The position numbers were made by a program, and so were the translations under genes. Positions 1 through 64,000 of a stretch of DNA of 64,000 nucleotides are shown here, piece by piece. How positions within the stretch are numbered: position 1 is the stretch's first letter; the number at the start of each line of letters is the position of its first letter. The stretch comes from a virus. A model generated the notes under the pieces. The model was given only the letters and a program-made list of their open reading frames with translations, was not told where the DNA came from and made no database searches. The DNA lies in IMG/VR virus record IMGVR_UViG_3300031669_000002, positions 96,001-160,000 of that record; one strand, given 5' to 3'.

Positions 1-3000
1 ATAAGCGACTATGTTGCTGGATACGGAGCATCCAGCCCAACCATGATACACAGTTATCTCGATACTCTTAGTGTTAAGTTAGGATATAGAGCTGCCGGTT
101 TTACCGACCAGTCATTTATTTCTATCTTTGCAGATCAAGCAAGTCCTAATAGCACAAATAAATCAATTGTTATTCCAAACGAGAACTACCAAGTCTACGT
201 CCATAAATCAGCTCCTATATCAAGTATAGTATATAGTGCTGTAATAATTGAAAAAACTCCTAGAGGATTTTCTGTAAGCGGCTATAGTACAGAGCAGCCA
301 TACTTTACTATAATTCCAAGTAACCCAAACAACAATTTTTACACAATCTCGGCTGCAGGGCTAACGGGTGTAATATATAATGACTATCAACCGTTAACCA
401 TTACAGTGCCGTATGGTCACGAGTTTGTAAATAAGCAGCAAGTAGTTGACTTCTTAACAAGCTACGGCAGATATCTAATTTCTCTTGGGTTTACTTTTAC
501 CGAAGTAGATCCTGATTTACAGATCGCAAAAGATTGGATTTTAGCCGCAAAAGAGTTCCTAACATGGACACAGCAAGGTTGGGCAGTAGGCAATATCATC
601 GTAGTTAGTCCAATATCTAATTCTATATCACTTACTGTTAATAATGGTGTAGTAGATGAAATTACAAATTTTCCAAATGGATCTAAAGTAATGGATGTTG
701 GCTTTAATGTTATTAAGTCTAATCTGTTTACTGTTATAAGAGACACAAGCGAGTTTAACCTAACAACTGCTGCACCAAACATTACAATTGGATTGCTTGA
801 TGTTGATGTAGTTCAATATGAAAATGCATTAATTTTTGATAACACCACAGTCTTCAATGATGTCATCTACGCTCCGGAATTAGGAAACAGGCAGTACCGA
901 TTAAAATTAATTGGTGATGTAACAAGTTCTTGGACTGGAGAATTTAATCCTCCAGGACTTATTTACAGTAATCCATCTGTACAGGCATGGCAGCAAGGGA
1001 AAGATTACCGCCAAGGAGATATTGTAGGGTATAACAACTTTCTTTATTCTGCATTGCAGGACATCGATGCAACCAACACATTTAACTACTCTTACTGGGC
1101 ACAGTTAGATCAAGCAGCATTCAAAACAGGAATGTTGCCTAACTTATCATACAATGCATCTAAGTTTTTAGATATGTATGATGTTGATAACCAAGTTGCA
1201 GATCAAAACATAAACGAATATGCAATGGGATTAATCGGATATCGAGATAGAGATTATTTAACACAGCTCAGAGTAGATACTACTTCTCAAGTTAAATTTT
1301 ATCAAGGTTTTATTCGTGATAAAGGAACAAAGAATGCAGTTAATGCATTAGCAAGTGCTACCTTTGAGAACCTGAACGGCACACTAAACTTTTATGAAGA
1401 GTGGGCATTTAGGGTAGGTAACTATGGGTCAACATTGAGCAATCAATTCTTAGAGGTTCAACTATACGATAATCTTTATAAATATGATCCGATGTCTTTT
1501 GCTTTGTTGAATAATAATGAAACAACAACTGATACGGGTGTAGTTGGTGTGTATGAAAGCGACTTATATAAAAAACCACTTACTTTTACACCCGCAATAA
1601 TTGAGAATAGATCACCAGAGTCAATCTATTCCAGCGACATAGCATCAGCAGGATATGTTAACCTAAACGACGTTGATGCAACAGTGTTTGATATAACAGA
1701 TGCTGCTTCATTGAATGCATTAGTGCCGTCGATTAGTACAGGTTTCAAATTATGGGTAGCAAAAGATAACACTAGTAACTGGAATGTTTATAGATTAGCA
1801 GAAGCATTGGCTAAAGTTATTGATGTATTATACCAATTGAATAACTTTGCTTTGTTTACAACAAGCACGACTCATGGGTTAGTTGCAGGTGATATATTCG
1901 TAGTTAAGGGATTCTCAAGTCTTGTTGATGGATTTTACACGGTAATACGATCAGTTGATGACCAAACAAATAATATCTATACCTTATTTGTTGCAATAAC
2001 AGATAGTTTAAATGCAGCACTTATCGTTACCCCAGAGATTACGGGCGACGGAAACATGTTTAATCTAAGTAGCATGAGAGTTAAATATCAGACTAATATA
2101 TTAGATATAACTCCGGGACTAGGTTGGATAAACAACGATAAGGTATGGATCGACACCAATGATGCAAACTCAAACTGGGCAGTATATCAGAAAACAGACC
2201 CATGGAACTTCGTTGATGCATTAGCACTATACTCCACGCAGATCACAGCAAATGCATTAGTGGGATCTTCAATTGCATCAACGTCTGATGGTCTACTTGT
2301 TGCCATTGGCGCACCAAGTAGTAATTTATTACCAAATGATGGTTCAATAAAAATCTTTACAAGAACACTTGCGGGCAATTATATTCCCGGCAATTCTATA
2401 AATCCTTCTCTATCGCCTAACAGACCATTTATTTCGAATATTACTTTATATAACATACCGTATCTTGGTTCGCCAATACCAGGTACCGCACCATTTAAGT
2501 TAAGTCTGAGTAATCTAGGATTCACTCCAAATCCATTAAACATAGTAACTGTGGTGTGGGATGATATTTGGGTTCCTGGGCTTGTGCCAGATAGCTTATC
2601 TAACCCTGCAGGAATAGGCGTACCATTAATTTCAGGAATACAAAACGACTATGTTATCACATATAACGATCCTGACCCACTATTTTTAGGTCAGACTACA
2701 ATAACTTTTAGAAATAATCCTACATTGCACGGGGCAGCGAGTTCGCTTCGATTTAGACTTGCTGAGGTAGAACCAGAAAAATTTGGTGAATCTCTTGATA
2801 TAAAACAAAATACAATTGCAGTAGGTTCTCCGGGATATAGAGGTGCTGGTCCAAATGAAGGAAGAGTTGCAATCTATAACATCGATTCAACCGGTACTAT
2901 CTCAATGACTCAAAGTATAGATCCAGAATTGTTGAATGCTACCTATAACACTCTTGCTACATATCAATATATTGCAACAGACGATCTTTTTGGTAGTTCT

Positions 3001-6000
3001 GTGTCACTAAGTGATGATGCACAGTGGTTATTTGTTGGGTCTCCACACTCACAGTGGAACGGGATTATTGGGTCTGTTTATGCATTTGCTCTTAAAGATA
3101 TCACGTCATCAACACAGACTATTACAACAAGCGGAAATATTACTACTTACCCACTAACGATATCTAATATTAGCAATCAATTAGGCATAACTGTATTGAA
3201 TCAGTTTTACAGTTTAATACCAAACGTCGATTATGTCATTGATATAAACGCAAGCACTATTACGTTTACAAAGAATCCCGCAGGAAAAATTTATCAAGTA
3301 AATCAGGGCCCATATTACGATTTTAATTCGGTTATTGCGCCAAATGATGGTGATTTAGGGGATCAATTTGGATCAGTAGTTAAGTCTCAAGCAGATGGTC
3401 GATATGTAGTAGTTGGAGCTAAGAACAAAACAATAAATGCTCAAGCATCTGTTGGTCAAAGTTATCTATTTACGCGAAGCGTACAAGATATAATTGGTGA
3501 TGGCATAACTTCTTCATTTAACCTGTATCAAGTACCAAACACTCAATCAAATGCTTATGCCTCAACATACTCATTGAGCGGGCAAGAATACACCCAAGTG
3601 TTAGATACAAATACTAGCGTATCTACATACAACCTGACATTTACTGCAAACACAGATGCGATTATTACAGTAACTCCAAATGTTCCGCCAGCATTAAGCT
3701 ATACAATTGATTATAGTACAAACCAGATTATATTTAATACAAATCCGGGTAACATTCAATGCAATATTACTCAGACTATAACATCTACCTATAATTTTGT
3801 ACCTAATGTTACGCCAAATGTTTATTTAAGTGGTAGCACAATAAGTTTTGGCGCAGCTCCAGGAAAGAATTTAGTGCTGCATGTAGAGCTAAACAATTTT
3901 AGTCAAATTCAAACATTTAATTCTAATAATGCACTTCTACTAGATAGCGGAGCAAACTTTGGTAATGCTGTTACCCTATCTTCTACGCTTGATGAAGTTT
4001 TTGTAGGGGCAACCGGAAGCACTTCACAAGATGGTAGAGTCTTTAGATTTACTAATCCAAGTATCACATACAATACAATATTACTTGATTTGGTTCCTAC
4101 TGCATCAAATATTATTATTAATAACAAGTTTATTGACTTAACTAGCGCCAATGCGAATGTTTATGCAATTTTGTCGACTATTACTAGTGCTAACATTGTT
4201 GGATTATCAAGTTCGATTGAAGGAAATGCAATTAGATTGACCTATAACTCTACAAAAGCCAACGATAGTCTTACCGTATTAGAAACTAACACAGCAGGCG
4301 AAATAGTTTCATTGGGCTCGCCGCTGATCAATACTCAAACTCTTGTTCATCCTGTAATAAGTCAGTATATTTTTAGCAATAGTCAGTTTGGTAGCACACT
4401 TGCATATGATAATGTTTCTGGTACACTAGTTGCGGCTGCATCAAACTCGCCTACAATTGAGAATTTCCAGCTTGACGGGTTTAGCACAACATTTGACGGC
4501 AACTCAACAAGAATATTTGATAAGTTAGACAACACTGGTGCAGTATATGCATTTGAAGAATTATATAATCCACTTAATTCGATTGATGTTCCGTCAAAGT
4601 TTATCTTTACTCAATCGTTCGCGCCAGCAAGCTTAGTAGCAAACATTAATTTTGGCTCGGCGATTGCAATGAACTACAACTCAATATTCATCGGTGCGAA
4701 TAATGCAGATGTTACGCCAGTAGATGCACTTGGTGTGACGGGTAATATAGTACCAAGAGCTGGAAATGTATTTTATTACAGTAATCCAACAGTTACATCA
4801 GCGTGGGGACAAATTCGTCAAGAAGCACCTAAGGTGGATCTTGCTAGTGTCTCAAGAATATTCCTATACGATAGAACATCGCAGGCTATATTATCATCGT
4901 TAGATTATATTGATCCAGCAAAAGGTAAAATTTTGGGTGCTGCTGAACAAGATATTACATTCAAATCAGCGTTTGATCCTGCAAAGTATAATGTAGGCAC
5001 AAATGCTAACACGTCAGTCAGACAAAATTATCATTGGGGGAAAACCCAGGTAGGACAGATATGGTGGGATCTATCTAAGGTACAGTATATAGACTACGAG
5101 CAAGACACACTAAGTTATCGAATTAAGAATTGGGGTTCTTTATTTCCAGGATCTACTATTGAGATAAATGAGTGGGTAGAAAGTAGTGTGTTGCCATCTC
5201 AATATTCGGGAGACGGAACAGTAAAGTATCCAGATAATAGCGCGTATGTTCAATCGACCATGCTAAATTCATCAACTGGCTTTATTGTAACAACCTATTA
5301 TTATTGGGTAACAAATAGAACTACGCTTGACCCTAGTTTAACTTTTAGACGATCAACTGCACTGACTATTGCAAATATGATTAAGTCTCCGGCAACACAG
5401 GGAATACCGTACGCAGCAATCATACAAGATAATGCTCTTGCTATGTATAGCGCAAACCAGTATTTGAATGCAGATAGAACAATCATGCATATAGACTACG
5501 AGAAGTTAGCAAATGAAAATATTATTCACAATGAGTATGAGTTGATACAAGAAAACTCGCCTAATGCAATAATACCATCAGACATAGTAAGCAAACTTAT
5601 TGATAGTCTTACTGGTGCTGATGCATTTGGTAACCCTGTACCAGATGTACAACTTGGTGTAGCAGAACGCTACGGCATAACTATCAGACCAAGACAGACG
5701 ATGTTCATTGACAATCTGACTGCAACAAAAAATATGGTAGAGTTCGCAAATACAGTATTCTTAACATTGCCGGTCGTCGAAGAATTTGATCTAACTAACT
5801 TGTATCTTTCAGATCCTGTTCCAGTTACTTGGGGTAATTTATATCCTGTTGCTTGGAAGATTAATACTCAATATGTAGCAGATGAACTAGTATCGTACAA
5901 CGGAAAAACTTACCTAGTTAAATTTGACCTTAATTCGGGAACATATTTTAATGCTCCGTATTATGCCGAAACAATATTGCCTGATGTATCAGTGTCTACT

Positions 6001-9000
6001 CCGATTGAGCTTACCTACTTAGATACCTCGTTGTTGTCTATACATCAAGTTATATTAGTAGAACAAGACTCAAATTACAATAATGGTTGGTCTCTATATC
6101 AATTAGGTATCAATAGAACATTTACTGTTATTAGAACAGAGACATATCAAACTTCTAACTACTGGAGCAAAGTAGACTGGTTTGATTCTACATATGACCC
6201 AACCATTAAACCTACCCATACAGTCGGAACTATTCCTGACATTGGAAATCTAACTTTAGTAAGCGGCGACACAGTATGGGTCTTAAATAACGGCGCAGGA
6301 CTATTCATTGTTTATAAAGTAAACACAGATTTGAGTTTATCACTAGTCGGACTACAACAAGGAACAATACAGCTTAGTGATGCACTATGGAATCACGCTG
6401 CCTACGAAATCGGCTTTGATAACGATAGATTTGATACTGTTAAGTTTGACCTAAACCCAACAACAGAGTTTAGAAATATTCTTTATGCTCTATATAACAA
6501 TATCTTTACAAATAGTCTTGCGGGCGAGTTTAACAATATGTTCTTCATATTGCTTAATTATATTCTTTCTGAACAGAGAACAATTGACTGGGCAATTAAG
6601 ACAAGCTTTGTTTCTGTGTTGCACCAACTTCGTAAACTACTGCAATATCCGAACTATATTGAAGACAACCAAACTTATTATCAGAGCTATATCGACGAAG
6701 TTAAACCTTATCGAACAACAATTCGCGAATATGTCATTGACTATCAAGGCGATGACCTAGTAAGAGTTCACCCAACTGACTTTGATTTGCCACCATATTT
6801 TGACACAGAGTTTAATATGTGGCGTAGTCCCAACGGAGAACACGCTAAGGATACATTGATTTTGTCTACTTATCCGCAGTATGCTGATTGGAATGCAAAT
6901 CATACATATTCTATTGGTAACGTGGCAATAATATCTGGCGGAATAGGATATACAGATCCGCCTGAAATTATAGTAGAAGGCGGAGGTGGTACAGGTGCAA
7001 TACTTCAATCTTCAATAGATTTAAACGGAATAGTAAAGTTTATCAAGGTTGTTAAACCGGGATATGGATATACGACCACGCCGACACTACTAGTAAGAGG
7101 AAATGGAGTAGATTCGACCGGCGCACAAACATGTAGATTATATCCGCTACTGTCAAATACTTTAGTTAGGGGTATGAACACATCAATTAAATTTGATAGA
7201 GTATCATATTCATCAACTGTCAAACACTGGGCAAAAAATATTACTCTCAACGGAGGAGACATAGTATCATACAACGGCGCAGTTTATACAGTTAATGGAA
7301 ATTCCTCAATTACGACAGGTGTTGTGTTTGAGTTATCTAATTACACACCAACTTCAATAGATACGCTTAACGCAGCAGATAGAGTTAATGCATTCTACGC
7401 GCCGACAGAAGGAATGCCACCAAACATACTATCTAATCTCTTTACTGGTATTGATTATTCTGGAGTCATTGTTGACGGTACAGACTTTGTTCACTATGTT
7501 GACGCAAACGGAATTGAATACACAGTTGATGCACACGGTAATAAATTACCACTTGATTCTAATATCCAGAGTTATTTTGGAGATTCCTTACTAGGAACTA
7601 GACCTCAAGATATTAATATCGACGGCGGACACTTCATTGATACTTGGAATAGTCATGCGCCAGAAGAGCTAGTACCAGGCAGAGTATTTGATACATTAGA
7701 TATTAAGGTATTTACTGCTAACTTGGCTGCCGGACCAACATACTCCGATTCAGTTGGTTACAGAATGTCTAAAGCAATGACAGTAGAATCAAATACTACA
7801 ATAGATGCTTTATTAGCAGTACCGACAACATTTGATACGAATACAACGACACTTGATTTTATAAATCTTGAACTAGCCTGGGAATTTAAACGTATATCAG
7901 CAGCATTGACTACGACACTGGCAAAAGATTTATTCTTAGTTGAGACTGTAGATAAATTACTTGTAGGTGATTCATATACTATTACCTCAGTTGGCAATAC
8001 AGACTTTATCGCATTGGGTGCAGCAAGTAACACTGTCGGAGAAGTATTTACTGCTAACACCGGCATAGTCAACGTGGGAAATCTTGTTTCTGGAATGAGC
8101 TATAAAATTTCAAGCTTAGGCAATACTGATTTTACTTTATCTGGTGCAACAAGTGTTTCTGCTGGACACTTTAATTCTAATACTTATATTATTGAGTCGT
8201 CGGGAGACACCGACTTTATATCTCTTGGTGCAATGGACAACTTACCCGGAACAGTATTTACATACACCGGTGAGTTCTCTACACCTAAAGAATTACTAAA
8301 TGGAAACACATACATCATTAGTCAAACTGGAACAACCGACTTTGTTGCTCTGGGTGCATCAGCAAGTATAGTTGGGCTTCCGTTTATTGCAAATACATCG
8401 GCTATAGTTAATGCAGGAAATCTTACCATTGGTAAGACATATAGTATTATTTCTGCCGGTAATACAGACTTTGTTGCTCTTGGTGCAGCAAGATCTACTA
8501 CAGGAGAATTATTTACCTACGGAGATCAAAAAGTTAATGCAGGTTCTCTTGTAATAAACAAGAATTATGCAATCACTAGTGTCGGTAATACAGACTTTGT
8601 TGCTCTTGGTGCAGCAACTAACACTGTCGGAGAAGTATTTACTGCTAACATCGGCATAGTCAACGCAGGTTCGATTGGGGTTAATACTGCATATAGAATC
8701 ACAGTGCAGGGAAATACTGACTTTGTTGCTCTTGGTGCAGCAACTAACACTGTCGGAGAAACATTTGTATATCAACAAGTTCCAGTCACAGCTGGAAGTT
8801 TTGTAATCGGAAAAACATATACAATCATTAATCCGGGAAATACAGATTTTACTTTAATAGGATCATCAAGTAACTTAGTAGGTACATCTTTTGTTGCTAC
8901 AGGTACAGGAAATGTAGGAGAGACTGGCGTAACACTTGGACCAAGGATGTTAAGAGCAGGATCATTTGTGGTAGGTAAGGCGTATATTATCGTATCTCTG

Positions 9001-9846
9001 GGGAATACTGATTTCACTGCGGCTGGTGCATCTTCTAACACAGTAGGAACATCTTTTTTCGCAATAAATGCAGGTGTTGGTACAGGATCAGTTGATCCAA
9101 ATACTGGTTCAGGAATAGTAGACCCAAGTGCAGGTACAGGCATAGCTGATCCTAATTCGGGAACAGGAATAGTAGATCCATTTAACGGTTCCGGCATTGC
9201 AAGTGGACCAATGATCGCTGTCACTTCAAGTTTATTTACTGTAGGAAAGACATACAAGATAAGTTATCCAGGAACGACCGACTTTGTTGCATTAGGCGCA
9301 GCAAGTAACACTGTCGGAGAAGTATTTACTGCTTCCTCAACTGGAACAGGAACAGGAATAGTAGATCCAAATATAGGTACAGGAACTGCATATATTAGAG
9401 AATTTGTTGCTACTTCTTCAGGGTCAGGAACTGGATTAGTTGCTGTTGCAGGAAACGGAACAATATCGCCTATGCAAATTCACGTAACTAACGGCTCTAA
9501 CCTATATTATCCAAATCCACTAAGACAGTCCCCGGGTATTGTTTATATCAATAGTGAGAAGATTATTTATTGGGGATTAGATGCAACTGCGGGAATAATT
9601 ACAAACTTCCGTCGAGGAACATGGGGTACAGGATCAGAGGACTTCTATCCAGCAGGAACGGCGGTAGTTGATGCAAGCGTAAGTCAATTGATTCCAGGAA
9701 ATACACTAACAACATCGTGGCTTGATCTGGCAATTTCCCCTAATCCGCCAGCCGTAATATTAGAAGGAAACGGTTTATTAGCAAGCAGCACGCCACAGGC
9801 ACTCTTCTTGCAATCAAGTCCGGTAAATTTGCCAAGCTTACCCTAA
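1..9846 (+). CDS. Giant virion structural protein (baseplate/tail-associated), 5'-truncated by the window; FG-GAP-like propeller, CBM5/12-like modules, C-terminal repeats
   Basis: Frame 1 is open from base 1, so Met at 43 is probably internal. Seven FG-x-[SA]-[VIL]...GA motifs, three WxxxxxYxxGDxVxYxG motifs and ten GNTDFxALGA repeats. Heads a structural gene block. Confidence 0.75.
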   Translation: MSDYVAGYGASSPTMIHSYLDTLSVKLGYRAAGFTDQSFISIFADQASPNSTNKSIVIPNENYQVYVHKSAPISSIVYSAVIIEKTPRGFSVSGYSTEQPYFTIIPSNPNNNFYTISAAGLTGVIYNDYQPLTITVPYGHEFVNKQQVVDFLTSYGRYLISLGFTFTEVDPDLQIAKDWILAAKEFLTWTQQGWAVGNIIVVSPISNSISLTVNNGVVDEITNFPNGSKVMDVGFNVIKSNLFTVIRDTSEFNLTTAAPNITIGLLDVDVVQYENALIFDNTTVFNDVIYAPELGNRQYRLKLIGDVTSSWTGEFNPPGLIYSNPSVQAWQQGKDYRQGDIVGYNNFLYSALQDIDATNTFNYSYWAQLDQAAFKTGMLPNLSYNASKFLDMYDVDNQVADQNINEYAMGLIGYRDRDYLTQLRVDTTSQVKFYQGFIRDKGTKNAVNALASATFENLNGTLNFYEEWAFRVGNYGSTLSNQFLEVQLYDNLYKYDPMSFALLNNNETTTDTGVVGVYESDLYKKPLTFTPAIIENRSPESIYSSDIASAGYVNLNDVDATVFDITDAASLNALVPSISTGFKLWVAKDNTSNWNVYRLAEALAKVIDVLYQLNNFALFTTSTTHGLVAGDIFVVKGFSSLVDGFYTVIRSVDDQTNNIYTLFVAITDSLNAALIVTPEITGDGNMFNLSSMRVKYQTNILDITPGLGWINNDKVWIDTNDANSNWAVYQKTDPWNFVDALALYSTQITANALVGSSIASTSDGLLVAIGAPSSNLLPNDGSIKIFTRTLAGNYIPGNSINPSLSPNRPFISNITLYNIPYLGSPIPGTAPFKLSLSNLGFTPNPLNIVTVVWDDIWVPGLVPDSLSNPAGIGVPLISGIQNDYVITYNDPDPLFLGQTTITFRNNPTLHGAASSLRFRLAEVEPEKFGESLDIKQNTIAVGSPGYRGAGPNEGRVAIYNIDSTGTISMTQSIDPELLNATYNTLATYQYIATDDLFGSSVSLSDDAQWLFVGSPHSQWNGIIGSVYAFALKDITSSTQTITTSGNITTYPLTISNISNQLGITVLNQFYSLIPNVDYVIDINASTITFTKNPAGKIYQVNQGPYYDFNSVIAPNDGDLGDQFGSVVKSQADGRYVVVGAKNKTINAQASVGQSYLFTRSVQDIIGDGITSSFNLYQVPNTQSNAYASTYSLSGQEYTQVLDTNTSVSTYNLTFTANTDAIITVTPNVPPALSYTIDYSTNQIIFNTNPGNIQCNITQTITSTYNFVPNVTPNVYLSGSTISFGAAPGKNLVLHVELNNFSQIQTFNSNNALLLDSGANFGNAVTLSSTLDEVFVGATGSTSQDGRVFRFTNPSITYNTILLDLVPTASNIIINNKFIDLTSANANVYAILSTITSANIVGLSSSIEGNAIRLTYNSTKANDSLTVLETNTAGEIVSLGSPLINTQTLVHPVISQYIFSNSQFGSTLAYDNVSGTLVAAASNSPTIENFQLDGFSTTFDGNSTRIFDKLDNTGAVYAFEELYNPLNSIDVPSKFIFTQSFAPASLVANINFGSAIAMNYNSIFIGANNADVTPVDALGVTGNIVPRAGNVFYYSNPTVTSAWGQIRQEAPKVDLASVSRIFLYDRTSQAILSSLDYIDPAKGKILGAAEQDITFKSAFDPAKYNVGTNANTSVRQNYHWGKTQVGQIWWDLSKVQYIDYEQDTLSYRIKNWGSLFPGSTIEINEWVESSVLPSQYSGDGTVKYPDNSAYVQSTMLNSSTGFIVTTYYYWVTNRTTLDPSLTFRRSTALTIANMIKSPATQGIPYAAIIQDNALAMYSANQYLNADRTIMHIDYEKLANENIIHNEYELIQENSPNAIIPSDIVSKLIDSLTGADAFGNPVPDVQLGVAERYGITIRPRQTMFIDNLTATKNMVEFANTVFLTLPVVEEFDLTNLYLSDPVPVTWGNLYPVAWKINTQYVADELVSYNGKTYLVKFDLNSGTYFNAPYYAETILPDVSVSTPIELTYLDTSLLSIHQVILVEQDSNYNNGWSLYQLGINRTFTVIRTETYQTSNYWSKVDWFDSTYDPTIKPTHTVGTIPDIGNLTLVSGDTVWVLNNGAGLFIVYKVNTDLSLSLVGLQQGTIQLSDALWNHAAYEIGFDNDRFDTVKFDLNPTTEFRNILYALYNNIFTNSLAGEFNNMFFILLNYILSEQRTIDWAIKTSFVSVLHQLRKLLQYPNYIEDNQTYYQSYIDEVKPYRTTIREYVIDYQGDDLVRVHPTDFDLPPYFDTEFNMWRSPNGEHAKDTLILSTYPQYADWNANHTYSIGNVAIISGGIGYTDPPEIIVEGGGGTGAILQSSIDLNGIVKFIKVVKPGYGYTTTPTLLVRGNGVDSTGAQTCRLYPLLSNTLVRGMNTSIKFDRVSYSSTVKHWAKNITLNGGDIVSYNGAVYTVNGNSSITTGVVFELSNYTPTSIDTLNAADRVNAFYAPTEGMPPNILSNLFTGIDYSGVIVDGTDFVHYVDANGIEYTVDAHGNKLPLDSNIQSYFGDSLLGTRPQDINIDGGHFIDTWNSHAPEELVPGRVFDTLDIKVFTANLAAGPTYSDSVGYRMSKAMTVESNTTIDALLAVPTTFDTNTTTLDFINLELAWEFKRISAALTTTLAKDLFLVETVDKLLVGDSYTITSVGNTDFIALGAASNTVGEVFTANTGIVNVGNLVSGMSYKISSLGNTDFTLSGATSVSAGHFNSNTYIIESSGDTDFISLGAMDNLPGTVFTYTGEFSTPKELLNGNTYIISQTGTTDFVALGASASIVGLPFIANTSAIVNAGNLTIGKTYSIISAGNTDFVALGAARSTTGELFTYGDQKVNAGSLVINKNYAITSVGNTDFVALGAATNTVGEVFTANIGIVNAGSIGVNTAYRITVQGNTDFVALGAATNTVGETFVYQQVPVTAGSFVIGKTYTIINPGNTDFTLIGSSSNLVGTSFVATGTGNVGETGVTLGPRMLRAGSFVVGKAYIIVSLGNTDFTAAGASSNTVGTSFFAINAGVGTGSVDPNTGSGIVDPSAGTGIADPNSGTGIVDPFNGSGIASGPMIAVTSSLFTVGKTYKISYPGTTDFVALGAASNTVGEVFTASSTGTGTGIVDPNIGTGTAYIREFVATSSGSGTGLVAVAGNGTISPMQIHVTNGSNLYYPNPLRQSPGIVYINSEKIIYWGLDATAGIITNFRRGTWGTGSEDFYPAGTAVVDASVSQLIPGNTLTTSWLDLAISPNPPAVILEGNGLLASSTPQALFLQSSPVNLPSLP

Positions 9847-9865
9847 TTAAAGGATAAATAATACT

Positions 9866-10039
9866 ATGACCAATATATTAAAAGACACAGAAAAAGACAC
9901 AAAGAATCCTCCGCTTAGGGAAGTCATTGACCATAAATCAGAGAAAACCCCCGACGATGCAGCAGGATTGCATGTTGAGGCTAAATTTAGAATATTTGAG
10001 CCTGTATCTAATAAAACAATAGTAGAGGGAAAAGGATAA
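9866..10039 (+). CDS. Small hypothetical protein (57 aa), below the ORF-track cutoff
   Basis: ATG at 9866 after late promoter GATAAATA (9853). TAA overlaps the next ATG (TAATG). C-terminus GLHVEAKFRIFEPVSNKTIVEGK resembles the N-terminus of the next gene. Confidence 0.7.
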   Translation: MTNILKDTEKDTKNPPLREVIDHKSEKTPDDAAGLHVEAKFRIFEPVSNKTIVEGKG

Positions 10040-10641
10040 TGGCTTCAGTTAATATTAAAATAGAAGGACACGTCAAGATACATAACCCAGAATCTGGAGA
10101 AATCTTCGTTGATAAAAATAATGCTATTCATTATGAAAACATGTCTCAGGCATTGGCTTACGGAGTATCAAATTCAGGCCAAAATTATATATACGAGATG
10201 CACTTTGGAAATGGCGGTACGTCGATAGACCCAACAGGCGTTATTAGTTACTTGCCTCCGAATACCACGCAGCAGAATGCCCAACTATACAACGATACAT
10301 ATTATAAGATAGTTAACAATACAAGTCTTCTTAATACAGATCCTCTCCGTAACAAAATAACAGTTCTGCATACTAGCGGCACAACATATACAGATATTTT
10401 AGTATCGTGTCTATTAGATTACGGTGAACCAAACGACCAACAGCATTTTGACAATAGCCAAAATTTAAGTGGTGCCTATGTATTTGACGAATTAGGACTA
10501 AAAGGATACCCACTAAGTGGGGTATCCGGAACTGGTCCGTTGCTTACTCATGTTATTTTCCATCCTGTTCAGAAAGCATTAAATCGATTAATACAGGTGG
10601 ATTACACAGTTAGAATTTCTGCTCTAACTAACTTATCTTAG
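10039..10641 (+). CDS. Putative baseplate/tail-collar structural protein
   Basis: Beta-rich 200 aa with a YVFDELGL motif, in a late structural operon. Confidence 0.55.
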   Translation: MASVNIKIEGHVKIHNPESGEIFVDKNNAIHYENMSQALAYGVSNSGQNYIYEMHFGNGGTSIDPTGVISYLPPNTTQQNAQLYNDTYYKIVNNTSLLNTDPLRNKITVLHTSGTTYTDILVSCLLDYGEPNDQQHFDNSQNLSGAYVFDELGLKGYPLSGVSGTGPLLTHVIFHPVQKALNRLIQVDYTVRISALTNLS

Positions 10642-10652
10642 GCAGCTAACTT

Positions 10653-12254
10653 ATGACAACTTACGTTATATCACACACAAACGGCACAATTTATACTACT
10701 CTAGCCACGGGGGTCGTAGATACTAACTTGGGTATATCATTGCTAGGACCAAACTATGTTGGTTACGGGCAATCGATTGCCAATAACTTTATACGGTTAC
10801 TAGAAAACCAAGCAAATAATACACCTCCTACATTTCCTATAACAGGTCAACTGTGGTACGACACATCTCCATTTTCTAACGGCGGGCAAGTACTAAAGTT
10901 CTGGGACGGCACAAAGTTTAAACCAGTATCAAGCAGTGAGCTAGGAACTTCGCCGCCGCCAGCACCATTAAATGGCGATCAATGGTGGGACACCGCAAAC
11001 GATCAATTACATATTTGGAATGGCGCATCTTGGATGCTTGTGGGTCCGGGGTATAGGAACGGAGCAGGGGAAGGAATTTCTGGACTATCTAATACTCTTT
11101 TGCCGTTGGCTGACACTAATTCTCAGTTACATATTACTGGAAATCTTCAATTAAACGCAAAGACAGTTGCATTAATAAGCAATGATGCATATACTTTGTC
11201 TACTCCTATTTCGGGAATTACTTCGGTGCTTCCGGGCATTAATCTTGCACCAGGAACAGTCATTAATGGTACGTCAACTAATGCACAACAACTTGGTTCT
11301 TACCCAGCATCAAACTATGTAAGAAACGACTCATCAGGAATAATATCTGCAAGTTTAGCAGTAACAGGCAGTCTTACAATTGGAAGTACGTCGCCTACTA
11401 TAATTTACTCTGATTTATCTAATGCTCAATACATTGGCTCATCTTCTGCCATTACTCTTGTTTCTGGTAATGCTTCTATTACTGCAAACTCAAGTGCTAA
11501 CACTATTACCATTAGTAATGAACCAACAGTATCCAATTCGGTAGCAACGAAAAATTACGTAGACTCTCAAGATTCAGCAGTAATTGCTTCTGCAAAAGCA
11601 TATACAGATAGTAACGTATCTACATTACTGGGTTCTACTAATGTAAATACTATTACTAACCTGGCATTACTATCAACAGCTATTAATAATGACCTTACAT
11701 TTTCAAACAACGTATATACTGCGATTGGATTCAAATCTGATATTACTAACCCAACATTTAAAGGTAATGTAAATGTCATTGGTTCAATCTTACCAACTGC
11801 CAATATCTCAAGCGATATAGGTTCTACTGGATATAATTTCCGTCATATATATAGTCAAGCAATTAGCTCGACCTTTGCTGACTTGGCAGAAAAGTATGAT
11901 GCAGATAAACAATATGAAGCAGGTACTGTTGTGGTATTTGGTGGAGACAGTGAGGTTACCGTGAGTGCAACGTACTGTGATTCTAGAATTGCTGGCATCG
12001 TGTCAGAAAATCCAGCATATACTATGAATGATGCGTCGACTGGCATTCCAATTGCTCTAACAGGAAAAGTATTTTGTAAGTTTGTTGGTCCTGTTAAGAA
12101 GGGAGATATTATTGTTAACTCGTCGCGAGCAGGTGTTGCCACGACGCTTTCCGATAAAACACTTTGGACTCCTGGGTGCGTAATAGGCAAAAGTTTAGTA
12201 GATGATACAAATCATGGTCTGCGTAATATTATGATCTCAGTTGGACGATTTTAA
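10653..12254 (+). CDS. Tail fibre/baseplate protein with C-terminal intramolecular-chaperone (peptidase G2-like) domain
   Basis: N-terminal GPNYVGYG..NNFIRLLEN..GQLWYD module. C-terminal ADLAEKY...GTVV.FGG...GIVS.NPAY.MN...ALTGKV...VKKGD motif. Confidence 0.65.
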   Translation: MTTYVISHTNGTIYTTLATGVVDTNLGISLLGPNYVGYGQSIANNFIRLLENQANNTPPTFPITGQLWYDTSPFSNGGQVLKFWDGTKFKPVSSSELGTSPPPAPLNGDQWWDTANDQLHIWNGASWMLVGPGYRNGAGEGISGLSNTLLPLADTNSQLHITGNLQLNAKTVALISNDAYTLSTPISGITSVLPGINLAPGTVINGTSTNAQQLGSYPASNYVRNDSSGIISASLAVTGSLTIGSTSPTIIYSDLSNAQYIGSSSAITLVSGNASITANSSANTITISNEPTVSNSVATKNYVDSQDSAVIASAKAYTDSNVSTLLGSTNVNTITNLALLSTAINNDLTFSNNVYTAIGFKSDITNPTFKGNVNVIGSILPTANISSDIGSTGYNFRHIYSQAISSTFADLAEKYDADKQYEAGTVVVFGGDSEVTVSATYCDSRIAGIVSENPAYTMNDASTGIPIALTGKVFCKFVGPVKKGDIIVNSSRAGVATTLSDKTLWTPGCVIGKSLVDDTNHGLRNIMISVGRF

Positions 12255-12263
12255 GGATAATAA

Positions 12264-13565
12264 ATGTCATACAATATAACTTTAAGTGATGGATCCAAAT
12301 TAACAACGGTTTTTGATGGAACAACCGACACTACTAGCACGAGTATAACTTTAATTGGCAAAAACTTTGCTGGGTACGGACAGTTTCTAAATGAAAACTT
12401 TGTTGAAATGCTGGAGCATTTCTCAAACTCAGTTTCGCCATCAAACCCACTACAAGGGCAGATATGGTGGAATTCTAATACAAAAACATTACAGGTTTGG
12501 ACAAGCACTCAATGGAAGAGTGTATCAAGTACAACAACTTCAGCCACCGCGCCAATCTCTCCAAATTCTGGAGATCTATGGTGGGACACTGTTAATCAAC
12601 AACTCAAAGTATGGAACGCAGCATCAAACTCGTGGGTGGTAATTGGCCCAGCATATAGCTCGTCTCAAGGATTAACAGGAGCGGTGGCCGCAGTAGTATA
12701 TGATACTCCACAAAATAATAAACACGTGGTTGTTGAGTTTTATGTAGGCGGATATATTTTAGCAATTTTAAGCGGTGCGCCAAATGATCCGTCTGCAAAC
12801 GGCTCATATACATTAGCATCTCCTATTAGCGGGTTTGATTACATTAATCCAGGATTAAATCTATCAAGCATTAACGAACTGAAATATAACGGTGATGCAA
12901 GTAATTCGTTGCATTTTGGTCCGTCAGGATCAGCAATATCATATTCGCAGTATTTAAGAAGCGATATAGACGGAACACTTAATGGTAACTTAACTATTTC
13001 CCCCATAAGTATTACTGGTTCAAATCTAGTTATTTCGGGAACAAATGCCTCGTCTATTAGCATTGCAGATACTACTCCTGGTTCTAATGTAATATTCTCA
13101 GTTAATACTGGAGCAGGCCAACAAACAGTCCTTACATTAGATGCAACTTCGTCAGTAGCCACTGTTTCAAATATCACAAGTGCATCTCCTGGCACAAGCG
13201 TAGTCAATAAGAATTATGTCGATAATAATTCTTATCAAGGTTCAATAGTAAGCACAAAATCATCAAATGTTATTGTGTCGTCCTCAATGGTCACGATTGC
13301 TAATATTTCCTCATCATATTCGTCGGCGGAGTTTCTAATTCAAACCACTAGTTCAACGGGTAACGTTCAGTTATCGAAAGTTCTTGCTATTAGTAATAAT
13401 GGAAATAGTTATTCTACTGAATACGGTACAATAACAAACGGGACTAACCCCGCAGCAGTTTTTTCGACTACTATTTCTAACGGGGCATTACAGTTAGTAG
13501 CAACCCCGTCTGTCGGTGCAGGGCAAGTAACATATAAAGTAAATATTACAGCAGTAACACAATAA
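12264..13565 (+). CDS. Tail fibre/baseplate protein, N-terminal paralog of 10653..12254
   Basis: GKNFAGYG..NENFVEMLEHF..GQIWW and GDLWWD modules shared with the preceding gene. Confidence 0.6.
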   Translation: MSYNITLSDGSKLTTVFDGTTDTTSTSITLIGKNFAGYGQFLNENFVEMLEHFSNSVSPSNPLQGQIWWNSNTKTLQVWTSTQWKSVSSTTTSATAPISPNSGDLWWDTVNQQLKVWNAASNSWVVIGPAYSSSQGLTGAVAAVVYDTPQNNKHVVVEFYVGGYILAILSGAPNDPSANGSYTLASPISGFDYINPGLNLSSINELKYNGDASNSLHFGPSGSAISYSQYLRSDIDGTLNGNLTISPISITGSNLVISGTNASSISIADTTPGSNVIFSVNTGAGQQTVLTLDATSSVATVSNITSASPGTSVVNKNYVDNNSYQGSIVSTKSSNVIVSSSMVTIANISSSYSSAEFLIQTTSSTGNVQLSKVLAISNNGNSYSTEYGTITNGTNPAAVFSTTISNGALQLVATPSVGAGQVTYKVNITAVTQ

Positions 13566-13598
13566 TAAAAATTTAACTGGGGAAAGGGAACCGGTCAT

Positions 13599-14363
13599 AT
13601 GACAAACACTACATCAAAATTTAATGCAAGGAACGGACTTACAGTGGGCTCGCCGCCTGTTGATGTCGTATCTGCTATCGGCGATATATCAATAACCGGC
13701 AATGTTACAGCTTATAACATAACATCTACTGGCACAGTAACATTATCGGGTAGCCTGGTCGCTCCAGGAACAATGACTGCGGGTTCTGGATTTATCGGCA
13801 CGGCAAGCAATGCAACGAGTATATATGGTGGGATATCAGGAGCAATACCGTATCAAACTGCCGCTAATACAACCGCCTTTTCTCCAGCAGGCACTGCTGG
13901 GTATGCACTAATCTCAGGTGGTTCTGCCGCACCTAGTTGGTCTTTTTTAAACTCAATACCGCTTGTTGCGCCGGGTGGCTATAACTTAGTTGCCACCGCA
14001 GCAAAACAGTGTCCGGGAAATGTAATGGGAGAGATATATAATTTTAGAATAGGTCAAACGGGAACTTATACATTTGGCACTTATGTATATTCAAATGCTC
14101 ATTGGATGTATGCACAGATTTATAAAAACGGTGTCGCTTATGGTCCATTTCATACCCTAGTTGGTGGTGGGGCTGGTAACGTTAGAACAGCTACTTATTA
14201 CGACAACTTAGCATTTAATTTAGGAGATACTGTTCAGATATTTGGAGAAAATGTTCAAGGAGGCGATTATCCTTACACTGAAAGACTAACATTTTACATT
14301 TATGCAGATAATCATTCAATCTTAGTTGGTCCAAGTGCTCTTGGGATAGGAGTTCGTTTATGA
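13599..14363 (+). CDS. Putative short fibre/adhesin
   Basis: G/T/S-rich beta-strand protein in the fibre cluster. Confidence 0.45.
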   Translation: MTNTTSKFNARNGLTVGSPPVDVVSAIGDISITGNVTAYNITSTGTVTLSGSLVAPGTMTAGSGFIGTASNATSIYGGISGAIPYQTAANTTAFSPAGTAGYALISGGSAAPSWSFLNSIPLVAPGGYNLVATAAKQCPGNVMGEIYNFRIGQTGTYTFGTYVYSNAHWMYAQIYKNGVAYGPFHTLVGGGAGNVRTATYYDNLAFNLGDTVQIFGENVQGGDYPYTERLTFYIYADNHSILVGPSALGIGVRL

Positions 14364-14722
14364 GCTATTACATTACAATTGATTCAACAAGTCGTATTAC
14401 TGGTCTTTACACTAATGAACCTGGATATCCAGATTTACCAAGTAATCCAATACTAATAAGTGATACAGATGCAGAGACACTAAAAGCGGGGTTTACTGAA
14501 TTTGCGTATGTAAATAACGCAGTAGTTTCTTCTCCTTTATCTGCAGAAGCAAAAACTTACAGTTATGTAGAAGATAGAGCAGCAGCATATCCGCCCATAC
14601 AGGACTACATAGATGGTATTGTTAAGGGAGATACTGCACAGGTTCAGACCTACATAAATGCTTGCTTTGCAGTTAAAGCAAAGTACCCTAAGCCTAAACA
14701 GCCGCCCCGTCGCTTAAAGTAA
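14360..14722 (+). CDS. Putative tail-fibre assembly/chaperone protein
   Basis: C-terminal DRAAAYPPIQDYID...VKAKYPKP motif typical of fibre-partner proteins. ATGA overlap with the fibre gene. Confidence 0.5.
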   Translation: MSYYITIDSTSRITGLYTNEPGYPDLPSNPILISDTDAETLKAGFTEFAYVNNAVVSSPLSAEAKTYSYVEDRAAAYPPIQDYIDGIVKGDTAQVQTYINACFAVKAKYPKPKQPPRRLK

Positions 14723-15163
14723 TTTTTCTAGAGTAGCGATCTTATCAATGATGACTTTGAATTTGAAAGTTCGCCAAACTCCAGGAATTAACGGTTTGGG
14801 ATGATCGATGAGGTTAGTCCAAGCATACCCGCGATGTTCGTCATTAAGTGTAGGAATAAATTCATCGTCGACTGATATCAAAAAAGTATAATAGACAAAC
14901 GTGTGGTTGTCAGAAGTAAAGGTTTCAATTGGTATTGTTTTTCTCTGACTTAGATCAACTCTAGTCTCTTCAATAATTTCGCGATATAGGGCCTCAGTTA
15001 TCCGTTCCCCCTCATTAATTTTTCCGCCCGGAATTCCCCAACTACCAGAATACTTTGCACCATCCCGCAGTAGGAATAGATACCGCTTAGTGTTTTTGGC
15101 ATAAACGAGAGCACCAGCTGCTTCTAATAGGTCTTTTTTCTTAATATCTTCCATAATTTGCAT
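14714..15163 (-). CDS. NUDIX hydrolase
   Basis: Nudix box GGKINEGERITEALYREIIEETRV. The start is more likely at 15163 or 15154 than the track's 15199. Confidence 0.9.
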   Translation of the reverse strand: MQIMEDIKKKDLLEAAGALVYAKNTKRYLFLLRDGAKYSGSWGIPGGKINEGERITEALYREIIEETRVDLSQRKTIPIETFTSDNHTFVYYTFLISVDDEFIPTLNDEHRGYAWTNLIDHPKPLIPGVWRTFKFKVIIDKIATLEKLL

Positions 15164-15230
15164 AAATAGTAATGTAGTTCGCGGAGCAGCAACTCCCAAC
15201 TACTCTAACATAAAAGGACTATATCAGTAT

Positions 15231-15929
15231 GTGTATTTATTGTGGTCCACTAAGTATCGAAACATTTATAAGAAACATTACGGCGCAATACCAAACGATT
15301 CTGATGGACGAACCTATGATATACACCATATTGATGGAAATCATTCAAATAATGCACCAGAAAATTTAAAAGCAGTAACTATCCAAGAACATTATGATAT
15401 TCATTATTCTTGTGGTGACTGGGCTGCTTGTTTGAGATTATCGGCAAGAATAAATTTGAATCCTGCCAGAATTAGCGAGTTAGCCAGAAAAAATTCTTTA
15501 GAGAGAGTTGCTAACGGAACACATAATTTTTTAGGTGGAGAAATTCAACGAGAATCTACTAGAAGATACGTAGCAGAGGGAATACATAATTTCTGCAGGA
15601 GATCGGACGGAACAAGTTTAACATTAGATAGAGTTGTAGATGGCACTAATCCATTTTTAGGTCCAGAAAACAATAGAAAAAGAATAGAGGATGGATCTCA
15701 TCATTTTTTACGCAGTAATCTATCCGAAGTTACTTGTCCTTATTGTGGTAAAATAGGCAAGCAAAACATGAAAAGATATCATTTTGATAATTGTGTGGAA
15801 AATCCTAAATCAACCCGCCAGAAAGTTACAAGTCATCAACGAGGGAAAACATATGAAGAACTTTATGGAATAGAAAAAGCATTAAAATTAAAGAAAGCAA
15901 AACAAGGAAGACCAAAAACTAGCACTTAG
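15231..15929 (+). CDS. HNH homing endonuclease (free-standing)
   Basis: DIHHIDGNHSNNAPENL...EH motif, xGTHNFL-like repeats, C-terminal CPYC..MKRYHFDNC module. Inserted antisense between NUDIX and gp15. Confidence 0.85.
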   Translation: MYLLWSTKYRNIYKKHYGAIPNDSDGRTYDIHHIDGNHSNNAPENLKAVTIQEHYDIHYSCGDWAACLRLSARINLNPARISELARKNSLERVANGTHNFLGGEIQRESTRRYVAEGIHNFCRRSDGTSLTLDRVVDGTNPFLGPENNRKRIEDGSHHFLRSNLSEVTCPYCGKIGKQNMKRYHFDNCVENPKSTRQKVTSHQRGKTYEELYGIEKALKLKKAKQGRPKTST

Positions 15930-15935
15930 ATTTAA

Positions 15936-17339
15936 TCACTTCAGTGTCGACAGAACTATCGTCCACTGTTCCGGATCGTATCTCCCCTCTATTGCTCTTG
16001 TCCACATCTGGTTTGTTGGTAGCCATTTGAATTGAAGTCCTGATTTTAAGTTACTAACGTATTTAACGCTCGTGGCCGAGGCTGCCACAAAAGATACAAA
16101 CCAACTAGTACCATCATATTCGATTATATCGTTTTCTTTGGCAACCAATGATCCCCATGCTTGCGGCGCATTTCCTGCAGAAGTATTGGCGGACCCAATA
16201 TCGTTAAGTATTAGATATCGTGTGCCAACAGATACATTTAAAAATGTAGTATCTACTGGCATGTTAAATGGATCAATAATTGCATTTACTGGCAAAAACG
16301 AGTTTGTTGGTATCGAATCTAAATTTGTAGAAAATAGCAGTAGAGAAGAATCAGTTGGATGATATGATACTGTTCCTGCCACAACTCCTCCGCTCGGTTG
16401 AGATAGTTGAACTTGAGATGTGCCGTTTTGTAATGCCAGTCCATATGTATCTATTAATGTTTTCCAAGAATCAACTGAGCTACTTGGTTCGACGATTGTG
16501 CCATCTACCGTCTCAGTGATTATTGATGTTTGTCTAGTTAATTTTAATGTGTTACCATAAAACACAACACCGTAGTTCATTGGTGTCATTGCTCTTTGTG
16601 ACAACAGGAATTCTATCGGAAGATCTATTAGATTATCTGCAAGATTACCGTTTGCATCATAGAGACTACTTACCATCTTTTGCACTACTCCAAGTCGCAA
16701 TACCTTAGCAGGCATACTAATCCAAATTGGCAATTCAAATGTCATCGTTGCGATATCAATTGAGTCACTGTTCATTTGCGGAATTGACCGCGAGGTCCAT
16801 ACTGTACTTTTTAGTTGAATTGCGCTAAGACTTGTCCAATCAAGATAGTTATCTGTATTTTGTATTTCAAAGTCAGGATTAAATATTGCACCAATCTGCT
16901 CTAATATCTGTAATTTTTGTTCTTTGTTACTTGTCCAAATATCCAACTTTAGTGTCAGTTTATATGGAACCGGCATAGGACGCTCAATAGTAAATGAATT
17001 TCCTTGATCGTTCCCCCATGTATTACTTGCAGAATCATATGATCGTTCTCTAATGTTGATTTTACCAATAAAAGTTGGATCTTGTAAACGATCTCGATCA
17101 TAGTCAAACCCACTAATATACGCGGCCATAGATGGAACAGTAGGCAAGGCATTTTCGCTGCCACCTGTGATTGCTGCCATTGTTTGACGAGATGGGTCTC
17201 CGTAATAAACAGGAACTGTTTGATATGCAATAATACCTTGAGAATCTTTACCAAACTCAACTTGAAAATGGCTCATTATTCTAATGAACTGTGAAAGGAA
17301 TCTTCTGCATTGACCTGAATAAAAAAATGACTGTGCCAT
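15936..17339 (-). CDS. T4 gp15-like tail completion/sheath stabiliser with C-terminal extension
   Basis: FFY...RRF..QF, VPVYYG and PVPYKL..KLDIW...QILEQI...FNP motifs; adjacent to the gp14-like gene. Confidence 0.75.
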   Translation of the reverse strand: MAQSFFYSGQCRRFLSQFIRIMSHFQVEFGKDSQGIIAYQTVPVYYGDPSRQTMAAITGGSENALPTVPSMAAYISGFDYDRDRLQDPTFIGKINIRERSYDSASNTWGNDQGNSFTIERPMPVPYKLTLKLDIWTSNKEQKLQILEQIGAIFNPDFEIQNTDNYLDWTSLSAIQLKSTVWTSRSIPQMNSDSIDIATMTFELPIWISMPAKVLRLGVVQKMVSSLYDANGNLADNLIDLPIEFLLSQRAMTPMNYGVVFYGNTLKLTRQTSIITETVDGTIVEPSSSVDSWKTLIDTYGLALQNGTSQVQLSQPSGGVVAGTVSYHPTDSSLLLFSTNLDSIPTNSFLPVNAIIDPFNMPVDTTFLNVSVGTRYLILNDIGSANTSAGNAPQAWGSLVAKENDIIEYDGTSWFVSFVAASATSVKYVSNLKSGLQFKWLPTNQMWTRAIEGRYDPEQWTIVLSTLK

Positions 17340-17350
17340 TGAGTTTCCTG

Positions 17351-18751
17351 TTAGTAGTCAGCTTTAGGACGCAAAGCTTGATCTAGTGATTGTCTTTCTG
17401 GTACTACATCTCCATTAGCAAGAGTAAGCGTATTTGTGTCATTGATAAAACGATTACGCCATGTTTGATTATTTGGATCTCCTGGAGTAAGATTAGTTCT
17501 AACGTTGTCTTCCATCTTAACCCATTTGATTCCGTCAAACCTAAATAAACGGTTAGGCAAATAATCCAATCTTAGGAAGTAGTCTCCCATATTTGGGATT
17601 GCTGGGAAAGAAACACCAGCATTTACAGCAAGCCCATCTGGGGCTAATCCATCTCCGCTCAAGTAGCCCTTAGGATTCATCTCTGGTGTTGGACTATAAG
17701 ATCCCTGATCAGATGTTAACTCAGAGTCGCTTGTATCGGTTTGGTCATCTCCTGTCAGTATATCTGTTGCAGCTACTCCATTCTCATCTACATGCGGCGC
17801 ATAAATCTTACTTACATCATAACCACTCTTCGGAACATCATAGGTTGCTTGAGAAATAATCGCTTCGTTTATATCCATAAACTTCTGATATGTGCTAATA
17901 ATGTTAGATATTGGCGTAGTATTTGCTGTCACATTTCCTGCTGTGCCCATTGGACCAGAAGTGTCTAATACTGCGATATTATTAAGAACATCTTTGTATT
18001 CTTGACTATCTACTAATGGACTAAGTTTTGCTCTCCATAAATGAGGATACCAAGTTGGGCTAAATCCTTCAGTTGCCCAAGAACAATCTCCTACAACATA
18101 AAATCGTTTTAACGCTGTTTCGGCGTCTATCGCATAATCATCTTTAAGATGTAAAAATTCAAGCACGTCTCCGTTCATAACACGACGAGACAAAATATCA
18201 ACCATATCGTTATGGTGGAATGTCATTACTATTGTGCCGGTTTGTAAGAATAAGCCAAATTGTGTTAGGTCAAAGTCGTTGTCTTGCCTTTGATATGATC
18301 CACGCATAACATATACATCTGGATCATATTTACGATCACGATTTTCTAAAAATAGTATATCTTGTATTGTTGTTGGTGTAGGGTTTGGATTAGCTGGCTT
18401 GGTTGCATCGCTACTAAAACCGACCTGCGTATTTGCCGGTAATACTGCTGTAGTAGGAATAGACAACGTAACTGATGTGGGGCTAATACTTGACACAGTA
18501 GCACCAACAGGAATATTTGTGCCGTAAGCAAAATCTCCGATATTGATACCGGATGTAGATGGGAATGTCAGTGGGCTGATAGTAGCTGCTTGAGTGACAG
18601 AAGTTACTACTTGCGTTCCTTGAGGAATCGGCCCAAGATACTTGTGGACAAGTATTTCTGTTGATCCCATTCTAAACATTTCAGAGATAGTTTTGTCGAA
18701 GAACTTATAGTCCTTTCCCTTTTCCTGCTTCCATAAGCTTATTTTAGCCAC
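17351..18751 (-). CDS. T4 gp14-like neck protein
   Basis: QDILFLENRDRKYD, DLTQFGLFL and GDVLEF motifs; late promoter on the minus strand at 18778-18784. Confidence 0.65.
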   Translation of the reverse strand: MAKISLWKQEKGKDYKFFDKTISEMFRMGSTEILVHKYLGPIPQGTQVVTSVTQAATISPLTFPSTSGINIGDFAYGTNIPVGATVSSISPTSVTLSIPTTAVLPANTQVGFSSDATKPANPNPTPTTIQDILFLENRDRKYDPDVYVMRGSYQRQDNDFDLTQFGLFLQTGTIVMTFHHNDMVDILSRRVMNGDVLEFLHLKDDYAIDAETALKRFYVVGDCSWATEGFSPTWYPHLWRAKLSPLVDSQEYKDVLNNIAVLDTSGPMGTAGNVTANTTPISNIISTYQKFMDINEAIISQATYDVPKSGYDVSKIYAPHVDENGVAATDILTGDDQTDTSDSELTSDQGSYSPTPEMNPKGYLSGDGLAPDGLAVNAGVSFPAIPNMGDYFLRLDYLPNRLFRFDGIKWVKMEDNVRTNLTPGDPNNQTWRNRFINDTNTLTLANGDVVPERQSLDQALRPKADY

Positions 18752-18796
18752 GATTGCGTTCCTGTAAGTGTATGATGTATTTAGTGAAAATTTCGG

Positions 18797-18825
18797 TTGA
18801 CAAACGAGTTAAATGAGTGTATAAT
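18797..18825 (+). promoter_or_regulatory. Sigma70-type early promoter
   Basis: Perfect TTGACA-N17-TATAAT. Confidence 0.9.
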
Positions 18826-18854
18826 GTTTGTATTAAGTAATAAACTGAGAATAT

Positions 18855-19058
18855 ATGACTGAAATTAAACACTCCGTTACTATTAACTCTACCCGAGATT
18901 ATTGGGCAATGTTTCGTTGGTGCGAGGAATATGCAGGAAAAAAGAAGGTAGACTGGAAGATTCGCGTTAAGTATCGTGGCGGTATTGTTCCCGCAGAAAC
19001 TATATTTTTCTTTGCTGAAGAATCAATGGCAACATTGTTTACGCTAAAATGGATATGA
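18855..19058 (+). CDS. Small hypothetical early protein (ATxFxLK-ending family)
   Basis: First ORF after the sigma70 promoter; ends ATLFTLKWI. Confidence 0.7.
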   Translation: MTEIKHSVTINSTRDYWAMFRWCEEYAGKKKVDWKIRVKYRGGIVPAETIFFFAEESMATLFTLKWI

Positions 19059-19321
19059 TCATAAAAACTGCAATGGACTGGGATAGTGTATCAGATGGCC
19101 TGCTTCGTCAGATATCAACCATCAAAAATGGCAGGAAAAGAATGGAGGCAAGCAAAGTTCTTGCCAACATCGAGGGAATGATAACAAAACTGAGCCAACT
19201 GGAGCTTCAAGCCCGTCGATCGTCCTCACACAGCCCGAGACTGGTTAACGAACAGCTTGACATTATCAATCAATCTGTGCTAGAATTAGAACAATGGATT
19301 ACTCTTCTCCTTCTCTTATGA
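19049..19321 (+). CDS. Hypothetical helical protein
   Basis: Overlaps the upstream ORF in operon-like fashion. Confidence 0.65.
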   Translation: MDMIIKTAMDWDSVSDGLLRQISTIKNGRKRMEASKVLANIEGMITKLSQLELQARRSSSHSPRLVNEQLDIINQSVLELEQWITLLLLL

Positions 19322-19327
19322 GGTGGT

Positions 19328-19612
19328 ATGATACAAGACAACGTAGTAAAATATTTAATCATGCCGCACAAGGTATCTCTGACGGCATTAGCGTTTAATA
19401 TGGAGTGGTTTACACAAGGACGAATATTTACAGAATATGAAAAATGGTGCCGACAAACTGTTGGCCCAGACAACATAGATTGGTGCAGGACTATTGGCCC
19501 AGACAAGGTAGATTGGTGCAGGACAAGGACAAGGCTTGGCAATACGGTGACAATGACCTTTCATTTCAAACGAGAAGAAGACGCAACAATGTTCGCGCTA
19601 AAATTTTTGTAA
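19328..19612 (+). CDS. Small hypothetical protein (ATxFxLK-ending family) with internal 11-aa tandem repeat
   Basis: GAGG RBS; ends DATMFALKFL; 33-bp tandem repeat at 19461-19526. Confidence 0.65.
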   Translation: MIQDNVVKYLIMPHKVSLTALAFNMEWFTQGRIFTEYEKWCRQTVGPDNIDWCRTIGPDKVDWCRTRTRLGNTVTMTFHFKREEDATMFALKFL

Positions 19613-19627
19613 TAACAGGAGAACAAA

Positions 19628-20797
19628 ATGGCAAAATTAGTGGGAATTAAACTTCCAAAACCAAAGAAAGAAAAGAAAATTTCTACAAGTGTGCTTGAAG
19701 AAAAGCATGTAGGTTCAGAACCAAAGTGGGACACTGAGCGAGCTAAAAAGTTTGAGAAAGATGTGTTTGAACACAATCTTCGTGCAAGCTTCCGCTATTA
19801 CAATTATTTCTACAGCCAAAAAGACTTGAAGAAGCATGTCGTAGCGTGGGCACAGAAGAATATGGATCTGGATGCAAAAACGCTATCGCTGTATATCGCA
19901 TCGAGCGCAGAAGCCACACCAATGACCGTATGCAGCTTGGTTAAGGCAGAGGCAGTTGGTATGCCAATGCTTAAAAAATATAAAGAATACATCACAAAAA
20001 GCATTCTGAATGCAATTGAAGAAACAAAATCAGAGCCGGCAGTTGTAGAGAAGGTTGTTGCAAAGACTGTTGCTCCTACTATTCAGGACAGATTAGCAGA
20101 AAAGACATCGGAGATCATCGGCGATCTTGAAGTTGAAGTCGACAATGCGTTTCTTAAGAAGCCAACAGGAAGTCCATACGACATCATCACCGCTAAAAAC
20201 TTGGCACACGCCCAAGTCGGCAAAGTTCGCGAGCATTTCCAAAAGCAGATTGATGAACTTAGCGAACTTGTTGCCGGTCAAGACGAACAGTTAAACGAAT
20301 CATACGGCTTTCTGAAGAATTCGGACATCAAACGCATCGGAGCATTTTATGTCAAACTGCTCGCTGATCTTGATAGCTACAGCACCGTCAAGAAAGCGAC
20401 AAAGAAACTGAAAATCAAACGACCACAAAACAAAGACAAGCTCGTCGCTAAAGTTCAGTATCTCAAAGAAAGCAAAGTTCTAAAGCTTGTTAGTGTTCCG
20501 CCAGCAGATATTATTGGCGCACAAGAGCTTTGGGTGTATCATACGAAACACAAAAAGTTGGGAAAGTATGTTGCCGACGATCATAGTGTATTGGGAGTTA
20601 AGGGAACAACTCTTACAGGATTTAGCGAATCAAAGTCGATGCAGAAGACTTTGCGTAAGCCAGAAGAACAGCTCGCCGCATTTATGAAGGCGGGCAAAGT
20701 TCAGCTGAGAACATTTCTTAAAGATATTAAAGCAGTTGAGACAAAGCTGACCGGCAGGTTAAACGCAGACACGTTGCTATTAAAAATCGAGAAATGA
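19628..20797 (+). CDS. Hypothetical basic protein (389 aa)
   Basis: AGGAG RBS and a long lysine-rich ORF; no recognisable catalytic motif. Confidence 0.8.
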   Translation: MAKLVGIKLPKPKKEKKISTSVLEEKHVGSEPKWDTERAKKFEKDVFEHNLRASFRYYNYFYSQKDLKKHVVAWAQKNMDLDAKTLSLYIASSAEATPMTVCSLVKAEAVGMPMLKKYKEYITKSILNAIEETKSEPAVVEKVVAKTVAPTIQDRLAEKTSEIIGDLEVEVDNAFLKKPTGSPYDIITAKNLAHAQVGKVREHFQKQIDELSELVAGQDEQLNESYGFLKNSDIKRIGAFYVKLLADLDSYSTVKKATKKLKIKRPQNKDKLVAKVQYLKESKVLKLVSVPPADIIGAQELWVYHTKHKKLGKYVADDHSVLGVKGTTLTGFSESKSMQKTLRKPEEQLAAFMKAGKVQLRTFLKDIKAVETKLTGRLNADTLLLKIEK

Positions 20798-21033
20798 ACG
20801 AGTATTTAATTGTCGTGCCGATAAAAGAGGATACTGGTCCAGAACAGTTTCGCCACGACATATTTAAATACTATGTTTCTGGAATACTTGATGACTTGGA
20901 TATAGCGACGAGAAAGCTTTTTTGCTATACTTCTGATAGTCAGAGTTGGGTTATTTTCTGCTCTCCTGAACAAATAACCATGCTTGTTCTTCAGCTGGGT
21001 GCAACGATTGTTAGAACTACAGTTAAAATATGA
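20794..21033 (+). CDS. Small hypothetical protein
   Basis: ATGA overlap; C-terminal CSPEQITMLVLQL resembles the next ORF. Confidence 0.6.
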   Translation: MNEYLIVVPIKEDTGPEQFRHDIFKYYVSGILDDLDIATRKLFCYTSDSQSWVIFCSPEQITMLVLQLGATIVRTTVKI

Positions 21034-21236
21034 GATATCGCATTGCCTTCCCCACACTAACTTCTGCAGATGAGGAGGAGCAGATTCTCCTCGATTTAGG
21101 CATAAATCAATATATTAAGTGGTCTCTTTCATACTGGAATATCACTTGTTCTCCAGAGATATTAACGATGCTAATATTAAAATATGATATTTCATATTAT
21201 GATTTGTCAAGAGTAAGTCCGGAGAACTATCTCTAA
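21030..21236 (+). CDS. Small hypothetical protein
   Basis: ATGA overlap; CSPEILTMLILKY. Confidence 0.6.
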   Translation: MRYRIAFPTLTSADEEEQILLDLGINQYIKWSLSYWNITCSPEILTMLILKYDISYYDLSRVSPENYL

Positions 21237-21271
21237 GCATAAATAGTAGTATTACACCAAGGAATACTACT

Positions 21272-22072
21272 ATGAGCGGACCAGGACTTACACCAGTTGA
21301 CCCAAACCCAAGCCAACTAGAAACAATATCCAGAGCACATTCTGACATTATTGAATACACAAAAGCTCGCTTGGGCGATTCAATGATTGATGTTGACCTC
21401 GATAAAGGTGACTATGAAGTAGCCATCAAGCAGGCTCTACTTAGATATCGCCAAAGAGCAGAAAGGTCGGTTGAAGAATCATTTGCTTTCTTAGATTTGG
21501 TTCCCGACACGCAAGAATACTTCTTACCTAAAGAAGTTATGTCAGTAAAGCAAATATTCCGTCGTGGACTTGGTGGACTCGCCAATGCAACACAGTTTGA
21601 ACCGTTTAGCTCGGGGTTCTTAAATACCTACATGTTGGTAGCTGGTCGTGTTGGCGGACTTACCAATTACGAATTATTCGTAGACTATCAAAAGCTAACA
21701 ATGACGATGTTTGGTGGCTATATCACATTTAACTACAACGATGCGACTAAAAAGCTGGTTATTCACCGTCGTATGCCAGGTGAATATGAAGTAGAATCGG
21801 TTATGCTTTGGATCTATAACTACAAGCCAGATCAAGTTATTCTCAATGATTACAAGGCTTTTCCGTGGATTCAAGATTACGCTTATTCACTGTGCAAACA
21901 CATGTTAGGCGAAGCGCGTGAAAAATATGCAACAATCAACGGCCCACAAGGCGGATCATCGTTAAACGGGACCGCAATGAAGACTGAAGCCAAAGCAGAG
22001 ATGGATCAGTTGATTGTAGACTTAGGACAATATGTTGATGGATCGGCACCAATGTCATTTTTGATCGGGTAA
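21272..22072 (+). CDS. T4 gp13-like neck protein
   Basis: ARLGDSMIDVDL, WIQDYAYSLCK.MLG.AR.KY and GP.GG.SLNG..MK.EA motifs; late promoter at 21238. Confidence 0.8.
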   Translation: MSGPGLTPVDPNPSQLETISRAHSDIIEYTKARLGDSMIDVDLDKGDYEVAIKQALLRYRQRAERSVEESFAFLDLVPDTQEYFLPKEVMSVKQIFRRGLGGLANATQFEPFSSGFLNTYMLVAGRVGGLTNYELFVDYQKLTMTMFGGYITFNYNDATKKLVIHRRMPGEYEVESVMLWIYNYKPDQVILNDYKAFPWIQDYAYSLCKHMLGEAREKYATINGPQGGSSLNGTAMKTEAKAEMDQLIVDLGQYVDGSAPMSFLIG

Positions 22073-22107
22073 TCTTTCGTAGTAGGATAACCAGCATAAA
22101 TAAGAGT

Positions 22108-22932
22108 ATGAAAACAATACTCTTAAATATAATTAACGCTGATACTTCTTATAACAAGAATGCTACTCGATATCTCTATAAAACCCACCCGGACTTATGG
22201 AAGCAGGTAGTAGAAACTACTTGCTTTTTGCCAGAATCGGCGTTAGCCAAACAGCGAGTTTGGCACATTCTCAATGAGATATATGATATACCTAGATGTC
22301 CGATAACCGGAGAAGAAGTTAAGTGGTTTTGTAACAGATATTTGGGCACCGCAAATGTATCGGCCAGAACAACACTATTAAACAAATCTGGAAAACTAAA
22401 CAATCGATCAGAAGAAACTAATAAAAAACGATCAGACTCTAATAGAAAAACTGCTGAGGATGGATTAAGAAAGCCCTCTACTATTTCTGAAGAGACAATA
22501 AGACTTCGCACAGAAAAAGCCAAAGAGACTTGTTTAGAGAAGTATGGCGTAGATAACATAAGAAAGTTGCCTGCTATTATAAAGAAAATACAAAAGAAGA
22601 AATATGACTGGCATATTGCCAATGGTGGCACACCAAGAGAACAGAGACCGCTTAAAGATTTGTATTATGATGCAGTAAATAGATTCACCAAAGAAAGTTG
22701 GGTAAATTACTTCGACAAGATCAACCCTCAACGACTAAATCGTTCTGAGTTTCCGCTTGATCACATCTATAGCATTCACCAAGGATTTATGAATAATATT
22801 CCTCCATATATTATTGGACATTGGACTAACTTGCGTATTATCACGCTAATAGAAAACTCATCAAAGGGAAAACGATGCAGCAAGTCTCAAGAAGCATTGT
22901 TCAAAGATTTTTTTGCCAACATAGGTAAATAA
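22108..22932 (+). CDS. HNH-like homing endonuclease
   Basis: LDHIYSIHQGF...IGHWTNL...ENSSKG motif and CLEKYGVDN repeat; own late promoter at 22095. Confidence 0.8.
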   Translation: MKTILLNIINADTSYNKNATRYLYKTHPDLWKQVVETTCFLPESALAKQRVWHILNEIYDIPRCPITGEEVKWFCNRYLGTANVSARTTLLNKSGKLNNRSEETNKKRSDSNRKTAEDGLRKPSTISEETIRLRTEKAKETCLEKYGVDNIRKLPAIIKKIQKKKYDWHIANGGTPREQRPLKDLYYDAVNRFTKESWVNYFDKINPQRLNRSEFPLDHIYSIHQGFMNNIPPYIIGHWTNLRIITLIENSSKGKRCSKSQEALFKDFFANIGK

Positions 22933-22936
22933 TTAT

Positions 22937-23320
22937 ATGAGAGCAAAAGAATTTATAACTGAAGGTGGAACAGGATCGTTGGCACCAGGAGTTGCAGATG
23001 CTCTTCCCGCAACTTGGGTCCTACCTGACCTTAAGAGCCAAGACCCCTACTTACAGTATCGCTTTGGTTTAGCACTTGCCGCAGCAAGAGCGCAAGCAGC
23101 CGGTGAAGTATCTTACGCAGACGAAAGCATGTTTGGTGAGAAAATGGTTGTGATGGCCTATACACCAGAAGAAGAAAAAACACTCAATATGGCATTAGCT
23201 ATGTATGGTAAAAATAATGCAAGCCAACTCATATCTACTCGCAGTTCATCAGAGGCAAGCGATGTTCAAAAACATTCACCGGTAGCAAATATCAATCCGA
23301 AACGCAAAATCACATATTAA
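22937..23320 (+). CDS. Putative internal head protein (MRAxEFITEG family)
   Basis: Paralog of 37360..37716 (YRFG.A.A, YT..EE, SPVAN); late promoter at 22925. Confidence 0.55.
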   Translation: MRAKEFITEGGTGSLAPGVADALPATWVLPDLKSQDPYLQYRFGLALAAARAQAAGEVSYADESMFGEKMVVMAYTPEEEKTLNMALAMYGKNNASQLISTRSSSEASDVQKHSPVANINPKRKITY

Positions 23321-23364
23321 CCAAAAACCTTGCTTTATCCTATCTAATCCTGTATTATGGATAT

Positions 23365-23874
23365 ATGAAAAATCAACGATGCCTTTATATAGATATGGAC
23401 GACGTAGTTGCTGACTGGAATAAAGAAGCTCGCCGCTACTTAAAAAGAACTTGGGAATCCGGTGTATGGATACCAGAATCCGAATGGCAAAATTTAGAGG
23501 ATCATAAAAGATTCTATCGAGACTTACCTCTTATGGAAGGCGCCGAAGAGCTAATTGCGTGGGCAAGAACATTTACTGAGAAGAATAACATGCATTTGGC
23601 TTTCCTAACCGCATTGCCTAAAAACAACAAGATGCAATATGCAAGCTATGATAAGTTTCTTTGGGCACAAGAGCGTTTCCCAAATATTCCTGTATTCTTT
23701 GGCCCATACTCACACGACAAACACCATCACTGTCAACCGGGTGACATTCTAATCGACGACCGCACTTCAAACTGTGTAGAATGGCGACTTGTCGGAGGGA
23801 TAGCTCATCAATACACAACATGGGAGAAATGTAAAGAATGGATCTTCCATAATTTGGACAATACAATAAAATGA
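23365..23874 (+). CDS. 5'(3')-deoxyribonucleotidase (HAD family)
   Basis: YIDMDDVVAD motif I and ILIDDR motif IV; sigma70-like TTGCTT-N17-TATTAT upstream. Confidence 0.85.
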   Translation: MKNQRCLYIDMDDVVADWNKEARRYLKRTWESGVWIPESEWQNLEDHKRFYRDLPLMEGAEELIAWARTFTEKNNMHLAFLTALPKNNKMQYASYDKFLWAQERFPNIPVFFGPYSHDKHHHCQPGDILIDDRTSNCVEWRLVGGIAHQYTTWEKCKEWIFHNLDNTIK

Positions 23875-24185
23875 GAATAACTTATATTGGTCCACCATTA
23901 GGAACTTCTGCTTGGGATAACACTATTATATTCGACGACGAGTTTGATAATGGGCTTGATATGGATAGTATGTGCTGTTGGGTTAGCAATACATTTAAGG
24001 AGAATTTTATTATCCTTGAGTATAGTGAGAAGAGCATCGCAGGAGGATGCTTAGATAATGCTAAAGCGTGGAATGACGGATATGATAGCGATAGGTATAT
24101 ACTAATAGATAGATGGGAATTACGCTGCTCGTCAGAAGATGCAACCTTATTTCTACTAAAATACTCAAACAAGGAATCAGCATGA
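23871..24185 (+). CDS. Hypothetical protein (ATxFxLK-ending family)
   Basis: ATGA overlap; ends DATLFLLKYSNK. Confidence 0.65.
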   Translation: MRITYIGPPLGTSAWDNTIIFDDEFDNGLDMDSMCCWVSNTFKENFIILEYSEKSIAGGCLDNAKAWNDGYDSDRYILIDRWELRCSSEDATLFLLKYSNKESA

Positions 24186-24796
24186 TTATCAGTCTAAGTG
24201 GTTTGATAGGAAGTGGCAAGGACACGGTGGCAGAAATGCTGGTAGAACAACACGGATTCACGCGAGACTCATTTGCAGGAACACTCAAAGATGCAGTATC
24301 CGCAATCTTCGGATGGAATAGAGAGATGCTTGAAGGTAAGACCAAGGAAGCAAGGGCACAACGAGAAATAGTTGACCCGTGGTGGTCTGTTCGTCTTAAT
24401 AACCCAGAATTATCGCCAAGATGGATTCTCCAACATTTTGGCACAGAGGTCTGCAGAACACATCTTCACACTGATATCTGGGTTGCCAGTCTCGAAAACA
24501 AACTACGAAATCTAACTGAGGGAAATATTGTCATCAGTGATGCGCGGTTCACTAACGAACTCGATATGCTCAAAAATGCAGGAGCGCAGATGATATGTGT
24601 ATCTCGAGGACCAAAGCCGTTTTGGTGGAATACGGCAATTCAAGCTCATACTACGCCCGAAGCAATGGCCAAAATGATTGCACTTGATATACACAAAAGC
24701 GAGTGGGATTGGGCAGATTATAACTTTGACCTACATATCAATAATAACAAAAGCCTAGTTGAGTTAGAACAAACCGTCGATCTTTTAGTAGATTAA
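24182..24796 (+). CDS. Deoxynucleoside monophosphate kinase (T4 gp1-like)
   Basis: P-loop SGLIGSGKDT, FAGTLKDAV, PRWILQ.FGTE and ISDARF.NE; start at the ATGA overlap at 24182. Confidence 0.9.
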   Translation: MIISLSGLIGSGKDTVAEMLVEQHGFTRDSFAGTLKDAVSAIFGWNREMLEGKTKEARAQREIVDPWWSVRLNNPELSPRWILQHFGTEVCRTHLHTDIWVASLENKLRNLTEGNIVISDARFTNELDMLKNAGAQMICVSRGPKPFWWNTAIQAHTTPEAMAKMIALDIHKSEWDWADYNFDLHINNNKSLVELEQTVDLLVD

Positions 24797-25146
24797 AAAT
24801 CAGGAGTTAACTTTTCTCTGCCGTCTGGCTTCCATCCTAAACTACTATACTGAATTTCAATCGCACAATTAGCACAAATCGTCTTTAAGTTAAACCAATC
24901 ATTATTAGCAGAATTGCCATCTAGGTGGTAGACTGCTGACTGTTCCGTGTGTTTAAATCTAAATCCACACTTCTCGCATTTATCCTTCTTCTTATATCCT
25001 GTTCTTAGCCATCCTGCCGGAAGAGGTTTCTTCTTCTTTCGATAACATTGGTCACACTTATTTCGGTAATATGTCTTACCGTATTTAATATAATTTACTG
25101 CTACGGGTTTAACGTGACAGCAGGGACATAGTTTACGCTCTAGCAT
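24793..25146 (-). CDS. HNH endonuclease with Zn-binding Cys pairs
   Basis: CxxC pairs and YHLDGNSANNDWFNL..CANC; minus-strand late promoter immediately upstream. Confidence 0.75.
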   Translation of the reverse strand: MLERKLCPCCHVKPVAVNYIKYGKTYYRNKCDQCYRKKKKPLPAGWLRTGYKKKDKCEKCGFRFKHTEQSAVYHLDGNSANNDWFNLKTICANCAIEIQYSSLGWKPDGREKLTPDF

Positions 25147-25158
25147 ATAGTATTTAGT

Positions 25159-25182
25159 GAAGGCACTTTATAAAGTGCCTTC
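25159..25182. repeat. Perfect 24-bp palindrome between divergent late genes
   Basis: GAAGGCACTTTA|TAAAGTGCCTTC. Confidence 0.9.
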
Positions 25183-25263
25183 TACGGCGCCTGTTTTTGC
25201 CATAATGGCATAAATATTACTAACAAGTAATTTAACTATTACACACCAATTTTAGGAGAGACA

Positions 25264-25950
25264 ATGCTATATCATTTTACATATAAGACAACAAACACAA
25301 TTAATGATAAGTCTTATTATGGAAAACATTCAACCACTAATCTAGAGGATGGATATCTGGGATCAGGACTAAATCTATCTCGTGCGATTAAAAAATATGG
25401 TAGAGAAGTATTTACAACTGAAATTCTCTTCTTTTATGAAAACACAGAAGAGTTAAACAATGCCGAAAAAGAATTAATTACCGAAGAGATGATCAACTCT
25501 AATACGACATATAATATTGCAGTTGGCGGCCAAGGAGGAAATCTGGGATTGTTAGTTAATAAGAAAATATCTCAAAAAACTAAAGGAGTTAAAAAAGGGC
25601 CATGTTCAGACACACATAGAAAAAATATGAGACTTGCTAAACTTGGGTATGTCTTCTCAGACGAAAGTTTAAAGAGAAGATCTACCACAGTCAAAGAAAA
25701 AAATGCAAAATTGACTAGACGTGAAAAAGCAATCGGTTCAAGATCTTCAGGAGAAAAGAATGGATTTTATAATAAATCACACTCTGCTGAATTTAAAGAA
25801 AATCAAAGAAATCGTTTATTGACTCGTTCTATTCCAATAAGTGCTAAATCAGTCACTATTAACGGGATAACTTATTCAATGATGATGACAGCAATGAAAG
25901 AACTTGGCGTCAATAGACGCACACTACTTAAATTAATAGGAGAAAAATAA
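25264..25950 (+). CDS. GIY-YIG (Seg-like) homing endonuclease
   Basis: FTYKTTN.IN.K.YYGKH...DGYLGSG motif and NUMOD3-like GEKNGFYNKSHS. Confidence 0.85.
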   Translation: MLYHFTYKTTNTINDKSYYGKHSTTNLEDGYLGSGLNLSRAIKKYGREVFTTEILFFYENTEELNNAEKELITEEMINSNTTYNIAVGGQGGNLGLLVNKKISQKTKGVKKGPCSDTHRKNMRLAKLGYVFSDESLKRRSTTVKEKNAKLTRREKAIGSRSSGEKNGFYNKSHSAEFKENQRNRLLTRSIPISAKSVTINGITYSMMMTAMKELGVNRRTLLKLIGEK

Positions 25951-28900
25951 TGCTAGTATCCCCAGGACAAGAAATCACTATTATTGACGACAGTCAATAT
26001 GTTTCATCAAGCGTAGGAACCGTTCCTTTTATCTTACTTGCAACAGCACAAGATAAGACATTCCAAGGACTTCCAGCAGCATATACATCTAAAGCAAATG
26101 CAGGACAACTATTGTCTTTTAGCAGTCAGCGTGATATGATTACTAATCTTGGTTATCCACTATTCAAACAAAGCTCGGCAGGAACACCGCTAAACGCATA
26201 TGAAACAAACGAATATGGTTTAATGGCTGGTTACAGTGCAATGGGCGTAAGCAATAAGTCATACGTTATTCGTGCTGACATTGACCTAGCTCAACTAGAA
26301 GGAACAGCAGTTCGTCCAATAGGGTTACCATTGAATGGAACAATGTGGTTAGATACTGCTGATTCAACTTGGGGAATTTATGAATGGAATGCAACTACGC
26401 AAAGTTATGTAAATCGTATTCCGTTAGTTATAACTGATCCTACTGAAGTATCTGGTACACCGCCATTGCCACTGCCATCAATTGGGTCAATTGATTCTTA
26501 TGCAGTTATTGCGTTATCAGCTACAGCAACAACATCAGCATATAATAACATTTGCTACAAAGGGTCTGATAATCAATGGACGCATGTTGGTAATCCAGCA
26601 GCGCCTGAATCACCATCTTGGCAAAATGAATGGCCAGCAGTTACTGGCAATGTTGCCGCTGTTGGTGGCAACTTTACCGGACTCACTACTCAAACTCTAG
26701 TATTAAATAATGTTATAATTACTGCTATCTCAACAAGTTTAACCAACACAGTACAACAAATTAATACTGCTGGAATTACCGGAGTATCAGCAGCAGCAGT
26801 TAACAATCAACTTGCATTATATGCAACATCAGTTGCAACTAACGGAGAAGTTACTATTGCTGCAAACTCAACAGCACTGTCGACTTTGGGATTAACTTCC
26901 GGAACCTATGCAGCGCCAGCAATTCAATACGGTAGCTATGTTTCTGTACCAGACTGGAGGAGCACAGATGCAACTCCTCGTCCTACTGGAAGCGTTTGGT
27001 TCAAAACCTCTACATTAGGAAGCGGCACAAACTTTGTTCTTAAAGAATTTAACGCAAACAATGATGCTTGGACATCAATCGCTACACCAATTTACGCAGA
27101 CGATGCAGATGCAATCTATAACTTAGATCCAACTGCTGGCGGAAGCAACATTCAAGCAGGAACAGTGTATGTTCAGCAAGATGCACTATTTGGTGGCAGT
27201 ACTACTGTTGGCACAGGATCATTCCTTTTCTTAGATAGAACAACACAGGGCGCATTAACTATAACTGGCTCAAACACTTCGCCGACATTTAATAACACAG
27301 TTGATAATATTACTGTGTCGGTAACACAGGTTGGAGTTGCTGGTTGGTTAACTGCAACAGCAAACATATCTGGCAATACTGCTCAGGCTTTTGTAAGCAC
27401 AATATCGTCGCTTAATCTGCCATACTTAGTTGCTACTGTTACTGGAACTGGCGCAATTTCATTATCACATGCTGCGGGTGGTTCAATTAAGCTTTCACAA
27501 ACAGGATTAAGTGACACATTAGCAAAAGCAGGATTTATTGGTGCAACTGGTGTTACATTAATACCAGGCACATCTGCCCCTCAATATCTGGCAAGTAACT
27601 TTACTAAGTTGTTATACACTGCTCAGTCACTGACTCCGTATACTGCACCTGCAGATGGAACGCTATGGTTCTTTAATAGTCCACTTGATGTAGATATTAT
27701 GGTTAATGACTTAGGTGGATGGAAAGGATATAAGAATGTTACTCTTGATGCTAGAGGATATAATTTATCTAATACAGACCCACTTGGACCAATTATGTCG
27801 CCTACTGCACCAATTACGCAAACAGACAATACTCCATTGGTTCCAGGAGATTTATGGGTTAACACAGGCGAATTAACTAATGCTCCTGTTATTTCAAGAT
27901 ATACAGGTACTTCGTGGTCTTTGATCAATAATGCAGACTCTGTTGATCAAAACGGTATTGTATTTGCTGATGCACGTTGGGACACAACTGGAACAACTGA
28001 TCCTGTAGCTGGAAACTATCCATCAATAGTAGCATTGCAGTCAAGCAACTACCTTGATATAGATGCACCGGATTATCGCTTGTATCCACGAGGCACGTTA
28101 TTGTTTAACCTACGTCGTTCAGGATATAACGTTAAACACTTTGTGGCAGACTATTTTAATACTACTGCATTTTCGGTAGCTGGTTGGACTGCAACTACCG
28201 CCTACACAGCTGGAACAAAGGTGGTGTATGAAGGCGTTATTTACGTTGCAGTAACAAGCTCGACTAACCAAACACCGTTAGCAAATCCAACGTATTGGGC
28301 AACATTAGAATCAGCAACTTGGGTTACCTCAAGCGGCCTACAAAATAATGGCGCACCATATATGGGTGCAGGTGCTCAACGCGCAATGGTAGTTAAAGCT
28401 CTTAAAGCAGCAATTGATGGTAGCGACACATTACGTGAAGAAAGCTTCCAATTCAACTTAATTACTTGCCCAGGATATCCAGAATTGATTCCTGATATGG
28501 TTAATTTGAATAATGATCGTAAGAACACTGCTTTCGTTATCGGCGACACCCCAATGCATTTGGCAGCAAACGGAATAGATGTTACAAATTGGTCAACCGA
28601 TGCAAACGGAGACGGACTAGCAACAGCAGATCCATACATGGGTGTTTACTATCCATCAGGTTTAACTACAGACTTGTCAGGCAACAACATTGTTGTGCCA
28701 CCAAGCCACATGGTTCTTCGTGCTGCTATTAAGAGCGATAACGTATCGTATCCGTGGTTCGCTTTTGCAGGAACACGTCGTGGTTTAGTTGACAACTGTT
28801 CAGACATTGGATATGTTGATGCTAACTTAGGTGAGTTTGTACGCAACGGTATTAACCAAGGGATGCGTGATACTCTTTATCCATTAGCAATTAACCCAAT

Positions 28901-29294
28901 TACGCTTTTAAGTGGTGTTGGTCTTACTATTTTTGGTAACAAGACTCGTGTTGGTGTAGCTAGTTCATTAGATCGAGTTAACGTAGCTCGCTTAGTTAAT
29001 TACATTCGTACTATCCTTGCTTCGGTCGGTAATGCATACTTATTTGAACCAGACGATAAGACTACTTGGGATTCAATTGCACAGGTTATCTCAAGTGCAA
29101 TGAATGACCTAGTAACAAAACGTGCAATTTATGACTATGCTGTTGTTTGTGATTCATCTAACAATACACCACAGCGTATTGCCAATAACGAGCTGTATGT
29201 GGATATAGCCATTGAGCCAGAAAAGGATGTTGAATTTATCTATATTCCAATTCGCTTAATGAATCCAGGCGCAATTGCTTCTGGCGGCAAATAA
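25950..29294 (+). CDS. Contractile tail sheath protein (gp18-like) with large insertions
   Basis: N-terminal LVSPG.EITIID; C-terminal PWFAFAG..RG, RVNVARL..Y and VDIAIEP.K..EFIYI motifs. Confidence 0.95.
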   Translation: MLVSPGQEITIIDDSQYVSSSVGTVPFILLATAQDKTFQGLPAAYTSKANAGQLLSFSSQRDMITNLGYPLFKQSSAGTPLNAYETNEYGLMAGYSAMGVSNKSYVIRADIDLAQLEGTAVRPIGLPLNGTMWLDTADSTWGIYEWNATTQSYVNRIPLVITDPTEVSGTPPLPLPSIGSIDSYAVIALSATATTSAYNNICYKGSDNQWTHVGNPAAPESPSWQNEWPAVTGNVAAVGGNFTGLTTQTLVLNNVIITAISTSLTNTVQQINTAGITGVSAAAVNNQLALYATSVATNGEVTIAANSTALSTLGLTSGTYAAPAIQYGSYVSVPDWRSTDATPRPTGSVWFKTSTLGSGTNFVLKEFNANNDAWTSIATPIYADDADAIYNLDPTAGGSNIQAGTVYVQQDALFGGSTTVGTGSFLFLDRTTQGALTITGSNTSPTFNNTVDNITVSVTQVGVAGWLTATANISGNTAQAFVSTISSLNLPYLVATVTGTGAISLSHAAGGSIKLSQTGLSDTLAKAGFIGATGVTLIPGTSAPQYLASNFTKLLYTAQSLTPYTAPADGTLWFFNSPLDVDIMVNDLGGWKGYKNVTLDARGYNLSNTDPLGPIMSPTAPITQTDNTPLVPGDLWVNTGELTNAPVISRYTGTSWSLINNADSVDQNGIVFADARWDTTGTTDPVAGNYPSIVALQSSNYLDIDAPDYRLYPRGTLLFNLRRSGYNVKHFVADYFNTTAFSVAGWTATTAYTAGTKVVYEGVIYVAVTSSTNQTPLANPTYWATLESATWVTSSGLQNNGAPYMGAGAQRAMVVKALKAAIDGSDTLREESFQFNLITCPGYPELIPDMVNLNNDRKNTAFVIGDTPMHLAANGIDVTNWSTDANGDGLATADPYMGVYYPSGLTTDLSGNNIVVPPSHMVLRAAIKSDNVSYPWFAFAGTRRGLVDNCSDIGYVDANLGEFVRNGINQGMRDTLYPLAINPITLLSGVGLTIFGNKTRVGVASSLDRVNVARLVNYIRTILASVGNAYLFEPDDKTTWDSIAQVISSAMNDLVTKRAIYDYAVVCDSSNNTPQRIANNELYVDIAIEPEKDVEFIYIPIRLMNPGAIASGGK

Positions 29295-29314
29295 GTTTCC
29301 TTGGAATGGGAAGG

Positions 29315-29340
29315 GTAGGGCAGAAATGCCCTACTTAATT
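29315..29340 (+). terminator. Intrinsic terminator-like hairpin after the sheath gene
   Basis: GTAGGGCA-GAAA-TGCCCTAC followed by a weak T tract. Confidence 0.6.
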
Positions 29341-29431
29341 AACTACACAGATAATAGTTTTACCAAAAGTCGAAAGATTTTTGTTTCGATAGATAAATAT
29401 TAGTATAGAAGTAAAGTTTAAGGAGAATTGG

Positions 29432-30121
29432 GTGAGGGAGTTTAGACCAACATACTTATATATCAAGAGGCATAAGATAACCGGTAAGCTGTATTTCGGT
29501 AAAACATCTAATGGCTACGAAGAAATGCTTGCATATTTAGGTTCAGGTACTGTTTGGAATCGGCATATTAACAAGCACGGAATAGAGCATGTAGAAACTA
29601 TTTGGTTTTGTTTATATTATAATAGAGAAGATTGTAAAGAGTTTGCTGAGTGTTTTTCTGAACAAGAAAAGATAGTTGAATCAAAAATCTGGGCGAATTT
29701 ACGTCCTGAGAATGGCATCAATGGTGGCGGGACAAAAGGCGAGGGATTCGGTAGAAAACAATCTGCTGAGACTAAGGCCAAACGGTCAGCGGCGATGTTA
29801 GGAAACACAAATTTTAAATTTAGAAAAAACTTTGATCGAGCACCAATTTCAGAAAATCATAAAGAAAGAATAGCAAAAGCACAAACAGGTAAGAAGCAGT
29901 CTGCAGAAACTATAGCAAAAAAGATAAAGAAGCAAACTGGTCAAAAAAGAACAGAAGAAACAAAGAAAAATATGAGGAAACCAAAGTATTCAAATAAAAA
30001 TTATTTTGGTAAAAAAGAGAGGGTAAAATGTATATATTGCCCCAAAGTAGGCGGAGTAAACATTATGCCGAGGTATCATTTTGATAACTGTAAGTATAAA
30101 ATAATTAATATCATATCATAG
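29432..30121 (+). CDS. GIY-YIG-like homing endonuclease
   Basis: YLYIKRHKITGKLYFGKT...YLGSG, NUMOD3-like KQSAET repeats and CIYC..RYHFDNC; own late promoter at 29392. Confidence 0.8.
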   Translation: MREFRPTYLYIKRHKITGKLYFGKTSNGYEEMLAYLGSGTVWNRHINKHGIEHVETIWFCLYYNREDCKEFAECFSEQEKIVESKIWANLRPENGINGGGTKGEGFGRKQSAETKAKRSAAMLGNTNFKFRKNFDRAPISENHKERIAKAQTGKKQSAETIAKKIKKQTGQKRTEETKKNMRKPKYSNKNYFGKKERVKCIYCPKVGGVNIMPRYHFDNCKYKIINIIS

Positions 30122-30131
30122 GAGAACTATA

Positions 30132-30746
30132 GTGGCAATCGCATCCTTAACAAAATTTACAGTACCATTGGCAACATCAACTAGTGCTTCGGCACAGGGC
30201 TTGCTAATGCCTAAGATGAAGTATCGTTTTCGTGTTTCCTTTACTAGCTTCGGAGTAAGTTCAAACACAACAGAACTAACAAAACAAGTTAAGACATTTG
30301 GTCGTCCAAAGCCAGATTTTGATATGGTAGTTCTTGATGTTTATAACAGCAGAGTCAACCTAATTGGAAAACCGAAGTGGTCTCCTATTACGTGTGTTAT
30401 TCGCGACGATGCTGTTGGTAATGTATCAAAACTTGTTGGTGAGCAAATGCAGAAACAATTCGACTTTGCTGAACAGTCGTCGGCAGCTTCTGGCGGAGAT
30501 TACAAGTTTATGATCTTACTAGAAGAACTAGACGGCGGCAACGGAGCAAATACACCAACTGTTCTTGAAACATGGGAAATGTACGGTTGCTTGTTAACGG
30601 GAGTTGAGTACGGCGATAATGACTATGGTTCAAGTGATGCAATTGAGCTAACATTAAATATCCAGTTCGATAATGCAATTCAATCACCGACAGGAACAGG
30701 AATCGGAACAAATGTTGGTCGTACATTGGGAACAGCAGCAACCTAA
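30132..30746 (+). CDS. Tail tube protein (gp19-like)
   Basis: PKMKYRFRV, K..W.PIT..IRDD, ETWEMYGC and LTLNIQFDNA; follows the sheath gene. Confidence 0.9.
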   Translation: MAIASLTKFTVPLATSTSASAQGLLMPKMKYRFRVSFTSFGVSSNTTELTKQVKTFGRPKPDFDMVVLDVYNSRVNLIGKPKWSPITCVIRDDAVGNVSKLVGEQMQKQFDFAEQSSAASGGDYKFMILLEELDGGNGANTPTVLETWEMYGCLLTGVEYGDNDYGSSDAIELTLNIQFDNAIQSPTGTGIGTNVGRTLGTAAT

Positions 30747-30766
30747 TAAAAAAACACATCAATGTC

Positions 30767-30798
30767 AAATAAGAGGCTTCGGCCTCTTATTTTGTTTT
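30767..30798 (+). terminator. Intrinsic terminator
   Basis: AAATAAGAGGC-TTCG-GCCTCTTATTT plus T tract. Confidence 0.9.
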
Positions 30799-30831
30799 AA
30801 TTGGCACTTTTTCGGATGCTAAATACATTAT

Positions 30832-31872
30832 ATGGCAAATATACTCAACACATTCCTTAAAGAAATAGCACAAGGTGACTCAGTCCATGACTGGCAACAC
30901 GCGTCGAAACTATTCGTTGCAAATAATTATGAATTAGCACCAAAGAGTGCGTATCTTTACTATGTTCATTTTAACTTAAATCCGGCAGTAGTCTCCACGT
31001 CTCCATCAGTAACTGGGCCAAATGGTTCGTATGGAATGGATTTAGCTCAAAACAGAGCAGAGCTTGGTATGCTTGTTAAGCAAGTTGCATTGCCGAAATA
31101 TAAAATCGAAACTAAAACACTGAATGCATATAACAGACCACATGTTGTCCAAACAAAAATAAACTATGAGCCAATCAATATCACTTTCCATGATGATAGT
31201 GCAAACAAGGTTCGTAATTTTTGGTATGACTACTACTCATATTACTATAGAAATAGCGATAAAACAAATATTGACTGGGAAACGGCTGCCCACTCAGAAA
31301 TAAATAACCCAAGATTTAGAAAAGATTATGGATATACTGTTCGTAATACGAATGCTGATAATCAATATGCTCCACCATATATTACAAGTATTAGCATCTA
31401 TAGTTTATTCAATAAAAAGTTTAGCGAGTATATCATATACAATCCAATTATCTCAAGCTTTCAGCACGGCGAACACGAAGCATCGAATACAACAGGAGTA
31501 ATGTCTCATCAGATGACAGTTGAGTTTGAGTCAGTGTCGTATGCTTACGGATCTGTAACACCGGATACCGTTACAGGTTTCGGTAGCGCACATTACGATA
31601 AGTCACCTAGTCCAATTCTACCATTAGGTGGTGGAACACAGAGTATTCTTGGTCCAGGCGGTATAGTAAGCGATGCAGCAAGCATCGTTGAAGATGTAGG
31701 AACAGGAAACTTTGGAGCGGCAGCCCTTTCGTTAGCTAGAGATAAAACAAATCTAGCAGGTGCAAGTTTAAGCACAATGCTTCATCAAGATTCTCTTACC
31801 TCATTAAAGAATACTTTGGCAGGCAATAATCCATTTAGCTCAATTAGTATCCCTGGCCTAGGAGGATTTTAA
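30832..31872 (+). CDS. Tube-fold baseplate/tail-tube initiator (gp54/gp48-like)
   Basis: LVKQVALP, KINYEPINITFHDD and MTVEFESV are tube-like motifs; late promoter at 30819. Confidence 0.65.
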   Translation: MANILNTFLKEIAQGDSVHDWQHASKLFVANNYELAPKSAYLYYVHFNLNPAVVSTSPSVTGPNGSYGMDLAQNRAELGMLVKQVALPKYKIETKTLNAYNRPHVVQTKINYEPINITFHDDSANKVRNFWYDYYSYYYRNSDKTNIDWETAAHSEINNPRFRKDYGYTVRNTNADNQYAPPYITSISIYSLFNKKFSEYIIYNPIISSFQHGEHEASNTTGVMSHQMTVEFESVSYAYGSVTPDTVTGFGSAHYDKSPSPILPLGGGTQSILGPGGIVSDAASIVEDVGTGNFGAAALSLARDKTNLAGASLSTMLHQDSLTSLKNTLAGNNPFSSISIPGLGGF

Positions 31873-31874
31873 TA

Positions 31875-32246
31875 ATGGCAATTTTAACTAACAATCTAGT
31901 TAACAATACAGCATCACAGGACCTGACCACAACTTGGTTCAATAATTATTATGTTTCTCCGTTTTCGGTATCTCAGGGCCAAAACGATTCGTTTATAAGC
32001 TTCTTTGAAAAAGTGACAGGTAATAAAGAAACTGCGGCAGCATTAGCTGGGTGCGTTCTTTATACTGCTAAGGCACAGGGAGTTGATCCAATGTCAGTTT
32101 TGCAGCAATTTAGTTCATTGCCGCCTGGACAACTTAATGCATATCTAGTCCTATATCTGAACACCAATAGAATAGCCACAAGCTTTCTTGGTATCTCAAA
32201 TCAACCTAAGATCAACAAATATACTCAAAGGTGTATCTTACCATAA
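31875..32246 (+). CDS. Hypothetical structural-operon protein
   Basis: Tightly packed between the tube-initiator and gp4-like genes. Confidence 0.65.
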   Translation: MAILTNNLVNNTASQDLTTTWFNNYYVSPFSVSQGQNDSFISFFEKVTGNKETAAALAGCVLYTAKAQGVDPMSVLQQFSSLPPGQLNAYLVLYLNTNRIATSFLGISNQPKINKYTQRCILP

Positions 32247-32671
32247 TGGCTAAGTATGCTCGAGCACAATTTATCCCTAAACATCCAGAAAAATATATAG
32301 GTAAAGGAATACCGCAGTATAGAAGTTCTTGGGAATTTGCATTCTTTACCTTCTGCGATAATCATCCAAGCGTTCTTCAGTGGGCAAGTGAGGCAATCCG
32401 CATACCATATAGGAATCCCCTAACTGGAAGGAAAACTACTTATGTGCCAGATGTATTCATTATCTATCAAGATGCAAACGGAGAAAATCACGCTGAGCTA
32501 ATAGAAATAAAGCCATCCTCGCAGGCCAATATAGCTGAAGCAAAATCTCGCTACGAAAAAGCATCAGTTGCACTCAATTATGCTAAGTTTCACGCCGCAC
32601 AAGCTTACTGCAAAAGCAAAGGAATAACCTTCAGGGTCGTTACAGAAAAAAATTTGTTTGCCGGTAAGTAA
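32246..32671 (+). CDS. T4 gp4-like head completion nuclease (TnsA-like fold)
   Basis: YRSSWE..F..FCD.HPSV.QWASE..IPY, YVPD and IEIKP. Confidence 0.85.
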   Translation: MAKYARAQFIPKHPEKYIGKGIPQYRSSWEFAFFTFCDNHPSVLQWASEAIRIPYRNPLTGRKTTYVPDVFIIYQDANGENHAELIEIKPSSQANIAEAKSRYEKASVALNYAKFHAAQAYCKSKGITFRVVTEKNLFAGK

Positions 32672-32707
32672 AAATGGTAAATATCATTATACTTTAAAGG
32701 TAATCAA

Positions 32708-33220
32708 ATGACAAGAAAATTAGAATCTCTCTTCGGCTTACCGCCTGCGCCAGTAATGGGAACACCGACCGAAGCAGAGAATTTAGCTGAAGCCAAGGAA
32801 CATGTTGCAGACAATCAGTCTATATTAGCAGCAGCCGACGATGCAATGGATAAGATAGATGCAGCTCTACCGACAGTGTCCGATCTCGACACAAGCGATA
32901 GAGATTTAGATGATCTGTCAGATTTGGCTAAAGAAACCTTTACATCACTGATTGATCTAAGCATGAATGTAGAACCTCGATTTAGCGGACCAATTCTACA
33001 GTCAGCCTCTACCTTGCTAGGACACGCAATCACGGCCAAAGTAGCTAAGATGGACAAAAAACTAAAAATGATTGACCTACAGCTTAAAAAAGCTAAACTT
33101 GACCAGACTAAAGACAATACCCCGTCATCAGAAAAAGCAGTAGACGGTGAGGGAATTGTCATCGACCGCAATGATTTGTTGAAGCATATACTTGAAAATT
33201 CGCGCAAAAACGATAAATAA
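32708..33220 (+). CDS. Probable terminase small subunit
   Basis: Helical/coiled-coil 170 aa ending IDRNDLLK, located between gp4-like and TerL; inferred from context. Confidence 0.5.
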   Translation: MTRKLESLFGLPPAPVMGTPTEAENLAEAKEHVADNQSILAAADDAMDKIDAALPTVSDLDTSDRDLDDLSDLAKETFTSLIDLSMNVEPRFSGPILQSASTLLGHAITAKVAKMDKKLKMIDLQLKKAKLDQTKDNTPSSEKAVDGEGIVIDRNDLLKHILENSRKNDK

Positions 33221-33242
33221 ATTTAGAACCTAAGGAATACTC

Positions 33243-33836
33243 ATGAAAACTTTAATGGAATACATGTCGGAAGACAAAGAAACATACGATTTTAAAATTA
33301 AGATTGCCGCAACTGAAATTACCAATGAAGTGTTAGATAAAATCGAACATGCATTGTCAACATTTGAGATTGCGAGCATGAGTAAGCCAAAGAATTTACC
33401 TATTGTCGAGAAGAATTTAGATTTCCCGTCATTTGGTAGCTGTGAGGTGTCATTGATTTTAGTTTCGTTAAACTATCCATGCACAGACGCACAGATTCGT
33501 CAAGCATTAAATCATCAGGCAAGAATACCAGCCGCAAACATTGTTGTTATACCAAAAAACCAGCCAGAAGAACTTCTTCGCGATAAAGCAGAAGAAGACG
33601 AAAATTCCAATAAAAAATACGAGCCTATTCTTTTAAAGAAAGAGCTTGAAGATGTATCTGGTGGTCAAGAATTGGTAGGAACACAACGAGTTGAATCAAT
33701 GCTCAAAGAGTTAGAAACTCGCCGTATGGAGTTTGCAGCAAAGGGAACTGATGAAAAAGCAAAAACAACAAATAGCTTACCAATGGACAATACTAGCCCA
33801 GTAGCTACAAAAGCTCACAAAGTAAAAGGACGATAA
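33243..33836 (+). CDS. Hypothetical virion protein
   Basis: Late promoter at 33212; Glu-terminated N-terminal segment. Confidence 0.6.
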   Translation: MKTLMEYMSEDKETYDFKIKIAATEITNEVLDKIEHALSTFEIASMSKPKNLPIVEKNLDFPSFGSCEVSLILVSLNYPCTDAQIRQALNHQARIPAANIVVIPKNQPEELLRDKAEEDENSNKKYEPILLKKELEDVSGGQELVGTQRVESMLKELETRRMEFAAKGTDEKAKTTNSLPMDNTSPVATKAHKVKGR

Positions 33837-33837
33837 A

Positions 33838-36800
33838 ATGAAAGATATTCTTGCTAAACTTGCCGACATTGAAAATAAAAAACCACTTAATGAAGCAAAA
33901 GAATTAAGCGAACTAAAAGCTGGCGACGAGTATGGCGATGATGCCACTGCAATTGGCAACGGCGAGATGAATGCAGCTATTTCTGAAGATGATGAAATCT
34001 GTTCTAATTGCAATGGTTCAGGTGAAGGGCAGTATGATGGCACTACTTGCTCATCGTGTGGTGGTTCAGGCACAAACCGATCAAACTCAGAGGAGCACGA
34101 CGAAGATGAGCGTGAGTGGCAAAGAAAGTCAAAAGAAGATAGAGAATTAGATGAAGGTGCAAAATATAAACCAGAAACTCCGTATGGCGTTCAGTATAAA
34201 GTGTTTGCGGGAAAAGAACAGCGCCTAACAACAAAAGAAGCATGGTTCAAATCTGCAGAAGCAATGAAACGCGGTATTGCAAAGATTGAAAATCTCGATG
34301 GATTTTACGAAATCGTAGGACATCATTATCCAGAAGATATGATGAAGGAAGCAGCAGAAGAAGTAACAGAGTTTAATGATTTTGATGCACCAGACGATAG
34401 ACAAAGTGCAGACAACGGAGCATTCAGCTCTACTGGCGCGCCTTGCCCTGAATCAGCAGTAGATGAACACATCGTTAAGACTGGTTCACAGTATGAACTA
34501 AAATCGCACAAAGGTAAAAACTTAGGCAAGTTTAAGTCACACAAAGCCGCCGCAAAACACGAGGGCGAAGTGGAGTGGTTCAAGTCTCATCCACACGAAA
34601 GTATCGACGAAGCAACAATCTCAGCGATAGAAACTGCTAGAAAGAAACTAGAGCATGTTAAAGAAGTTATTCGTGGTTTTGAAGAACGCGGAATGATTGC
34701 CCCTAGAAATTGGGAAGATAAACTCAAAGCAGCAGCAAAAGAATATAAATCAGCAAAGAAAAACACAATGACAAACGAAGCAGAAGATGAGCCGCAAGCA
34801 TGGAAAGTGCTTAAAGGAACAGACGATAAGATTTATCAAATTTATGTAATGCATAATTACTATAACGGTAAGTATTACGATTACGGTGGAAGGGCATATC
34901 CAATTTTAGCTTCTTCTCCTGAAGAGGCATTAGAAATTGCTCGCAAATATAAAGGCGAGATTGAAGCTGACCTTAGAAGCAAATTCTTTAAGGTTGGTAG
35001 CAGACGAGTAAGAATGATTTCTAAAAACGATAATCATCACTTGAAAGACGAATCGTTCCACTCACCAAAATATCCAAATATGTGGACAAGTGGCGGTAAC
35101 AGACATGTTATCAACAAAGATGGTGAGTTTGTAAGTTTTCCGTCGAAGGATGAAGAATCGTCGACTATAACCGAGTTAAGTAAAAATACACTTGGATCTT
35201 ATGTTAAGAAGGCATCTAACAGTAGAGCTAGTTACGGTCATGACTGGGACAACGGTAGATTAGCAGAGCCAGGAAGTGGAAGAACAAGATCAGATGTAGT
35301 AAGAAAAAATAAAAATAGAAAAGCAGGCATCAATACAGCAGTTGATAAGCTGACAAGAGAATCAAAGGAAAATATAATGAAATCACGCAAAATAGTAAAA
35401 GAGAGTTTAACTTTCTTAGAGCATATCACTGATCCCGCACTTGAAAAGGTATTGCGTCATTTTGGTAAGGAAGTAAAAGACTTTATACACGGTGGAGAAT
35501 TAGACGATAGTCTATATAATGCACTTTATGATTATTATTTTGATGAGATGCCATATGGAACTAAGAAAGCCCGCACAGGTGATCCGTTCGAATGGATTAC
35601 TAATCGCTTAGATAAAGATCTTAAAGGTATTTCTGTAGGTCACCCAGCAGATGCAGCAGATTATGCGGGAATGAATGAACCATCATTTGCCAAGACGCGC
35701 CCTATTGGGTTCCCTGGAGACGAAGCTGATTACGATATGGACGAAGGCGCAGCAGGAGATATTGGCGGTGACTCAGGTTCCGGTAATGATATTTCTCCAC
35801 TAAGTCAAGTTGATGAAGAAGAAATTGATCTCGACGACTTAGATGACGACGAAGATCTTGATGAAGCACTTACACCAGCACAGCAGGCAAAAATGGCTGA
35901 ACTAAGAGCAAAAAATGCAAACTCGCCAATAACAATTGGGCGTAATGCAATTCCACCAAAAGCTGCTCCATATAATCCATTTGCTGATGAAAAGAATGAT
36001 CGTAGCGGCGACCTAGCATTCAATCAACAAGATTCATTTCAAGGTTATGGTGCTCAACGAGAAGGTTTAGGGGAAGAAGAATTAGATGAAACATTCTTAG
36101 TTGAAGATAACGAGGGATTGATTGCAGAAATATTAGAAGAGCATGGTTTAGACCATGGATTAGATTTCTTCTTTGATAATGGACTAGTTGCAATCGGTAA
36201 ATCAACTGCTCGTGTTATTATCAATGCATTAAAGGCAGATCCTCGCATTACTGCAACCCCATCATTTGGAAGAATTGATGGCGAAGAAGTGCAGATTGCA
36301 TTTAACAAAGAGGCAGGACCATCAATCTCAAATGCAGAAATTAAAGACTTAGCTACAGAACCAGAACAAGATGCCTTAGGTGAGGGATTAGATCACAGTG
36401 AAGTGGCACAATTACTTGCAAAGGCAGCAAGAGTTATGTCCAGCGCAAAAACATTGGATCAACTTAGAGTTGCTGAAAAATATGCAAAGTTAGCATATAA
36501 AAAGATTAAAGGAAATGAAGGACTTGCGGGGTCAAACTTCGAAAGAAACTGGGCTATTTACTCCGCAATAGAACACGATTTGATTTCTAAAGAAGAAGAA
36601 CTTAGGGGTGCGGGCGCAGTAACCGAAGAAGGTGATGATGCACTAAACGATATGCGTAGGTTAAGCGGCTTGCCCGGAAAAGAAGAAACTACTGATGGCG
36701 AAGTTGATGAAGCAGAAGGCGAGTATGTAAATGCTCCTGATCCAACTGTTCATACAAGCACAACAGATATGATCAACCGCGGAAATGACCTAAACCGTCC

Positions 36801-36906
36801 TAAGCGCCAAGACTTTACGATTCGTAACTTGGGAAACAACCCAATGGCCGAAACAAGAAATTTGTTCAAACAATATGAAGCAATAAAGGACACAGTTAAG
36901 AAATAA
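33838..36906 (+). CDS. Large acidic mosaic protein, putative prohead core/internal head protein
   Basis: 1022 aa with many xx[LIV]xE segments, a DnaJ-type CxxCxGxG pair and acidic tracts. Confidence 0.55.
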   Translation: MKDILAKLADIENKKPLNEAKELSELKAGDEYGDDATAIGNGEMNAAISEDDEICSNCNGSGEGQYDGTTCSSCGGSGTNRSNSEEHDEDEREWQRKSKEDRELDEGAKYKPETPYGVQYKVFAGKEQRLTTKEAWFKSAEAMKRGIAKIENLDGFYEIVGHHYPEDMMKEAAEEVTEFNDFDAPDDRQSADNGAFSSTGAPCPESAVDEHIVKTGSQYELKSHKGKNLGKFKSHKAAAKHEGEVEWFKSHPHESIDEATISAIETARKKLEHVKEVIRGFEERGMIAPRNWEDKLKAAAKEYKSAKKNTMTNEAEDEPQAWKVLKGTDDKIYQIYVMHNYYNGKYYDYGGRAYPILASSPEEALEIARKYKGEIEADLRSKFFKVGSRRVRMISKNDNHHLKDESFHSPKYPNMWTSGGNRHVINKDGEFVSFPSKDEESSTITELSKNTLGSYVKKASNSRASYGHDWDNGRLAEPGSGRTRSDVVRKNKNRKAGINTAVDKLTRESKENIMKSRKIVKESLTFLEHITDPALEKVLRHFGKEVKDFIHGGELDDSLYNALYDYYFDEMPYGTKKARTGDPFEWITNRLDKDLKGISVGHPADAADYAGMNEPSFAKTRPIGFPGDEADYDMDEGAAGDIGGDSGSGNDISPLSQVDEEEIDLDDLDDDEDLDEALTPAQQAKMAELRAKNANSPITIGRNAIPPKAAPYNPFADEKNDRSGDLAFNQQDSFQGYGAQREGLGEEELDETFLVEDNEGLIAEILEEHGLDHGLDFFFDNGLVAIGKSTARVIINALKADPRITATPSFGRIDGEEVQIAFNKEAGPSISNAEIKDLATEPEQDALGEGLDHSEVAQLLAKAARVMSSAKTLDQLRVAEKYAKLAYKKIKGNEGLAGSNFERNWAIYSAIEHDLISKEEELRGAGAVTEEGDDALNDMRRLSGLPGKEETTDGEVDEAEGEYVNAPDPTVHTSTTDMINRGNDLNRPKRQDFTIRNLGNNPMAETRNLFKQYEAIKDTVKK

Positions 36907-36907
36907 T

Positions 36908-37285
36908 ATGCCGAAATCACTTAGGGACTATTTGCCAGAATCATTTTTAGTAGAATTGGGCGAAGGGCCGTCCGATTCAAATAGTCCTGTATCAGGAGCC
37001 ACAGCAGACGGTCATCCTAACCCAGCGAAATCTGAATTTGGTAAAAGAGAACTAAAGGTTGGCGATCCAGTAAAAGTTACTGGTGATGTTCAATCACAGG
37101 GTCAAAAAGGTGTAGTAGATAACATCGAAGACGATGGTAATCTTATCGTAGTTGATCTAAAACATCAAGGCAAAAAAAGTTTTAAAAGAACCGATATTGA
37201 CTTTGATGAATATGAAGGTAAAGACGACGAAGAAGATAGTTATCGCCGAGCACTGAATAACTATAAAAAAATGGCAGGTTACTAA
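36908..37285 (+). CDS. Hypothetical protein with KOW/SH3-like segment
   Basis: LKVGDPVKVTGDVQSQGQKGVV. Confidence 0.6.
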   Translation: MPKSLRDYLPESFLVELGEGPSDSNSPVSGATADGHPNPAKSEFGKRELKVGDPVKVTGDVQSQGQKGVVDNIEDDGNLIVVDLKHQGKKSFKRTDIDFDEYEGKDDEEDSYRRALNNYKKMAGY

Positions 37286-37363
37286 ATGTCAGAGGATCAA
37301 TATCCAGTTTTCCCAAAAGATGATGGGTATGATTTACCTATCAATCCCTATAGCCCAACATGA
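37286..37363 (+). CDS. 25-aa microprotein MSEDQYPVFPKDDGYDLPINPYSPT
   Basis: Fills the gap exactly: TAAATG junction upstream and ATGA overlap downstream. Confidence 0.55.
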   Translation: MSEDQYPVFPKDDGYDLPINPYSPT

Positions 37364-37716
37364 GAGCAAACGAATTTATAACTGAAGGTGAAATGCACGA
37401 TTGGCATCAACGCTGCATACCTGGTATGAAGTCATTGACTGGAGTAGGTCAATACTATGAGCTATATCGCTTTGGTATTGCAATGGCACAAGCTGGTAGA
37501 GAAAACGATCCAATGCTAGGGACACCAGACGGGGTGACTGAGGATAATCCAACGACTCTTAGTTATACGCAAGCAGACGAAGATATTATCAACAGCGCAC
37601 TAAAAAGAACAGGATACGGTTCCAAGAATATTACAACTATGTCAAGCGAGGAGCCAATAGATACGCACAGAGTTAGTCCTGTAGCCAATCTTGGCCCAGT
37701 AAAAAGAAAGAGCTAA
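37360..37716 (+). CDS. Putative internal head protein (MRAxEFITEG family)
   Basis: Paralog of 22937..23320. Confidence 0.55.
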   Translation: MRANEFITEGEMHDWHQRCIPGMKSLTGVGQYYELYRFGIAMAQAGRENDPMLGTPDGVTEDNPTTLSYTQADEDIINSALKRTGYGSKNITTMSSEEPIDTHRVSPVANLGPVKRKS

Positions 37717-37717
37717 T

Positions 37718-37930
37718 ATGAAACAATATAAACTTACATCGGCAGATTTTGTATTGCCGGGAGAATCACTAGAACCAGATGCATATATGTCTGCAGAGGA
37801 CTTAGCATCAATTAAAAAACAAAATGAGTTATCTGGTTTTTTACATCAACAGATTGCAGATAGGCTTGCTAATCCTGTTGATCTTCCAGAAGCAAATACT
37901 ATAATTATTAGAGAGCAAAAATATGAGTAA
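37718..37930 (+). CDS. Small hypothetical protein
   Basis: Operon-packed; overlaps the TerL start. Confidence 0.65.
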   Translation: MKQYKLTSADFVLPGESLEPDAYMSAEDLASIKKQNELSGFLHQQIADRLANPVDLPEANTIIIREQKYE

Positions 37931-38585
37931 GATGCCGACAGAATCAGTATTGGTTAAGACACCACATAAAACTGAGTTCTATTCTCATCAGCACGTAGAA
38001 GAATTTATGAAGTGTGCAGATCCAATAACTGGACCTAACTATTTTATGACTAACTTCTTCTACATTCAGCATCCAACTAAGGGTAGATTGAAGTATGCTC
38101 CGTTTCCTTATCAGGTTCATTTGGCGCAATCATTTCACGAATATAGATTTAGTGTTAATCTTCTTTCCCGTCAATTAGGAAAAACAACTACAGCAGCAGG
38201 TTACTTGCTATGGTATGCAATGATGATTCCTGATAGCACGATCTTAATTGCAGCTCACAAATATACGGGCGCACAAGAAATTATGCAACGTATTCGTTAT
38301 GCGTATGAGTCAGTTCCCGATCATATTCGTGCTGGTGCAACAACCTACAACAAGGGAAGCATTGACTTTGATAATGGTTCAAGAATTATTTCAGCTACAA
38401 CTACAGAAAACACCGGTCGAGGATTATCAATATCATTATTATACTGCCTGGGTGGCGAAACAACTGTAAAAATTAGAGACAAAACTACATTGGTAGAAGA
38501 AGAAATATCTTTACAAGATTTGTATATCAGGCTATCTAATCCCGACAAAGTTCTAAATGACGAATTTGCATTCGTACATAAATAA
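37923..38585 (+). CDS. Large terminase fragment 1 (ATPase N-part, 174 aa) plus split intein 1 N-part (46 aa, from 38445)
   Basis: Walker A SRQLGKTT; ends SISLLY|CLGGETTVKI (intein block A) and then stops. Confidence 0.9.
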   Translation: MSKMPTESVLVKTPHKTEFYSHQHVEEFMKCADPITGPNYFMTNFFYIQHPTKGRLKYAPFPYQVHLAQSFHEYRFSVNLLSRQLGKTTTAAGYLLWYAMMIPDSTILIAAHKYTGAQEIMQRIRYAYESVPDHIRAGATTYNKGSIDFDNGSRIISATTTENTGRGLSISLLYCLGGETTVKIRDKTTLVEEEISLQDLYIRLSNPDKVLNDEFAFVHK

Positions 38586-38589
38586 GTAT

Positions 38590-39498
38590 ATGAAAACTAA
38601 ATTACAACAATTTAAAGAACGAAACAGAAAACGCAATGCCCATTTATACATTGATGGGCTAATAGAAGGGTACGATTATGTAGTTTGCCCTATTAGCAAG
38701 GAACGAATGAGTATGATTAAGAAATCATATATAACAAATGTGTTGGGTATTACAGAAGATGAATACCCAAATATACAGCGAGTTTGTCTAAAGAGGAAAG
38801 AGAATATTAAATCTGGGTTAAAACAAATTGATCTGGAAACTGGATTGACTAAACATGAGCTTAGTGTAGAAAAAGCAAAAGAAGTATTATCGGAAATTGG
38901 TAAAGATGGTATGTCGGGCTATGACCGCAAAGGTAAAAAGACTCGTGCCACGCATATGGCCAATATTGATGAACTAGGCAGGCATGGATATAGGCGGCAA
39001 GCAGATGCAAGGTTAACTACTCTTTTACCCAATGGACTTACAGTAGAAGAAAATGCACATCAGAAACAAAAAGAATCAATGCTAAAAAATCACTCTACTG
39101 GGTCTGGCGGTGCAAGTAAAATTTCTAAAAAAGTTCTAGCGCCGGTGATTACATTGCTCGAAGCGAACAATCTAAAATATTACTTTGATAAACAAGAATA
39201 TGGCATTAAGGACGCAGATACGGGCAATTATTATTTTTATGACCTAACTATTCCAGAATTACACATTGCAATTGAATATCAATCTGCCGCATGGCACTCT
39301 AACCCAGTATGGAAAGACAGTGTGTGGCAACAGTGGGCACCACCAAAAGGAAAAAGAAAAACTGCTAATGAATCGCTTGAATATGATTATAACAAAGCAC
39401 GATCGCTGTATAAACATCGTAATATAGTTACGCATTATGTATGGGAAGATACCGTTGATGCAGACGTAGAGAGGATATTATGTTTGCTGAAAATGTAA
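38590..39498 (+). CDS. Vsr-like (EDxHD-type) homing endonuclease between split-intein halves
   Basis: YFYDLTIPELHIAIEYQSAAWH; own late promoter at 38577. Confidence 0.75.
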   Translation: MKTKLQQFKERNRKRNAHLYIDGLIEGYDYVVCPISKERMSMIKKSYITNVLGITEDEYPNIQRVCLKRKENIKSGLKQIDLETGLTKHELSVEKAKEVLSEIGKDGMSGYDRKGKKTRATHMANIDELGRHGYRRQADARLTTLLPNGLTVEENAHQKQKESMLKNHSTGSGGASKISKKVLAPVITLLEANNLKYYFDKQEYGIKDADTGNYYFYDLTIPELHIAIEYQSAAWHSNPVWKDSVWQQWAPPKGKRKTANESLEYDYNKARSLYKHRNIVTHYVWEDTVDADVERILCLLKM

Positions 39499-40208
39499 AC
39501 TACGAAATCTTAACTCCCGACGGATGGCGAGATTTCCGTGGGATTACCATGACAGAGAATAAGATAACCTCGACGGTTATCTTAGACAATGGGATCTCAA
39601 TTTCTGCAACTGATAATCACTATTTCTTTTTAGATGGACAAAAAATACAACTTAAAGATATTGTTGTAGGTAATAAATTTGATACCGTTAATGGTAAGGC
39701 AACAGTTCTTTCAATTAATACCAACAAAGCAGAATGTGTATATGATATTGTTGAAGTAGATCAGCAAGAACATAAGTTTATAATTAATGATTCTATTATC
39801 ACAAAGAATTGTGATGAATTTGCATTCGTAAGAAACACAATTGCGAAAGAATTTTGGACTTCAATTTCTCCAACATTATCAACAGGTGGTAAGGCAATTA
39901 TTACATCAACTCCAAATAGTGATGAAGATCAATTTTGGGATATCTGGACAAACGCAAACAAGACGCTAGATGAATTCGGGAATGAACAAGAGTTAGGAAA
40001 AAACGGATTTAAGGCATTCAAGGCACTGTGGCCCGAGCACCCAGATAGAGATGAAAAATGGGCAGCAGACGAACGAGGTAGAATTGGAGACGAGCGTTTT
40101 CGTCGAGAACACGACTGTCTGAGCGCAAAATCAATCATAACATTGCAAGACACAACAGGCAAAATATTTGATATAAATATTGGCGATTTCTTTGATCAGC
40201 ATAAATAA
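39480..40208 (+). CDS. Split intein 1 C-part (110 aa) + terminase fragment 2 (102 aa) + split intein 2 N-part (30 aa)
   Basis: Block B SATDNH; ITKN|CDEFAF (Walker B); coupling motif ITSTP; RFRREHD|CLSAKS then stop. Confidence 0.9.
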   Translation: MFAENVNYEILTPDGWRDFRGITMTENKITSTVILDNGISISATDNHYFFLDGQKIQLKDIVVGNKFDTVNGKATVLSINTNKAECVYDIVEVDQQEHKFIINDSIITKNCDEFAFVRNTIAKEFWTSISPTLSTGGKAIITSTPNSDEDQFWDIWTNANKTLDEFGNEQELGKNGFKAFKALWPEHPDRDEKWAADERGRIGDERFRREHDCLSAKSIITLQDTTGKIFDINIGDFFDQHK

Positions 40209-40244
40209 CTTTGCATAATAACGATTTTAGAGAGAACATTAAGT

Positions 40245-41249
40245 ATGGGCGCAGCTTATAGAGAATCAAAATTAGACAATAATCGATATTGTAAGTCAAA
40301 CGGTCAATTTACTCGACATCTTCGGTTAAACAACTTAACATACCAAGAATATTTTGAAAAATATATAACCAAGACCAGCCCAAAATGTCAATGCGGTAAG
40401 CCACTAACTTTTTATCAGAAAACCGAATCATATGCCAATAGTTGCGGTATCCCAAAATGTGTAGGCAAAACAATAAGTATTGTTCGACAAAACACACCAA
40501 TCGAAGCAAAACAAAAACAAGCAGAAAATTATAGACAAGCACAATTCAACAAGACTACAGAACAAAAGAAGAAACAGAAAGAAAAGGCAGCAGCAACATA
40601 TTTTAAGAATTTTGGGACTACCACGTCAAACTCTCCTGTACAGAAAAAGAAATCGGCGCAGACAAAACTACAAAAATATGGAGATGAAAAATATAACAAC
40701 AGTCAAAAAAGTGCAGATAAGAATAGAAACAAATCAATTGAAGAACAAGATGCAATTAATGAATCTCGACGAAAAACTAATATTGAAAAATATGGTGTTT
40801 CTTGTGTATTTTTATTGCCTAACAATACCAGAAAATCAAATAAAGGTAATGCATCGATTAAAGATTATGTAATGCCAAGTGGTGTTAGGGTCGGGGTAAG
40901 AGGATACGAGCCAACAGTAATATCAATATTACTTAATCAAAGACACATAGATGATATAGTTATTCAAGACGCCTATTCAGATTGTAAGATTGGACCATTT
41001 ACTTATAGTATGATAAATAGACATACTGCAAACTATTATCCAGATATCTATATACCGTCAGAAAATAAAATCATTGAAGTCAAAAGTAGATGGTGGTGGG
41101 ACGGAAACGGAAAAGAAAAGTATAAATCGAGATTATTAAATAATCTAAGAAAAAGAAAAGCGGTATTAGATAAAGGATACATATACGAAGTCTGGCTATT
41201 TGAAGATAAGAAAAATTATAAGGTTTTAATAGATGACTCAGATTTTTAA
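40245..41249 (+). CDS. PD-(D/E)xK homing endonuclease between split-intein halves
   Basis: YYPDIYIPSENKIIEVKS and KYG repeats; late promoter at 40200. Confidence 0.75.
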   Translation: MGAAYRESKLDNNRYCKSNGQFTRHLRLNNLTYQEYFEKYITKTSPKCQCGKPLTFYQKTESYANSCGIPKCVGKTISIVRQNTPIEAKQKQAENYRQAQFNKTTEQKKKQKEKAAATYFKNFGTTTSNSPVQKKKSAQTKLQKYGDEKYNNSQKSADKNRNKSIEEQDAINESRRKTNIEKYGVSCVFLLPNNTRKSNKGNASIKDYVMPSGVRVGVRGYEPTVISILLNQRHIDDIVIQDAYSDCKIGPFTYSMINRHTANYYPDIYIPSENKIIEVKSRWWWDGNGKEKYKSRLLNNLRKRKAVLDKGYIYEVWLFEDKKNYKVLIDDSDF

Positions 41250-42315
41250 ACCAAACACAGAACAATATAAAGTTCTTACTCCAACAGGATTTCAACATTT
41301 TTCGGGAGTATCATTGATGACTTATAAATCAATGATTAGACTCAATTTTGAAAACGATAAATTTATTGATTGCACTGCTGATCACAGAATCTATGTGTCT
41401 GACATTAAATCTAAGCAGGCATGTAGATTGCGCCGTGGTGAAGAAGTGCTAACAATTGACGGAAGTGTCAAATTACTGAATAAGGTAAAATTAAAGGATA
41501 AAGTTCCTGTATATGATCTGATTGGTGTCGAAAACGGAGCAAGATTTTACGCTAATTCTCTTCTTGTTTCCAATTGCGAGCCAATCATATTTGAAGAGAC
41601 TCTTATTAATGCAGTTAAATTATCAACGCTAGTAGAAAAAGATCCAGTTGAGAAACAGGGGCAAGTTAGATGGTATAAAACTCCTAAGAAAGGCTGCACT
41701 TATCTAATTGGATTAGATCCAAGCTTAGGCACTGGTGGAGATTTTGCGGCAATGGAAATAATCGAACTCCCGTCGATGGAACAAGTAGGAGAATGGCAGA
41801 ATAACAAGACTCCCATTCAAGCGCAGATTAGGCTATTACGTGACATCACTGATTATATATTTGATATAACAGGCAACACAAAGAATATCTATTACAGTGT
41901 AGAAAATAATACACTTGGTGAAGCAGCATTGGTGGCAATAAGCGAAATAGGGGAAGAGAACATTAAGGGATATTTCCTAACAGAGACTCTTAAAGCAGGT
42001 TCTTCTAGATCATATAGAAAAGGATTTACTACGACTGCTAAATCTAAGCTTACGGCCTGCTCCAAAATCAAACAGTTAATAGAGACAGACCGCATCACTA
42101 TAAATAGTAAAAACCTAATTAGCGAACTTAAAACGTTTGTTGCAAGCGGAAACACATACAATGCTAGATCTGGAGACACAGACGACTTAGTTTCTGCACT
42201 ACTTCTAACAACAAGAATGATGCAAACGATGCAATCTTACGATTTAGAGTTAGATACTCGTATGAGAGGCACAGATGAGCCAATAGTTATGCCACTTCCA
42301 TTCCTAATGGGATAA
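41233..42315 (+). CDS. Split intein 2 C-part (114 aa) + terminase fragment 3 (RNase H-like nuclease, 246 aa)
   Basis: Block B CTADH; LVSN|CEPII; IGLDPSLGTGGD, VENN and TDDLV nuclease motifs. Confidence 0.9.
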   Translation: MTQIFKPNTEQYKVLTPTGFQHFSGVSLMTYKSMIRLNFENDKFIDCTADHRIYVSDIKSKQACRLRRGEEVLTIDGSVKLLNKVKLKDKVPVYDLIGVENGARFYANSLLVSNCEPIIFEETLINAVKLSTLVEKDPVEKQGQVRWYKTPKKGCTYLIGLDPSLGTGGDFAAMEIIELPSMEQVGEWQNNKTPIQAQIRLLRDITDYIFDITGNTKNIYYSVENNTLGEAALVAISEIGEENIKGYFLTETLKAGSSRSYRKGFTTTAKSKLTACSKIKQLIETDRITINSKNLISELKTFVASGNTYNARSGDTDDLVSALLLTTRMMQTMQSYDLELDTRMRGTDEPIVMPLPFLMG

Positions 42316-42337
42316 ATATTAAATACTAGGCAAATAT

Positions 42338-43975
42338 ATGACACAAGAACTGGATGGAGTTGCAACTCAATTATTTGAAAAGATCAGAGCCCGATTTGAC
42401 AAAGTAAGTGTCGGAGATGAAGGCGGCAAAGCCACGACTGACCCAGCACAGGCTAGGTTCTTTAACTTTGACTTCATTGACGAAGACGGAAATAATTTTG
42501 GCAACGTTACGATTAGTCTAATTGATGAAGAAAGTCTAAAAGTTTATTTTGGTAAGAATCTAAGTGCAGACTTAGACGATGCACAGAAAGCAGATTGGTA
42601 TAACTTCTTACGCGACCTGCGTATGTTTGCAATGAGAAATCTACTTAAATTTGATACTAGAGATATCAGTCGTAGCAATCTTAACATTAAAGACATACAG
42701 CAGCAAGCAAAAGCTGCTCGCCCTGCAACCCTTGATGACAACCTAGTTGCTGAAACAGCCGAATTCGCCAGCGTAGAATATATTCAGACAGAGCTTGATC
42801 ACGCAAAACACGTGTTATCTATTGCTCAAGAAAACTTAGAGAATATTAAGAAGCGCGGAGGCGCCAACGAGAATTCGCAGCGAGTAGCAGTTAATAAATT
42901 AAAACGCCAAGTATCTGACCTTAGTGATGAGCTACGTCGTGCTAAGACACCGGTGTCTGAGGGAAAGCTTTACGGAACTACAAAAACAAGCTACGAATCA
43001 ATAGCACCTGGCACACGATTAATCATACGACACTCGTCTCCCGTCGACGAAGCAGTGCATGGCGCAAGATCACGAAAAATACACGCAGTATATATTGAAG
43101 ATGCTGAAGGGCAGAGATTTAAATCACCTTTTACTAATTTAACAGGCACAAGGGCACTTGCTCGTCACATATCAAATGGCGGTCAAATTAATGATGATTT
43201 TAGCAGTCATATCGTCGAAATGTGCGAGGAAATGAGCAAAATACGCAGCTTTATTCAAGGTTCTCGCAACAAAACATTCGAGGACGCAGAAGCAAATGAT
43301 ATGGTTGATGCAGCTAAAGAACGCTATCAAACCTTGCATCAAATGCTAGGCAAGCTAAAAAATCCTCGCGGATATAAATTTTACAAAGAGAGCTGGAAGC
43401 CAGCATCTACTCTACAAGATGATATCGATTTAGAAGAACTTAAAGGAAAGTTTGTTCTTAAAGACTTCGACGATAGACTCGAAGCAGCCTTGCCGCACGT
43501 TTATAGAGCATATCACGCTCACAAAGGAGCAGAAATGCACAATACACCAGCTATCAATTCACACGTAGATGAGTTCGAAGAAAGTTTAGATCGTATTGCT
43601 GAAGGAACATGGGAAGTGCCTGACAATGATATGGCAATCAAAAGATTGCAAGATCTAATGTCAGATGTATTCCCAGCAGGTATTGACGGTGCCGATGCAA
43701 CTGCCGCTCTACAAGATATTATTGGAGATGATGAGCTTTATGCTGATATCTATGCAGCATCAGAGGGATCACCCGACACAGATGTTCGCCCTATCGTATA
43801 TGATTGGTTGCAAAATAATATGCCATCAGTATTTGAAAAAATTAAAGGTAACATAGAATCAGGCGATGAAGAAGAACAACCTCCTGCACCAGAACAAGAA
43901 GAACCAGCAGCAGAAGAACAGCCACGGGAATCAACTGATCTATCCGCAATACGCAGATTGGCAGGAATTAAATAA
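42338..43975 (+). CDS. Hypothetical virion protein (545 aa)
   Basis: Late promoter at 42311; ends IRRLAGIK, like other putative head-internal proteins here. Confidence 0.65.
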   Translation: MTQELDGVATQLFEKIRARFDKVSVGDEGGKATTDPAQARFFNFDFIDEDGNNFGNVTISLIDEESLKVYFGKNLSADLDDAQKADWYNFLRDLRMFAMRNLLKFDTRDISRSNLNIKDIQQQAKAARPATLDDNLVAETAEFASVEYIQTELDHAKHVLSIAQENLENIKKRGGANENSQRVAVNKLKRQVSDLSDELRRAKTPVSEGKLYGTTKTSYESIAPGTRLIIRHSSPVDEAVHGARSRKIHAVYIEDAEGQRFKSPFTNLTGTRALARHISNGGQINDDFSSHIVEMCEEMSKIRSFIQGSRNKTFEDAEANDMVDAAKERYQTLHQMLGKLKNPRGYKFYKESWKPASTLQDDIDLEELKGKFVLKDFDDRLEAALPHVYRAYHAHKGAEMHNTPAINSHVDEFEESLDRIAEGTWEVPDNDMAIKRLQDLMSDVFPAGIDGADATAALQDIIGDDELYADIYAASEGSPDTDVRPIVYDWLQNNMPSVFEKIKGNIESGDEEEQPPAPEQEEPAAEEQPRESTDLSAIRRLAGIK

Positions 43976-43986
43976 AAGGAAATAAA

Positions 43987-44178
43987 ATGTTCAAATATTT
44001 AGGTATAGTCGCATCGTCAGTTGTTAATAAAATTTTTAGTTTTACTACACCAGCATTGATGAATAACTCATCTGTTATTGCAAATATGTTCTCAGTAACG
44101 GTAAATTCTTCTACGGGCGAATTCGTCGCAGTTGGATATAATGGTTCCGTCTATCCAGTATATGCAGTATCTAACTAG
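43987..44178 (+). CDS. Short ORF, possible remnant of a beta-repeat fibre protein
   Basis: AAGGA RBS; single SVTVNS..FVAVGY..PVYA unit. Confidence 0.4.
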   Translation: MFKYLGIVASSVVNKIFSFTTPALMNNSSVIANMFSVTVNSSTGEFVAVGYNGSVYPVYAVSN

Positions 44179-44222
44179 TAAATTAACAAGAATCAACTAA
44201 ATAATAATAACCGGAGAATAAA

Positions 44223-44777
44223 ATGGGTAATGCATCAGATTTTTTTAGAAAGTTTCAACCGCTTTTCGAAGCCAAAGAGTTAGTAGAGGCAATCAACGTT
44301 AAATTAGTGATGGGTAACTATCAAGTTATGGTTGACGGCGTATGTAAGGGCAAATATACTGCAAAGTACGAAGCAGACGAACATGCTTCTCAATTAAAAG
44401 ATAAAGCCAAAAAAGAAGCAACAAAGAAGAAAAACAAGAAACCCGAAAACGTCAAAGAAACCGCAGCTGACTTCTTCCGTAAGTATTCTGATATCATTTC
44501 TGAGGCTGAGGAGAAAGAAGAAGTATGCCCAAAGTGTTGCAAAGAAGTTTGTGTCTGCGACGAATCTAAAGATAAGAAAAAATCCGCAAAGAAAGTATCT
44601 GAGTCTTGGGACGAAGATGAGGAAGACCCAGACGTCAAAATAGCCGACAAAGAAAAAGGCAAGGACAAGAAGACACAAAAAGATACCGAAAAAGGTAAAA
44701 AGTGGAACTTCGAAAAAGCTGACAAGAAAGACCAAGACAAGGCAGCTAAAAAGGTAGCTAAGGGCGAAGACGAGTAA
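44223..44777 (+). CDS. Lys/Glu-rich protein with duplicated DFFRK...EA motif and CxxCxxxxCxC
   Basis: ASDFFRKFQPLFEA and AADFFRKYSDIISEA; late promoter near 44197. Confidence 0.65.
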   Translation: MGNASDFFRKFQPLFEAKELVEAINVKLVMGNYQVMVDGVCKGKYTAKYEADEHASQLKDKAKKEATKKKNKKPENVKETAADFFRKYSDIISEAEEKEEVCPKCCKEVCVCDESKDKKKSAKKVSESWDEDEEDPDVKIADKEKGKDKKTQKDTEKGKKWNFEKADKKDQDKAAKKVAKGEDE

Positions 44778-44804
44778 TCGAACAAACCCACGTAATACAA
44801 TAAG

Positions 44805-44828
44805 AGACACTTCGGTGTCTTTTATTTT
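44805..44828 (+). terminator. Intrinsic terminator closing the late block
   Basis: AGACAC-TTCG-GTGTCT plus TTTATTTT. Confidence 0.85.
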
Positions 44829-44999
44829 ATCTTTAAGAACGGTTAAAATAGTTTGCTAAAACCGGCTAAAATACATACCATTAGCATTGCAATTGCATAA
44901 ATAGATATGTTAGAGTAGTTGCAGTAAGGATAACTACTTTATCAAATAGCGAAACATCATGGAAGTACTAACAGAGACCAACTCAAGGAGAAACACAAA

Positions 45000-45983
45000 A
45001 TGGCAATGACATTAGCAGAAATTAGAGCAAAGCTCTTATCGCAAGAAAACAAAGGTTCCGGCAACACAGGCAGTTTTGGAGACGGCACCGTATATCCCCA
45101 CTGGAATATCAAAGAAGGCGAAACAGCTCGTATTCGTTTCCTGCCTGACTCCGATCCAAAGAATAACTTTTTCTGGGTCGAACGCGCAATGATCAAGCTG
45201 CCTTTCGCAGGCATCAAAGGTCAAGCAGATAGCAAACCAGTTATTGTTCAAGTACCATGCATTGAAATGTGGCCAGATATGGGTATGTGCCCAATCTTGA
45301 CAGAAGTTCGTACTTGGTTCAAAGACAAAGACATGGAAGAAATGGGTCGTAAGTATTGGAAAAAGAAATCATACTTGTTCCAAGGCTTCGTTCGTGAAAA
45401 TCCAATGTCGGATGACAAAGCACCAGAAAATCCAATTCGTCGTTTCATTATCAGCCCACAGATTTTTAATCTTGTGAAGTCTGCTTTAATGGATTCAGAA
45501 CTTGAGAATCTGCCAACAGATTACCAAAACGGGTTAGACTTTACTGTTGTTAAATCAGCAAAAGGCGGATACGCAGACTACAGCACCAGCAAATGGTCAC
45601 GTAAAGAATCGGCAATTACTGCCGACGAAGCAGACGCAATTGAGAAGTTTGGTTTATTTAACCTTTCAGACTTTTTGCCGAAGCGTCCTACAGCAGAAGA
45701 CTTAGTTATCATGAAGGAAATGTTTGAAGCATCTGTAAATGGAGAAGCATACGACACTGACAAGTGGAGCAAGCACTTCAAACCAGCAGGTATGCAAACA
45801 GCATCCGACGACGTTCCAGCTGACTCAACGACTACATCAGCTCCTGCCGCAAAGGTAGAAACAGTAGTTGAAAAGACAGCAACTACAGTGGAAACACCAG
45901 TTGCTGAAAAAGCTGCACCAGCAGGCGGAAGTAGAGCTGAAGAAATCTTAGCTCAGATTCGCAATCGTCAAAAAGCCTCGTAA
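45000..45983 (+). CDS. Single-stranded DNA-binding protein (T4 gp32-like)
   Basis: RIRFLPD, VPCIEM..CP, YWKKKSY and DYSTSKW motifs; flexible C-terminal tail. Confidence 0.85.
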   Translation: MAMTLAEIRAKLLSQENKGSGNTGSFGDGTVYPHWNIKEGETARIRFLPDSDPKNNFFWVERAMIKLPFAGIKGQADSKPVIVQVPCIEMWPDMGMCPILTEVRTWFKDKDMEEMGRKYWKKKSYLFQGFVRENPMSDDKAPENPIRRFIISPQIFNLVKSALMDSELENLPTDYQNGLDFTVVKSAKGGYADYSTSKWSRKESAITADEADAIEKFGLFNLSDFLPKRPTAEDLVIMKEMFEASVNGEAYDTDKWSKHFKPAGMQTASDDVPADSTTTSAPAAKVETVVEKTATTVETPVAEKAAPAGGSRAEEILAQIRNRQKAS

Positions 45984-45992
45984 CAGCATCAA

Positions 45993-46031
45993 AAACACTA
46001 GACAGAGAAATTCTGTCTAGTGTTTCTTCTT
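45993..46031 (+). terminator. Intrinsic terminator after gp32
   Basis: 14-bp stem AAACACTAGACAGA/TCTGTCTAGTGTTT plus T-rich tail. Confidence 0.85.
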
Positions 46032-46046
46032 TAAGGACATTGAAAA

Positions 46047-46667
46047 GTGTATCTACCATATGTATATCTTGTTAAAAATAAAATAACAGGTGAGTTTTAT
46101 TATGGTTCTCGCACAAACAATGTTAAAGAGAAAAGAACACCTGACGAAGACTTATGGGTTTATTATTTTACATCTTCAGCAAACGTGAAAAATCGAATAA
46201 AGGAGTACGGCAAAGAGTCTTTTGAAACTTCGGTAATATTTTGTTATGAGGATTATGATGTCTGCTATTGGTATGAACAAGTATTGATTCGTGAACATAA
46301 AGATAGTATACTTTGTTTAAATGGAACATATCTTGACCCAGATTCAGGAACACGGAAATTTTCAGGACACGGAAGAACACCAGAAGATGAAGCCAAACGC
46401 GGCGCGGCCATAAGTGCAGCAAAACAAGGCAAGGGTAATGGACATGTAGGATTTATTCATTCTGACAAAACAAAACGAAAGCAGGCAGCACAAAAAGGTT
46501 GGAAGCATTCTGAAGAAGCAAAGATGAAGATGAGAGGTCGAATAAGATCGGGCAAACACAACAAAAATATCGGCAACGGACTAAGGAATAAACCATGGTC
46601 TGAAGCAAGAAGAGAAGCATATTTAAAAGGAAAGAAAAATGACCAAAGCATTAAACAAGAAGATTGA
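46047..46667 (+). CDS. GIY-YIG homing endonuclease
   Basis: YVYLVKNKITGEFYYGSR...YFTSS and NUMOD3-like HS.E.K repeats; GTG start. Confidence 0.8.
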   Translation: MYLPYVYLVKNKITGEFYYGSRTNNVKEKRTPDEDLWVYYFTSSANVKNRIKEYGKESFETSVIFCYEDYDVCYWYEQVLIREHKDSILCLNGTYLDPDSGTRKFSGHGRTPEDEAKRGAAISAAKQGKGNGHVGFIHSDKTKRKQAAQKGWKHSEEAKMKMRGRIRSGKHNKNIGNGLRNKPWSEARREAYLKGKKNDQSIKQED

Positions 46668-46800
46668 CAAAATTCGAAATAGTAGAGCAAAATCATTTAG
46701 TGATAAAGTTACTTCTACAATGATTGACGACTGCAGAGAACATCAAAAAGAAACAAATAGGTTGATTCAAGAAGCACAAAATTCTACAGGAGTAAAATAA
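46639..46800 (+). CDS. Small hypothetical protein (53 aa)
   Basis: AAGGA RBS; fills the gap to uvsX; below the track cutoff. Confidence 0.5.
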   Translation: MTKALNKKIDKIRNSRAKSFSDKVTSTMIDDCREHQKETNRLIQEAQNSTGVK

Positions 46801-46802
46801 TT

Positions 46803-47876
46803 ATGGCCGGACGCCCATTTGATATCTCAAAATTTAGTAAATCTATCACTAAGTCCATCGACGGGCTAGGCGTAGGTTTCAATGATCCAACAGATTGGAT
46901 CAGCACAGGAAATTACACTCTCAATTATTTAATCAGCGGCGACTTCCATAAAGGAATACCGTTAGGAAAAGTTACCGTATTTGCCGGAGAATCCGGTGCA
47001 GGAAAATCATACATCTGTTCAGGCAATGTAATCAAATACGCGCAAGAGCAAGGAATTTTTGTAATCTTAATTGACACAGAAAATGCACTTGACGAATCCT
47101 GGTTGCAAGCACTAGGCGTAGATACATCAGAAGAAAAACTACTCAAGCTCAGTCTATGTATGATTGATGACGTAGCAAAAACTATTTCGGAGTTTATGAA
47201 AGAGTATAAGATGATGGAACCAGAAGCACGACCAAAAATCTTATTTGTTATTGACAGCTTGGGAATGTTATTAACACCAACAGACGTAAATCAGTTTGAA
47301 GCAGGTGATATGAAGGGTGATATGGGACGTAAACCAAAGGCTCTTACGGCACTTGTTCGTAATTGCGTGAATATGTTTGGCAACTACAATGTTGGTTTGG
47401 TTGCAACGAACCACACATACGCATCACAAGACCCGTATAATCCAGATCCAAATATCTCAGGCGGACAAGGTTTCGTTTATGCATCATCAATTGTAGTAGC
47501 AATGAAAAAGCTAAAACTAAAAGAAGATGAAGACGGAAACAAAACAAAAGAAGTAAATGGTATTCGTGCAGGCTGCAAGATTATGAAAACACGCTATGCA
47601 AAGCCTTTCGAAGATATCCAAGTTCAGATTCCGTATGACACTGGGATGAGCGAATATAGTGGATTATTTGATTTATTAGAGACTAAAAAATTAATTACCA
47701 AAGAAGGCAATAGATATGTTTACACTGACCTTGCAGGAACTGAACACAAATACTTCCGCAAGCAATGGAACAAGAATGAAAATGGTATTTTTGATTTAGT
47801 ATTAGGCGAATTTTACAAAAAAATTATTACTGTTTCTTCTATAGAACTCGACGGCGAGGTAGAGACAGAAGAATAA
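46803..47876 (+). CDS. uvsX: UvsX/RecA-like recombinase
   Basis: Walker A GESGAGKS, Walker B VIDS, DTENA and NHTY motifs. Confidence 0.95.
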   Translation: MAGRPFDISKFSKSITKSIDGLGVGFNDPTDWISTGNYTLNYLISGDFHKGIPLGKVTVFAGESGAGKSYICSGNVIKYAQEQGIFVILIDTENALDESWLQALGVDTSEEKLLKLSLCMIDDVAKTISEFMKEYKMMEPEARPKILFVIDSLGMLLTPTDVNQFEAGDMKGDMGRKPKALTALVRNCVNMFGNYNVGLVATNHTYASQDPYNPDPNISGGQGFVYASSIVVAMKKLKLKEDEDGNKTKEVNGIRAGCKIMKTRYAKPFEDIQVQIPYDTGMSEYSGLFDLLETKKLITKEGNRYVYTDLAGTEHKYFRKQWNKNENGIFDLVLGEFYKKIITVSSIELDGEVETEE

Positions 47877-47920
47877 TACGGATACATAGCAATTGCATAA
47901 ATAGAATTAAGGAGATTGCT

Positions 47921-48646
47921 ATGTATTACGTTTATGCACTAATTGATCTAAGAACTAAGTTGCCTTTTTATGTTGGAAAGGGTAAAAAAGAAAATATTAG
48001 GCACTTAGATCATTTTAAGGAATCGGTCGATCATAATAGTAATAGGCATAAGATCTTTAAGATGAATCATCTTCGATCTCTTGGTTTAGATATTCCAGTT
48101 GAGATTCTTAATGATAATATAGAAGATGAAGATAATGCGTATGATATTGAATCTTCTTATATTAGAAAATATGGTCGAGAAAATATTGACCCAGGCGGAA
48201 TTTTAGTTAATATACTTCTGGATAGTAGAAAACCTCCTAGTGCCAAGGGAAAAAAGCAATCAGCTACACATAAAGCAAAAAGGGCAGCAAGCAGAAAAAA
48301 AACAGTAGCCGAACGAGGTCTTCCGCCACAGAGTTTATTGCAAAGAAATCTGGCATCAGAAAGAATGAAAGGAGAAAAGAATCATTTTTATGGTAAGTCG
48401 CATTCAATTGAATTTAGTAGGGCACAATCAGAAATGATGCAAGGCAACCAATTTAATGCTAAAGACTATGAGTTTATTTCGCCTTCAGGAGAAAAATTCC
48501 AGGTTAGTGGTTTTGCAAAATTCTGTCGAGAGAATAATTTAAGTATTGCTACAATGGAAAAAGGGATGTATAAAAATAAATGGCCCATTACAGGGAAATG
48601 TGTTGGGTGGAAAGTAAAACAACAGGATAAAAACAATGAATATTGA
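47921..48646 (+). CDS. GIY-YIG homing endonuclease
   Basis: YVYALID...PFYVGKG, YDIE..YI..YGR and GEKNHFYGKSHS. Confidence 0.85.
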   Translation: MYYVYALIDLRTKLPFYVGKGKKENIRHLDHFKESVDHNSNRHKIFKMNHLRSLGLDIPVEILNDNIEDEDNAYDIESSYIRKYGRENIDPGGILVNILLDSRKPPSAKGKKQSATHKAKRAASRKKTVAERGLPPQSLLQRNLASERMKGEKNHFYGKSHSIEFSRAQSEMMQGNQFNAKDYEFISPSGEKFQVSGFAKFCRENNLSIATMEKGMYKNKWPITGKCVGWKVKQQDKNNEY

Positions 48647-48851
48647 TACATTAATTGAAGCCTACTCAATCTTAAAGCAGTATATACCTGCAAAAGATCG
48701 ACAAGAAGCGGCAGATAATTTGATGACTGCAATGACAGATATGTTGGGAGACCAAGACTTGAAAGAGTTAAGCGGAGTAGATGCGCCTCTTGGACGAGCA
48801 TATAAAGAATATGCAGTTATTGAAGATGACCTCGATTTTGACAACGATTAA
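48636..48851 (+). CDS. Small acidic hypothetical protein
   Basis: Operon-packed upstream of the uvsY-like gene. Confidence 0.7.
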   Translation: MNIDTLIEAYSILKQYIPAKDRQEAADNLMTAMTDMLGDQDLKELSGVDAPLGRAYKEYAVIEDDLDFDND

Positions 48852-49307
48852 ATGACTTGGTATAGCAAGATAACGGCAGACATATCAAACCTTCCTGAAT
48901 TTATTCAATTCTATGAAGCAGAATTGGCAGAGTCAAGAAGCGAGATAATAATACACGGCAATGTAGAGCGGAATCTCGCAGCATTGCCTGGTATTACAGA
49001 GCATCGTTTTAACCAGCTTCAAGAAATCGAGGCTGTGCTAAGATATATGGAACTAAACCTACGCAAGATCAGACGCAAACACTTTCAGAAGTATCTTGAG
49101 GGTTATAATAGAGTATTGACTTCCCGAGATGCAGAGAAATATACGGAAGGCGAGGGAGAGGTAATTGATTACGAATATCTCATGAATGAGGTTTCTCTAA
49201 TCAGAAATAAGTATCTTGGCACAATGAAAGCATTGGAACAAAAATCATTTATGTTAGGTCACATCACACGACTACGCGCAGCAGGAATGGAAGACATCAC
49301 CCTCTAA
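48852..49307 (+). CDS. uvsY: UvsY-like recombination mediator
   Basis: Helical; LTSRDAEKY.EGE and KALEQKSF motifs; downstream of uvsX. Confidence 0.75.
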   Translation: MTWYSKITADISNLPEFIQFYEAELAESRSEIIIHGNVERNLAALPGITEHRFNQLQEIEAVLRYMELNLRKIRRKHFQKYLEGYNRVLTSRDAEKYTEGEGEVIDYEYLMNEVSLIRNKYLGTMKALEQKSFMLGHITRLRAAGMEDITL

Positions 49308-49330
49308 TTTGCTAAATATTACTAATATGG

Positions 49331-50956
49331 ATGCGAATTATGACAAAACCAACAGATATTAGAAATATACTAAACACTCTATCCGAGCTCAATGAACAGA
49401 CCTTACTAGAAGTATCTCGAGGACTGTTATATAGAGCACCCGGAGACAGATTTATTCAGGGCGACCCCAAAAACCCAACCGCCACCCTAACTTTTGTGGG
49501 AGTTGATTATTTCCCCTCTAATCCAGGAGAATATGAAACATATGAAGAGATGGTCGAAGCAGGGAAACAGGCAATGCTCGACTATCCCGGCTTGGAGTTT
49601 TGCAATACGCCACAGCCAGGCTCAACCAGAGCATTCGCAATAATCACACTTGATGGACCACAACCAGGACAGCATACATATATTTGTCGATTCTTCAGAG
49701 CAATCGCAAATGATATGACAGGAGCTTGGAAGAATAACGGCATTCCAGGCGGGTGGCAATTAGCGAAAGCAAATGCACTTAAATCAAGTTATGGGTTAAA
49801 ACCAGCAGACTTGTTTGCACCCAATACAACTTTCCCTAATTCGTTGGCAGTTCTAACAGCACTAAACAAGAATGCAAAAGTAAAGGCATTGCTTCCTGGA
49901 CTACAGATGCTTCTCGGTGCTAAGATGCCAATCTTCAAAGATCAGAAAGATATGCTAGGCGCAATACAAGATGACTTAGGTGAAATAATGGCACCTGTTG
50001 CTCTGGCCCAAGGAATGATCACTGACTCAGGGGCAGAAGCAGCTAAGAAAGGATTACTAAACGGCGCAGATTGGTCAGGCGCAGAGATAAGTTTCCCTAC
50101 AGCTAAAAATGCTGGACTAGTTGATAGTTATGTTGTGGTTGATGGCATTGAAGTCGGCATTAGCAGTAAAGGAAAAAACGGCGCGAAGGCAAGTATCAAG
50201 AATGTCCAAGACGGCTTTGAGTTAGCAAGAGCAGAGCCATCAGCAGACCACGCAAGAGCACTTAAAAAATATGCTACACAAATCAAAGTAGTTGAAAAAA
50301 TTGGCGAACTTACTGCAAAGCAATTCCCGATAGAATATGGAATAGAGCTTGGTTTGATAACAGAAAAAGTCGGAAATAAGATTAACGAGTTGATCACTAC
50401 TGGTGCTAAGACATTAAATCAAATAACGATTAGTGCAGCAGAGAGAAAAGTTATTGAAGACTTGCTTGACAGAACAGATGCATCAACTACAAGTCTAAAC
50501 TATAATGTTGGATATCACGCACTGATGGTATTGGCAAGAGATGTAGCAACACAAATTAACGCAGACCCAAAGTTTGGCGAAGCATGTTTATATTTTGTGA
50601 ATATAAATCCAATCATTCAGATTTATCTGACGGCAGCCGCAGTCGGCAACGATGTGCATGTAACTAAATTGACATCGTTATATCCTCCAAATTTCCAAGG
50701 AACAGTTCTATTGGATGCAGGAAAAGGATATTATTCAAGCGGCGTTGGTGGAAAGATGGCATTTGCGTATGAACCAGATAAGAATGCAGCAGACAAAAAT
50801 GCACAGAGTCAGAAGGCACTTGCAAAGACAAATAAAATAGCAACAGCAAAAATTGATAAGATAACAAAGGGACACGTAGATATTCGTCCGCCAGGCACCG
50901 TAGCAAAAGAGCCGCGTGGAAAACGAGAAGTATCAGCACCAAGAGCGAGACGATAA
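49331..50956 (+). CDS. Hypothetical late protein, possible PD-(D/E)xK-like domain
   Basis: Late promoter at 49312; GLVDSYV..DGIEVGISSK motif. Confidence 0.55.
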   Translation: MRIMTKPTDIRNILNTLSELNEQTLLEVSRGLLYRAPGDRFIQGDPKNPTATLTFVGVDYFPSNPGEYETYEEMVEAGKQAMLDYPGLEFCNTPQPGSTRAFAIITLDGPQPGQHTYICRFFRAIANDMTGAWKNNGIPGGWQLAKANALKSSYGLKPADLFAPNTTFPNSLAVLTALNKNAKVKALLPGLQMLLGAKMPIFKDQKDMLGAIQDDLGEIMAPVALAQGMITDSGAEAAKKGLLNGADWSGAEISFPTAKNAGLVDSYVVVDGIEVGISSKGKNGAKASIKNVQDGFELARAEPSADHARALKKYATQIKVVEKIGELTAKQFPIEYGIELGLITEKVGNKINELITTGAKTLNQITISAAERKVIEDLLDRTDASTTSLNYNVGYHALMVLARDVATQINADPKFGEACLYFVNINPIIQIYLTAAAVGNDVHVTKLTSLYPPNFQGTVLLDAGKGYYSSGVGGKMAFAYEPDKNAADKNAQSQKALAKTNKIATAKIDKITKGHVDIRPPGTVAKEPRGKREVSAPRARR

Positions 50957-51249
50957 TGGACGCCCGACAAAAAGGTCTTGAGTTACTTGAGGACTGGTCT
51001 CAATATAAATCTGTGCAGTATAGCGAGAAAACATTATTTGATCGCGCAGTAAATATTGAAATTGAAAAGGATGCAGTAACACGGCTTGCTGGACTCGTTC
51101 AGCAAGCATTGATGGATGACAACTTTCCTACAGTTGAGTTAGATTATCGCAATAGAATGATGGAAACGCACCTACGCACTTTCAAAGATCAGATCACATT
51201 CGAGTTGCTCAGAAACGGATTCAAGGATCAACCCTCTCAAGCACTGTAG
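50956..51249 (+). CDS. Hypothetical protein
   Basis: TAATG coupling to the upstream gene. Confidence 0.65.
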   Translation: MDARQKGLELLEDWSQYKSVQYSEKTLFDRAVNIEIEKDAVTRLAGLVQQALMDDNFPTVELDYRNRMMETHLRTFKDQITFELLRNGFKDQPSQAL

Positions 51250-51258
51250 AGAAAGTCC

Positions 51259-51287
51259 TTGACATAGCACCTTAATGATGCTATTAT
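51259..51287 (+). promoter_or_regulatory. Sigma70 promoter of tRNA-Leu
   Basis: TTGACA-N17-TATTAT. Confidence 0.8.
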
Positions 51288-51301
51288 GTTGTTTAAGTTA
51301 A

Positions 51302-51420
51302 GCCTCGGTGGTGAAATTGGTAAACATAAGGGACTTCTTCGAGGGCTTGCGTAAAGCGAGTTCTCCTGAAAATCCCTCGGCCGCAAGGCCTTCCCGGTTC
51401 GAGTCCGGGTCGGGGCACCA
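51302..51420 (+). tRNA. tRNA-Leu(UAA) with 32-nt intron (51337-51368)
   Basis: Full cloverleaf with long V-arm and CCA; loop CT T^AA AA is interrupted. Confidence 0.85.
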
Positions 51421-51460
51421 AATAAGTAGTTGATTGTTAAGACGAAAAGAAAGTTGAAAA

Positions 51461-51611
51461 AGTTCTTGACAAAGTATCAAAAGACTGTATAATATAACAC
51501 TTAATGCAGTAAAGATAAGTTACGTGAGGTTGGCGGTGCATAACGTAACTTCGTTAGACAAAACCGCCACTATGAAATAGTTCTTGACAAAGTATCAAAA
51601 GACTGTATAAT
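51461..51611 (+). promoter_or_regulatory. Two identical 33-bp sigma70 promoters (51461-51493, 51579-51611)
   Basis: AGTTCTTGACAAAGTATCAAAAGACTGTATAAT occurs twice; 16-bp spacer. Confidence 0.85.
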
Positions 51612-51769
51612 AGAGTTATAGTAATAAATAGTTAAGTGTTATTTGTTTGAACCGCTCCACTGGTAATCAGCTCGGGGTCAGTATTGCAGATAATGCTTAA
51701 CTATTTAGATGCTAAGAAGCACTTTTTTTCGTTTCGGTATAAATAGTTATAAGAAAAAGAAAATAGTGC

Positions 51770-51798
51770 TTGACACGAAGCATAAATAAATATATAAT
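51770..51798 (+). promoter_or_regulatory. Sigma70 promoter with embedded late promoter
   Basis: TTGACA-N17-TATAAT whose spacer contains CATAAATA; a further TATAAATA lies near 51738. Confidence 0.85.
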
Positions 51799-51847
51799 GT
51801 AACACAAATGCAGCACTAATCTAAAGAAAGATAAACGAAAGCAGAAA

Positions 51848-52003
51848 ATGAACTCACTACTAAGAAACTTACAACCAACACATATTTGCCCGATAGCCGG
51901 GTTTAGTATACCTGTGTGGTCGCAAATTTCAGCAGTAGAGTCAGATTCACGCAATACACAGAATTATGAAGGCAAAGCAGCAAGGAGTCGTCCAGGGATT
52001 TAA
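51848..52003 (+). CDS. Putative attenuator leader peptide (51 aa)
   Basis: MNSLLRNLQPTHICPIAGFSIPVWSQISAVESDSRNTQNYEGKAARSRPGI; last codons overlap the antiterminator strand. Confidence 0.6.
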   Translation: MNSLLRNLQPTHICPIAGFSIPVWSQISAVESDSRNTQNYEGKAARSRPGI

Positions 52004-52028
52004 CGCAAAGAAAATGCGAAGAATTTAG

Positions 52029-52064
52029 AACCCTGGATCGAAAGAGACTGGGGTTTTTTGTTTT
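52029..52064 (+). terminator. Intrinsic terminator with alternative antiterminator pairing
   Basis: AACCCTGG..GAAA..CTGGGGTT plus TTTT; CCCTGGA also pairs with TCCAGGG (51991-51997). Confidence 0.8.
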
Positions 52065-52099
52065 GTAGCCAAGCAGTTGTTAAAAAGTTTAAAAAGTGC

Positions 52100-52128
52100 T
52101 TGACAATAGAATAAAAAGATAGTATAAT
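52100..52128 (+). promoter_or_regulatory. Sigma70 promoter of the ncRNA/tRNA island
   Basis: Perfect TTGACA-N17-TATAAT. Confidence 0.9.
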
Positions 52129-52692
52129 AGTTTATCGCAGTATTGAGAACTTAGCAGCAGACGCCGAAAGGCAACGGAGCGTAAGAGGACTAAGGAAGAT
52201 ATTGCAAAGTAGCAAACTGTTACAGAACACCGTGCAGTATAAAAAATGGCACAGACCATCGTGTTAGCAAACTGAGAAAACGAAAAATATCCCACTCAGT
52301 ATAATAAAGAATAACGGAAACCGAGGAATGAAATTGGCCTGTGATGAACAGGGTGCCCTTAAAAAGGCTTAGTAAAAATCGGTTATAATTAAAGTGCCTT
52401 TACGGAGACATTTTAATTATACACATTCAATTGGAAGGATACACTAGTTGACGACAGCGATTGAGTGTGTTACAAATTTTGAAACTATGAGATAGCGTCG
52501 CTAAACGATGTCGAGTAGGTTGCTAGTGTAGTGGTTGCACACTGCTGGCGAGTAAGGTAAGATGAGGTGTTAGCGCACTGATGAGATCCTGAAAAACTGG
52601 CGGAGGCGAAGGTTCGAATCTCTTTACATTCGTTCAATTAAATTAGTTCGACTCCTATGTACTTGTGATAAATAAGTACATAGGAGAAATAA

Positions 52693-53307
52693 ATGTTTTA
52701 TTTTTTGTATCAAACAACTAATCTTTTAAACGGTAAGATCTATGTAGGTGTTCATAAGACCAATAATTTAGATGATGATTACTTAGGAACCGGCACTCTT
52801 ATTAAGCAGGCTATTAAAAAATACGGTAAACAGAATTTCAAGAGAGTTATTTTAGAAATGTTTGATACTGCCGATAGTATGTACTTGCGAGAATCACAGG
52901 TCGTGACAAAAGCTTTTACTGATAGAGAAGATGTGTATAATATCCGTGTTGGAGGTAAGGCAGGAGTTGAGGAATTTCACGATAGGTTAAGATCAGATTC
53001 AACATTTAAGAAAGAATATTCTGCTAAACTAAGTGCAGCAGCACACAGAAGAATATTACGCGGTGACAGCAGTTTACACAGGTATACAAAAGAAGATGGA
53101 CTTAACGGTTCTGCCGCTGCTCTATCAGAAGATGCTAGAAAAAAGCGCAAGAATACATTTAACGAAATAGGTCATCAACAAGGTGAAAAGAATGCCCAGT
53201 ATGGCACGAGATGGATTACAAATGAATTACAAAGTATTAAAATAAAAAAAGATGCTCTAATTCCAAAAGGATGGAGAGCAGGTCGTGTTAATGGAAATAA
53301 GAAGTAG
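52693..53307 (+). CDS. Seg-like GIY-YIG homing endonuclease
   Basis: FLYQTTNLLNGKIYVGVHKT...YLGTG and QQGEKNAQYGTRWITN module. Confidence 0.85.
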   Translation: MFYFLYQTTNLLNGKIYVGVHKTNNLDDDYLGTGTLIKQAIKKYGKQNFKRVILEMFDTADSMYLRESQVVTKAFTDREDVYNIRVGGKAGVEEFHDRLRSDSTFKKEYSAKLSAAAHRRILRGDSSLHRYTKEDGLNGSAAALSEDARKKRKNTFNEIGHQQGEKNAQYGTRWITNELQSIKIKKDALIPKGWRAGRVNGNKK

Positions 53308-53725
53308 ATTCAAAGACACTGCACCGTCATTAAATGACAGCGCCTGGGCCGCGAAAGTGTCCACCAATTTTCTTTACTACAATGTTCTGAGCCGACACTT
53401 TGAATGAAGGCCACTTCAGTAGTAATCGTGATATGAGTCAATAGAGTTACACAAGAGTAATCCAGGGTAATTACTATATTTCCAATCACAGAATTCTGTT
53501 ATCCATGAGTTGTACTAGTGAAGTTTCTTCCACGGATAATGTAATACTTGAAGGCTGGCAAGTTATGTCCAGCAGACAGTGGAGACTGGAACCGAGATAA
53601 ACGGAACGTGTATGAGCTATTTTGACCGACGTTTATAGCATAGAACTCCGATTAACAGTGCGGTAGGGTAATAAATTTTGCATCCCGACTGTCAGTGATT
53701 GACAGAGACAAAGCAAATACGATAG

Positions 53726-53910
53726 AAGCACATTCAATTAACTGTGCGGTAATGGATGTTGGGATAAGTGAGTAGGCCACTCATGTAATACAATTGAAGT
53801 TATCCAATACGGTGACAGTTCGACAGGCGAATAGCCCCTACGAGGGGAAGAAGTAGGTTAATACAAAAGGGCAACTCCTACTCACTTTGTTCAGTTAATT
53901 GAATGTGCTT
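53726..53910 (+). ncRNA. Candidate structured RNA closed by a perfect 19-bp stem
   Basis: AAGCACATTCAATTAACTG/CAGTTAATTGAATGTGCTT; internal 10-bp stem 53767-76/53877-86. Confidence 0.6.
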
Positions 53911-53911
53911 A

Positions 53912-54099
53912 GAAATACATTTACTGGGACGCTCAGTTGGTGAACGATTCCAACTAGACGAGAACGGACCGCAGCGTGTTATCCTCGGTCAAATGCGGAA
54001 AATAGGGTGGTTCCTAGAGTACTGCAATATCTCGTGACAGCATAGCGATTGACCATCGTTTACTAGTGCGAACCTAGTGCATCCCAGTAAATGTATTTC
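53912..54099 (+). ncRNA. Candidate structured RNA closed by a perfect 18-bp stem
   Basis: GAAATACATTTACTGGGA/TCCCAGTAAATGTATTTC with several internal hairpins. Confidence 0.6.
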
Positions 54100-54411
54100 A
54101 ATAATTAGATTTGGGTTACTTGCTCCATTAGGCATTGCTAGGCGCTAAAGTTTAGCAATGTATGAAACCAGGTCCGAGTTACAAGATACGGGTAGACACC
54201 ATAGTCCCCAGATGTAGTAACAACAAAAGATGAGGCGATGGATTTAAACAGCAAGAAGTAATGAGAAAGGCTGTGAAGATATGGTGTTGACACAATCGGT
54301 TCTTCCTAAAGTTTCCTGCAGAAAGAAAACACTGCGACCTTAGCTTGAGCGGGCGGTATGTCAGTTACGAAACAGTAGGGTAGAAGCCCTTACGCTTAGG
54401 CACAAATTTAT

Positions 54412-54501
54412 GGAGAACGGGCTGGACGGCAAGGCAGAAGTTTGCTAAACTTTAGGACACATAATATGGTCCACAGGGTTCGACTCCCTGGTTCTCCGCC
54501 A
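54412..54501 (+). tRNA. tRNA-Ser(GCU)
   Basis: Cloverleaf, long V-arm, G73, CCA. Confidence 0.9.
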
Positions 54502-54511
54502 AACAAATTAT

Positions 54512-54586
54512 GCGTGGTAAGTGTTGGTGATTGCACGATTGGCTTCCACCCAATAAGATAGGGTTTGACTCCCTAACCCCGCGCCA
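54512..54586 (+). tRNA. tRNA-Gly(UCC), atypical
   Basis: Cloverleaf; one acceptor mismatch, G discriminator, CCA. Confidence 0.75.
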
Positions 54587-54638
54587 AACAATGGCACCTG
54601 CAAGTTGGTGTCTATATAAATGAACTTGCAAGAACAAT

Positions 54639-54709
54639 AGGTTGTTCGTCTAGTGGTAAGACCAGGCACTCCAAACGCCTTAACGAGGGTTCGATTCCTT
54701 CACTTCCTG
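54639..54709 (+). tRNA. tRNA-Trp(CCA), degenerate, no CCA end
   Basis: Two U-U acceptor mismatches; 3' end abuts a HEG cassette. Confidence 0.65.
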
Positions 54710-54737
54710 CATGTAGTAAATTTTGCATAAATAAGTT

Positions 54738-55415
54738 ATGTTCTATTACTTATATGAGGTCAAAAACAACCTCAATGGCAAAATTTACGTTGGAGTTCAT
54801 AAAACGAAGTCACTTGATGACGGATATATGGGCTCTGGAAAAGTTATTCGACATGCTATTAAAAAGCACGGAGTTGAAAACTTTACAAAAGTCATACTTG
54901 AGCAGTTTGATAATTCAGTTGCTATGTATGCAAGAGAAAAAGAAGTGGTCACCGATGAATTTTTACTACGCGAAGATGTGTATAATCTTCGACGTGGTGG
55001 CTTCGGTGGATTTGAATATATCAATAAGACCGGGTTAAACTTTAAGGGATATGCATCGCCTGCCGAACGTAGCAGACATATAAACCCATTCTTAAATAAA
55101 GATCGTTACTCAGCGGAATGGCATAGGATAGCCAAAAAAAATAAAACATCTGCTGCAAGTAAAGCAAGAAAATTAGGAAAAGGTCATAATTTTTCTGCCA
55201 TTGATTCAAAAAAAGGATGTATGTTGGCAGCAACACCGAAGGCAATAGAAAAAAGAAAAGAAACATTTGCTAAAATTGGTCACCAACAAGGCGAAAAGAA
55301 TTCACAAGCAGGAACAATGTGGATTACCAATGGCAAAGAAAACAAAAAGATTAAGAAGAATACATTTATTCCATGTGGATGGAATAAAGGTAGAATACAA
55401 GTTACGCCCTTTTAG
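54738..55415 (+). CDS. Seg-like GIY-YIG homing endonuclease
   Basis: YLYEVKNNLNGKIYVGVHKT...YMGSG; stop codon lies inside tRNA-Thr. Confidence 0.88.
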   Translation: MFYYLYEVKNNLNGKIYVGVHKTKSLDDGYMGSGKVIRHAIKKHGVENFTKVILEQFDNSVAMYAREKEVVTDEFLLREDVYNLRRGGFGGFEYINKTGLNFKGYASPAERSRHINPFLNKDRYSAEWHRIAKKNKTSAASKARKLGKGHNFSAIDSKKGCMLAATPKAIEKRKETFAKIGHQQGEKNSQAGTMWITNGKENKKIKKNTFIPCGWNKGRIQVTPF

Positions 55416-55478
55416 TATAACGGTCCATTATGCTTGTTTTGTAATCAAGTGATGGCGGTTCGATTCCGTCAAGGGGCA
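55406..55478 (+). tRNA. tRNA-Thr(UGU), no encoded CCA
   Basis: Cloverleaf; 3' end followed by CACATAGTAG (HEG cassette). Confidence 0.8.
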
Positions 55479-55519
55479 CACATAGTAGATTTTGTATAAA
55501 TAAGTAATGGAGACAAAAT

Positions 55520-56173
55520 ATGTTCTATTACTTATACGAAGTTAAAAATAATCTTAACGGTAAAATCTACGTAGGAGTTCATAAGACTAACGACTTAAAT
55601 GACGGGTATATGGGCTCTGGAAAGTATATTCGAAGTGTAATTACAAAACACGGAATTTCGAGTTTTACTAAAGTCATACTTGAGACTTTTGAGAATGCGG
55701 AAGCTATGTATGCAAGAGAAAAAGAGATAGTCACCGATGAATTTTTGTTACGCGACGATGTGTATAATTTACGTCGTGGAGGTTTTGGTGGATTTGATCA
55801 GATCAACAAAAAACTTACAAGTTCTGATTTTTCACGTAGAGGGAAAGTCGGCAGAAAGAAGCAGTTAATGTTTGCTGATGCGCCAACTTGGGGAAATAAT
55901 CCCAACTTTAATGAAATGCATAATAAGGGAATTATCACAAGAAAAAACCGAGGCGATAACTTTACAAAAGAAGCATGTAAATCGGCAGCTAGTATTGCAT
56001 CGATAGAAAAAAGAAAAAAGACATATAAAGAAACTTGTCATCAACACGGTGAAAAGAATTCGCAATATGGATCTATGTGGATTACTAATGGTTTAGAAAA
56101 TAAAAAGATTAAAAAGACCGATTCACTTCCGAGAGGATTTAGAAAAGGACGCTCTTCCAAGAAACAAAATTAA
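55520..56173 (+). CDS. Seg-like GIY-YIG homing endonuclease
   Basis: Close paralog of 54738 and 62179. Confidence 0.88.
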   Translation: MFYYLYEVKNNLNGKIYVGVHKTNDLNDGYMGSGKYIRSVITKHGISSFTKVILETFENAEAMYAREKEIVTDEFLLRDDVYNLRRGGFGGFDQINKKLTSSDFSRRGKVGRKKQLMFADAPTWGNNPNFNEMHNKGIITRKNRGDNFTKEACKSAASIASIEKRKKTYKETCHQHGEKNSQYGSMWITNGLENKKIKKTDSLPRGFRKGRSSKKQN

Positions 56174-56174
56174 T

Positions 56175-56251
56175 GCCCTTGTGATGGAATTGGGATACAT
56201 ACTAGATTTAGAATCTAGGTTCTGCAGGTTCGAAGCCTGTCAAGGGTACCA
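56175..56251 (+). tRNA. tRNA-Leu(UAG) with short variable loop
   Basis: Cloverleaf, A73, CCA; V region only about 5 nt. Confidence 0.8.
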
Positions 56252-56257
56252 AACAAT

Positions 56258-56331
56258 GGAGATATAGCCAAGCGGCCAGGCGATGGATTGCAAACCCATT
56301 TAGATAAGTTCGACTCTTATTATCTCCTCCA
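56258..56331 (+). tRNA. tRNA-Cys(GCA)
   Basis: Cloverleaf, U73, CCA. Confidence 0.9.
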
Positions 56332-56511
56332 AAATCGCAAGTGATGACAACTGGTGATGGTGTAATAGGCACACCGCTATTGACGCGGAGGTTAATGGGA
56401 TGTGAGGCCCTTAGAATCCAAGACAACCAGAGGACACGATCGGCCTTTTCGCTTCTGTACTAGTCGGAGGTTTGAACAAGCGACCAATTTTAATATTGAA
56501 ATGCACGAATG

Positions 56512-56581
56512 ACCCATGAGATGTAATGGTTTACATGTCGGCTTAAAACCGAGATAAGGTGGTTCGATTCCACCCATGGCG
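56512..56581 (+). pseudogene. Degenerate tRNA (UAA loop, 4-bp anticodon stem, no CCA)
   Basis: D and T arms intact; acceptor has only 5 bp. Confidence 0.5.
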
Positions 56582-56598
56582 AGACTTGCATTAGATAT

Positions 56599-56672
56599 GC
56601 TGGTATCGTATAATGGTATTACGGTTGTTTCGTAAGCAACTTATGAGGGCTCGAATCCTTCTACCAGCACCA
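56599..56672 (+). tRNA. tRNA-Thr(CGU)
   Basis: Cloverleaf, CCA; T-loop CTCGAAT. Confidence 0.88.
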
Positions 56673-56678
56673 AATTAT

Positions 56679-56753
56679 GCAACATTGAAGAGAGTGGCTG
56701 TCGTCCGCACCTACACTGCGGGTAGGTTGGTTCGATTCCAACATGTTGCACCA
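56679..56753 (+). tRNA. tRNA-Val(UAC), atypical
   Basis: Perfect acceptor, anticodon and T stems; weak D stem; loop CC TAC AC. Confidence 0.65.
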
Positions 56754-56865
56754 AGTTTTTTGCAAAAAGAAAGGTGACGCGGTAAGCATAAATGTGTGGT
56801 GCTTATAAAATCCGACAAAACGTCAGGGGTAAAACTCCATACGCACAGCCAAATTTAATAACAAT

Positions 56866-56949
56866 GCGTCGTACGCCTTATGGAGGGCACGTGGCTGTAA
56901 CCCACAGGTCGGCTAGTCCGAGTTGGTTCGATTCCAGCATGACGCACCA
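56866..56949 (+). tRNA. tRNA-Tyr(GUA)
   Basis: Cloverleaf, long V-arm, CCA. Confidence 0.85.
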
Positions 56950-57074
56950 AATTTAAAGATACGCCGTTGGTCATAGGCGCATACGATTACCTAAAATTGA
57001 GACCCATTAAACCGGGCCACTTGAGTAGGGCAAGGTAGCAATTCCTGATAGTAATTGCATTGACCAAGAACAAT

Positions 57075-57159
57075 GGGTGGGGACTGGCGCTGGCGACTAG
57101 AGCGGACTGTAACTCCGTGGCCTCACGGCCGATAGGTTCGACTCCTATACCACCCACCA
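57075..57159 (+). tRNA. tRNA-Tyr(GUA), second copy
   Basis: Cloverleaf, long V-arm, CCA. Confidence 0.85.
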
Positions 57160-57222
57160 AGTTTTGTTAGTGAACTAAAGATAAACGCTCGCACATATCA
57201 ATACAGAGTTTATACAAACATT

Positions 57223-57315
57223 GGTCCCGTAGTTTAAGGAAAACAAACGGCTTTATATACCGTCAAGGCTCTAGATGAGGGCAAGTCGTGGGATCGTTAC
57301 CCACCGGGACTACCA
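57223..57315 (+). tRNA. Atypical type-II tRNA, probable UAU anticodon
   Basis: 7-bp acceptor, 9-nt anticodon loop region CTTTATATA, 23-nt V region, T-loop ATCGTTA, A73, CCA. Confidence 0.7.
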
Positions 57316-57317
57316 GA

Positions 57318-57356
57318 TGGGCTGGAACGACACGGATCGTAACCGTAGGAGTACCA
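57318..57356 (+). pseudogene. Orphan 3' half of a tRNA (T-arm plus ACCA)
   Basis: ACGG-ATCGTAA-CCGT then AGGAGT-ACCA; T-arm nearly identical to that of tRNA-Glu at 59069. Confidence 0.55.
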
Positions 57357-57389
57357 TATTTTAGTAACAAAGCAGAGAGTATTCTTTGC

Positions 57390-57465
57390 TCCGTAAAATC
57401 CGAGCATGGCGCATGGACGTGACTGTTAATCACTGGTTAGGCTGGTTCGATTCCAGCATACGGAG
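57390..57465 (+). tRNA. tRNA-Asn(GUU), ends CAA, extended acceptor helix
   Basis: Cloverleaf; flanks TATTCTTTGC/GCAAAGAATA pair. Confidence 0.75.
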
Positions 57466-57519
57466 CAAAGAATATTTAGGTAACGCGATAGACTGCATAA
57501 ATACAATATAGGAGTAATT

Positions 57520-58149
57520 ATGTTGAATTGTAAATTTTGTGCTAAGGACTGTAAAAATGCAAACTCATTAAGAAATCATGAAAGGTTATGCAAAGAAAAC
57601 CCAGAGCATCAAACTACATATTTCTCAACACCAGAACGTAAACTTGATATGCGGTGTAGAACAAATCAATTCATAAAAGCAGAAAGAGAAGGATTACCAA
57701 AGCCAATTGTATCTGCTATTACAAGAAAGAAAAGTTCTGATGCAGTTTTATCTAGAACCAACGAATGGAATAAAGAAAATGGAAAACGAATTGCCAAAAC
57801 TATTGCCGAGAAAGTTGCTAACGGCACATGGCATACTTCATTAGCTAAGAACATGCATTACGATTATAACGGTGTTGATTTACATGGCTCGTGGGAATTA
57901 TCGTATGCAATGTATCTCGACGAAAACAAAATAAAGTGGGTGCGCAATAAAGACTCATTTGCGTATGTATTTGAAGGCAAGACCCGAAAATATACTCCGG
58001 ACTTTTTCTTAGTAGATACTAAAGAGTATGTAGAAGTCAAAGGATATAACACAGAAAAAGATGATGCTAAGTGGACACAGTTTCCGCTCGCATTAAAAGT
58101 GTTGATGAAAAAAGATTTATTGGAGCTAGGTATTAAAATAAAGTTATAA
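57520..58149 (+). CDS. TnsA-like PD-(D/E)xK homing endonuclease with N-terminal Zn finger
   Basis: CKFC...H...C; GSWEL.Y...LD; YTPDFFL...YVEVKG. Confidence 0.8.
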   Translation: MLNCKFCAKDCKNANSLRNHERLCKENPEHQTTYFSTPERKLDMRCRTNQFIKAEREGLPKPIVSAITRKKSSDAVLSRTNEWNKENGKRIAKTIAEKVANGTWHTSLAKNMHYDYNGVDLHGSWELSYAMYLDENKIKWVRNKDSFAYVFEGKTRKYTPDFFLVDTKEYVEVKGYNTEKDDAKWTQFPLALKVLMKKDLLELGIKIKL

Positions 58150-58168
58150 AGTATTTTACAAAGTTTAT

Positions 58169-58243
58169 GGGCTGATAGTGATAGTGATAGCACATCGCGC
58201 TTGCACCGCGAGAGCCGGGGTTTGATTCCCCGTCGGTCCACCA
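58169..58243 (+). tRNA. tRNA-Ala(UGC)
   Basis: G3-U70, CCA. Confidence 0.9.
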
Positions 58244-58249
58244 AGTTAT

Positions 58250-58323
58250 AGTCCTGTCCTCTAACGGTAAGAGGGTCGCCCGATTAGCGACTAATTTCAG
58301 TTCGACTCTGAATGGGACCACCA
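58250..58323 (+). tRNA. tRNA-Ile(GAU), atypical loop
   Basis: Cloverleaf; loop CC GAT TA; A1-C72 mismatch; CCA. Confidence 0.7.
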
Positions 58324-58448
58324 AACAAATAAAGACCTTAGTAAAAGAGTGCCGCATGTCACTGAACCATGCTACAAGGTTTTTAGAACAACGGGGGATT
58401 AGGCTAGTTGAAATGTTAAGCTACTGCTTTCCCAACATAAATAATAGT

Positions 58449-59003
58449 ATGAAACGAATATTAATCAATGACATGCCCTGGACAGTAATACAAGCCGAGT
58501 ATGATTCGGGATTATCAATAAGAGACATAGGTAAAAAACGAAGCATGAGTGGAAAAACGTTTGCTAACGCACGGCGATTGGGACTATTTACTTCCAGAAC
58601 TGCATCAGAATCATTAAAGATAAAGCATCAAATTAGTCCAAGAGATTATTCAGCGGTTCGTAGTCAGAGGTCAGCATTAACTAACTATAGAGCAGACTGT
58701 GCTTTTAAGTTTAATCTTAACAGTTATCCCGATGAGTTTGAATTTACATTAGTCGAAAGATATGGATGGTATAAAGCTAAAAATAGGGGCGACAACCAGA
58801 CTGGGATCAGCAGAGACCACTCAGTAAGTGTTAGGTATGGGTTTGATAACAAGTTATCAGCAGAACATTTATCACATCCAGCAAACTGTGCATTAATGCA
58901 ACATGGAAAAAACGTATCAAAAGGTAAAAAGAATACAATGTCTTATGAAGAATTGCTTACTCGCATTGAATCATGGGATAAGAAATATGGGCTGTTAGTA
59001 TAG
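58449..59003 (+). CDS. HNH-like homing endonuclease
   Basis: SRDHSVSV..GF...SHPANC...N.SKG, paralogous to 22108; start at 58449 after late promoter at 58436; stop inside tRNA-Ala. Confidence 0.75.
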   Translation: MKRILINDMPWTVIQAEYDSGLSIRDIGKKRSMSGKTFANARRLGLFTSRTASESLKIKHQISPRDYSAVRSQRSALTNYRADCAFKFNLNSYPDEFEFTLVERYGWYKAKNRGDNQTGISRDHSVSVRYGFDNKLSAEHLSHPANCALMQHGKNVSKGKKNTMSYEELLTRIESWDKKYGLLV

Positions 59004-59062
59004 CGGGATTACGTCGCCCTTGCACGGCGAATACCGGGGTTCGACTCCCCGACGGTCCACCA
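58989..59062 (+). tRNA. tRNA-Ala(UGC), second copy
   Basis: G3-U70, CCA. Confidence 0.9.
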
Positions 59063-59068
59063 AACAAC

Positions 59069-59143
59069 ACTGCTGTCGTCTACTGGATAGGACGCTAGGC
59101 TTTCAACCTGGAGAAGACGGATCGTAACCGTTCAGCAGTACCA
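59069..59143 (+). tRNA. tRNA-Glu(UUC)
   Basis: Cloverleaf, T-loop ATCGTAA, CCA. Confidence 0.85.
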
Positions 59144-59159
59144 GATTTAAAAGAACAAT

Positions 59160-59238
59160 TGGGGAATAGCCAAGACAGGCCTAAGGCAACGGGTTTTGAA
59201 CCCGTCATTCGTTGGTTCGAATCCAACTTCCCTAGCCA
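59160..59238 (+). tRNA. tRNA-Gln(UUG)
   Basis: U1-A72, G73, CCA. Confidence 0.9.
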
Positions 59239-59242
59239 AATT

Positions 59243-59299
59243 AGGATGCCTACTGCAAATTAAAAATTTCACTTTCAATGAAACCCAATGTGCATCCTG
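59243..59299 (+). ncRNA. AGGAT...ATCCTG mini-RNA with UUC anticodon-like hairpin
   Basis: 7-bp closing stem; TTTCA-CTTTCAA-TGAAA. Confidence 0.55.
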
Positions 59300-59325
59300 T
59301 AAAATATTTGAGTAGTACGCATTGT

Positions 59326-59399
59326 CGGAGATTGGGAAAGCTTGGTAATCCGTCTGTTTTGGGAACAGAAGACCGTTGGTTCGAATCCAACATTTCCGA
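59326..59399 (+). tRNA. tRNA-Pro(UGG), ends CAA, extended acceptor helix
   Basis: Cloverleaf; flanks TACGCATTGT/ACAATGCGTA pair. Confidence 0.85.
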
Positions 59400-59440
59400 C
59401 AATGCGTATTAATAGACAGATTTAGTTTTGTGTATATCGT

Positions 59441-59514
59441 CTGTGCGTGGTGACAAGTGGACGTCGACTCGGTTTGGAACCGAGAATATGCCGGTTCGAG
59501 GCCGGCCGCACCGA
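59441..59514 (+). tRNA. tRNA-Pro(UGG), second copy, ends CAA, extended acceptor helix
   Basis: Cloverleaf; 14 of 15 flank positions pair. Confidence 0.75.
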
Positions 59515-59536
59515 CAATATACATAAAAAGAACAAT

Positions 59537-59610
59537 TGCGACTTATCATGGCGATACGCTGGTCTCATAAGCCAGGTCGGAAGGTAGTTCGATTCTACCG
59601 GTCGCAACCA
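59537..59610 (+). tRNA. tRNA(CAU) with shortened D-arm
   Basis: 7-bp acceptor, loop CT CAT AA, CCA. Confidence 0.7.
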
Positions 59611-59616
59611 ATTAAT

Positions 59617-59694
59617 GGCGAGGTTGATAGGTAGAAATCATTGAGCCCTCATAAGGCCAATATAGGCCAGTGCAAGTCTGAGCCCTCGCAACCA
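59617..59694 (+). tRNA. tRNA(CAU), irregular T-arm
   Basis: 1-72 mismatch, T-loop TGCAAGT, CCA. Confidence 0.65.
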
Positions 59695-59703
59695 ATTTTA
59701 AAT

Positions 59704-59773
59704 CCCGCGTCCAGTGGAAGGACAGGAGTCTTCGAAACTCCCAGGAACGGCTCGACTCCGTTACGTGGGTCCA
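59704..59773 (+). tRNA. tRNA-Arg(UCG), contracted acceptor/D junction
   Basis: GGAGT-CTTCGAA-ACTCC anticodon arm; T-arm; CCA. Confidence 0.65.
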
Positions 59774-59939
59774 AATTTTGTTAGTCGTACAGCTGAACGC
59801 CTTTGTTGTCATAGCAATGAACAACACTGAACCGCCGTAAGCCTTCTAACAAAACTAATGCACTGCCAACGTGATATAAGGTTCCGCTAGTATCCTTTAT
59901 ATACGACATTGCATTAGATAGGGACTAGCAAAGAACAAT

Positions 59940-60015
59940 CGCAGGGTAGAGGAGATAGTTCATCATTGGTCTCATAAGCCAAACCAGGGCAGTGCAAGTC
60001 TGCCACCTGCAACCA
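59940..60015 (+). tRNA. tRNA(CAU), initiator-like
   Basis: C1-A72 mismatch, T-loop TGCAAGT, CCA; lacks the three G-C anticodon pairs. Confidence 0.75.
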
Positions 60016-60023
60016 TTTTCAAA

Positions 60024-60094
60024 CGTCTGATAGTTTAATTAAAACGTTCTCCAGATAGGGGAATCATGTGGTGTAGAATCCACGAGGACGACCA
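60024..60094 (+). pseudogene. Degenerate tRNA-like element ending ACCA
   Basis: Partial acceptor, D and T stems; abnormal loops. Confidence 0.45.
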
Positions 60095-60098
60095 GTTA

Positions 60099-60159
60099 AG
60101 GATAGGTACAGCAAATCACAACCGCTAACCTTTTATGTCTAGCGACAAAAACTATCCTG
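60099..60159 (+). ncRNA. AGGAT...ATCCTG mini-RNA with UUU anticodon-like hairpin
   Basis: AGGATAG/CTATCCT stem; ACAGCAAA; CGCTA..CTTTTAT..TAGCG. Confidence 0.55.
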
Positions 60160-60168
60160 TTAAATTAT

Positions 60169-60242
60169 GCCTCTATCATTTAATGGTAGGATGCCGGCCT
60201 GTCTAGTCGGATGCAGGGGTTCGATTCCCCTTGGAGGCGCCA
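60169..60242 (+). tRNA. tRNA-Asp(GUC)
   Basis: Cloverleaf, G73, CCA; U at position 37. Confidence 0.88.
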
Positions 60243-60248
60243 AACATT

Positions 60249-60323
60249 GCCCTTATCGTATAGCGGAGAATACACGAGTCTTCTAAACTTGGAACAGAGG
60301 TTCGATTCCTCTTGAGGGCACCA
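60249..60323 (+). tRNA. tRNA-Arg(UCU)
   Basis: Cloverleaf, CCA. Confidence 0.92.
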
Positions 60324-60336
60324 ATAGGAGTAACAA

Positions 60337-60516
60337 ATGAATGCCAGTGAAATTGCTTTATTAAAAGAAGAAATAAAAGAAGAAATTCTTAACGAACTAA
60401 GATCAAGATTGGCCATAACCACAAGCAGTGGATATGAACGCGGAGTAAAAGAAATTGAGTTGAGATTAGATGGAGAATTAATTTCTTCAGATACAATTTA
60501 TTTTTCAATAAACTAA
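60337..60516 (+). CDS. Small hypothetical protein (59 aa)
   Basis: AGGAG RBS; MNASEIALLKEEIKEE... Confidence 0.65.
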   Translation: MNASEIALLKEEIKEEILNELRSRLAITTSSGYERGVKEIELRLDGELISSDTIYFSIN

Positions 60517-60606
60517 AAAGGAAAAAGAAATGAAACGAGGTAAACGATAGTGTCAGCTTAGTCCCATGTATGGTCTAAGTCTAGTGTTATCAGCATAAAT
60601 AACTAT

Positions 60607-61179
60607 ATGATAACAAAACATTATCCAACTGACTATTATGTTTATGCCTATTTACGAGAAGATGGTAGTCCGTATTATATTGGCAAAGGCAAGGGTGACA
60701 GAGCATGGCATAAACGCCAGCATGAGACAAAACCGCCAAAAGATAGAAGCAGAGTAGTTGTTGTTGAGCAAGAATTAACTCAAGTGGGTGCGCTTGCAAT
60801 AGAACGGAGATTGATTTGTTGGTATGGTCGTAAGGATTTAGGGACAGGAATTCTCAGAAATAAAACTGACGGCGGCGATGGTAATCCTGGATTAAAACAC
60901 TCTGATAAATCTAAAGCATTGATGAGTAAGAAGGCCCGTGCGTCGGCTGCTAAATTGTCAGATGATGGCAAAAGTATTAAAGCAGAAAAATATAGAGCAA
61001 CAATTCTTGCCAAAACAGATAAAGACCGCAAAACAAGATTAGAGAAATTGTCTGACATTTCAAGTGGCACAGTATGGATAAATGATGGTGTTACTAGTCG
61101 AAGAGTTAAACTACTCGAATCTGTTCCGTCTGGGTGGCAACGCGGTAGAATTAAATTAAATAATGGGATGCAAGTGTAA
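60607..61179 (+). CDS. GIY-YIG homing endonuclease
   Basis: [28 protein letters not shown] and NKTDGGDG; stop inside tRNA-Lys. Confidence 0.85.
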
Positions 61180-61239
61180 ATGGTGACACAGGAGACTTTT
61201 AATCTTCAGAATCGGGTTCGATTCTCTGCGGTCCCACCA
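61165..61239 (+). tRNA. tRNA-Lys(UUU), degenerate
   Basis: Good D and anticodon arms; mismatched acceptor and T stems; CCA. Confidence 0.6.
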
Positions 61240-61252
61240 AACAAAATTTTAT

Positions 61253-61338
61253 GGGATCGTAGCCTAGAGGCCAGGCACCGGACTTTTAATCCGGCAATCG
61301 CAAGATAAACGTGAGTTCGATTCTCACCGGTCCTACCA
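61253..61338 (+). tRNA. tRNA with UUU anticodon and 16-nt variable arm
   Basis: Clean cloverleaf; V-arm ATC-GCAA-GAT; CCA. Confidence 0.85.
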
Positions 61339-61342
61339 CTCT

Positions 61343-61417
61343 CTTCCGCAAACTTTAGTGGTGAAGTGCAAGACTCTTAATCTTGAAAACTCAGTTCGAC
61401 TCTGAGGCGGAGGACCA
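61343..61417 (+). tRNA. tRNA-Lys(CUU)
   Basis: Cloverleaf, CCA. Confidence 0.9.
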
Positions 61418-61424
61418 AATTTTT

Positions 61425-61472
61425 GGGCTATGCAGGCGCTTGTGGCGGGTTCGATTACCGTAAGGTCCACCA
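61425..61472 (+). ncRNA. 48-nt mini-tRNA with G3-U70, T-arm and ACCA
   Basis: GGGCTAT/AAGGTCC acceptor; no D or anticodon arm. Confidence 0.55.
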
Positions 61473-61538
61473 CAAAATATTTTAGATAGTGTCGACGCTA
61501 TTGCTCTATGGGAAAGCCATAGTAAAATATTTTGTAAT

Positions 61539-61598
61539 GGGCCTAGCTGGGTCTTTCTCCCGGGAGAAAAAGGGGTTCGAGTCCCCTATAGTCCACCA
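61539..61598 (+). ncRNA. 60-nt D-armless mini-tRNA with G3-U70 and ACCA
   Basis: GGGC/GTCC acceptor end; AGGGG-TTCGAGT-CCCCT T-arm. Confidence 0.55.
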
Positions 61599-61604
61599 AA
61601 CAAC

Positions 61605-61678
61605 GGTGATTTAGTTCAATGGCAGAACGGAGCTCTCATAAGGCTTAGACGAAGGATCGTAACCTTCACTCACCACCA
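61605..61678 (+). tRNA. tRNA(CAU) (elongator Met or lysidine-Ile)
   Basis: Cloverleaf, T-loop ATCGTAA, CCA. Confidence 0.85.
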
Positions 61679-61801
61679 AGTAGTGCAATCGTAGCCGTAA
61701 GGCGGTTAAGTCGTTGACGATTTAAAATAAAGCAACGGTGAGTGCAGCTGGTCACTTTCACTAGGACATTAGTATTAGGTTACTAACCAGCAACAAATTA
61801 C

Positions 61802-61877
61802 GCAACTTTAGCTGATGTGGTCATAGCAGGTGCCTGAAGAGCACATGAAACAGGTCCGATTCCTGTAGGTTGCACCA
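61802..61877 (+). tRNA. tRNA-Phe(GAA)
   Basis: Cloverleaf, CCA. Confidence 0.88.
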
Positions 61878-61885
61878 AATAAAAC

Positions 61886-61961
61886 GCCTAGTTGAAGTGA
61901 GAGGTTAGCTACTTGCTCGACAAGCAAGGATATACTGGTTCGAGTCCAGTACTAGGCACCA
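61886..61961 (+). tRNA. tRNA-Val(GAC)
   Basis: Perfect acceptor, anticodon and T stems; weak D stem; loop TC GAC AA. Confidence 0.75.
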
Positions 61962-61964
61962 ATA

Positions 61965-62055
61965 TTTCTTGAGTTATATTCGTCTAAAGGTAAAGACACT
62001 TCCTCGCTCAGAGGTAGAAATGTTATATTCGAACTATTCCATATTTCCAAGAAAC
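61965..62055 (+). pseudogene. Decayed tRNA with paired flanks
   Basis: Recognisable D-arm GTCT/AGAC; TTTCTTG/CAAGAAA flanks; broken T-arm. Confidence 0.35.
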
Positions 62056-62061
62056 AAATAT

Positions 62062-62136
62062 GTCTCTGTAGATTACGGCAGGCTAGATCGACACCCTTTC
62101 AAGGTGTAGAACCGGGTTCGACCCCCGGTAGGGACT
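62062..62136 (+). tRNA. tRNA-Glu(UUC), no encoded CCA
   Basis: Cloverleaf; followed by CACATAGTAG (HEG cassette). Confidence 0.8.
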
Positions 62137-62178
62137 CACATAGTAGATTTTGTATAAATACAATTAAGGAGAACAGAA

Positions 62179-62925
62179 ATGTTTTATTACTTGTATGAAA
62201 TAACAAATACCATTAATGGTAAAATCTACGTAGGAGTTCATAAGACCAACAACTTAAATGATGGGTATATGGGCTCTGGAAAAGTTATTCGACGTGCTAT
62301 GGAAAAGTATGGTGCCGAAAACTTTACAAAAGTCATACTTGAGCAATTCGACGATTCAGTTGCTATGTATGCAAGAGAAAAAGAAGTAGTTTCCGCCTCA
62401 TTTCTTCTACGAGAAGATGTATATAACTTACGCCGAGGAGGAACTGGAGGATTTGATTATATCAATAAACATAAGTTAAATTCAACATGGAATAATGTTG
62501 GCAAACAGCCCGGAACAAAGGCGGTATATTTTACTGCCGAAGATGGGAGGCGCCAACAAATTCTTAATAAGAAAAATAAAACTGGCGCTTATTCTGCCAA
62601 TTTTAAAAATGCATTCAAAGATAAATTACGCCAAGCAGATTTTCAATCACGATCACAGAGTGTAGCCGCAATGGTAAAGAGAAAGAATACTTTTGCAGAA
62701 TCTAGACATCAACAAGGCGAAAAGAATTCACAGTTTGGTATGATGTGGATTACTAATGATATAAAAGATAAGAAGATTAGAAAGACAGATTCTATTCCAG
62801 ATGGATTCAGGAAGGGCAAGAAATATAACCCCCAACAAGTAGAATTTTGTCCGCACTGCCATAAAGAAGGTGCAGGCTCTAACATGAAAAGATATCACTT
62901 TAATAACTGTAAACAAAACGGTTAA
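62179..62925 (+). CDS. Seg-like GIY-YIG homing endonuclease with extra C-terminal Zn module
   Basis: Paralog of 54738 and 55520; CPHC..MKRYHFNNC. Confidence 0.88.
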   Translation: MFYYLYEITNTINGKIYVGVHKTNNLNDGYMGSGKVIRRAMEKYGAENFTKVILEQFDDSVAMYAREKEVVSASFLLREDVYNLRRGGTGGFDYINKHKLNSTWNNVGKQPGTKAVYFTAEDGRRQQILNKKNKTGAYSANFKNAFKDKLRQADFQSRSQSVAAMVKRKNTFAESRHQQGEKNSQFGMMWITNDIKDKKIRKTDSIPDGFRKGKKYNPQQVEFCPHCHKEGAGSNMKRYHFNNCKQNG

Positions 62926-62943
62926 GAAACTTACAAAAAGTTC

Positions 62944-62972
62944 TTGACTAAAGCACAGCATTATGCAATAAT
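62944..62972 (+). promoter_or_regulatory. Sigma70-like promoter
   Basis: TTGACT-N17-AATAAT. Confidence 0.6.
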
Positions 62973-63027
62973 AGATAATAAGTTTTGCAACCAAGTTGCA
63001 GAAAACGATCTTTAAGAATTTAAGAAT

Positions 63028-63300
63028 TTGGGGAAGTATAATTTCCCGTTAGTTGGCCTCGGCCGATTAACATAAAGGATAAGTGCAGCGATGCACCCAA
63101 TGCGGCGAAGATTACATAACCGCTCCGTAAGGCCATTTATACAAGCCTGCTCACCGTGGTGACACGGCGTTCACTGATAAGACCGGTGGATGTAAAGATG
63201 AAGCATGTAGTTGTGGAAAGAACGTTTGCTCAAGCGCCTGGCGTCCTCGCAAGGGACTTAATAATGTCTGAAGGTATTCGATGTGTGATTGTATTCCCAA
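63028..63300 (+). ncRNA. Candidate 273-nt structured RNA
   Basis: Terminal stem TTGGGGA.GTATAAT/ATTGTAT.TCCCAA; several GNRA-capped hairpins. Confidence 0.6.
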
Positions 63301-63363
63301 TCTACTACTTTAACCCAATAACATTTACAAAAGTGTTATTCAGTTAATGATAAATAAATTTAC

Positions 63364-63437
63364 GCGGGATTCGTATATGGGTATTACCTGAGTTTTCCAA
63401 ACTCATGAAGGGAGTTCGACTCTCCCATCCCGCTCCA
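63364..63437 (+). tRNA. tRNA-Gly(UCC)
   Basis: Cloverleaf, U73, CCA. Confidence 0.92.
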
Positions 63438-63457
63438 AACACATAAAGGAGAAAATC

Positions 63458-63607
63458 ATGCATGACTTCGCAGATAAAATAATGGTTTCCGCCCTAGTGG
63501 TAATGCTTATTCCCTTAGTTACATATCTTTGCTACATAATCATAACTGGAAAAGAAGTTATTGATGATGGCAACGATATGGAGGGCGATAGTATATACGC
63601 AATATAA
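63458..63607 (+). CDS. Small membrane protein (49 aa)
   Basis: AAGGAG RBS; hydrophobic IMVSALVVMLIPLVTYLCYIII segment. Confidence 0.6.
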   Translation: MHDFADKIMVSALVVMLIPLVTYLCYIIITGKEVIDDGNDMEGDSIYAI

Positions 63608-63654
63608 AAATTATGGAGCTTGACTTTTGATCGTCGATGTGCTAATATTTAATA

Positions 63655-64000
63655 ATGTATAAGTGTTTATATTGTCAAAAAGAATTCAGAAATGCTGGAG
63701 GATTAGGTTCTCATCATCCTTACTGTAAGCAAAATCCTGTTCGTGTGAAAAGAGTAAAGTCTCCAAATGCACATAAGAGAAAAGGTTCAGCAGCCTGGAA
63801 TAAAGGGCTAACAACTCCTCAAGAAGTCAGAGACAAAATATCCCAGTCGTTGATAGGAGTATCAACCGGCAAAGGTTCTACTCCGGAAATAGAAGCAGAA
63901 CGAATTAGAAAAGTTACAGAAAAAGCAAAATTGCACAACGGCGGCCACAGACAGGGGTCTGGTCGAGGGAAGAAGGGCTGGTATAAAGGATTTTTCTGCG
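63655..64000 (+). CDS. Zn-finger homing endonuclease (probably TnsA-like), 3'-truncated by the window
   Basis: MYKCLYC...SHH.YCKQNP resembles the N-terminus of 57520; GSGRGKKGWYKG. Confidence 0.6.
   Translation, partial: MYKCLYCQKEFRNAGGLGSHHPYCKQNPVRVKRVKSPNAHKRKGSAAWNKGLTTPQEVRDKISQSLIGVSTGKGSTPEIEAERIRKVTEKAKLHNGGHRQGSGRGKKGWYKGFFC

Follow-up and report, generated by a model that had tools for sequence, protein, structure and literature searches.

Organisation of the terL locus

The window analysed comprises 64,000 nucleotides (positions 96,001-160,000) of the 178-kb record IMGVR_UViG_3300031669_000002, which derives from an uncultured jumbo phage. Between positions 37923 and 42315 of the window, five open reading frames (ORFs) lie on the same (+) strand, where the large terminase gene terL is encoded as three polypeptides (F1-F3) with two endonuclease genes (HEG1, HEG2) between them. 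The gene order is TerL-N with IntN1, HEG1, IntC1 with TerL-middle and IntN2, HEG2, and IntC2 with TerL-C.

37923-38585, + strand: F1, 220 aa; 174-aa extein (ends ISLLY), 46-aa tail (starts CLGGETT)
38590-39498, + strand: HEG1, free-standing, 302 aa counted from the second ATG; helical modules in the N-terminal part, followed by a Vsr-like nuclease domain at the C-terminal end (residues 171-302)
39480-40208, + strand: F2, 242 aa; 110-aa IntC (TDNH, ends ITKN), 102-aa extein (starts CDEFAF), 30-aa IntN (starts CLSAKS)
40245-41249, + strand: HEG2, free-standing, 334 aa; Cys-rich segment at the N-terminal end, PD-(D/E)xK domain at the C-terminal end; Pfam DUF7487, E 5e-27
41233-42315, + strand: F3, 360 aa; 114-aa IntC (TADH, ends VSN), 246-aa extein (starts CEPI)

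Re-reading of the ORFs reproduced to the residue the boundaries and lengths given in an earlier, sequence-only reading of this DNA, and every structural element named there for a fractured-gene layout is present. The order of a fractured gene, i.e., enzyme-N plus IntN, a free-standing endonuclease ORF, and IntC plus enzyme-C, occurs twice within the one gene, with spacers of 4 and 36 nt between IntN and endonuclease gene. F2 and F3 each possess their own Shine-Dalgarno/ribosome-binding site and ATG, located at the starts of IntC1 and IntC2, respectively. The database gene call for F1 starts at 37932 and is 217 aa long.

The joined exteins

37923-38444, + strand: extein 1, 174 aa with Walker A; Pfam Terminase_6N, E 4e-8; 64% identity to PA5oct TerL residues 10-180
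39810-40115, + strand: extein 2, 102 aa with Cys+1, Walker B DE and motif III TSTPN, ending RREHD; 66% identity to PA5oct TerL residues 181-282
41575-42315, + strand: extein 3, 246 aa with Cys+1 and the RNase-H-like nuclease; Pfam Terminase_6C, E 1e-6; 49% identity to PA5oct TerL residues 283-531

Joined, the three exteins (174 + 102 + 246) give 522 aa that align colinearly and without gaps with residues 10-531 of the TerL that Pseudomonas phage PA5oct encodes without interruption, the two +1 Cys residues occupying the positions of L181 and V283. The motifs follow in the order Walker A GKT (nt 38178), Walker B DE directly after junction 1, TSTPN (nt 39903) and the RNase-H-like domain. This alignment and the Pfam matches substantiate the 522-aa TerL with correctly ordered motifs that had been proposed from the letters. 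Break 1 falls just before Walker B and break 2 at the ATPase/nuclease junction.

Two split inteins of the atypical TerL family

38445-38585, + strand: IntN1 and stop; Cys1, CLGGETT..., ~31-38 aa of intein, then the non-intein tail DEFAFVHK
39480-39809, + strand: IntC1, 110 aa, block B TDNH, ends ITKN; best PDB match CatC 6DSL_B, E 1.1e-6 (whole PDB)
40116-40208, + strand: IntN2 and TAA stop; 30 aa, Cys1, CLSAKS...
41233-41574, + strand: IntC2, 114 aa, block B TADH, ends LLVSN; best PDB match CatC 6DSL_B, E 3.3e-8 (whole PDB)

At both sites the residues of a class-1 intein were found: the nucleophile at position 1 is Cys (F1 residue 175 and F2 residue 213), block B reads TxxH in either IntC part, and a terminal Asn precedes the +1 nucleophile (KN/C at site 1, SN/C at site 2). 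Both also show the atypical TerL split after motif N1, for which an IntN of ~25-37 aa and an IntC of ~104-122 aa are characteristic: IntN1 has ~31-38 aa (46 with the tail) and IntC1 110 aa, IntN2 30 aa and IntC2 114 aa, with block B in the C parts. The TAA after IntN2 is the sole in-frame stop between IntN2 and HEG2, as evident from read-through translation. The F1 tail had been regarded as intein over all its 46 residues; its length stands, but only ~31-38 residues belong to the intein, since the last eight (DEFAFVHK) duplicate the beginning of extein 2.

The catalytic positions are conserved across a set of 98 middle-piece homologues of 44-69% identity. Site-1 block B has T44 in 97 and H47 in all 98; the intein ends in N in 53 homologues and in Q in the other 45, and Cys+1 (C111, F2 numbering) as well as Cys213 of IntN2 are invariant (98/98 each), as are D112 and E113 in extein 2. 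IntN1 Cys1 is invariant in 85 of 85 F1 homologues.

The penultimate His, which assists Asn cyclisation in most inteins and is common but not universal among them, is absent from both IntC parts. Its absence (Lys at site 1, Ser at site 2) had been pointed out before; it does not represent a defect, as the replacement is conserved in the family, with Lys in 46 of 98 site-1 homologues and Ser (as here) or Lys in the site-2 relatives, whose inteins end in SN or KN followed by CEP or CEFL.

CatC, which ranks first in the PDB for IntC1 and IntC2 alike, is a consensus of the experimentally active AceL-TerL and GOS-TerL inteins, according to the available text of PMC11766414, which bears out the assignment to the short-N/long-C TerL inteins of AceL-TerL type. 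The N-parts are less telling: IntN1 matches CatN (6DSL_A) weakly (E 0.25) and IntN2 gave no match to it. IntC1 and IntC2 share 23% identity, and a profile built from IntC1 homologues, searched against the 178-kb record, retrieved IntC2 at E 2.9e-18 and no further intein of this family. At the level of sequence, the matches to CatC and that of the IntC1 profile to IntC2 are no chance resemblance.

Structure prediction of the IntN1-IntC1 complex gave an ipSAE of 0.63 versus 0.01 for the best control. Among 80 solved complexes, 58 attained this mark, as did 2 among 110 mismatched pairs; the pass may reflect memorisation by the predictor, a similar complex (6DSL) having already been solved. Contact agreement between runs was at least 86% and partner pLDDT at least 67; IntC1 was contacted by residues 170-202 only of the 217-aa F1 call. 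Based on conservation and this one predicted complex, both inteins are predicted to trans-splice.

Endonuclease genes and the 18-nt copy

HEG1 has 321 homologues; its residues E203, D218, E229 and K269 are invariant. Its AF2 model (pLDDT 96) resembles Vsr (1cw0_A; Z 8.5, rmsd 4.0, 113 aligned residues) and I-Bth0305I (3r3p_A; Z 8.1, rmsd 3.1, 91 aligned), relationships taken from the VIA comparison, Foldseek alone yielding only E > 0.001. Its Atlas neighbours bear DUF559/Vsr. Invariant residues of HEG2 are E222, P266-D267 and E278-x-K280; its best folds, TnsA (1f1z_A; Z 8.9, rmsd 3.1, 114 aligned) and Vsr, are tied, on a model with a pLDDT of just 62.6. For both proteins, searches of PDB sequences, NCBIfam and PHROGs returned nothing informative.

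38563-38580, + strand: 18-nt copy, 17/18 identical to the Walker-B coding sequence at 39813-39830

Immediately downstream of the copy lie a TAAATA motif and the start of HEG1. It is also found upstream of HEG1 in the related loci L090, L092 and L084, in the last of these after the stop and out of frame. This conservation in four diverged loci, one with the copy behind the stop codon, might reflect an element acting at the DNA level. The TAAATA motifs, which occur at both IntN stops, resemble a T4-type late promoter, but no promoter is proposed; the window shows no enrichment of TATAAATA (6 found versus 7.6 expected).

Distribution among relatives and stability in the population

At least 97 further protein clusters (90% identity) contain the IntC-extein-IntN middle piece with the nucleophiles invariant, and more than 97 diverged homologues share the same ORF boundaries. 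As judged from these sequences, the doubly split layout is not unique but common in metagenomes.

Relatives vary in having no intein, one split intein or both, with or without endonuclease genes. Of 80 relatives in IMG/VR, 77 have an intein-free TerL, among them L002, the closest (82-92% aa identity); site 1 alone is occupied in L090-L093, site 2 alone in L003 and L095, and both sites in L082 and L084. Such a sporadic distribution fits the expectation for mobile elements. L084 has kept the site-2 split without any HEG, which implies that the split form is viable alone. One relative also bears a third, contiguous intein in terL.

The same five genes were recovered from five other assemblies of other samples at 99.4-100% identity without indels. 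Variant sites in the exteins are synonymous in 22 cases and non-synonymous in one. The low SNP density of the cassettes was considered as proof of recent homing, an argument weakened by the 1.36 kb upstream of terL, which likewise has 0-1 SNP.

Proposed assembly of TerL and competing explanations

The anatomy, family relationships, conservation and population stability described above point to a doubly fractured terL carrying two split-intein/HEG cassettes, whose three products would be ligated post-translationally into one TerL; we put the probability of this reading at roughly 0.85. According to it, two mobile cassettes, each consisting of an IntN, a free-standing HEG and an IntC, would have inserted in terL, one ahead of Walker B and one at the ATPase/nuclease junction. 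Translation would yield three separate polypeptides, F2 and F3 from their own ribosome-binding sites; IntN1 would dock on IntC1 and IntN2 on IntC2 to complete two HINT folds, and two class-1 trans-splicing reactions (Cys1, TxxH, terminal Asn, Cys+1) would yield the 522-aa TerL with a Cys scar at either junction. HEG1 and HEG2 would have no part in splicing and most likely serve to carry the cassettes into terL alleles that lack an intein.

Assembly of the three polypeptides into a multi-subunit terminase through non-covalent association of the intein halves, without peptide ligation, is very improbable. Split-intein halves do bind tightly, the predicted IntN1-IntC1 docking is silent on chemistry, and neither IntC part has the penultimate His. 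However, the invariance of Cys1, Cys+1, the N/Q end and the block-B His, with Thr in 97 of 98, at ~50% overall identity would be hard to explain without chemistry, and since break 1 parts the Walker-B strand from its Asp-Glu, ~150 intein residues would be left within the ATPase core.

We regard as barely credible that selfish elements have swamped a terL that is no longer functional, the DNA being packaged by another terminase encoded on the missing genome half. As the record is only ~51% complete, a second intact TerL elsewhere is conceivable, yet neither a second TerL nor a second TerL nuclease domain was found within its 178 kb, and a 92%-complete relative of 327 kb with the same layout has no other TerL copy by extein-1 query. 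The 22:1 excess of synonymous variants and the full-length identity (49-66%) of the exteins to the functional TerL of a cultured phage, PA5oct, also speak against a disabled gene.

The chance that the interruptions are spliced out of the RNA, as group I/II introns with endonuclease ORFs, or reflect sequencing or assembly error is negligible. Self-splicing introns often carry phage HEGs, but Rfam gave no family at E <= 1 between 37500 and 42600, intron families included (only a sub-threshold sRNA match on the opposite strand), and introns were rejected on this ground. Moreover, each insertion is flanked in frame by intein halves that possess start codons of their own, and the ORF boundaries recur in the diverged homologues. 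Error, which the sequence-only reading had named as a possible source of the stops, is ruled out by the six agreeing, indel-free assemblies; the stops are real.

With IntC1 at the N-terminal and IntN2 at the C-terminal end of F2, a cross-reaction would circularise it, and selection for orthogonal pairs is therefore to be expected; IntN1/IntC1 and IntN2/IntC2 may accordingly be orthogonal. The atypical TerL intein family can, however, be promiscuous, given that the GOS-TerL and AceL-TerL N-fragments are interchangeable (available text of PMC11766414) and that loci with IntC1 parts of only 34% identity retain 78% conservation in IntN1. Charge complementarity was dropped as a basis of orthogonality, there being no clear logic in the net charges (-6 for IntC1, +5 for IntC2, both IntN slightly negative). 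The endonuclease I-TevI represses its own synthesis via an operator that mimics its homing site. The combined proposal that the pairs evolved to strict orthogonality under selection against F2 circularisation, and that the 18-nt copy imitates the site recognised by HEG1 in homing, serving as autorepression operator and not being a passive scar, is tentative and, as a whole, rather unlikely.

Relation to known systems

Fractured genes were described by Dassa, London, Stoddard, Schueler-Furman and Pietrokovski (2009; PMC2677866), including a single Lake Gatun gp17-like terminase locus. As far as the available text of that paper goes, they share with the present locus the same-strand order of enzyme-N plus IntN, HEG and IntC plus enzyme-C and a phage replication or packaging enzyme as host, and the terminase intein is likewise split after motif N1, with a C part of 122 aa. 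According to the same text, the genes contain one fracture each, whereas two in one gene give three polypeptides here, and the IntN-to-HEG spacers measure 27-51 nt compared to 4 and 36 nt. Its endonucleases are of the GIY-YIG or the Vsr-like family; only HEG1 (Vsr-like) belongs there, HEG2 being a DUF7487 PD-(D/E)xK nuclease of another family.

AceL-TerL, GOS-TerL and the consensus Cat-TerL (Thiel 2014; Bachmann & Mootz 2015; Stevens 2018; as summarised in the available text of PMC11766414; PDB 6DSL) resemble both inteins in their TerL host, short IntN (25-37 aa), long IntC (104-115 aa) and Cys1/Cys+1 chemistry, and differ from both IntC parts in the penultimate His, which the latter lack.

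Two-piece TerLs with the same site-1 or site-2 atypical split intein, whose halves frequently flank an endonuclease gene, occur in cultured phages. The site-1 type is found in Yersinia phiR1-RT (g166/g167/g168) and its relatives SG1 and HY03, Campylobacter Los1 (gp027) and Salicola SCTP-2 (genes 267 and 224), and the site-2 type in Providencia PSTRCR_127, Serratia 92A1 and Vibrio VP-1. In the region shown, phiR1-RT, Los1 and SCTP-2 each have only one of the two split inteins, and no cultured phage was among the matches listed for both the site-1 and the site-2 search.

Engineered tandem trans-splicing and SICLOPPS (e.g., PMC7210297 and PMC12707363) likewise use three segments, two split inteins and an IntC-extein-IntN middle. 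Those systems are man-made from unrelated pairs picked for orthogonality; the present one, if it splices, would be natural and built from two distant paralogues of one atypical family. Judged by sequence, each part is of a known kind, and the combination of two split inteins in one gene appears undescribed: no account of such a TerL was found in the literature searched, which largely consisted of papers outside subscription.

If splicing takes place, an essential single-copy phage enzyme would tolerate two independent post-translational ligations, with a third, contiguous intein in a relative. The doubly split terL, widespread and stable in jumbo-phage populations, illustrates the reach of selfish-element load on this gene. 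In semisynthesis, natural pairs whose N-fragment measures 30 aa are highly valued; pairs co-evolved in one polypeptide would be a rational starting point in the search for orthogonal atypical inteins for three-segment ligation, for which the ~100 diverged middle pieces offer ready sequence diversity. As a lead, the C-extein of AceL-TerL presumably starts with CEFL, as in site-2 relatives of the present locus.

Organisation of the terL region

The large terminase gene was found in three pieces, F1, F2 and F3, and the fractured-gene layout proposed in the sequence-only reading, in which an endonuclease gene lies between split-intein halves, was recovered twice in one same-strand ORF series.

terL region and its ORFs (ORF listing)
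37923-42315, + strand, five-ORF terL region
F1, + strand, 220 aa, extein 1 and IntN1
HEG1, + strand, from the second ATG at 38590, 302 aa, putative homing endonuclease
F2, + strand, 242 aa, IntC1, extein 2 and IntN2
HEG2, + strand, 334 aa, putative homing endonuclease
F3, + strand, 360 aa, IntC2 and extein 3

Cut at the residues named in that reading, F1, F2 and F3 yielded exteins of 174, 102 and 246 aa, respectively, and intein pieces of 46 (IntN1), 110 (IntC1), 30 (IntN2) and 114 aa (IntC2). The exteins total the proposed 522 residues. In BLASTP, the three exteins aligned end to end and gap-free with the uninterrupted TerL of the Pseudomonas jumbo phage PA5oct, extein 1 matching residues 10-180 (64% identity), extein 2 residues 181-282 (66%) and extein 3 residues 283-531 (49%), with L181 and V283 of PA5oct replaced by the two +1 cysteines. 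At break 1, the Walker-B beta strand (ISLLY) is severed from its Asp-Glu; break 2 follows RREHD and lies where the ATPase and nuclease domains join. In Pfam, F1 matched Terminase_6N and F3 matched Terminase_6C, both above cut-off; F2 gave a sub-threshold Terminase_6N match only (17.8 bits, cut-off 22). Both F2 and F3 possess their own Shine-Dalgarno sequence and ATG. The 177,974-base IMG/VR record, estimated to be 51% complete, contains this single TerL, and its terL relatives are the jumbo phages PA5oct, SCTP-2 and Atu_ph07. F2 and HEG2 share a reading frame with one TAA between them (40206-40244); two related loci (L082, L083) have two stops there.

An identical F2 protein occurs on five additional contigs that stem from other samples (ENA, Logan, JGI). 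Each has the same gene series (217/302/242/334/360 aa) and, across as much as 4.5 kb, is 99.4-100% identical to the window without indels. This excludes sequencing errors at 38583 and 40206, and the stops splitting terL are real. No Rfam family was detected at E ≤ 1 in the terL region, apart from a sub-threshold sRNA match on the opposite strand.

Across the six near-identical assemblies, the exteins contained 22 synonymous variant sites and one non-synonymous site, pointing to purifying selection. Comparison of the window with loci L100-L104 revealed the extein variants to cluster beside the intein junctions, at 38411-38426 (seven synonymous changes within 16 nt), 39836-39876 and 41601-41682, with a single variant in 2824 nt of intein-plus-HEG DNA (six assemblies; Fisher 7e-10). 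This clustering looks like co-conversion tracts, a reading that is only suggestive because 1.36 kb upstream of terL is as invariant as the cassettes (IntN, HEG and IntC).

Identity and conservation of the split inteins

Among all PDB sequences, the best match of both IntC parts was 6DSL chain B, the "consensus engineered intein CatC" (IntC1, E 1.1e-6; IntC2, E 3.3e-8), in agreement with the proposed short-N/long-C type of AceL-TerL. According to PMC11766414, Cat is the consensus of the atypically split inteins AceL-TerL and GOS-TerL, which are active in trans-splicing and have N parts of 25-37 aa and C parts of 104-115 aa. IntN1 matched CatN weakly (E 0.25) and IntN2 gave no hit. Cys1, TxxH in the C piece, the terminal Asn and Cys+1 are present in both inteins. 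The two are distantly related, with 23% identity between IntC1 and IntC2 (E 9e-8) and 6 of 31 residues in common between IntN1 and IntN2.

Complex prediction for IntN1-IntC1 returned an ipSAE of 0.63 (best control 0.01); 58 of 80 solved complexes attain this value, as do 2 of 110 mismatched pairs. Because 6DSL is a similar complex, the pass may reflect only that likeness. Runs agreed in at least 86% of contacts with a partner pLDDT of at least 67, and only residues 170-202 of the 217-aa F1 gene call were predicted to contact IntC1, the last 15 residues making no contacts.

With F2 as query, 1270 proteins were retrieved. Among the best 120, 98 (the window's own included) were 238-262 aa long and those listed covered 96-100% of the query, so that they have the same IntC-extein-IntN architecture. 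In the alignment of these 98, Cys+1, IntN2 Cys1 and the block-B His were invariant and the block-B Thr was found in 97. IntC1 ends with Asn in 53 sequences and with Gln in 45, and its penultimate residue is Lys in 46 sequences and His in 49; it thus falls into two subfamilies, TKN|C and SHQ|C. The columns of F2 residues 108-110 read [ST]-K-N in 46-53 sequences and S-H-Q in 45-49; terminal Gln is used by about half of the IntC1 family. Relatives at site 2 (the IntN2/IntC2 break) end in SN or KN, followed by CEP or CEFL. The lack of a penultimate His in both IntC parts, which had been noted from the window, is confirmed and is a conserved family trait.

Proposed trans-splicing and orthogonality

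The best-supported reading, on indirect evidence, is that two independent class-1 trans-splicing reactions would yield one 522-aa TerL, because the pieces are homologous to inteins shown to splice, every catalytic residue is near-invariant among sequences whose overall identity is about 50%, the exteins are under purifying selection, and the split state persists without a HEG (locus L084). The initial finding is real and its interpretation correct; the novelty lies in the double fracture into three polypeptides, fractured genes and atypically split TerL inteins being already known.

The IntC1-extein-IntN2 layout of F2 is similar to that of SICLOPPS. Cross-reaction of IntC1 with IntN2 would circularise F2, and that of F1 with F3 would make a dead E1-E3 product (extein 1 joined to extein 3), for which reason selection for orthogonality of the two pairs is plausible. 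Caution is warranted, since AceL and GOS N-fragments are interchangeable (PMC11766414) and since, between the window and locus L090 (6001-8919), IntN1 is 78% and the cognate IntC1 34% identical. The HEG1 nuclease domains of these two loci did not align; the cassette modules evolve or exchange independently.

Endonuclease genes and flanking motifs

HEG1 (38590-39498) had 321 homologues in a representative library, with E203, D218, E229 and K269 invariant, and its fold was predicted with a pLDDT of 96. Vsr-type chains headed its structure list, and its language-model neighbours carried DUF559/Vsr.

Structural matches of the HEG1 C-terminal domain (171-302); a Z near 8, taken alone, is borderline
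Vsr 1cw0_A, Z 8.5, rmsd 4.0, 113 aligned
DUF559-like protein 3hrl, Z 8.4, rmsd 2.5, 87 aligned
I-Bth0305I homing endonuclease catalytic domain 3r3p_A, Z 8.1, rmsd 3.1, 91 aligned

HEG1 belongs to the Vsr-like family that Dassa et al. (PMC2677866) reported in fractured genes. HEG2 (40245-41249) is a DUF7487 protein (Pfam, E 5e-27) with invariant E222, P266-D267 and E278-x-K280; in a weak model (pLDDT 62.6), its C-domain is similar to TnsA (Z 8.9) and Vsr (Z 8.6), and it is a PD-(D/E)xK nuclease of a family other than that of HEG1. Five HEG1 homologues (P0268, P0271, P0273, P0274, P0279) form one ORF with IntC1 and extein 2 (and extein 3), and in a further one the fusion partner is E1-IntN1, so that HEG1 relatives exist both fused and free-standing.

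An 18-mer (38563-38580) codes for the F1 tail DEFAFVHK and shares 17 of its 18 positions with the beginning of extein 2 (39813-39830). Such an 18-nt Walker-B copy (DEFAFV) lies directly 5' of HEG1 in four diverged loci (the window, L084:4083, L090:6643 and L092:6634) and is translated in about 35 of 120 F1 homologues. Because the L084 copy follows the stop and is not in frame, the 18-mer is conserved as DNA; it may be a homing relic or a HEG1 binding site. A TAAATA motif always adjoins it. Both IntN ORFs of the window end in the same 9-mer, CATAAATAA (38577-38585 and 40200-40208), with the stop inside TAAATA, which also occurs at the IntN ends of relatives with a HEG and is absent from the HEG-less site-2 gap of L084. 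A promoter reading of TATAAATA was not adopted because its 6 occurrences in the window do not exceed the 7.6 expected.

Distribution among relatives and cultured phages

The intein elements are sporadically distributed, terL being uninterrupted in 77 of 80 IMG/VR relatives, including the closest one (L002; exteins 82-92% identical at the aa level). Loci L003 and L095 carry only the site-2 cassette and L090-L093 only that of site 1 (the IntN1/IntC1 break). L084 and L085 are in three pieces with HEG1 present, HEG2 absent and an F2-F3 gap of only about 60 nt; in L082, all parts are present, with F1 3 kb away beyond three opposite-strand genes.

Cultured phages have one or the other of the split inteins, at site 1 in phiR1-RT (g166/g167/g168), SG1, HY03, Campylobacter phage Los1 and SCTP-2, and at site 2 in Providencia PSTRCR_127, Serratia 92A1, Vibrio VP-1 and others; none carrying both was found among cultured phages. 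The three-piece TerL is recurrent in nature, and a description of it, or of two split inteins in one TerL, was not found in the literature searched, most subscription journals lying outside the search.

In a relative genome (G001; 327 kb, 92%-complete), F1 contains a further contiguous insertion of ~326 aa right after the Walker A GK (L099:1483-3102), with an Ala start, an HN|T end and LAGLIDADG-like motifs; together with the two split inteins, this makes three inteins in one TerL. Opposite-strand genes spanning 3 kb lie between its F1 gene and HEG1-F2. In the cultured, 440-kb Salicola phage SCTP-2 (MF360958.1, L088), the TerL N fragment (gene 267) and the IntC-bearing C fragment (gene 224) are ~40 kb apart, the latter, with 694 aa, being longer than IntC plus exteins need.

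Follow-up and report, generated by a model that had tools for sequence, protein, structure and literature searches.

Fractured genes were described by Dassa et al. (2009), whose model, as set out there, has the 5' end of an invading homing endonuclease gene (HEG) supplying a stop codon upstream and its 3' end supplying a methionine downstream (PMC2677866). The same account describes TATAAATA elements of the T4/Aeh1 type in HEG 5' regions, HEG/IntC overlaps of 6-69 bp, a terminase locus whose IntC is exceptionally long, Vsr-like HEGs and a regulatory hairpin (PMC2677866). The atypical split inteins AceL-TerL, GOS-TerL and Cat-TerL (Thiel 2014; Bachmann and Mootz 2015; Stevens 2018) lie in phage TerL and are reported to combine an IntN of 25-37 aa with an IntC of about 104 aa; the GOS-TerL IntN has a dispensable C-terminal extension, so that its 37 aa can be reduced to 27 (PMC11766414). 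Late promoters feature in two further described systems. In T4, I-TevI has a 15/20-nt copy of part of its homing site at its own late promoter (Edgell et al. 2004; PMC2988022), and in Aeh1, where nrdA is split by mobE, the HEG is described as subject to late-promoter and translational control (Friedrich 2007; Gibb and Edgell 2007; PMC2988022, PMC2677866).

Within a 64,000-nucleotide stretch of viral DNA (the window), the TerL gene of a PA5oct/Rak2-like jumbo phage is, judged from its sequence, a doubly fractured gene. Its parts are as follows:

37923..38444, + strand: TerL extein 1, the N-terminal ATPase part, ending ...SISLLY with the Walker B motif right after (Pfam Terminase_6N, E 4e-8)
38445..38537, + strand: functional core of IntN1, 31 aa, from Cys1 to DLYIRLS; aligns with CatN (PDB 6DSL_A), where the equivalent end is ...DLYQRL
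38538..38576, + strand: non-intein tail of the IntN1 ORF, made up of a linker (NPDKVLN) followed by 18 nt that duplicate the start of extein 2 (38559-76, DEFAFV codons)
38577..38585, + strand: first CATAAATA late-promoter-like motif plus A; the IntN1 stop TAA (38583-85) consists of the last two motif bases and this A
38590..39498, + strand: HEG1, a free-standing Vsr-like nuclease gene (predicted fold; matches phrog_22677)
39480..39809, + strand: IntC1, 110 aa, with block B TDNH, ending ...ITKN (PDB 6DSL_B, CatC, E 8e-7)
39810..40115, + strand: TerL extein 2, from Cys+1 and Walker B DEFAFV to RREHD (Terminase_6N); the 18-nt repeat was copied from 39813-30
40116..40205, + strand: IntN2, 30 aa, from Cys1 to GDFFDQHK; L002 and 23 further loci have homologous ends
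40200..40208, + strand: second CATAAATA motif plus A, giving the IntN2 codons His-Lys-stop
40245..41249, + strand: HEG2, a free-standing DUF7487 / PD-(D/E)xK-type nuclease gene (Pfam DUF7487, E 5e-27)
41233..41574, + strand: IntC2, 114 aa, with block B TADH, ending ...LVSN (6DSL_B, CatC, E 3e-8)
41575..42315, + strand: TerL extein 3, the nuclease domain (Pfam Terminase_6C, E 1e-6)

At both sites a single host gene holds the fractured-gene order of IntN gene, HEG and IntC gene, all on the same strand. Among 80 relatives, 79 have extein 1 contiguous with extein 2. Direct reading bears out the first-pass annotation's observation that both IntN parts end in CAT AAA TAA (38577-85 and 40200-08): the ORF at 37923..38585 closes with ...GTA CAT AAA TAA (CAT at 38577), the ORF at 39480..40208 closes with ...CAG CAT AAA TAA (CAT at 40200, TAA at 40206-08), and each stop is in frame. 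The overlaps it listed between HEG 3' ends and IntC starts are likewise present, with 19 nt at the first site (39480 vs 39498) and 17 nt at the second (41233 vs 41249), the latter also being kept in L002. The IntC1 start is preceded by a Shine-Dalgarno sequence (GAGAGG). HEG1 most likely starts at the ATG at 38590, which leaves 5 nt between motif and ATG.

The distribution of the motif is that of a late-gene signal. All 13 copies of CATAAATA in the window are on the + strand (6.2 would be expected for both strands together), and when TATAAATA is included the window holds 19 copies, every one of them on the coding (+) strand. CATAAATA is the commoner variant (20 vs 7 copies on the + strand), with most copies starting with C, unlike the T of the T4 consensus. 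At least ten HEG-like ORFs in the window begin 4-47 nt downstream of a copy (starts at 22108, 25264, 38590, 40245, 47921, 54738, 55520, 57520, 58449 and 62179), and the earlier statement that the motif stands in front of most HEGs thus holds. Those with a 5-nt spacing between motif and ATG do not form one paralogous cassette and belong to several families. Genome-wide, 33 of 38 copies have a same-strand ATG ORF within about 100 nt downstream, and copies also precede genes for a baseplate wedge, a head-tail adaptor and a tail-fibre-like protein. Late genes are thus preceded, on their coding strand, by a TATAAATA-like octamer that lacks a -35 element. The phage encodes a late sigma factor of the gp55 type at about 77.9 kb (G000:C1; phrog_12791, E 2e-79; phrog_234, E 3e-21), and T4 gp55 matches the same gene by tblastn (E 2e-5). 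ATAAATA is the predicted late promoter in the related jumbo phages CBB and GAP32 (PMC5259590); the PA5oct study reported sigma70-like promoters as the only kind. Given the coding-strand bias, the association with late genes, the sigma factor and the related jumbo phages, [C/T]ATAAATA very probably acts as a late promoter of the T4 type, in line with the late-promoter reading first proposed from the sequence; its activity and transcription starts are what we infer from this pattern.

Comparison of the inteins places them in a known family. IntC1 and IntC2 are homologous (E 9e-8), with about 23% identity between the two inteins. Residues 2-30 of IntN1 align weakly to 6DSL_A (E 0.44), and a PDB search with IntN2 gave no match. 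The split falls after 31 aa in the IntN1 core and after 30 aa in IntN2, the latter being the length of Cat/AceL-type IntN, and block B falls in IntC in both. The junctions read ...KN|C and ...SN|C, with a terminal Asn and Cys+1. Both inteins are, by homology and split position, members of the atypical split family of AceL/GOS/Cat-TerL, and would be expected to splice in trans. The same loop is split in 116 of 126 sampled family members. A scan of viral contigs with the single IntC1 sequence gave no match, and relatives were then collected by degenerate DNA patterns. More than 1200 metagenome proteins share the conserved IntN1 core and the architecture of extein 1 plus IntN1, and in metagenomes each fractured site is common to many diverged phages. 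Because the inteins are homologous, the family is split in the same loop and the sites are shared by many diverged phages, the splits are, as these comparisons indicate, inherited and not born in the present genome; the earlier proposal that the birth of a split intein occurs twice here does not stand. Six contiguous family members are scattered over a poorly resolved tree, and therefore the family may have undergone repeated independent splitting within the one permissive loop; the IntC tree, at 101 columns, is too short to choose between one and several events. A candidate split/contiguous sister pair, L258/L259, was set aside as an example of HEG insertion, the 15-nt insert consisting of a stop plus an ATG and no HEG.

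The position of the IntN stop in relatives differs between the two sites. At site 2 the motif never strays more than 3 nt from the IntN2-end position and the stop usually falls within it, in two registers: of 24 distinct ends, 9 are in the register nAT-AAA-TAA, 3 are in nA-TAA-ATA and 2 are in a TAAATA variant. At site 1 an in-motif stop occurs in only 3 of 43 distinct relatives, and in most the stop lies about 20 nt upstream of the motif, inside a frameshifted version of the 18-nt copy of the extein 2 start. The view that the promoter supplies the IntN stop is thus sustained in the window and in most site-2 relatives, but not in most site-1 relatives. In two HEG-deleted relatives (L149; L221/L257) the motif is lost and a stop retained. 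The motif holds stops in two of its three frames (TAA in one, TA+A/G in another), so frames entering it usually terminate and a HEG has no need to land in frame; since registers differ among relatives, the frame is not critical. The idea of an in-frame landing is accordingly not supported, as relatives use both registers or stop earlier. At site 1, moreover, the 18-nt copy lies between IntN1 and the promoter, which means that the promoter is not the element adjoining the intein loop.

The copy itself matches the start of extein 2 (38559-76, immediately before the first motif, vs 39813-30) at 17 of 18 positions, a score reached by 0 of 2000 shuffles. Copy DNA precedes TATAAATA in 25 distinct relatives, in frame or out. 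It resembles only the C-extein side of the homing site, and beyond the 18 nt only the GT of the Cys+1 codon matches; a copy spanning the whole empty homing site was considered and rejected, identity to the N-extein end (6.6/21) being the same as at 15 control offsets. No concerted evolution with the genome's own extein 2 was detected (14.9/18 within genomes vs 14.6/18 with other genomes). A corresponding copy in the HEG2 leader was not significant in the window (p 0.16) and was significant only in L104 (p 0.008). HEG1-type genes have their ATG only 4-5 nt past the motif, with no Shine-Dalgarno sequence (24 of 25 sites), and the same short spacing without a Shine-Dalgarno is seen at 22095, 58436 and 60594 in the window. 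RNA folding around the two motifs was no better than that of shuffled sequences (38545-38625, z -1.8; 40185-40265, z +0.2). A sequence resembling the homing site thus abuts HEG1's own promoter, as an operator would. We tentatively raise the idea, which we think somewhat doubtful, that the 18-19-nt copy is an operator through which HEG1, as I-TevI does, represses its own promoter, that HEG1-type late mRNAs are leaderless, as the ATG 5-6 nt after the octamer would suggest, and that IntN1 reads into the copy and stops according to frame. Alternatively, the copy may be left over from recombination.

PDB sequence searches with HEG1 and HEG2 gave no match, and their assignment therefore relied on folds. 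An AlphaFold model of HEG1 (11-sequence alignment, pLDDT 79) has as its best Foldseek matches Vsr (1CW0, prob 0.99), AbaSI and the catalytic domain of I-Bth0305I (3R3P; prob 0.93, TM 0.56 on target). HEG1 is thus predicted to have a Vsr-like nuclease fold (EDxHD, I-Bth0305I-type) and is a putative homing endonuclease. In HEG2, D267, E278 and K280 are invariant in a 9-sequence alignment, and the fold gives weak PD-(D/E)xK matches, namely Hjc resolvases, PA endonuclease and 3R3P. The two HEGs are at best distant relatives (E 0.29), which fits separate invasions and HEG replacement alike.

The arrangement is probably best explained as an old one that was inherited and homed as a unit, in which the promoter-embedded stop reflects tight packing and not two splittings in this genome. 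Each HEG sits between the short IntN and the long IntC of an atypically split intein and would have a T4-type late promoter to itself, [C/T]ATAAATA, recognized by the gp55-like sigma factor. The motif lies so close to where the IntN frame ends that both IntN frames here run into it and terminate as CAT AAA TAA. IntC would be translated from the same late transcript, by coupling at a start codon within the HEG 3' end (17-19 nt overlap). Two independent splittings, in which a contiguous intein took up a promoter-carrying HEG cassette in frame within its N-terminal loop and the promoter's TAA made the split, would account for the identical nine bases that end both IntN frames, and the scant relationship between HEG1 and HEG2, the existence of contiguous family members and the usual in-motif stop at site 2 agree with it. 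We nevertheless consider it unlikely. Many diverged relatives have fractures at both sites, and any splitting event therefore long predates the present genome; the split point is shared with CatN/CatC and the great majority of the family; registers vary among relatives; and at site 1 the extein copy parts IntN from the promoter, with few stops in the motif.

The packing of an inherited arrangement also has to be weighed against readings in which the motif is no promoter. It might be a translational stop-restart or cassette-boundary signal, whose TAA and nearby ATG couple the HEG to the upstream frame, and the HEG1-type ATG, only 4-5 nt past the motif and lacking a Shine-Dalgarno at nearly every site, is what such a signal would look like. 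Yet the motif also precedes, by 16-47 nt, GIY-YIG HEGs and structural genes with AGGAG ribosome sites of their own, is often found in intergenic DNA where no frame ends, and follows most site-1 IntN frames only after they have terminated about 20 nt earlier; with a gp55-type sigma factor encoded as well, we regard this reading as distinctly improbable. That AT-rich intergenic DNA ended both frames with the same codons by coincidence is conceivable in a genome of 39% G+C, where TAA-rich strings are common, but the strand-exclusive enrichment of the motif and its conservation at the homologous place in dozens of relatives make chance a highly implausible explanation.

The locus illustrates the 2009 fractured-gene model clearly at the genomic level, and does so twice within a single essential packaging gene. 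It also shows how a late promoter of the T4 type can serve at the same time to terminate translation in two of three frames, a point to bear in mind when split genes and inteins are annotated in phage metagenomes. More useful leads than the stop itself are the large natural set of short-IntN atypical split inteins, of interest for protein ligation tools, the conserved homing-site copy at the HEG promoter, maybe an operator, and the possible leaderless HEG mRNAs.

Set beside the systems described above, the locus shares with AceL-TerL, GOS-TerL and Cat-TerL, as summarized in the literature cited, a short IntN and a long IntC in phage TerL, and its IntN1 ORF likewise has a C-terminal extension. 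Like I-TevI as described, HEG1 has a partial homing-site copy (17/18 nt here) at the T4-type late promoter of the endonuclease gene; unlike I-TevI, which belongs to a group I intron, HEG1 is free-standing, Vsr-like and within a split intein, and its binding and repression are putative. As in the reported Aeh1 nrdA/mobE system, a HEG divides an essential gene and has a coding region that extends into the downstream part of that gene, whereas the Aeh1 arrangement is described as lacking an intein, its pieces assembling non-covalently. The closest resemblance is to the fractured genes of Dassa et al. (PMC2677866), in which split-intein halves likewise surround a free-standing HEG on one strand with a HEG/IntC overlap. 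The present locus differs from these in having two fractures within one TerL gene, in placing the stop inside the promoter octamer, a detail absent from their model as described, and in showing no convincing counterpart of their regulatory hairpin. The concrete mechanism for split birth put forward in the first-pass annotation, with a stop from the HEG 5' end and a methionine from its 3' end, is already present in their model as given; the promoter-embedded stop adds a minor new feature to a mechanism already known and opens no new one.

The viral contig that holds the stretch is 178 kb long and an estimated 51% complete; its TerL DNA is ~68% identical to that of PA5oct, and the phage is kin to the PA5oct/Rak2-like jumbo phages. 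Its large terminase (TerL) is spread over three ORFs with two free-standing ORFs, both homing endonuclease genes (HEGs), between them, and N- and C-terminal split-intein parts (IntN and IntC) border each break:

37923-38585, extein 1 + IntN1, TerL ORF
38590-39498, HEG1, free-standing ORF
39480-40208, IntC1 + extein 2 + IntN2, TerL ORF
40245-41249, HEG2, free-standing ORF
41233-42315, IntC2 + extein 3, TerL ORF

Of 80 related viral contigs, 79 carry the three exteins as a single unbroken gene; L001, the closest of all at 82-92% amino-acid identity, is one of the 79. Both insertion points are therefore fixed: site 1 between ...SISLLY and CDEFAFV (Walker B) and site 2 between ...RREHD and CEPIIF. 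In the viral contig L239 an unsplit intein of this family sits directly behind ...DEFAFVA, a third point in the Walker B region that adjoins site 1; in other clades the insertion falls between ...MDE and CAF.

IntC1 and IntC2 match CatC (6DSL_B, the solved consensus atypical TerL intein; E 8e-7 and E 3e-8) and are themselves homologues (23% identity, E 9e-8); AceL-TerL and GOS-TerL are known members of their family. CatN aligns with IntN1 residues 2-30 and ends at the equivalent of ...DLYIRL, which puts the functional IntN1 at ~31 aa; the last 15 codons of the ORF (NPDKVLN DEFAFV HK) are a tail. IntN2 (30 aa) shares the end point of CatN, and the 37-aa IntN of GOS-TerL tolerates trimming to 27 (PMC11766414). 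Pfam gives no match for HEG1; its model (11 homologues, pLDDT 79) is closest to Vsr endonuclease, AbaSI and the I-Bth0305I catalytic domain, which places it in the Vsr-like HEG family of Dassa et al. 2009. HEG2 is a Pfam DUF7487 protein (E 5e-27) with an invariant D...ExK core and weak PD-(D/E)xK fold matches, and the two HEGs are distant relatives at best.

As the first-pass annotation had read them, both IntN frames end in the same CAT AAA TAA (38577-85 and 40200-08), and each HEG runs at its 3' end past the start of the IntC behind it, by 19 nt (HEG1/IntC1) and 17 nt (HEG2/IntC2). A predicted hairpin at 39460-39487 (-9.8 kcal/mol, z -1.7) lies inside the HEG1 3' end, over the Shine-Dalgarno region and AUG of IntC1, and could tie IntC1 translation to ribosomes finishing HEG1.

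The IntN ends coincide with a T4-type late-promoter-like octamer, (C/T)ATAAATA, upstream of each HEG. The window holds 13 copies of CATAAATA, every one of them on the + strand, where 6.2 would be expected over the two strands combined, and 19 copies, again all +, when TATAAATA is included. Across the whole contig a same-strand ATG-initiated ORF begins 4-102 nt downstream of 33 of 38 octamer copies; these ORFs include late functions (baseplate wedge subunit, head-tail adaptor, tail-fibre-like protein) and at least 10 HEG-like ORFs (GIY-YIG, DUF7487-like, HNH). The contig also encodes, outside the window at ~77.86-78.77 kb of G000:C1, a 302-aa late sigma factor (phrog_12791, E 2e-79; phrog_234, E 3e-21; tblastn with T4 gp55, E 2e-5). 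ATAAATA is a predicted late promoter in the related phages CBB and GAP32, where a gp55-like factor has been noted (PMC5259590); the list in the PA5oct omics paper holds sigma70-type promoters only. These indirect signs are consistent with late-promoter activity of the octamer, which we infer from sequence.

Within the IntN2 coding sequence a second octamer (TATAAATA, 40172-40179) precedes the CATAAATA at 40200 by 20 nt; it could be a tandem promoter or a chance occurrence. The ATG follows the octamer by just 4-5 nt, without a Shine-Dalgarno sequence, at window positions 22095, 38577, 54726, 58436 and 60594 and at genome positions 55352 and 85549. ORFs with this spacing belong to several unrelated HEG-like families, and 24 of 25 HEG1-type loci of relatives share it. 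Should the octamer prove to be a T4-type promoter, such mRNAs would be leaderless.

At site 2 the IntN stop lies in the motif in most relatives. Among 24 distinct ends, 9 stop in the register of the window (nAT-AAA-TAA), 3 in nA-TAA-ATA and 2 in a TAAATA variant; the remainder come mostly from loci with another HEG type or without a HEG. The homologous IntN of L002 ends in ...GDLFNLV (TTG GTA TAA ATA), the octamer being present, shifted by one base, with its internal TAA as the stop. At HEG-deleted loci the octamer has decayed and the stop is kept (GATGAATAATAG in L149, GACAAATGA in L221/L257); L084 retains both the octamer and a remnant of the HEG 3' end, and in L240 IntN is fused in frame to the last HEG residues. 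The site-2 stop is thus embedded in a HEG-linked DNA element, conserved as DNA and not as codons.

These loci also display stages of HEG decay inside a fractured gene, namely internal deletion sparing the promoter and HEG 3' end, octamer loss with the stop kept, and IntN-HEG fusion; the IntC start overlap is preserved in every stage (L084, L149, L221/L257, L240).

The supposition that the promoter-carrying HEG lands in frame proved unneeded. In the reading nAT AAA TAn the octamer gives a stop if A or G comes next; the reading xnA TAA stops in every case, and the third frame alone reads through. Both stopping registers are used among relatives, and small indels at site 2 have left the octamer at a distance of 6, 7 or 9 nt from a Phe codon that is conserved in IntN2. 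Any reading frame that enters the promoter will probably end there.

At site 1 only 3 of 43 distinct ends stop in the octamer, 24 stop ahead of it and 16 lack one within 42 nt, so that the HK-stop of the window is a minority solution at this site. The extein-1 + IntN1 architecture occurs in >1200 metagenome proteins of 200-225 aa. Site-1 C-termini form a short class (...NPxKII, then E, T, G, R or V) and a long class (...DEFAFV, ...DEFAFVHK, ...DEFGFVDK or ...DEFGFVDEKDK) because a shared DNA string is read in frame or one base shifted: in nearly all of 69 viral contigs IntN is followed by GAyGArTTTGCnTTTG-TATAAATA, 4-5 nt and the HEG ATG, and in the short class a one-base frame shift leads to a stop at the TGA of gTGAcGAG within the DEFAFV-coding string.

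This string copies the first codons of extein 2 (DEFAFV). In the window it forms an 18-nt direct repeat, at 38559-38576 (between IntN1 and the HEG1 promoter) and 39813-39830 (extein 2), with 17/18 nt matching (0 of 2000 shuffles as high), and 25 distinct relatives (L081-L149) keep it, in frame or one base shifted. The copy covers the C-extein side only, with no extension into the N-extein side, and no co-evolution (concerted evolution) with the extein 2 of its own genome was found. It could alternatively be a recombination relic; since it is conserved whether translated or not, a DNA-level function is favoured.

Whether the split arose once or repeatedly was addressed with a degenerate search for the family's IntC (126 hits), an intein being counted as split when the 40 codons ahead of its ILTPxGF motif hold an in-frame stop. 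By this measure 116 of the 126 are split in the same loop, at several TerL sites and in several TerL clades, and six inteins are genuinely contiguous (L171, L172, L182, L239, L250, L259). A tree built from 96 distinct IntC cores, with 101 columns only and many unresolved forks, places these six as scattered singletons, with five state changes. The more parsimonious reading is an ancestor that was already split, followed by occasional re-fusion, although repeated splitting in the only permissive loop may also have taken place. Under either reading, many diverged phages share each of the site-1 and site-2 arrangements. Both were fractured before this genome acquired them and did not arise in it, which speaks against the claim that a split intein was born twice here.

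The inteins of L258 (2590-2625) and L259 are close and differ by a 15-nt insert (ATAACTAAATGCCAC...) in L258 that gives a stop, with an ATG at once after and no HEG. L258 is an endonuclease-less split intein beside a contiguous sister.

The observation in the first-pass annotation is thus confirmed and its interpretation partly supported. Most worth an experiment are the copied extein codons beside the promoter and the gap of 4-5 nt between motif and ATG, which may mean leaderless HEG mRNAs. The mechanism originally proposed is the model of Dassa et al. 2009 (PMC2677866), in which an invading HEG brings the upstream stop with its 5' end and the downstream Met with its 3' end. That paper already describes a split intein in a terminase whose IntC is unusually long, late-promoter elements (TATAAATA) in the 5' regions of 10 HEGs and HEG/IntC overlaps of 6-69 bp at 15 loci; the stop inside the promoter octamer appears to be an added detail. 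The extein copy at the HEG1 promoter is most closely paralleled by the I-TevI operator, which reproduces the homing site at 15/20 nt and overlaps the endonuclease's own late promoter (PMC2988022).

Follow-up and report, generated by a model that had tools for sequence, protein, structure and literature searches.

A conserved hairpin insert resembling a mini-intron in the anticodon of a phage tRNA-Leu(UAA) gene

In a large phage, a hairpin insert that resembles a very small intron interrupts the anticodon of a tRNA-Leu(UAA) gene. The insert is real and conserved, the phage tRNA gene that contains it is judged functional, and the case is a new variety of a phenomenon that has barely been described. 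We have analyzed a stretch of DNA of 64,000 nucleotides (the window), which is the segment G000:C1:96001-160000 of a 178-kb phage contig from IMG/VR with a CheckV completeness of 51%. In the explanation that we prefer, and in which our confidence is evenly balanced, the gene gives rise to the precursor of a functional tRNA-Leu(UAA) and the 32-nt hairpin would be a true intervening sequence, spliced by proteins. The splicing route would probably be a protein-driven one, previously undescribed in phage-infected bacteria. In textbooks, as far as we know, the tRNA introns of bacteria and phages are always of the self-splicing group I type, and protein-dependent splicing is left to archaea and eukaryotes.

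The gene occupies positions 51302-51420 and is a complete type-II (class II) tRNA-Leu(UAA) gene of 119 nt including the insert. It was missed by ARAGORN in default mode and by Rfam at gathering filters. When ARAGORN was run in intron mode, it reported a tRNA-Leu(taa) at these positions, in which 32 nt of intron separate 'gactt' from 'aaaat', and with permissive filters the Rfam tRNA model matched 51302-51417 at full length (37.5 bits, E 9e-7; gathering score 29), placing the surplus bases in the anticodon loop. The exons, when joined in silico, form an 87-nt molecule that ARAGORN recognizes as tRNA-Leu(taa), with a junction that reads GGGACUU then AAAAUCCC in the RNA (GGGACTT then AAAATCCC in the DNA). 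It has the long variable arm, the AGGGA/UCCCU anticodon stem, the A73 and, once the insert is left out, the CUUAAAA loop of a class II tRNA-Leu. An earlier sequence-only reading had described a Leu cloverleaf split between U34 and A35 by 32 nt, and this was exact by sequence, by ARAGORN and by Rfam alike. Other placements of the junctions were considered and rejected, as they would give UCU, UCG, UUU or UAC depending on the family member, while UAA alone is common to all of them and alone suits a Leu-type body. The strong promoter of its own that had been attributed to the gene is likewise predicted (TTGACA-17-TG-TATTAT, 11 of the 12 consensus bases); it ends about 15 nt upstream of the tRNA, and in the ortholog of contig L166 a TTGACA is found at the aligned position. 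The features of the locus and of its relatives are collected in Table 1.

Table 1. Elements of the interrupted tRNA-Leu(UAA) locus in the window and hairpin inserts of related tRNA-Leu genes.
Feature	Window positions	Strand	Insert length (nt)	Split bond	Remarks
Sigma-70-like promoter (predicted)	51259..51287	+			TTGACA, 17-nt spacer, TG-extended TATTAT; consensus scan 11/12
5' exon	51302..51336	+			Acceptor 5' strand, D arm, anticodon-stem 5' strand, C32 U33 U34; from ARAGORN intron mode, Rfam tRNA model and cloverleaf covariation in 9 homologs
Insert 5' tail CUUC	51337..51340	+			CU(U/A)C(G) in 6/9 family members
Insert hairpin	51341..51365	+			51341-51350 paired with 51356-51365; 5-nt loop GUAAA
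Insert 3' tail CUG	51366..51368	+			3-nt tail in 7/9 family members
3' exon	51369..51420	+			A35 A36 A37 A38, anticodon-stem 3' strand, long variable arm, T arm, acceptor 3' strand, A73, encoded CCA; from ARAGORN, Rfam tRNA model and cloverleaf covariation
Family member: window insert	51337..51368	+	32	34/35	L140 is a near-identical variant
Family members L156, L166			32 each	34/35	
Family members L153, L168			36 each	34/35	
Family member L118/L125/L135/L170			37	34/35	
Family member L120			34	34/35	
Family member L066/L136/L146			30	34/35	L066 also a locus of the loop-free scan
Family member L028/L124			20	34/35	L028 also a locus of the loop-free scan
Loop-free-scan loci L205/L206			23	33/34	
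Loop-free-scan locus L207			21	31/32 or 32/33	

In the insert, a 10-bp hairpin is flanked by tails of 4 nt (5') and 3 nt (3'). The description given before, a CTTC tail, a 10-bp hairpin with a GTAAA loop and a CTG tail, was correct in every detail of sequence and fold. RNAfold gives the structure ....((((((((((.....))))))))))... with a dG of -14.9 kcal/mol, compared with -6.7 +/- 2.4 for 1000 shuffles (p ~0.001), and 3 of the 10 pairs are G.U. The precursor as a whole is predicted to fold as a cloverleaf with a lengthened anticodon arm. In the predicted folds of most members of the family the anticodon loop is zipped into a helix, with C32 facing A38 and the pairs U33-A37 and U34-A36, and this helix would continue with A35 opposite the first base of the insert (C or, in some members, U), then base 2 paired with the last base of the insert, and finally the hairpin, which makes an extended anticodon arm of ~20 bp. 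The final base can pair with base 2 in 8/9 mini-inserts. If the models are right, the two junctions would be on opposite strands, each one just 5' of two mutually facing bases, around a pseudo-two-fold axis and with 1-nt 5' overhangs.

Relatives were found by pattern scans of IMG/VR, of the JGI metagenomes and of one genome per prokaryote species, after which the exons were joined in silico and ARAGORN was rerun. There are nine distinct tRNA-Leu(UAA) genes, on phage and metagenome contigs, with hairpin inserts of 20-37 nt at the U34/A35 bond, and two further distinct inserts, at 33/34 and at 31/32 of tRNA-Leu(UAA). The loci are mostly within phage tRNA arrays. As the pattern behind most of the members fixed YTT...AAAA, an unbiased view of the conservation of the loop comes only from a second scan, which gave five loci and in which the D arm, anticodon stem and T arm were fixed and the loop sequence was left free. 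All five were tRNA-Leu genes, and in all of them the seven bases of the loop were complete but split by a hairpin. The five phage records with inserts that were examined are fragments of very large phages (32-210 kb, estimated to be 6-51% complete). The same pattern found no genuine interrupted tRNA-Leu in one genome each of 185,579 species, there was no near match among 50,697 phage records, and five Mimasvirus-like relatives had no interrupted Leu(UAA). For the pattern scanned, the interrupted gene appears confined to phage and metagenome contigs. We have set aside as false positives the hits L130, L173 and L186, a group of Kiritimatiellia/Lentisphaerae repeats, a 'tRNA-Cys with 26-nt intron' and, in the phage contig itself, a 'tRNA-Val(aac) with 56-nt intron'.

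Conservation in this family is deep. Every stem cell of the cloverleaf is paired in the nine interrupted genes (180/180), with nine pairs changed on both sides; the covariation was 0.579 versus 0.194 in shuffles (0/500), and sliding the register reduced pairing to 33-51%. The anticodon stem was fixed by the search patterns and is uninformative on selection. As for the inserts, all 11 distinct ones fold as hairpins better than their shuffles (Fisher p 3e-15, although the inserts are not fully independent) and they contain 11 G.U pairs. These pair only in RNA of the tRNA sense, so that selection would act on that RNA rather than on the DNA.

Contig L166 carries the syntenic ortholog, with three shared genes upstream of the tRNA: a UvsY-like one (73% identity over 84 aa), a 97-aa one (44%) and a 541-aa one (25%). 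Again in this case the insert has 32 nt, is located at the 34/35 bond and presents, around a 10-bp stem, tails of 5 nt on the 5' side (4 nt in the window) and 3 nt on the 3' side, but it starts with CUACGG, ends in A and has a different stem sequence. Actually, when both stems are compared, 4 pairs are identical, 2 have changed on one side, 4 on both sides and none is broken. A similar pattern of stem changes is found between the inserts of L153 and L168. That the layout has been kept, with no stem pair broken, next to a protein with only 25% identity excludes both a pseudogene in decay and a neutral insertion of recent date. Our comparison indicates that the tRNA body is under selection and that the insert is old and maintained, neither chance nor decay. 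The conservation of the insertion site in homologs had been set as a test of the first interpretation, and the site is 34/35 in the nine distinct genes, the syntenic L166 among them. The upstream gene pair (541 aa plus 97 aa; window 49331-51249, L166:286-2295), for which no Pfam or PHROG family was matched, is common only to these two contigs and is missing from four other intron-bearing records. In relatives with an uninterrupted tRNA-Leu, unrelated ORFs are found in place of the pair.

The UvsX of the phage is 61-67% identical to those of the Mimasvirus-like jumbo phages GAP32, CBB, XbC2, Atu_ph07 and Phosso, with genomes of 349-490 kb, and is followed by a UvsY-like gene. From the sigma-70 promoters and the T4-like genes predicted in the sequence we judged the host to be bacterial. 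The contig contains 46 tRNA genes interspersed with GIY-YIG homing-endonuclease genes. The interrupted gene is the sole decoder of UUR codons among them, in a genome that is 51% complete, and TTA is the commonest Leu codon (32%, with TTG at 17%). The missing half, approximately, of the genome could contain an intact Leu(UAA) gene. A search of the 178 kb that allowed 2 mismatches found neither a second copy of the joined arm nor a complementary splint.

In 42 viral contigs the tRNA-Leu(UAA) gene is uninterrupted, and its identity to the joined exons reaches 90%. Contigs L261, L254, L255 and L262 are syntenic relatives of the phage (UvsX 70-72% and UvsY-like 64% identical), and the tRNA cluster located just downstream includes in each of them a Leu(UAA) gene with no insert. 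The interrupted gene is equivalent to these: judging from the contigs compared, the insert is optional among homologs and the interrupted gene fills the normal Leu(UAA) slot.

It has to be considered that the transcript might never be spliced, the product being a tRNA-Leu-shaped RNA with a masked anticodon. Such an RNA could titrate anticodon nucleases or host factors that bind tRNA, as a decoy or sponge, or it could serve as a leucine carrier kept away from the ribosome. Bacterial LeuRS does not read the anticodon, and the cloverleaf, A73 and CCA that are needed for charging are conserved; besides, the A/U-rich loop would be concealed in the predicted helix, and no splicing enzyme was found in the five records (6-51% complete). 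The masked-anticodon proposal had already been made from the sequence. It fits less well because it offers no reason for seven loop bases kept intact around three insertion points. It also leaves unexplained that the gene sits in the normal Leu(UAA) slot of its relatives, and it would deprive the phage of a decoder for its commonest Leu codon. Moreover, neither the loops nor the stems of the hairpins have a common sequence across the family that could act as a binding site. We consider a masked, unspliced RNA unlikely, though with an appreciable chance of being right.

A dead or dying gene is a much less probable explanation. The insert would then be neutral or recent, for instance the scar of a homing endonuclease in a tRNA island, and the interrupted product would serve no purpose. 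It is true that GIY-YIG and HNH endonuclease genes crowd the tRNA islands, that other tRNAs of this phage have hairpins added to their variable loops, and that the insert is optional. Against this are the survival of the 32-nt layout described for L166, the pairing of the cloverleaf in every cell with compensatory changes, the covariation of the insert stems and the retention of the promoter, so we give a dead gene very little credit.

The same bond is used by true group I introns. We have found inserts of 196-213 nt at U34/A35 in 23 viral contigs of IMG/VR (L285-L307), many of them of 137-273 kb; the tRNA-Leu genes concerned reach 86% identity with that of the window. The group I model RF00028 scored 69.8 and 57.8 bits on two (L304 and L287) of six phage tRNA-Leu introns tested. 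As in cyanobacteria and plastids, the gene is homologous and the bond identical, and the claim that the insert is a coreless one at the group I site was borne out, with 32 nt and no RF00028 match. The group I introns differ from it in their size of 196-213 nt or more, their catalytic core and their ends. A terminal G and a GAG guide near the 5' end are present in all 14 distinct group I introns at U34/A35 (UUGAG in 13). The nine mini-inserts lack a core and have no consistent guide or terminal G: GAG appears in four, and the last base is A in six, U in two and G only in the window. The sequence-only reading had pointed out the GAG and terminal G of the window insert. Both are there, but they are not conserved in the relatives, L166 has neither of the two, and the window GAG is buried inside the 10-bp stem. 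The interpretation of these bases as a group I-type P1 helix and omega-G fails on these counts.

The insert cannot self-splice, as there is no catalytic core. The idea of a group I remnant that has lost its core and is trans-spliced by a ribozyme encoded elsewhere had some attraction from the shared bond and the GAG and G of the window, but RF00028 had no match on the 178-kb contig and the regions at 52.4-54.4 kb and 62.9-63.4 kb, which include the structured stretches at 53.4-54.4 and 63.0-63.3 kb proposed as possible ribozymes, matched no ribozyme or RNA family at E <= 1. We hold this remnant to be highly improbable. What persists of the proposed splicing in trans is that something other than the insert does the splicing, which is the option best supported by the relatives; the group I details do not. 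The shared bond does not imply group I chemistry: the two kinds of insert may have one ancestor, the core being deleted afterwards, or one target in the DNA. Such a deletion may have taken place, but by their sequence the ends of the insert are unlike group I ends. An ORF-poor and structured stretch is found at 53.4-54.1 kb of the window. ARAGORN called a 'tRNA-Thr(CGU)' with a 1483-nt intron at 52516-54087, with a GIY-YIG gene inside; it has mismatches in the acceptor and no group I match, and is probably spurious.

Excision of the hairpin without religation by an RNase III-like enzyme, or a signal for processing or degradation only, could be imagined from the predicted ~20-bp arm and from bacterial rRNA intervening sequences, hairpins inserted in the loops of a stable RNA and removed with no joining of the ends, but a tRNA nicked in the anticodon cannot decode, as established from colicin E5 and PrrC damage, and the predicted junctions are one step apart with 1-nt 5' overhangs instead of the 2-nt 3' overhang of RNase III, whose cut would also need religation to give a functional tRNA, and we see next to no chance for it.

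Returning to splicing by proteins, we infer that excision and religation take place, and which enzymes may perform them. With no catalytic core in the insert, proteins must cut and join. The gene would be transcribed from its own early-type promoter, and the precursor would fold as a normal cloverleaf with the anticodon loop zipped into a long irregular helix. The insert would be cut out at the two phosphates flanking the C/A35 position, on opposite strands, and the exon ends would be rejoined into the 7-nt loop CUUAAAA. An endonuclease plus an RNA ligase would do this work, the Rnl2-type ligase of the phage being a candidate. If splicing rebuilds the loop, seven intact bases split at 31/32, 33/34 or 34/35 are what should be expected. 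The varied insertion points and junction sequences of the different lineages are awkward for one sequence-specific enzyme. A more specific version, an undescribed protein-only tRNA splicing of jumbo phages in which an endonuclease specific for the zipped helix would cut one step apart and an Rnl2-type ligase would reseal, is put forward tentatively, with our opinion a little on the doubtful side. The mini-introns may persist by breaking the DNA target of homing endonucleases or group I introns that invade the 34/35 bond.

We know of no enzyme in bacteria or phages that removes such an insert. RtcB, Rnl1 and an EndA-type endonuclease (PF01974) were not found in the five phage records (6-51% complete); of the earlier suggestion of an endonuclease plus an RtcB-type ligase, the ligase lost ground here, no RtcB having been found in the portion of the genome examined. 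On the other hand, there is a 352-aa Rnl2-family RNA ligase adjoining a DnaJ gene (G000 C1:37486-38544), and a second one in G004, these being the two largest insert-bearing records. Rnl2 ligases are common in T4-like phages without interrupted tRNAs, and for this reason their presence discriminates nothing and makes them only candidates. To our knowledge, the natural role of Rnl2 in T4-like phages has not been established. The proteins common to the interrupted loci are HNH and GIY-YIG homing endonucleases, and no candidate for a dedicated splicing endonuclease adjoining the tRNA emerged from the loci compared. G005 has a weak match to AAA_33/polynucleotide kinase-like proteins.

Several known systems resemble the one described here in part. 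The tRNA introns of archaea and eukaryotes are removed by EndA/TSEN plus RtcB or Trl1 at a bulge-helix-bulge (BHB), in which two 3-nt bulges 4 bp apart are cut, canonically at position 37/38. The similarity is in the short non-catalytic insert of the anticodon loop, for whose removal an endonuclease and a ligase are presumed, and, for non-canonical archaeal introns, in the varied positions. The differences are that 37/38 is not used, EndA was not found in the five partial records, the host is judged bacterial and no BHB can be drawn. By inspection of the predicted folds, a central 4-bp helix plus outer helix at the 34/35 junctions would destroy the anticodon stem. In T4, phage enzymes also rejoin a broken anticodon loop, as is proposed here: the tRNA cut by PrrC at 33/34 is healed and sealed by Pnkp and Rnl1, and both 33/34 and 34/35 are sites of known anticodon nucleases. 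That repair, however, mends a single nick and removes no segment, and here Rnl1 was not found, only an Rnl2-type ligase. The intervening sequences of bacterial 23S and 16S rRNA are also optional loop hairpins in a stable RNA with a patchy distribution among relatives, but RNase III cuts these out, the ends are not joined again and the rRNA works in fragments, whereas a tRNA split at the anticodon would not.

The closest description that our literature search found is that of Lak megaphages, phages of Prevotella with an alternative genetic code, whose 'enigmatic' tRNA introns were presented as not reported before in phages (Devoto et al., 2019; PMC6784885). Inserts are reported there in Tyr, Phe, Gly and Thr tRNAs, with a Tyr example of 93 nt after position 37 in Table S6, and a tRNA may be encoded within the Thr insert (PMC6784885). 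As in the Lak introns so described, a phage tRNA is lengthened by an insert in the anticodon loop that has no RNA family match, is conserved between related phages and is optional among alleles (PMC6784885). Our inserts share with the 'enigmatic' introns that they are non-ribozyme, conserved and absent from some alleles. They differ from those given in that source in being plain hairpins of 20-37 nt, inside the anticodon (34/35), in tRNA-Leu(UAA) and in a T4-like, Mimasvirus-like phage (PMC6784885). The search found this single descriptive precedent (Devoto et al., 2019) and no later mechanism.

To account for conserved coreless anticodon hairpins of 20-37 nt, one would need either a splicing route that is new or a new use of the tRNA body outside decoding. 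One and the same gene appears in phage data in three states, uninterrupted, with a group I intron and with a hairpin mini-intron at the same bond, and having the three side by side makes the question directly testable. The Rnl2 ligases, orphans for a long time, may gain a natural substrate. In addition, standard bacterial tRNA finders miss such genes (as ARAGORN did here by default), so that phage tRNA repertoires and the codon-usage arguments built on them are biased.

Other unusual tRNAs were observed in these genomes. A tRNA-Arg(UCU), whose acceptor stem is perfect, has a 52-nt structured insert between U33 and U34 (G003:C1:22419-22542 and G004:C1:113934-114057), and belongs to the same phage as the 23-nt insert at 33/34 of tRNA-Leu(UAA) (the L205 record). 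At G001:C1:23423-23498 and G003:C1:10583-10657 and 11184-11258 there are tRNAs of 75-76 nt with the Leu anticodons UAA or CAA and without a long variable arm, which adjoin interrupted class II tRNA-Leu genes. Long extra hairpins of the variable region, unusual in class I tRNAs such as tRNA-Ile and tRNA-Lys, are found in the tRNA-Ile(UAU) at 57223-57315 (93 nt) and the tRNA-Lys(UUU) at 61253-61338 (86 nt) of the window; a long tRNA-Ile(UAU), of 94-96 nt, is also present in the related contigs L261, L254 and L262.

Among the bacterial repeats set aside above, a Kiritimatiellia MAG (L196:1555-1930) has a normal tRNA-Leu(UAA) followed by up to 3 tandem 96-nt copies of its 3' part, which start at the anticodon stem and have each a 30-nt double hairpin between CUU and AAAA. 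Similar repeats occur in L119, L121, L126, L147, L160, L175, L178, L183, L189 and L193; they are from bacterial genomes (Lentisphaerae, Kiritimatiellia and Verrucomicrobia) and ARAGORN did not call the copies tRNAs. Finally, CBB_tRNA7 of Pectobacterium phage CBB (KU574722.1 290373-290482; L284:474-583) is annotated as a 110-nt 'tRNA-Val(GAC)'. It scores 37.3 bits with the Rfam tRNA model and has 33 nt of surplus in the anticodon arm and a long variable arm, and no normal U33 loop could be drawn. Coming from a cultured relative, it could be a laboratory handle on the odd tRNAs of jumbo phages.

Follow-up and report, generated by a model that had tools for sequence, protein, structure and literature searches.

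A putative ribosome-mediated attenuator heading the tRNA region of an uncultured phage and of its metagenomic relatives

Why phages carry arrays of tRNA genes, and how these arrays are controlled, is an open question on which the locus described here bears. The window, i.e. the whole stretch of DNA analysed (64,000 nucleotides), covers bases 96001-160000 of a 178-kb viral contig whose completeness is estimated at about half. The 178-kb record contains 44 tRNA genes covering 19 amino acids; a tRNA-Asn gene was not found in it. Twenty-eight tRNA genes are called in the window, in an array on the plus strand (54412-63437), and a compact module formed of a promoter, a short ORF and a terminator is located upstream of this array. 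Is the array the target of the module, as presumed here, and what would such a module respond to? The analysis of the window and of its relatives leads to the view that the module is probably a ribosome-mediated leader-peptide transcription attenuator, heading the tRNA region and sensing overall decoding.

From the 5’ to the 3’ end, the module begins with a sigma-70 promoter on the plus strand (51770-51798) that matches the consensus at 12 positions out of 12: TTGACA (51770-51775), a 17-nt spacer and TATAAT (51793-51798), from which a transcription start near 51805 is expected. This promoter is conserved in the relatives L059, L005, L007 and L002. The window contains five perfect sigma-70 promoters, compared with 0.10 expected, and four of them lie within 51466-52128. 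A late-type promoter motif, TATAAATA (51738-51745, plus strand; core ATAAATA from 51739), is located upstream of the sigma-70 promoter and occupies the same place in relatives, and a second ATAAATA (51782-51788) is found within the spacer of the sigma-70 promoter itself. ATAAATA occurs 29 times on the plus strand of the window and twice on the minus strand, and 12 of the 29 copies lie at most 40 nt upstream of an ORF start, where 0.8 would be expected. To note, plus-strand copies often stand just 4-5 nt before an ATG (for example at 22096, 54727 and 60595), which suggests that the late transcripts are leaderless or nearly so. Just past the terminator, a second sigma-70 promoter (52100-52128, plus strand) also matches the consensus at 12 of 12 positions, without an embedded late motif.

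The DNA in front of the module has features of its own. The region 51455-51735 harbors two 40-nt promoter repeats that are 98% identical (51455-51494 and 51573-51612), each being a perfect sigma-70 promoter followed by a short non-coding stretch; the stretch after the second repeat contains a 21-nt inverted repeat (51625-51645/51687-51707) with a T run at its end. Further upstream, a tRNA-Leu(UAA) gene (51302-51420), preceded by a promoter matching 11 of 12 consensus positions at 51259, carries a 32-nt insertion in its anticodon loop, and only the intron option of ARAGORN reveals it. At the equivalent place in L059 (2159-2274), a 116-nt tRNA is called by Rfam, so that the anticodon-loop insertion is conserved. 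Across the family, tRNA genes located before the module are few or absent.

The leader ORF (51848-52003, plus strand) is 51 codons long and terminates with TAA (52001-52003). It contains all 20 amino acids, written with 35 distinct codons; there are no runs of one regulatory codon, each amino acid being present about once. The probability of encountering all 20 amino acids in 51 codons is about 2% by chance. The original prediction had thus read the DNA correctly on several counts: a perfect sigma-70 promoter accompanied by late promoters, the latter now with a strand bias and an enrichment before ORF starts, a 51-codon ORF with this composition, and, as a caveat, a separate promoter at 52100 downstream of the terminator. 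Within the ORF, a G+C-rich hairpin is predicted at 51888-51902 (plus strand), followed by the single Trp codon (51917-51919); it is a candidate pause hairpin. The residues surrounding this Trp in the window resemble the SecM motif. A SecM-like arrest was set aside, as the family drops those residues and the C-terminal end of the leader is constrained as RNA in three frames.

The 3’ end of the module can adopt two structures, all of whose elements lie on the plus strand. The last sense codons of the leader form the 5’ strand (51990-51997) of an antiterminator helix, P1, whose 3’ strand (52031-52038) is also the 5’ arm of an intrinsic terminator (52031-52064). This segment being common to both, the two structures are mutually exclusive. 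Inside P1, the inner helices (51999-52029) comprise P2 (51999-52003/52025-52029), which holds the stop codon, and P3 (52004-52007/52015-52018). The terminator stem pairs 52031-52036 and 52038-52039 with 52046-52053 around a loop (52040-52045), and its U tract covers 52054-52059, followed by a G and four more T. The alternative hairpin is predicted at -18.2 kcal/mol (z -4.2) and the terminator hairpin (52031-52053) with its U tract at -13.2 kcal/mol (z -2.6). The original prediction proposed that the last codons pair with the terminator 5’ arm (51991-51997/52031-52037) around a small nested hairpin. Both helices are found in the predicted fold, the hairpin being P3; set against ORF ends with shuffled codons, the 7-nt pairing reaches p = 0.04, and folding extends it to 51990-51997/52031-52038. 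The composition of the window’s leader and the 7-nt pairing are each only mildly unusual taken alone, and the strength of the case comes from relatives.

These relatives are found in metagenomes. Near and distant DNA searches returned no near relative of the window from a collection of phage isolates, and even the nearest cultured phages, PA5oct-like and Rak2-like jumbo phages, are distant, with 33% identity over one-third of one protein. A 541-amino-acid protein neighbouring the module has hundreds of metagenomic homologues; it has no match in the phage isolate collection and no related loci in viral contigs, where the exact terminator pattern also gives zero matches. The closest contigs, L002 and L003 (71% identity), display the syntenic order of promoter, 52-codon ORF, terminator and promoter. 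With the 51-amino-acid peptide as query, an exhaustive protein search retrieved three small homologues, and further loci were obtained with two DNA patterns, an 18-mer from the ORF and the terminator tail. A DNA profile of the module then picked about 45 homologous loci and a covariance model added a further clade. Homologous modules are present in about 45 metagenomic phage contigs. The retrieval of modules rested on the terminator tail and not on any property of the ORF. A second module was not found in the 178-kb record.

Each module contains one candidate ORF, never a second, and this ORF is conserved in 38 distinct forms. The corresponding peptides are 40 to 67 residues long and fall into 12 clusters at 50% identity, with a median identity of 33%. 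All 20 amino acids are present in 30 of the 38 peptides and 19 of them in the other eight, none containing fewer; several leaders of merely 40-42 residues hold the complete set. The null for this composition is 0.4-4.6% with random peptides of these lengths and 0.2-6.9% with windows of real genes from the same genome; with length-matched ORFs of the same loci it is 39 of 503, mostly the leaders themselves. Cys is found in 36 of the 38 leaders, as a single copy in 33, and is spread across 19 alignment columns; His, with about one copy, moves over 14 columns, and Tyr behaves similarly. Even within the clade of the window, Cys is residue 14 in the window as compared to residue 8 in its three nearest relatives. 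Codon diversity is elevated as well (mean z 2.35). The distance from the leader stop codon to the terminator is constant (26-34 nt). In 10 lineages the leader ATG is located about 7 nt past the -10 box, at the expected transcription start, which implies a leaderless mRNA. Judging from these sequences, the leader is real as a conserved ORF and its composition appears to be selected. The original prediction, which made the all-20 composition the point of the leader, agrees with the 30 complete leaders, with rare residues kept at about one copy while they shift position, and with modules heading tRNA arrays. Two peptide blocks, one around the single Trp and the other resembling D-R-T-P-E, are conserved with synonymous variation within them, and this conservation exceeds the needs of a pure composition sensor.

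The leader may be compared with the tRNAs that the phages encode. In the window, 32 of the 51 leader codons have an exact cognate among the phage tRNAs, where 29.8 would be expected (P = 0.27), and several relatives show a depletion. A leader acting as a codon-matched roster is rejected for the window’s leader family, as there is no enrichment for phage anticodons. At the level of amino acids, the leader of phage G001 lacks only Trp and its array of 30 genes lacks only tRNA-Trp; the leader of phage G002 lacks Trp although this phage has a tRNA-Trp. With one match and one mismatch, this test is only suggestive.

A helix that joins the ORF end to the first CCC of the terminator and the bases just ahead of it is found in 31 of 31 modules and is individually significant in 22 of them, with compensatory variants such as GGGTCC/GGACCC, GGGTTC/GAACCC and GGGTAC/GTACCC. 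Since MAFFT and RNAalifold gave one-base misalignments on the antiterminator, a covariance model (R1) was used instead. In the resulting alignment (A6), 87.7% of the cells in the antiterminator pair, compared with 69.0% after shuffling, and 22 of the 23 pairs are doubly changed; as this alignment is fitted to the model structure, the fairer comparison is a control in which the partner strand is slid by one to three columns, where pairing reaches at most 53%. Covariation of the stems in related phages, by which the original prediction could be judged, is thus observed, and together with the predicted fold switching, an antiterminator that covaries and overlaps the terminator supports the proposed geometry of classical attenuation. 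All three reading frames are represented at the GGG core of P1 (18, 12 and 1 modules), which indicates a constraint on the RNA and not on the peptide. Nested helices equivalent to P2 and P3 enclose the stop codon across the family. The terminator varies in concert: its 3’ arm differs among relatives and the 5’ arm changes alongside, so that pairs are kept, and in L120, which differs from the window by one base in the terminator, a G-U pair becomes G-C.

Most modules also contain a G+C-rich mid-ORF hairpin of differing sequence and frame, followed by a TGG located 56-83 nt (mostly 66-75 nt) from the ATG. In L159 (module ORF, about 1470), which belongs to the single clade with Trp-less leaders, the TGG after the hairpin is still there, out of frame, so that its conservation is at the RNA level. 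The mid-ORF hairpin may serve as an RNA polymerase pause hairpin.

The following scheme accounts for these parts and treats the leader as a track on which decoding is tested. Transcription of the 51-codon leader would start from the sigma-70 promoter and probably also from the late-type one. The last codons of the leader would serve as the 5’ strand in an antiterminator stem of three parts; the 3’ strand of the latter is at the same time the first part of the terminator stem. When translation proceeds smoothly to the stop codon, the ribosome would occupy the 5’ strand, the terminator would form and the transcript would end at 52054-52064. With no ribosome on the leader, or with one that stalls earlier for a shortage of any charged tRNA, the stabler antiterminator would form and RNA polymerase would read through towards the tRNA genes. 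As each amino acid is present about once in the leader, any single shortage would be sensed. We infer that translation sets termination, that the switch works in this direction, and that RNA polymerase pauses at the mid-ORF hairpin. It may be speculated that tRNA-cleaving defences of the host act as a trigger.

Constrained folding of the window follows this scheme: the free RNA is predicted to adopt the antiterminator; placing a ribosome at the stop codon turns the fold into the terminator, and placing a stalled one at codon 20 yields the antiterminator. In static folds of 31 family members, the free RNA adopts the antiterminator in 24 and the terminator in 7. The median stabilities are -23.0 kcal/mol for the antiterminator and -11.1 kcal/mol for the terminator. 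A ribosome stalled at codon 20 is predicted to leave the antiterminator in 24 of 31 modules, and a ribosome at the stop codon to yield the terminator in 18 of 31 (the window and 17 others). In the other 13, a standard footprint at the stop codon leaves the 5’ strand of P1 uncovered, just behind the ribosome, and the predicted fold stays antiterminator; for these modules, steric or kinetic arguments are needed.

What lies beyond the switch is consistent with a role in tRNA expression. At every locus with enough DNA, the module precedes an array of 10-37 tRNA genes on its own strand. Module and array are 100-1100 nt apart in relatives, the window being an outlier: its first tRNA gene, at 54412, is 2.36 kb past the module, with a non-coding stretch and the gene of a GIY-YIG homing endonuclease in between. 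In at least 14 lineages, the next ORF has a ribosome-binding site that adjoins the U tract of the terminator, which leaves this ORF without a promoter of its own and reachable by read-through only. The second sigma-70 promoter complicates the picture in the window. Promoters of the 52100 type are found in the clade of the window and in L002, and the strict pattern is missing from about 20 of 31 modules. In the window, this promoter makes the downstream DNA transcribable without passing the switch, which therefore cannot be the sole gate to the array; given such a promoter, and a first tRNA gene 2.36 kb away, the most that the switch can do here is to supplement the transcription of the array or to set its timing. 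As the 52100 promoter has no late motif, one may speculate that the switch matters mainly for transcripts issued from the late promoter.

The DNA between the terminator and the arrays holds several further features. The ORF that adjoins the U tract is a conserved helical one of about 53 codons, with no Pfam family; it starts right past the U tract, ahead of the tRNA array, in L213 (5908-6069, minus strand), L143 (3272-3430, plus strand) and about 12 other loci. In L002, a 39-amino-acid ORF with its own promoter right after the terminator (15671-15790) is a homologue of the ribosome-rescue factor ArfA (Pfam, 29.6 bits for a cut-off of 25.5); no ArfA homologue was found in the window’s own 178-kb record. 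A conserved non-coding sequence separates the attenuator from the first tRNA gene in the window (52135-52690), in L004 (370-848) and in L002 (15800-16110); L159, L201 and L236 also carry such a sequence just after the terminator, short blocks being common across clades, and Rfam returned no match for it. In the window, this sequence is followed by the GIY-YIG gene (52693-53307; PHROG 314, E 1e-36), before which a perfect 13-bp hairpin (52652-52686) encloses ATAAATA and covers the ribosome-binding site. The 1.1-kb non-coding gap before the first tRNA gene contains two inverted repeats (53726-53744/53892-53910, 19 nt, 100%; 53912-53932/54079-54099, 21 nt, 95%). Within the array, two weak tRNA-like genes (56512-56582 and 61165-61236) are seen by Rfam and missed by ARAGORN at default settings; with a lowered threshold they are called as Leu(UAA) and Lys(UUU).

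The same attenuator might respond to another signal than the shortage of a particular charged tRNA, namely general translation capacity or the timing of infection, through ribosome availability, initiation on the leader, or the switch from host to late transcription; the varied composition would then simply be that of an average mRNA. The missing codon-level match to phage anticodons speaks for this option, as do the default-on logic of an antiterminator far stabler than the terminator, the superimposition of early and late promoter motifs, and the presence, after the terminator in the clade of the window, of a promoter devoid of a late motif. An average mRNA, however, would not keep exactly one Cys, Trp and His as their positions wander, nor would it hold all 20 residues in 40 codons, and in G001 Trp alone is lacking from both the leader and the array. 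A signal of this kind is judged rather unlikely.

Two other explanations dispense with attenuation by decoding. One is that the ORF is a small-protein gene of the ordinary kind, equipped with a promoter and a terminator; its peptide would act in trans, and its pairing would do no more than tune mRNA stability or gene-end efficiency. The two peptide blocks that hold their place with synonymous variation would fit such a gene, and so would the strong promoter that restarts transcription after the terminator in the clade of the window. Yet the median peptide identity is just 33%, with rare residues that wander; the end of the ORF is under an RNA-level constraint in three frames, promoterless ORFs adjoin the U tract, and a terminator out-competed by 12 kcal/mol would be a poor gene end. 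The peptide, moreover, matches no Pfam or PHROG family, and this explanation is regarded as improbable. Still less credible, to the point of being very improbable, is a non-coding structured RNA or protein-binding riboregulator in which the ORF is incidental. The features conserved at the RNA level (the mid-ORF hairpin, the out-of-frame TGG of L159 and P1-P3) would be its signature, but 38 diverged forms all keep an open frame, the ATG coincides with the transcription start in 10 lineages, and the content in all 20 amino acids is meaningful only at the level of translation. Rfam gave no family match for the module or the downstream RNA (E up to 1 for window 50000-64000; E up to 0.1 for the relatives).

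The attenuator reading, which we prefer, can be carried further. The module might be a universal decoding sensor of jumbo phages, with a pangram leader of one codon per amino acid in which any stall opens the tRNA array, and in relatives a ribosome-rescue gene, so that the phage would compensate by itself for starvation or for tRNA loss caused by host defences. This wider proposal is judged slightly less likely than not. If true, a leader selected for all 20 amino acids would be the first general decoding sensor, as opposed to a sensor of a single amino acid, and the expression of phage tRNAs would be tied directly to the translation state of the infected cell. In addition, the sequence and structure of the family offer a signature by which the 5’ boundary of tRNA operons can be located in uncultured phages. 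A full-text literature search returned no account of phage tRNA genes under leader-peptide control; to our knowledge, the established cases of leader-peptide attenuation concern enzymes of amino-acid synthesis or charging, and not tRNA genes.

The closest known systems are the attenuators of amino-acid operons, such as trpL, hisL, leuL and thrL, or the multivalent leader of ilvGMEDA, in which smooth translation leads to termination and stalling to read-through. The phage module shares with them a short leader ORF, an intrinsic terminator, a mutually exclusive antiterminator on the path of the ribosome and a candidate pause hairpin. It differs in its presumed targets, phage tRNA genes instead of biosynthetic enzymes, and in its leader, where each of the 20 amino acids has about one codon and runs are absent. 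Furthermore, two structures compete here, without the 1:2 anti-antiterminator of classical attenuators, so that an untranslated leader should read through, and some members are leaderless.

T-box riboswitches (Rfam RF00230 clan) act on synthetase or amino-acid genes through the direct binding of one uncharged tRNA, with no translation involved. The sensing of tRNA charging proposed here, and the choice between a terminator and an antiterminator, are common to both, whereas the proposed sensor of the phage module is a ribosome on an ORF; Rfam matched no T-box (specifier loop, T-box sequence or stem I) in window 50000-64000 or in the relatives.

A further parallel comes from the leaderless polycysteine short ORFs of mycobacteria, in which a Cys tract senses one amino acid and controls access to a ribosome-binding site, at the translational level (bioRxiv 10.1101/834739). 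The likeness to the phage module is that a short ORF opening a leaderless polycistronic transcript has a sensory role, and that the position of the ribosome decides the RNA structure; the phage module departs from these ORFs by its canonical terminator hairpin with a U tract and by its roster of 20 residues. Lastly, the trn operon of Anabaena comprises 26 tRNA genes under a DNA-binding repressor, TrcR, acting at the promoter (PMC10272220). Common to both would be an array of accessory tRNA genes whose low expression is turned up when translation is under stress. The difference lies in the means: a promoter repressor in the bacterium, a leader peptide and an RNA switch in the phage.
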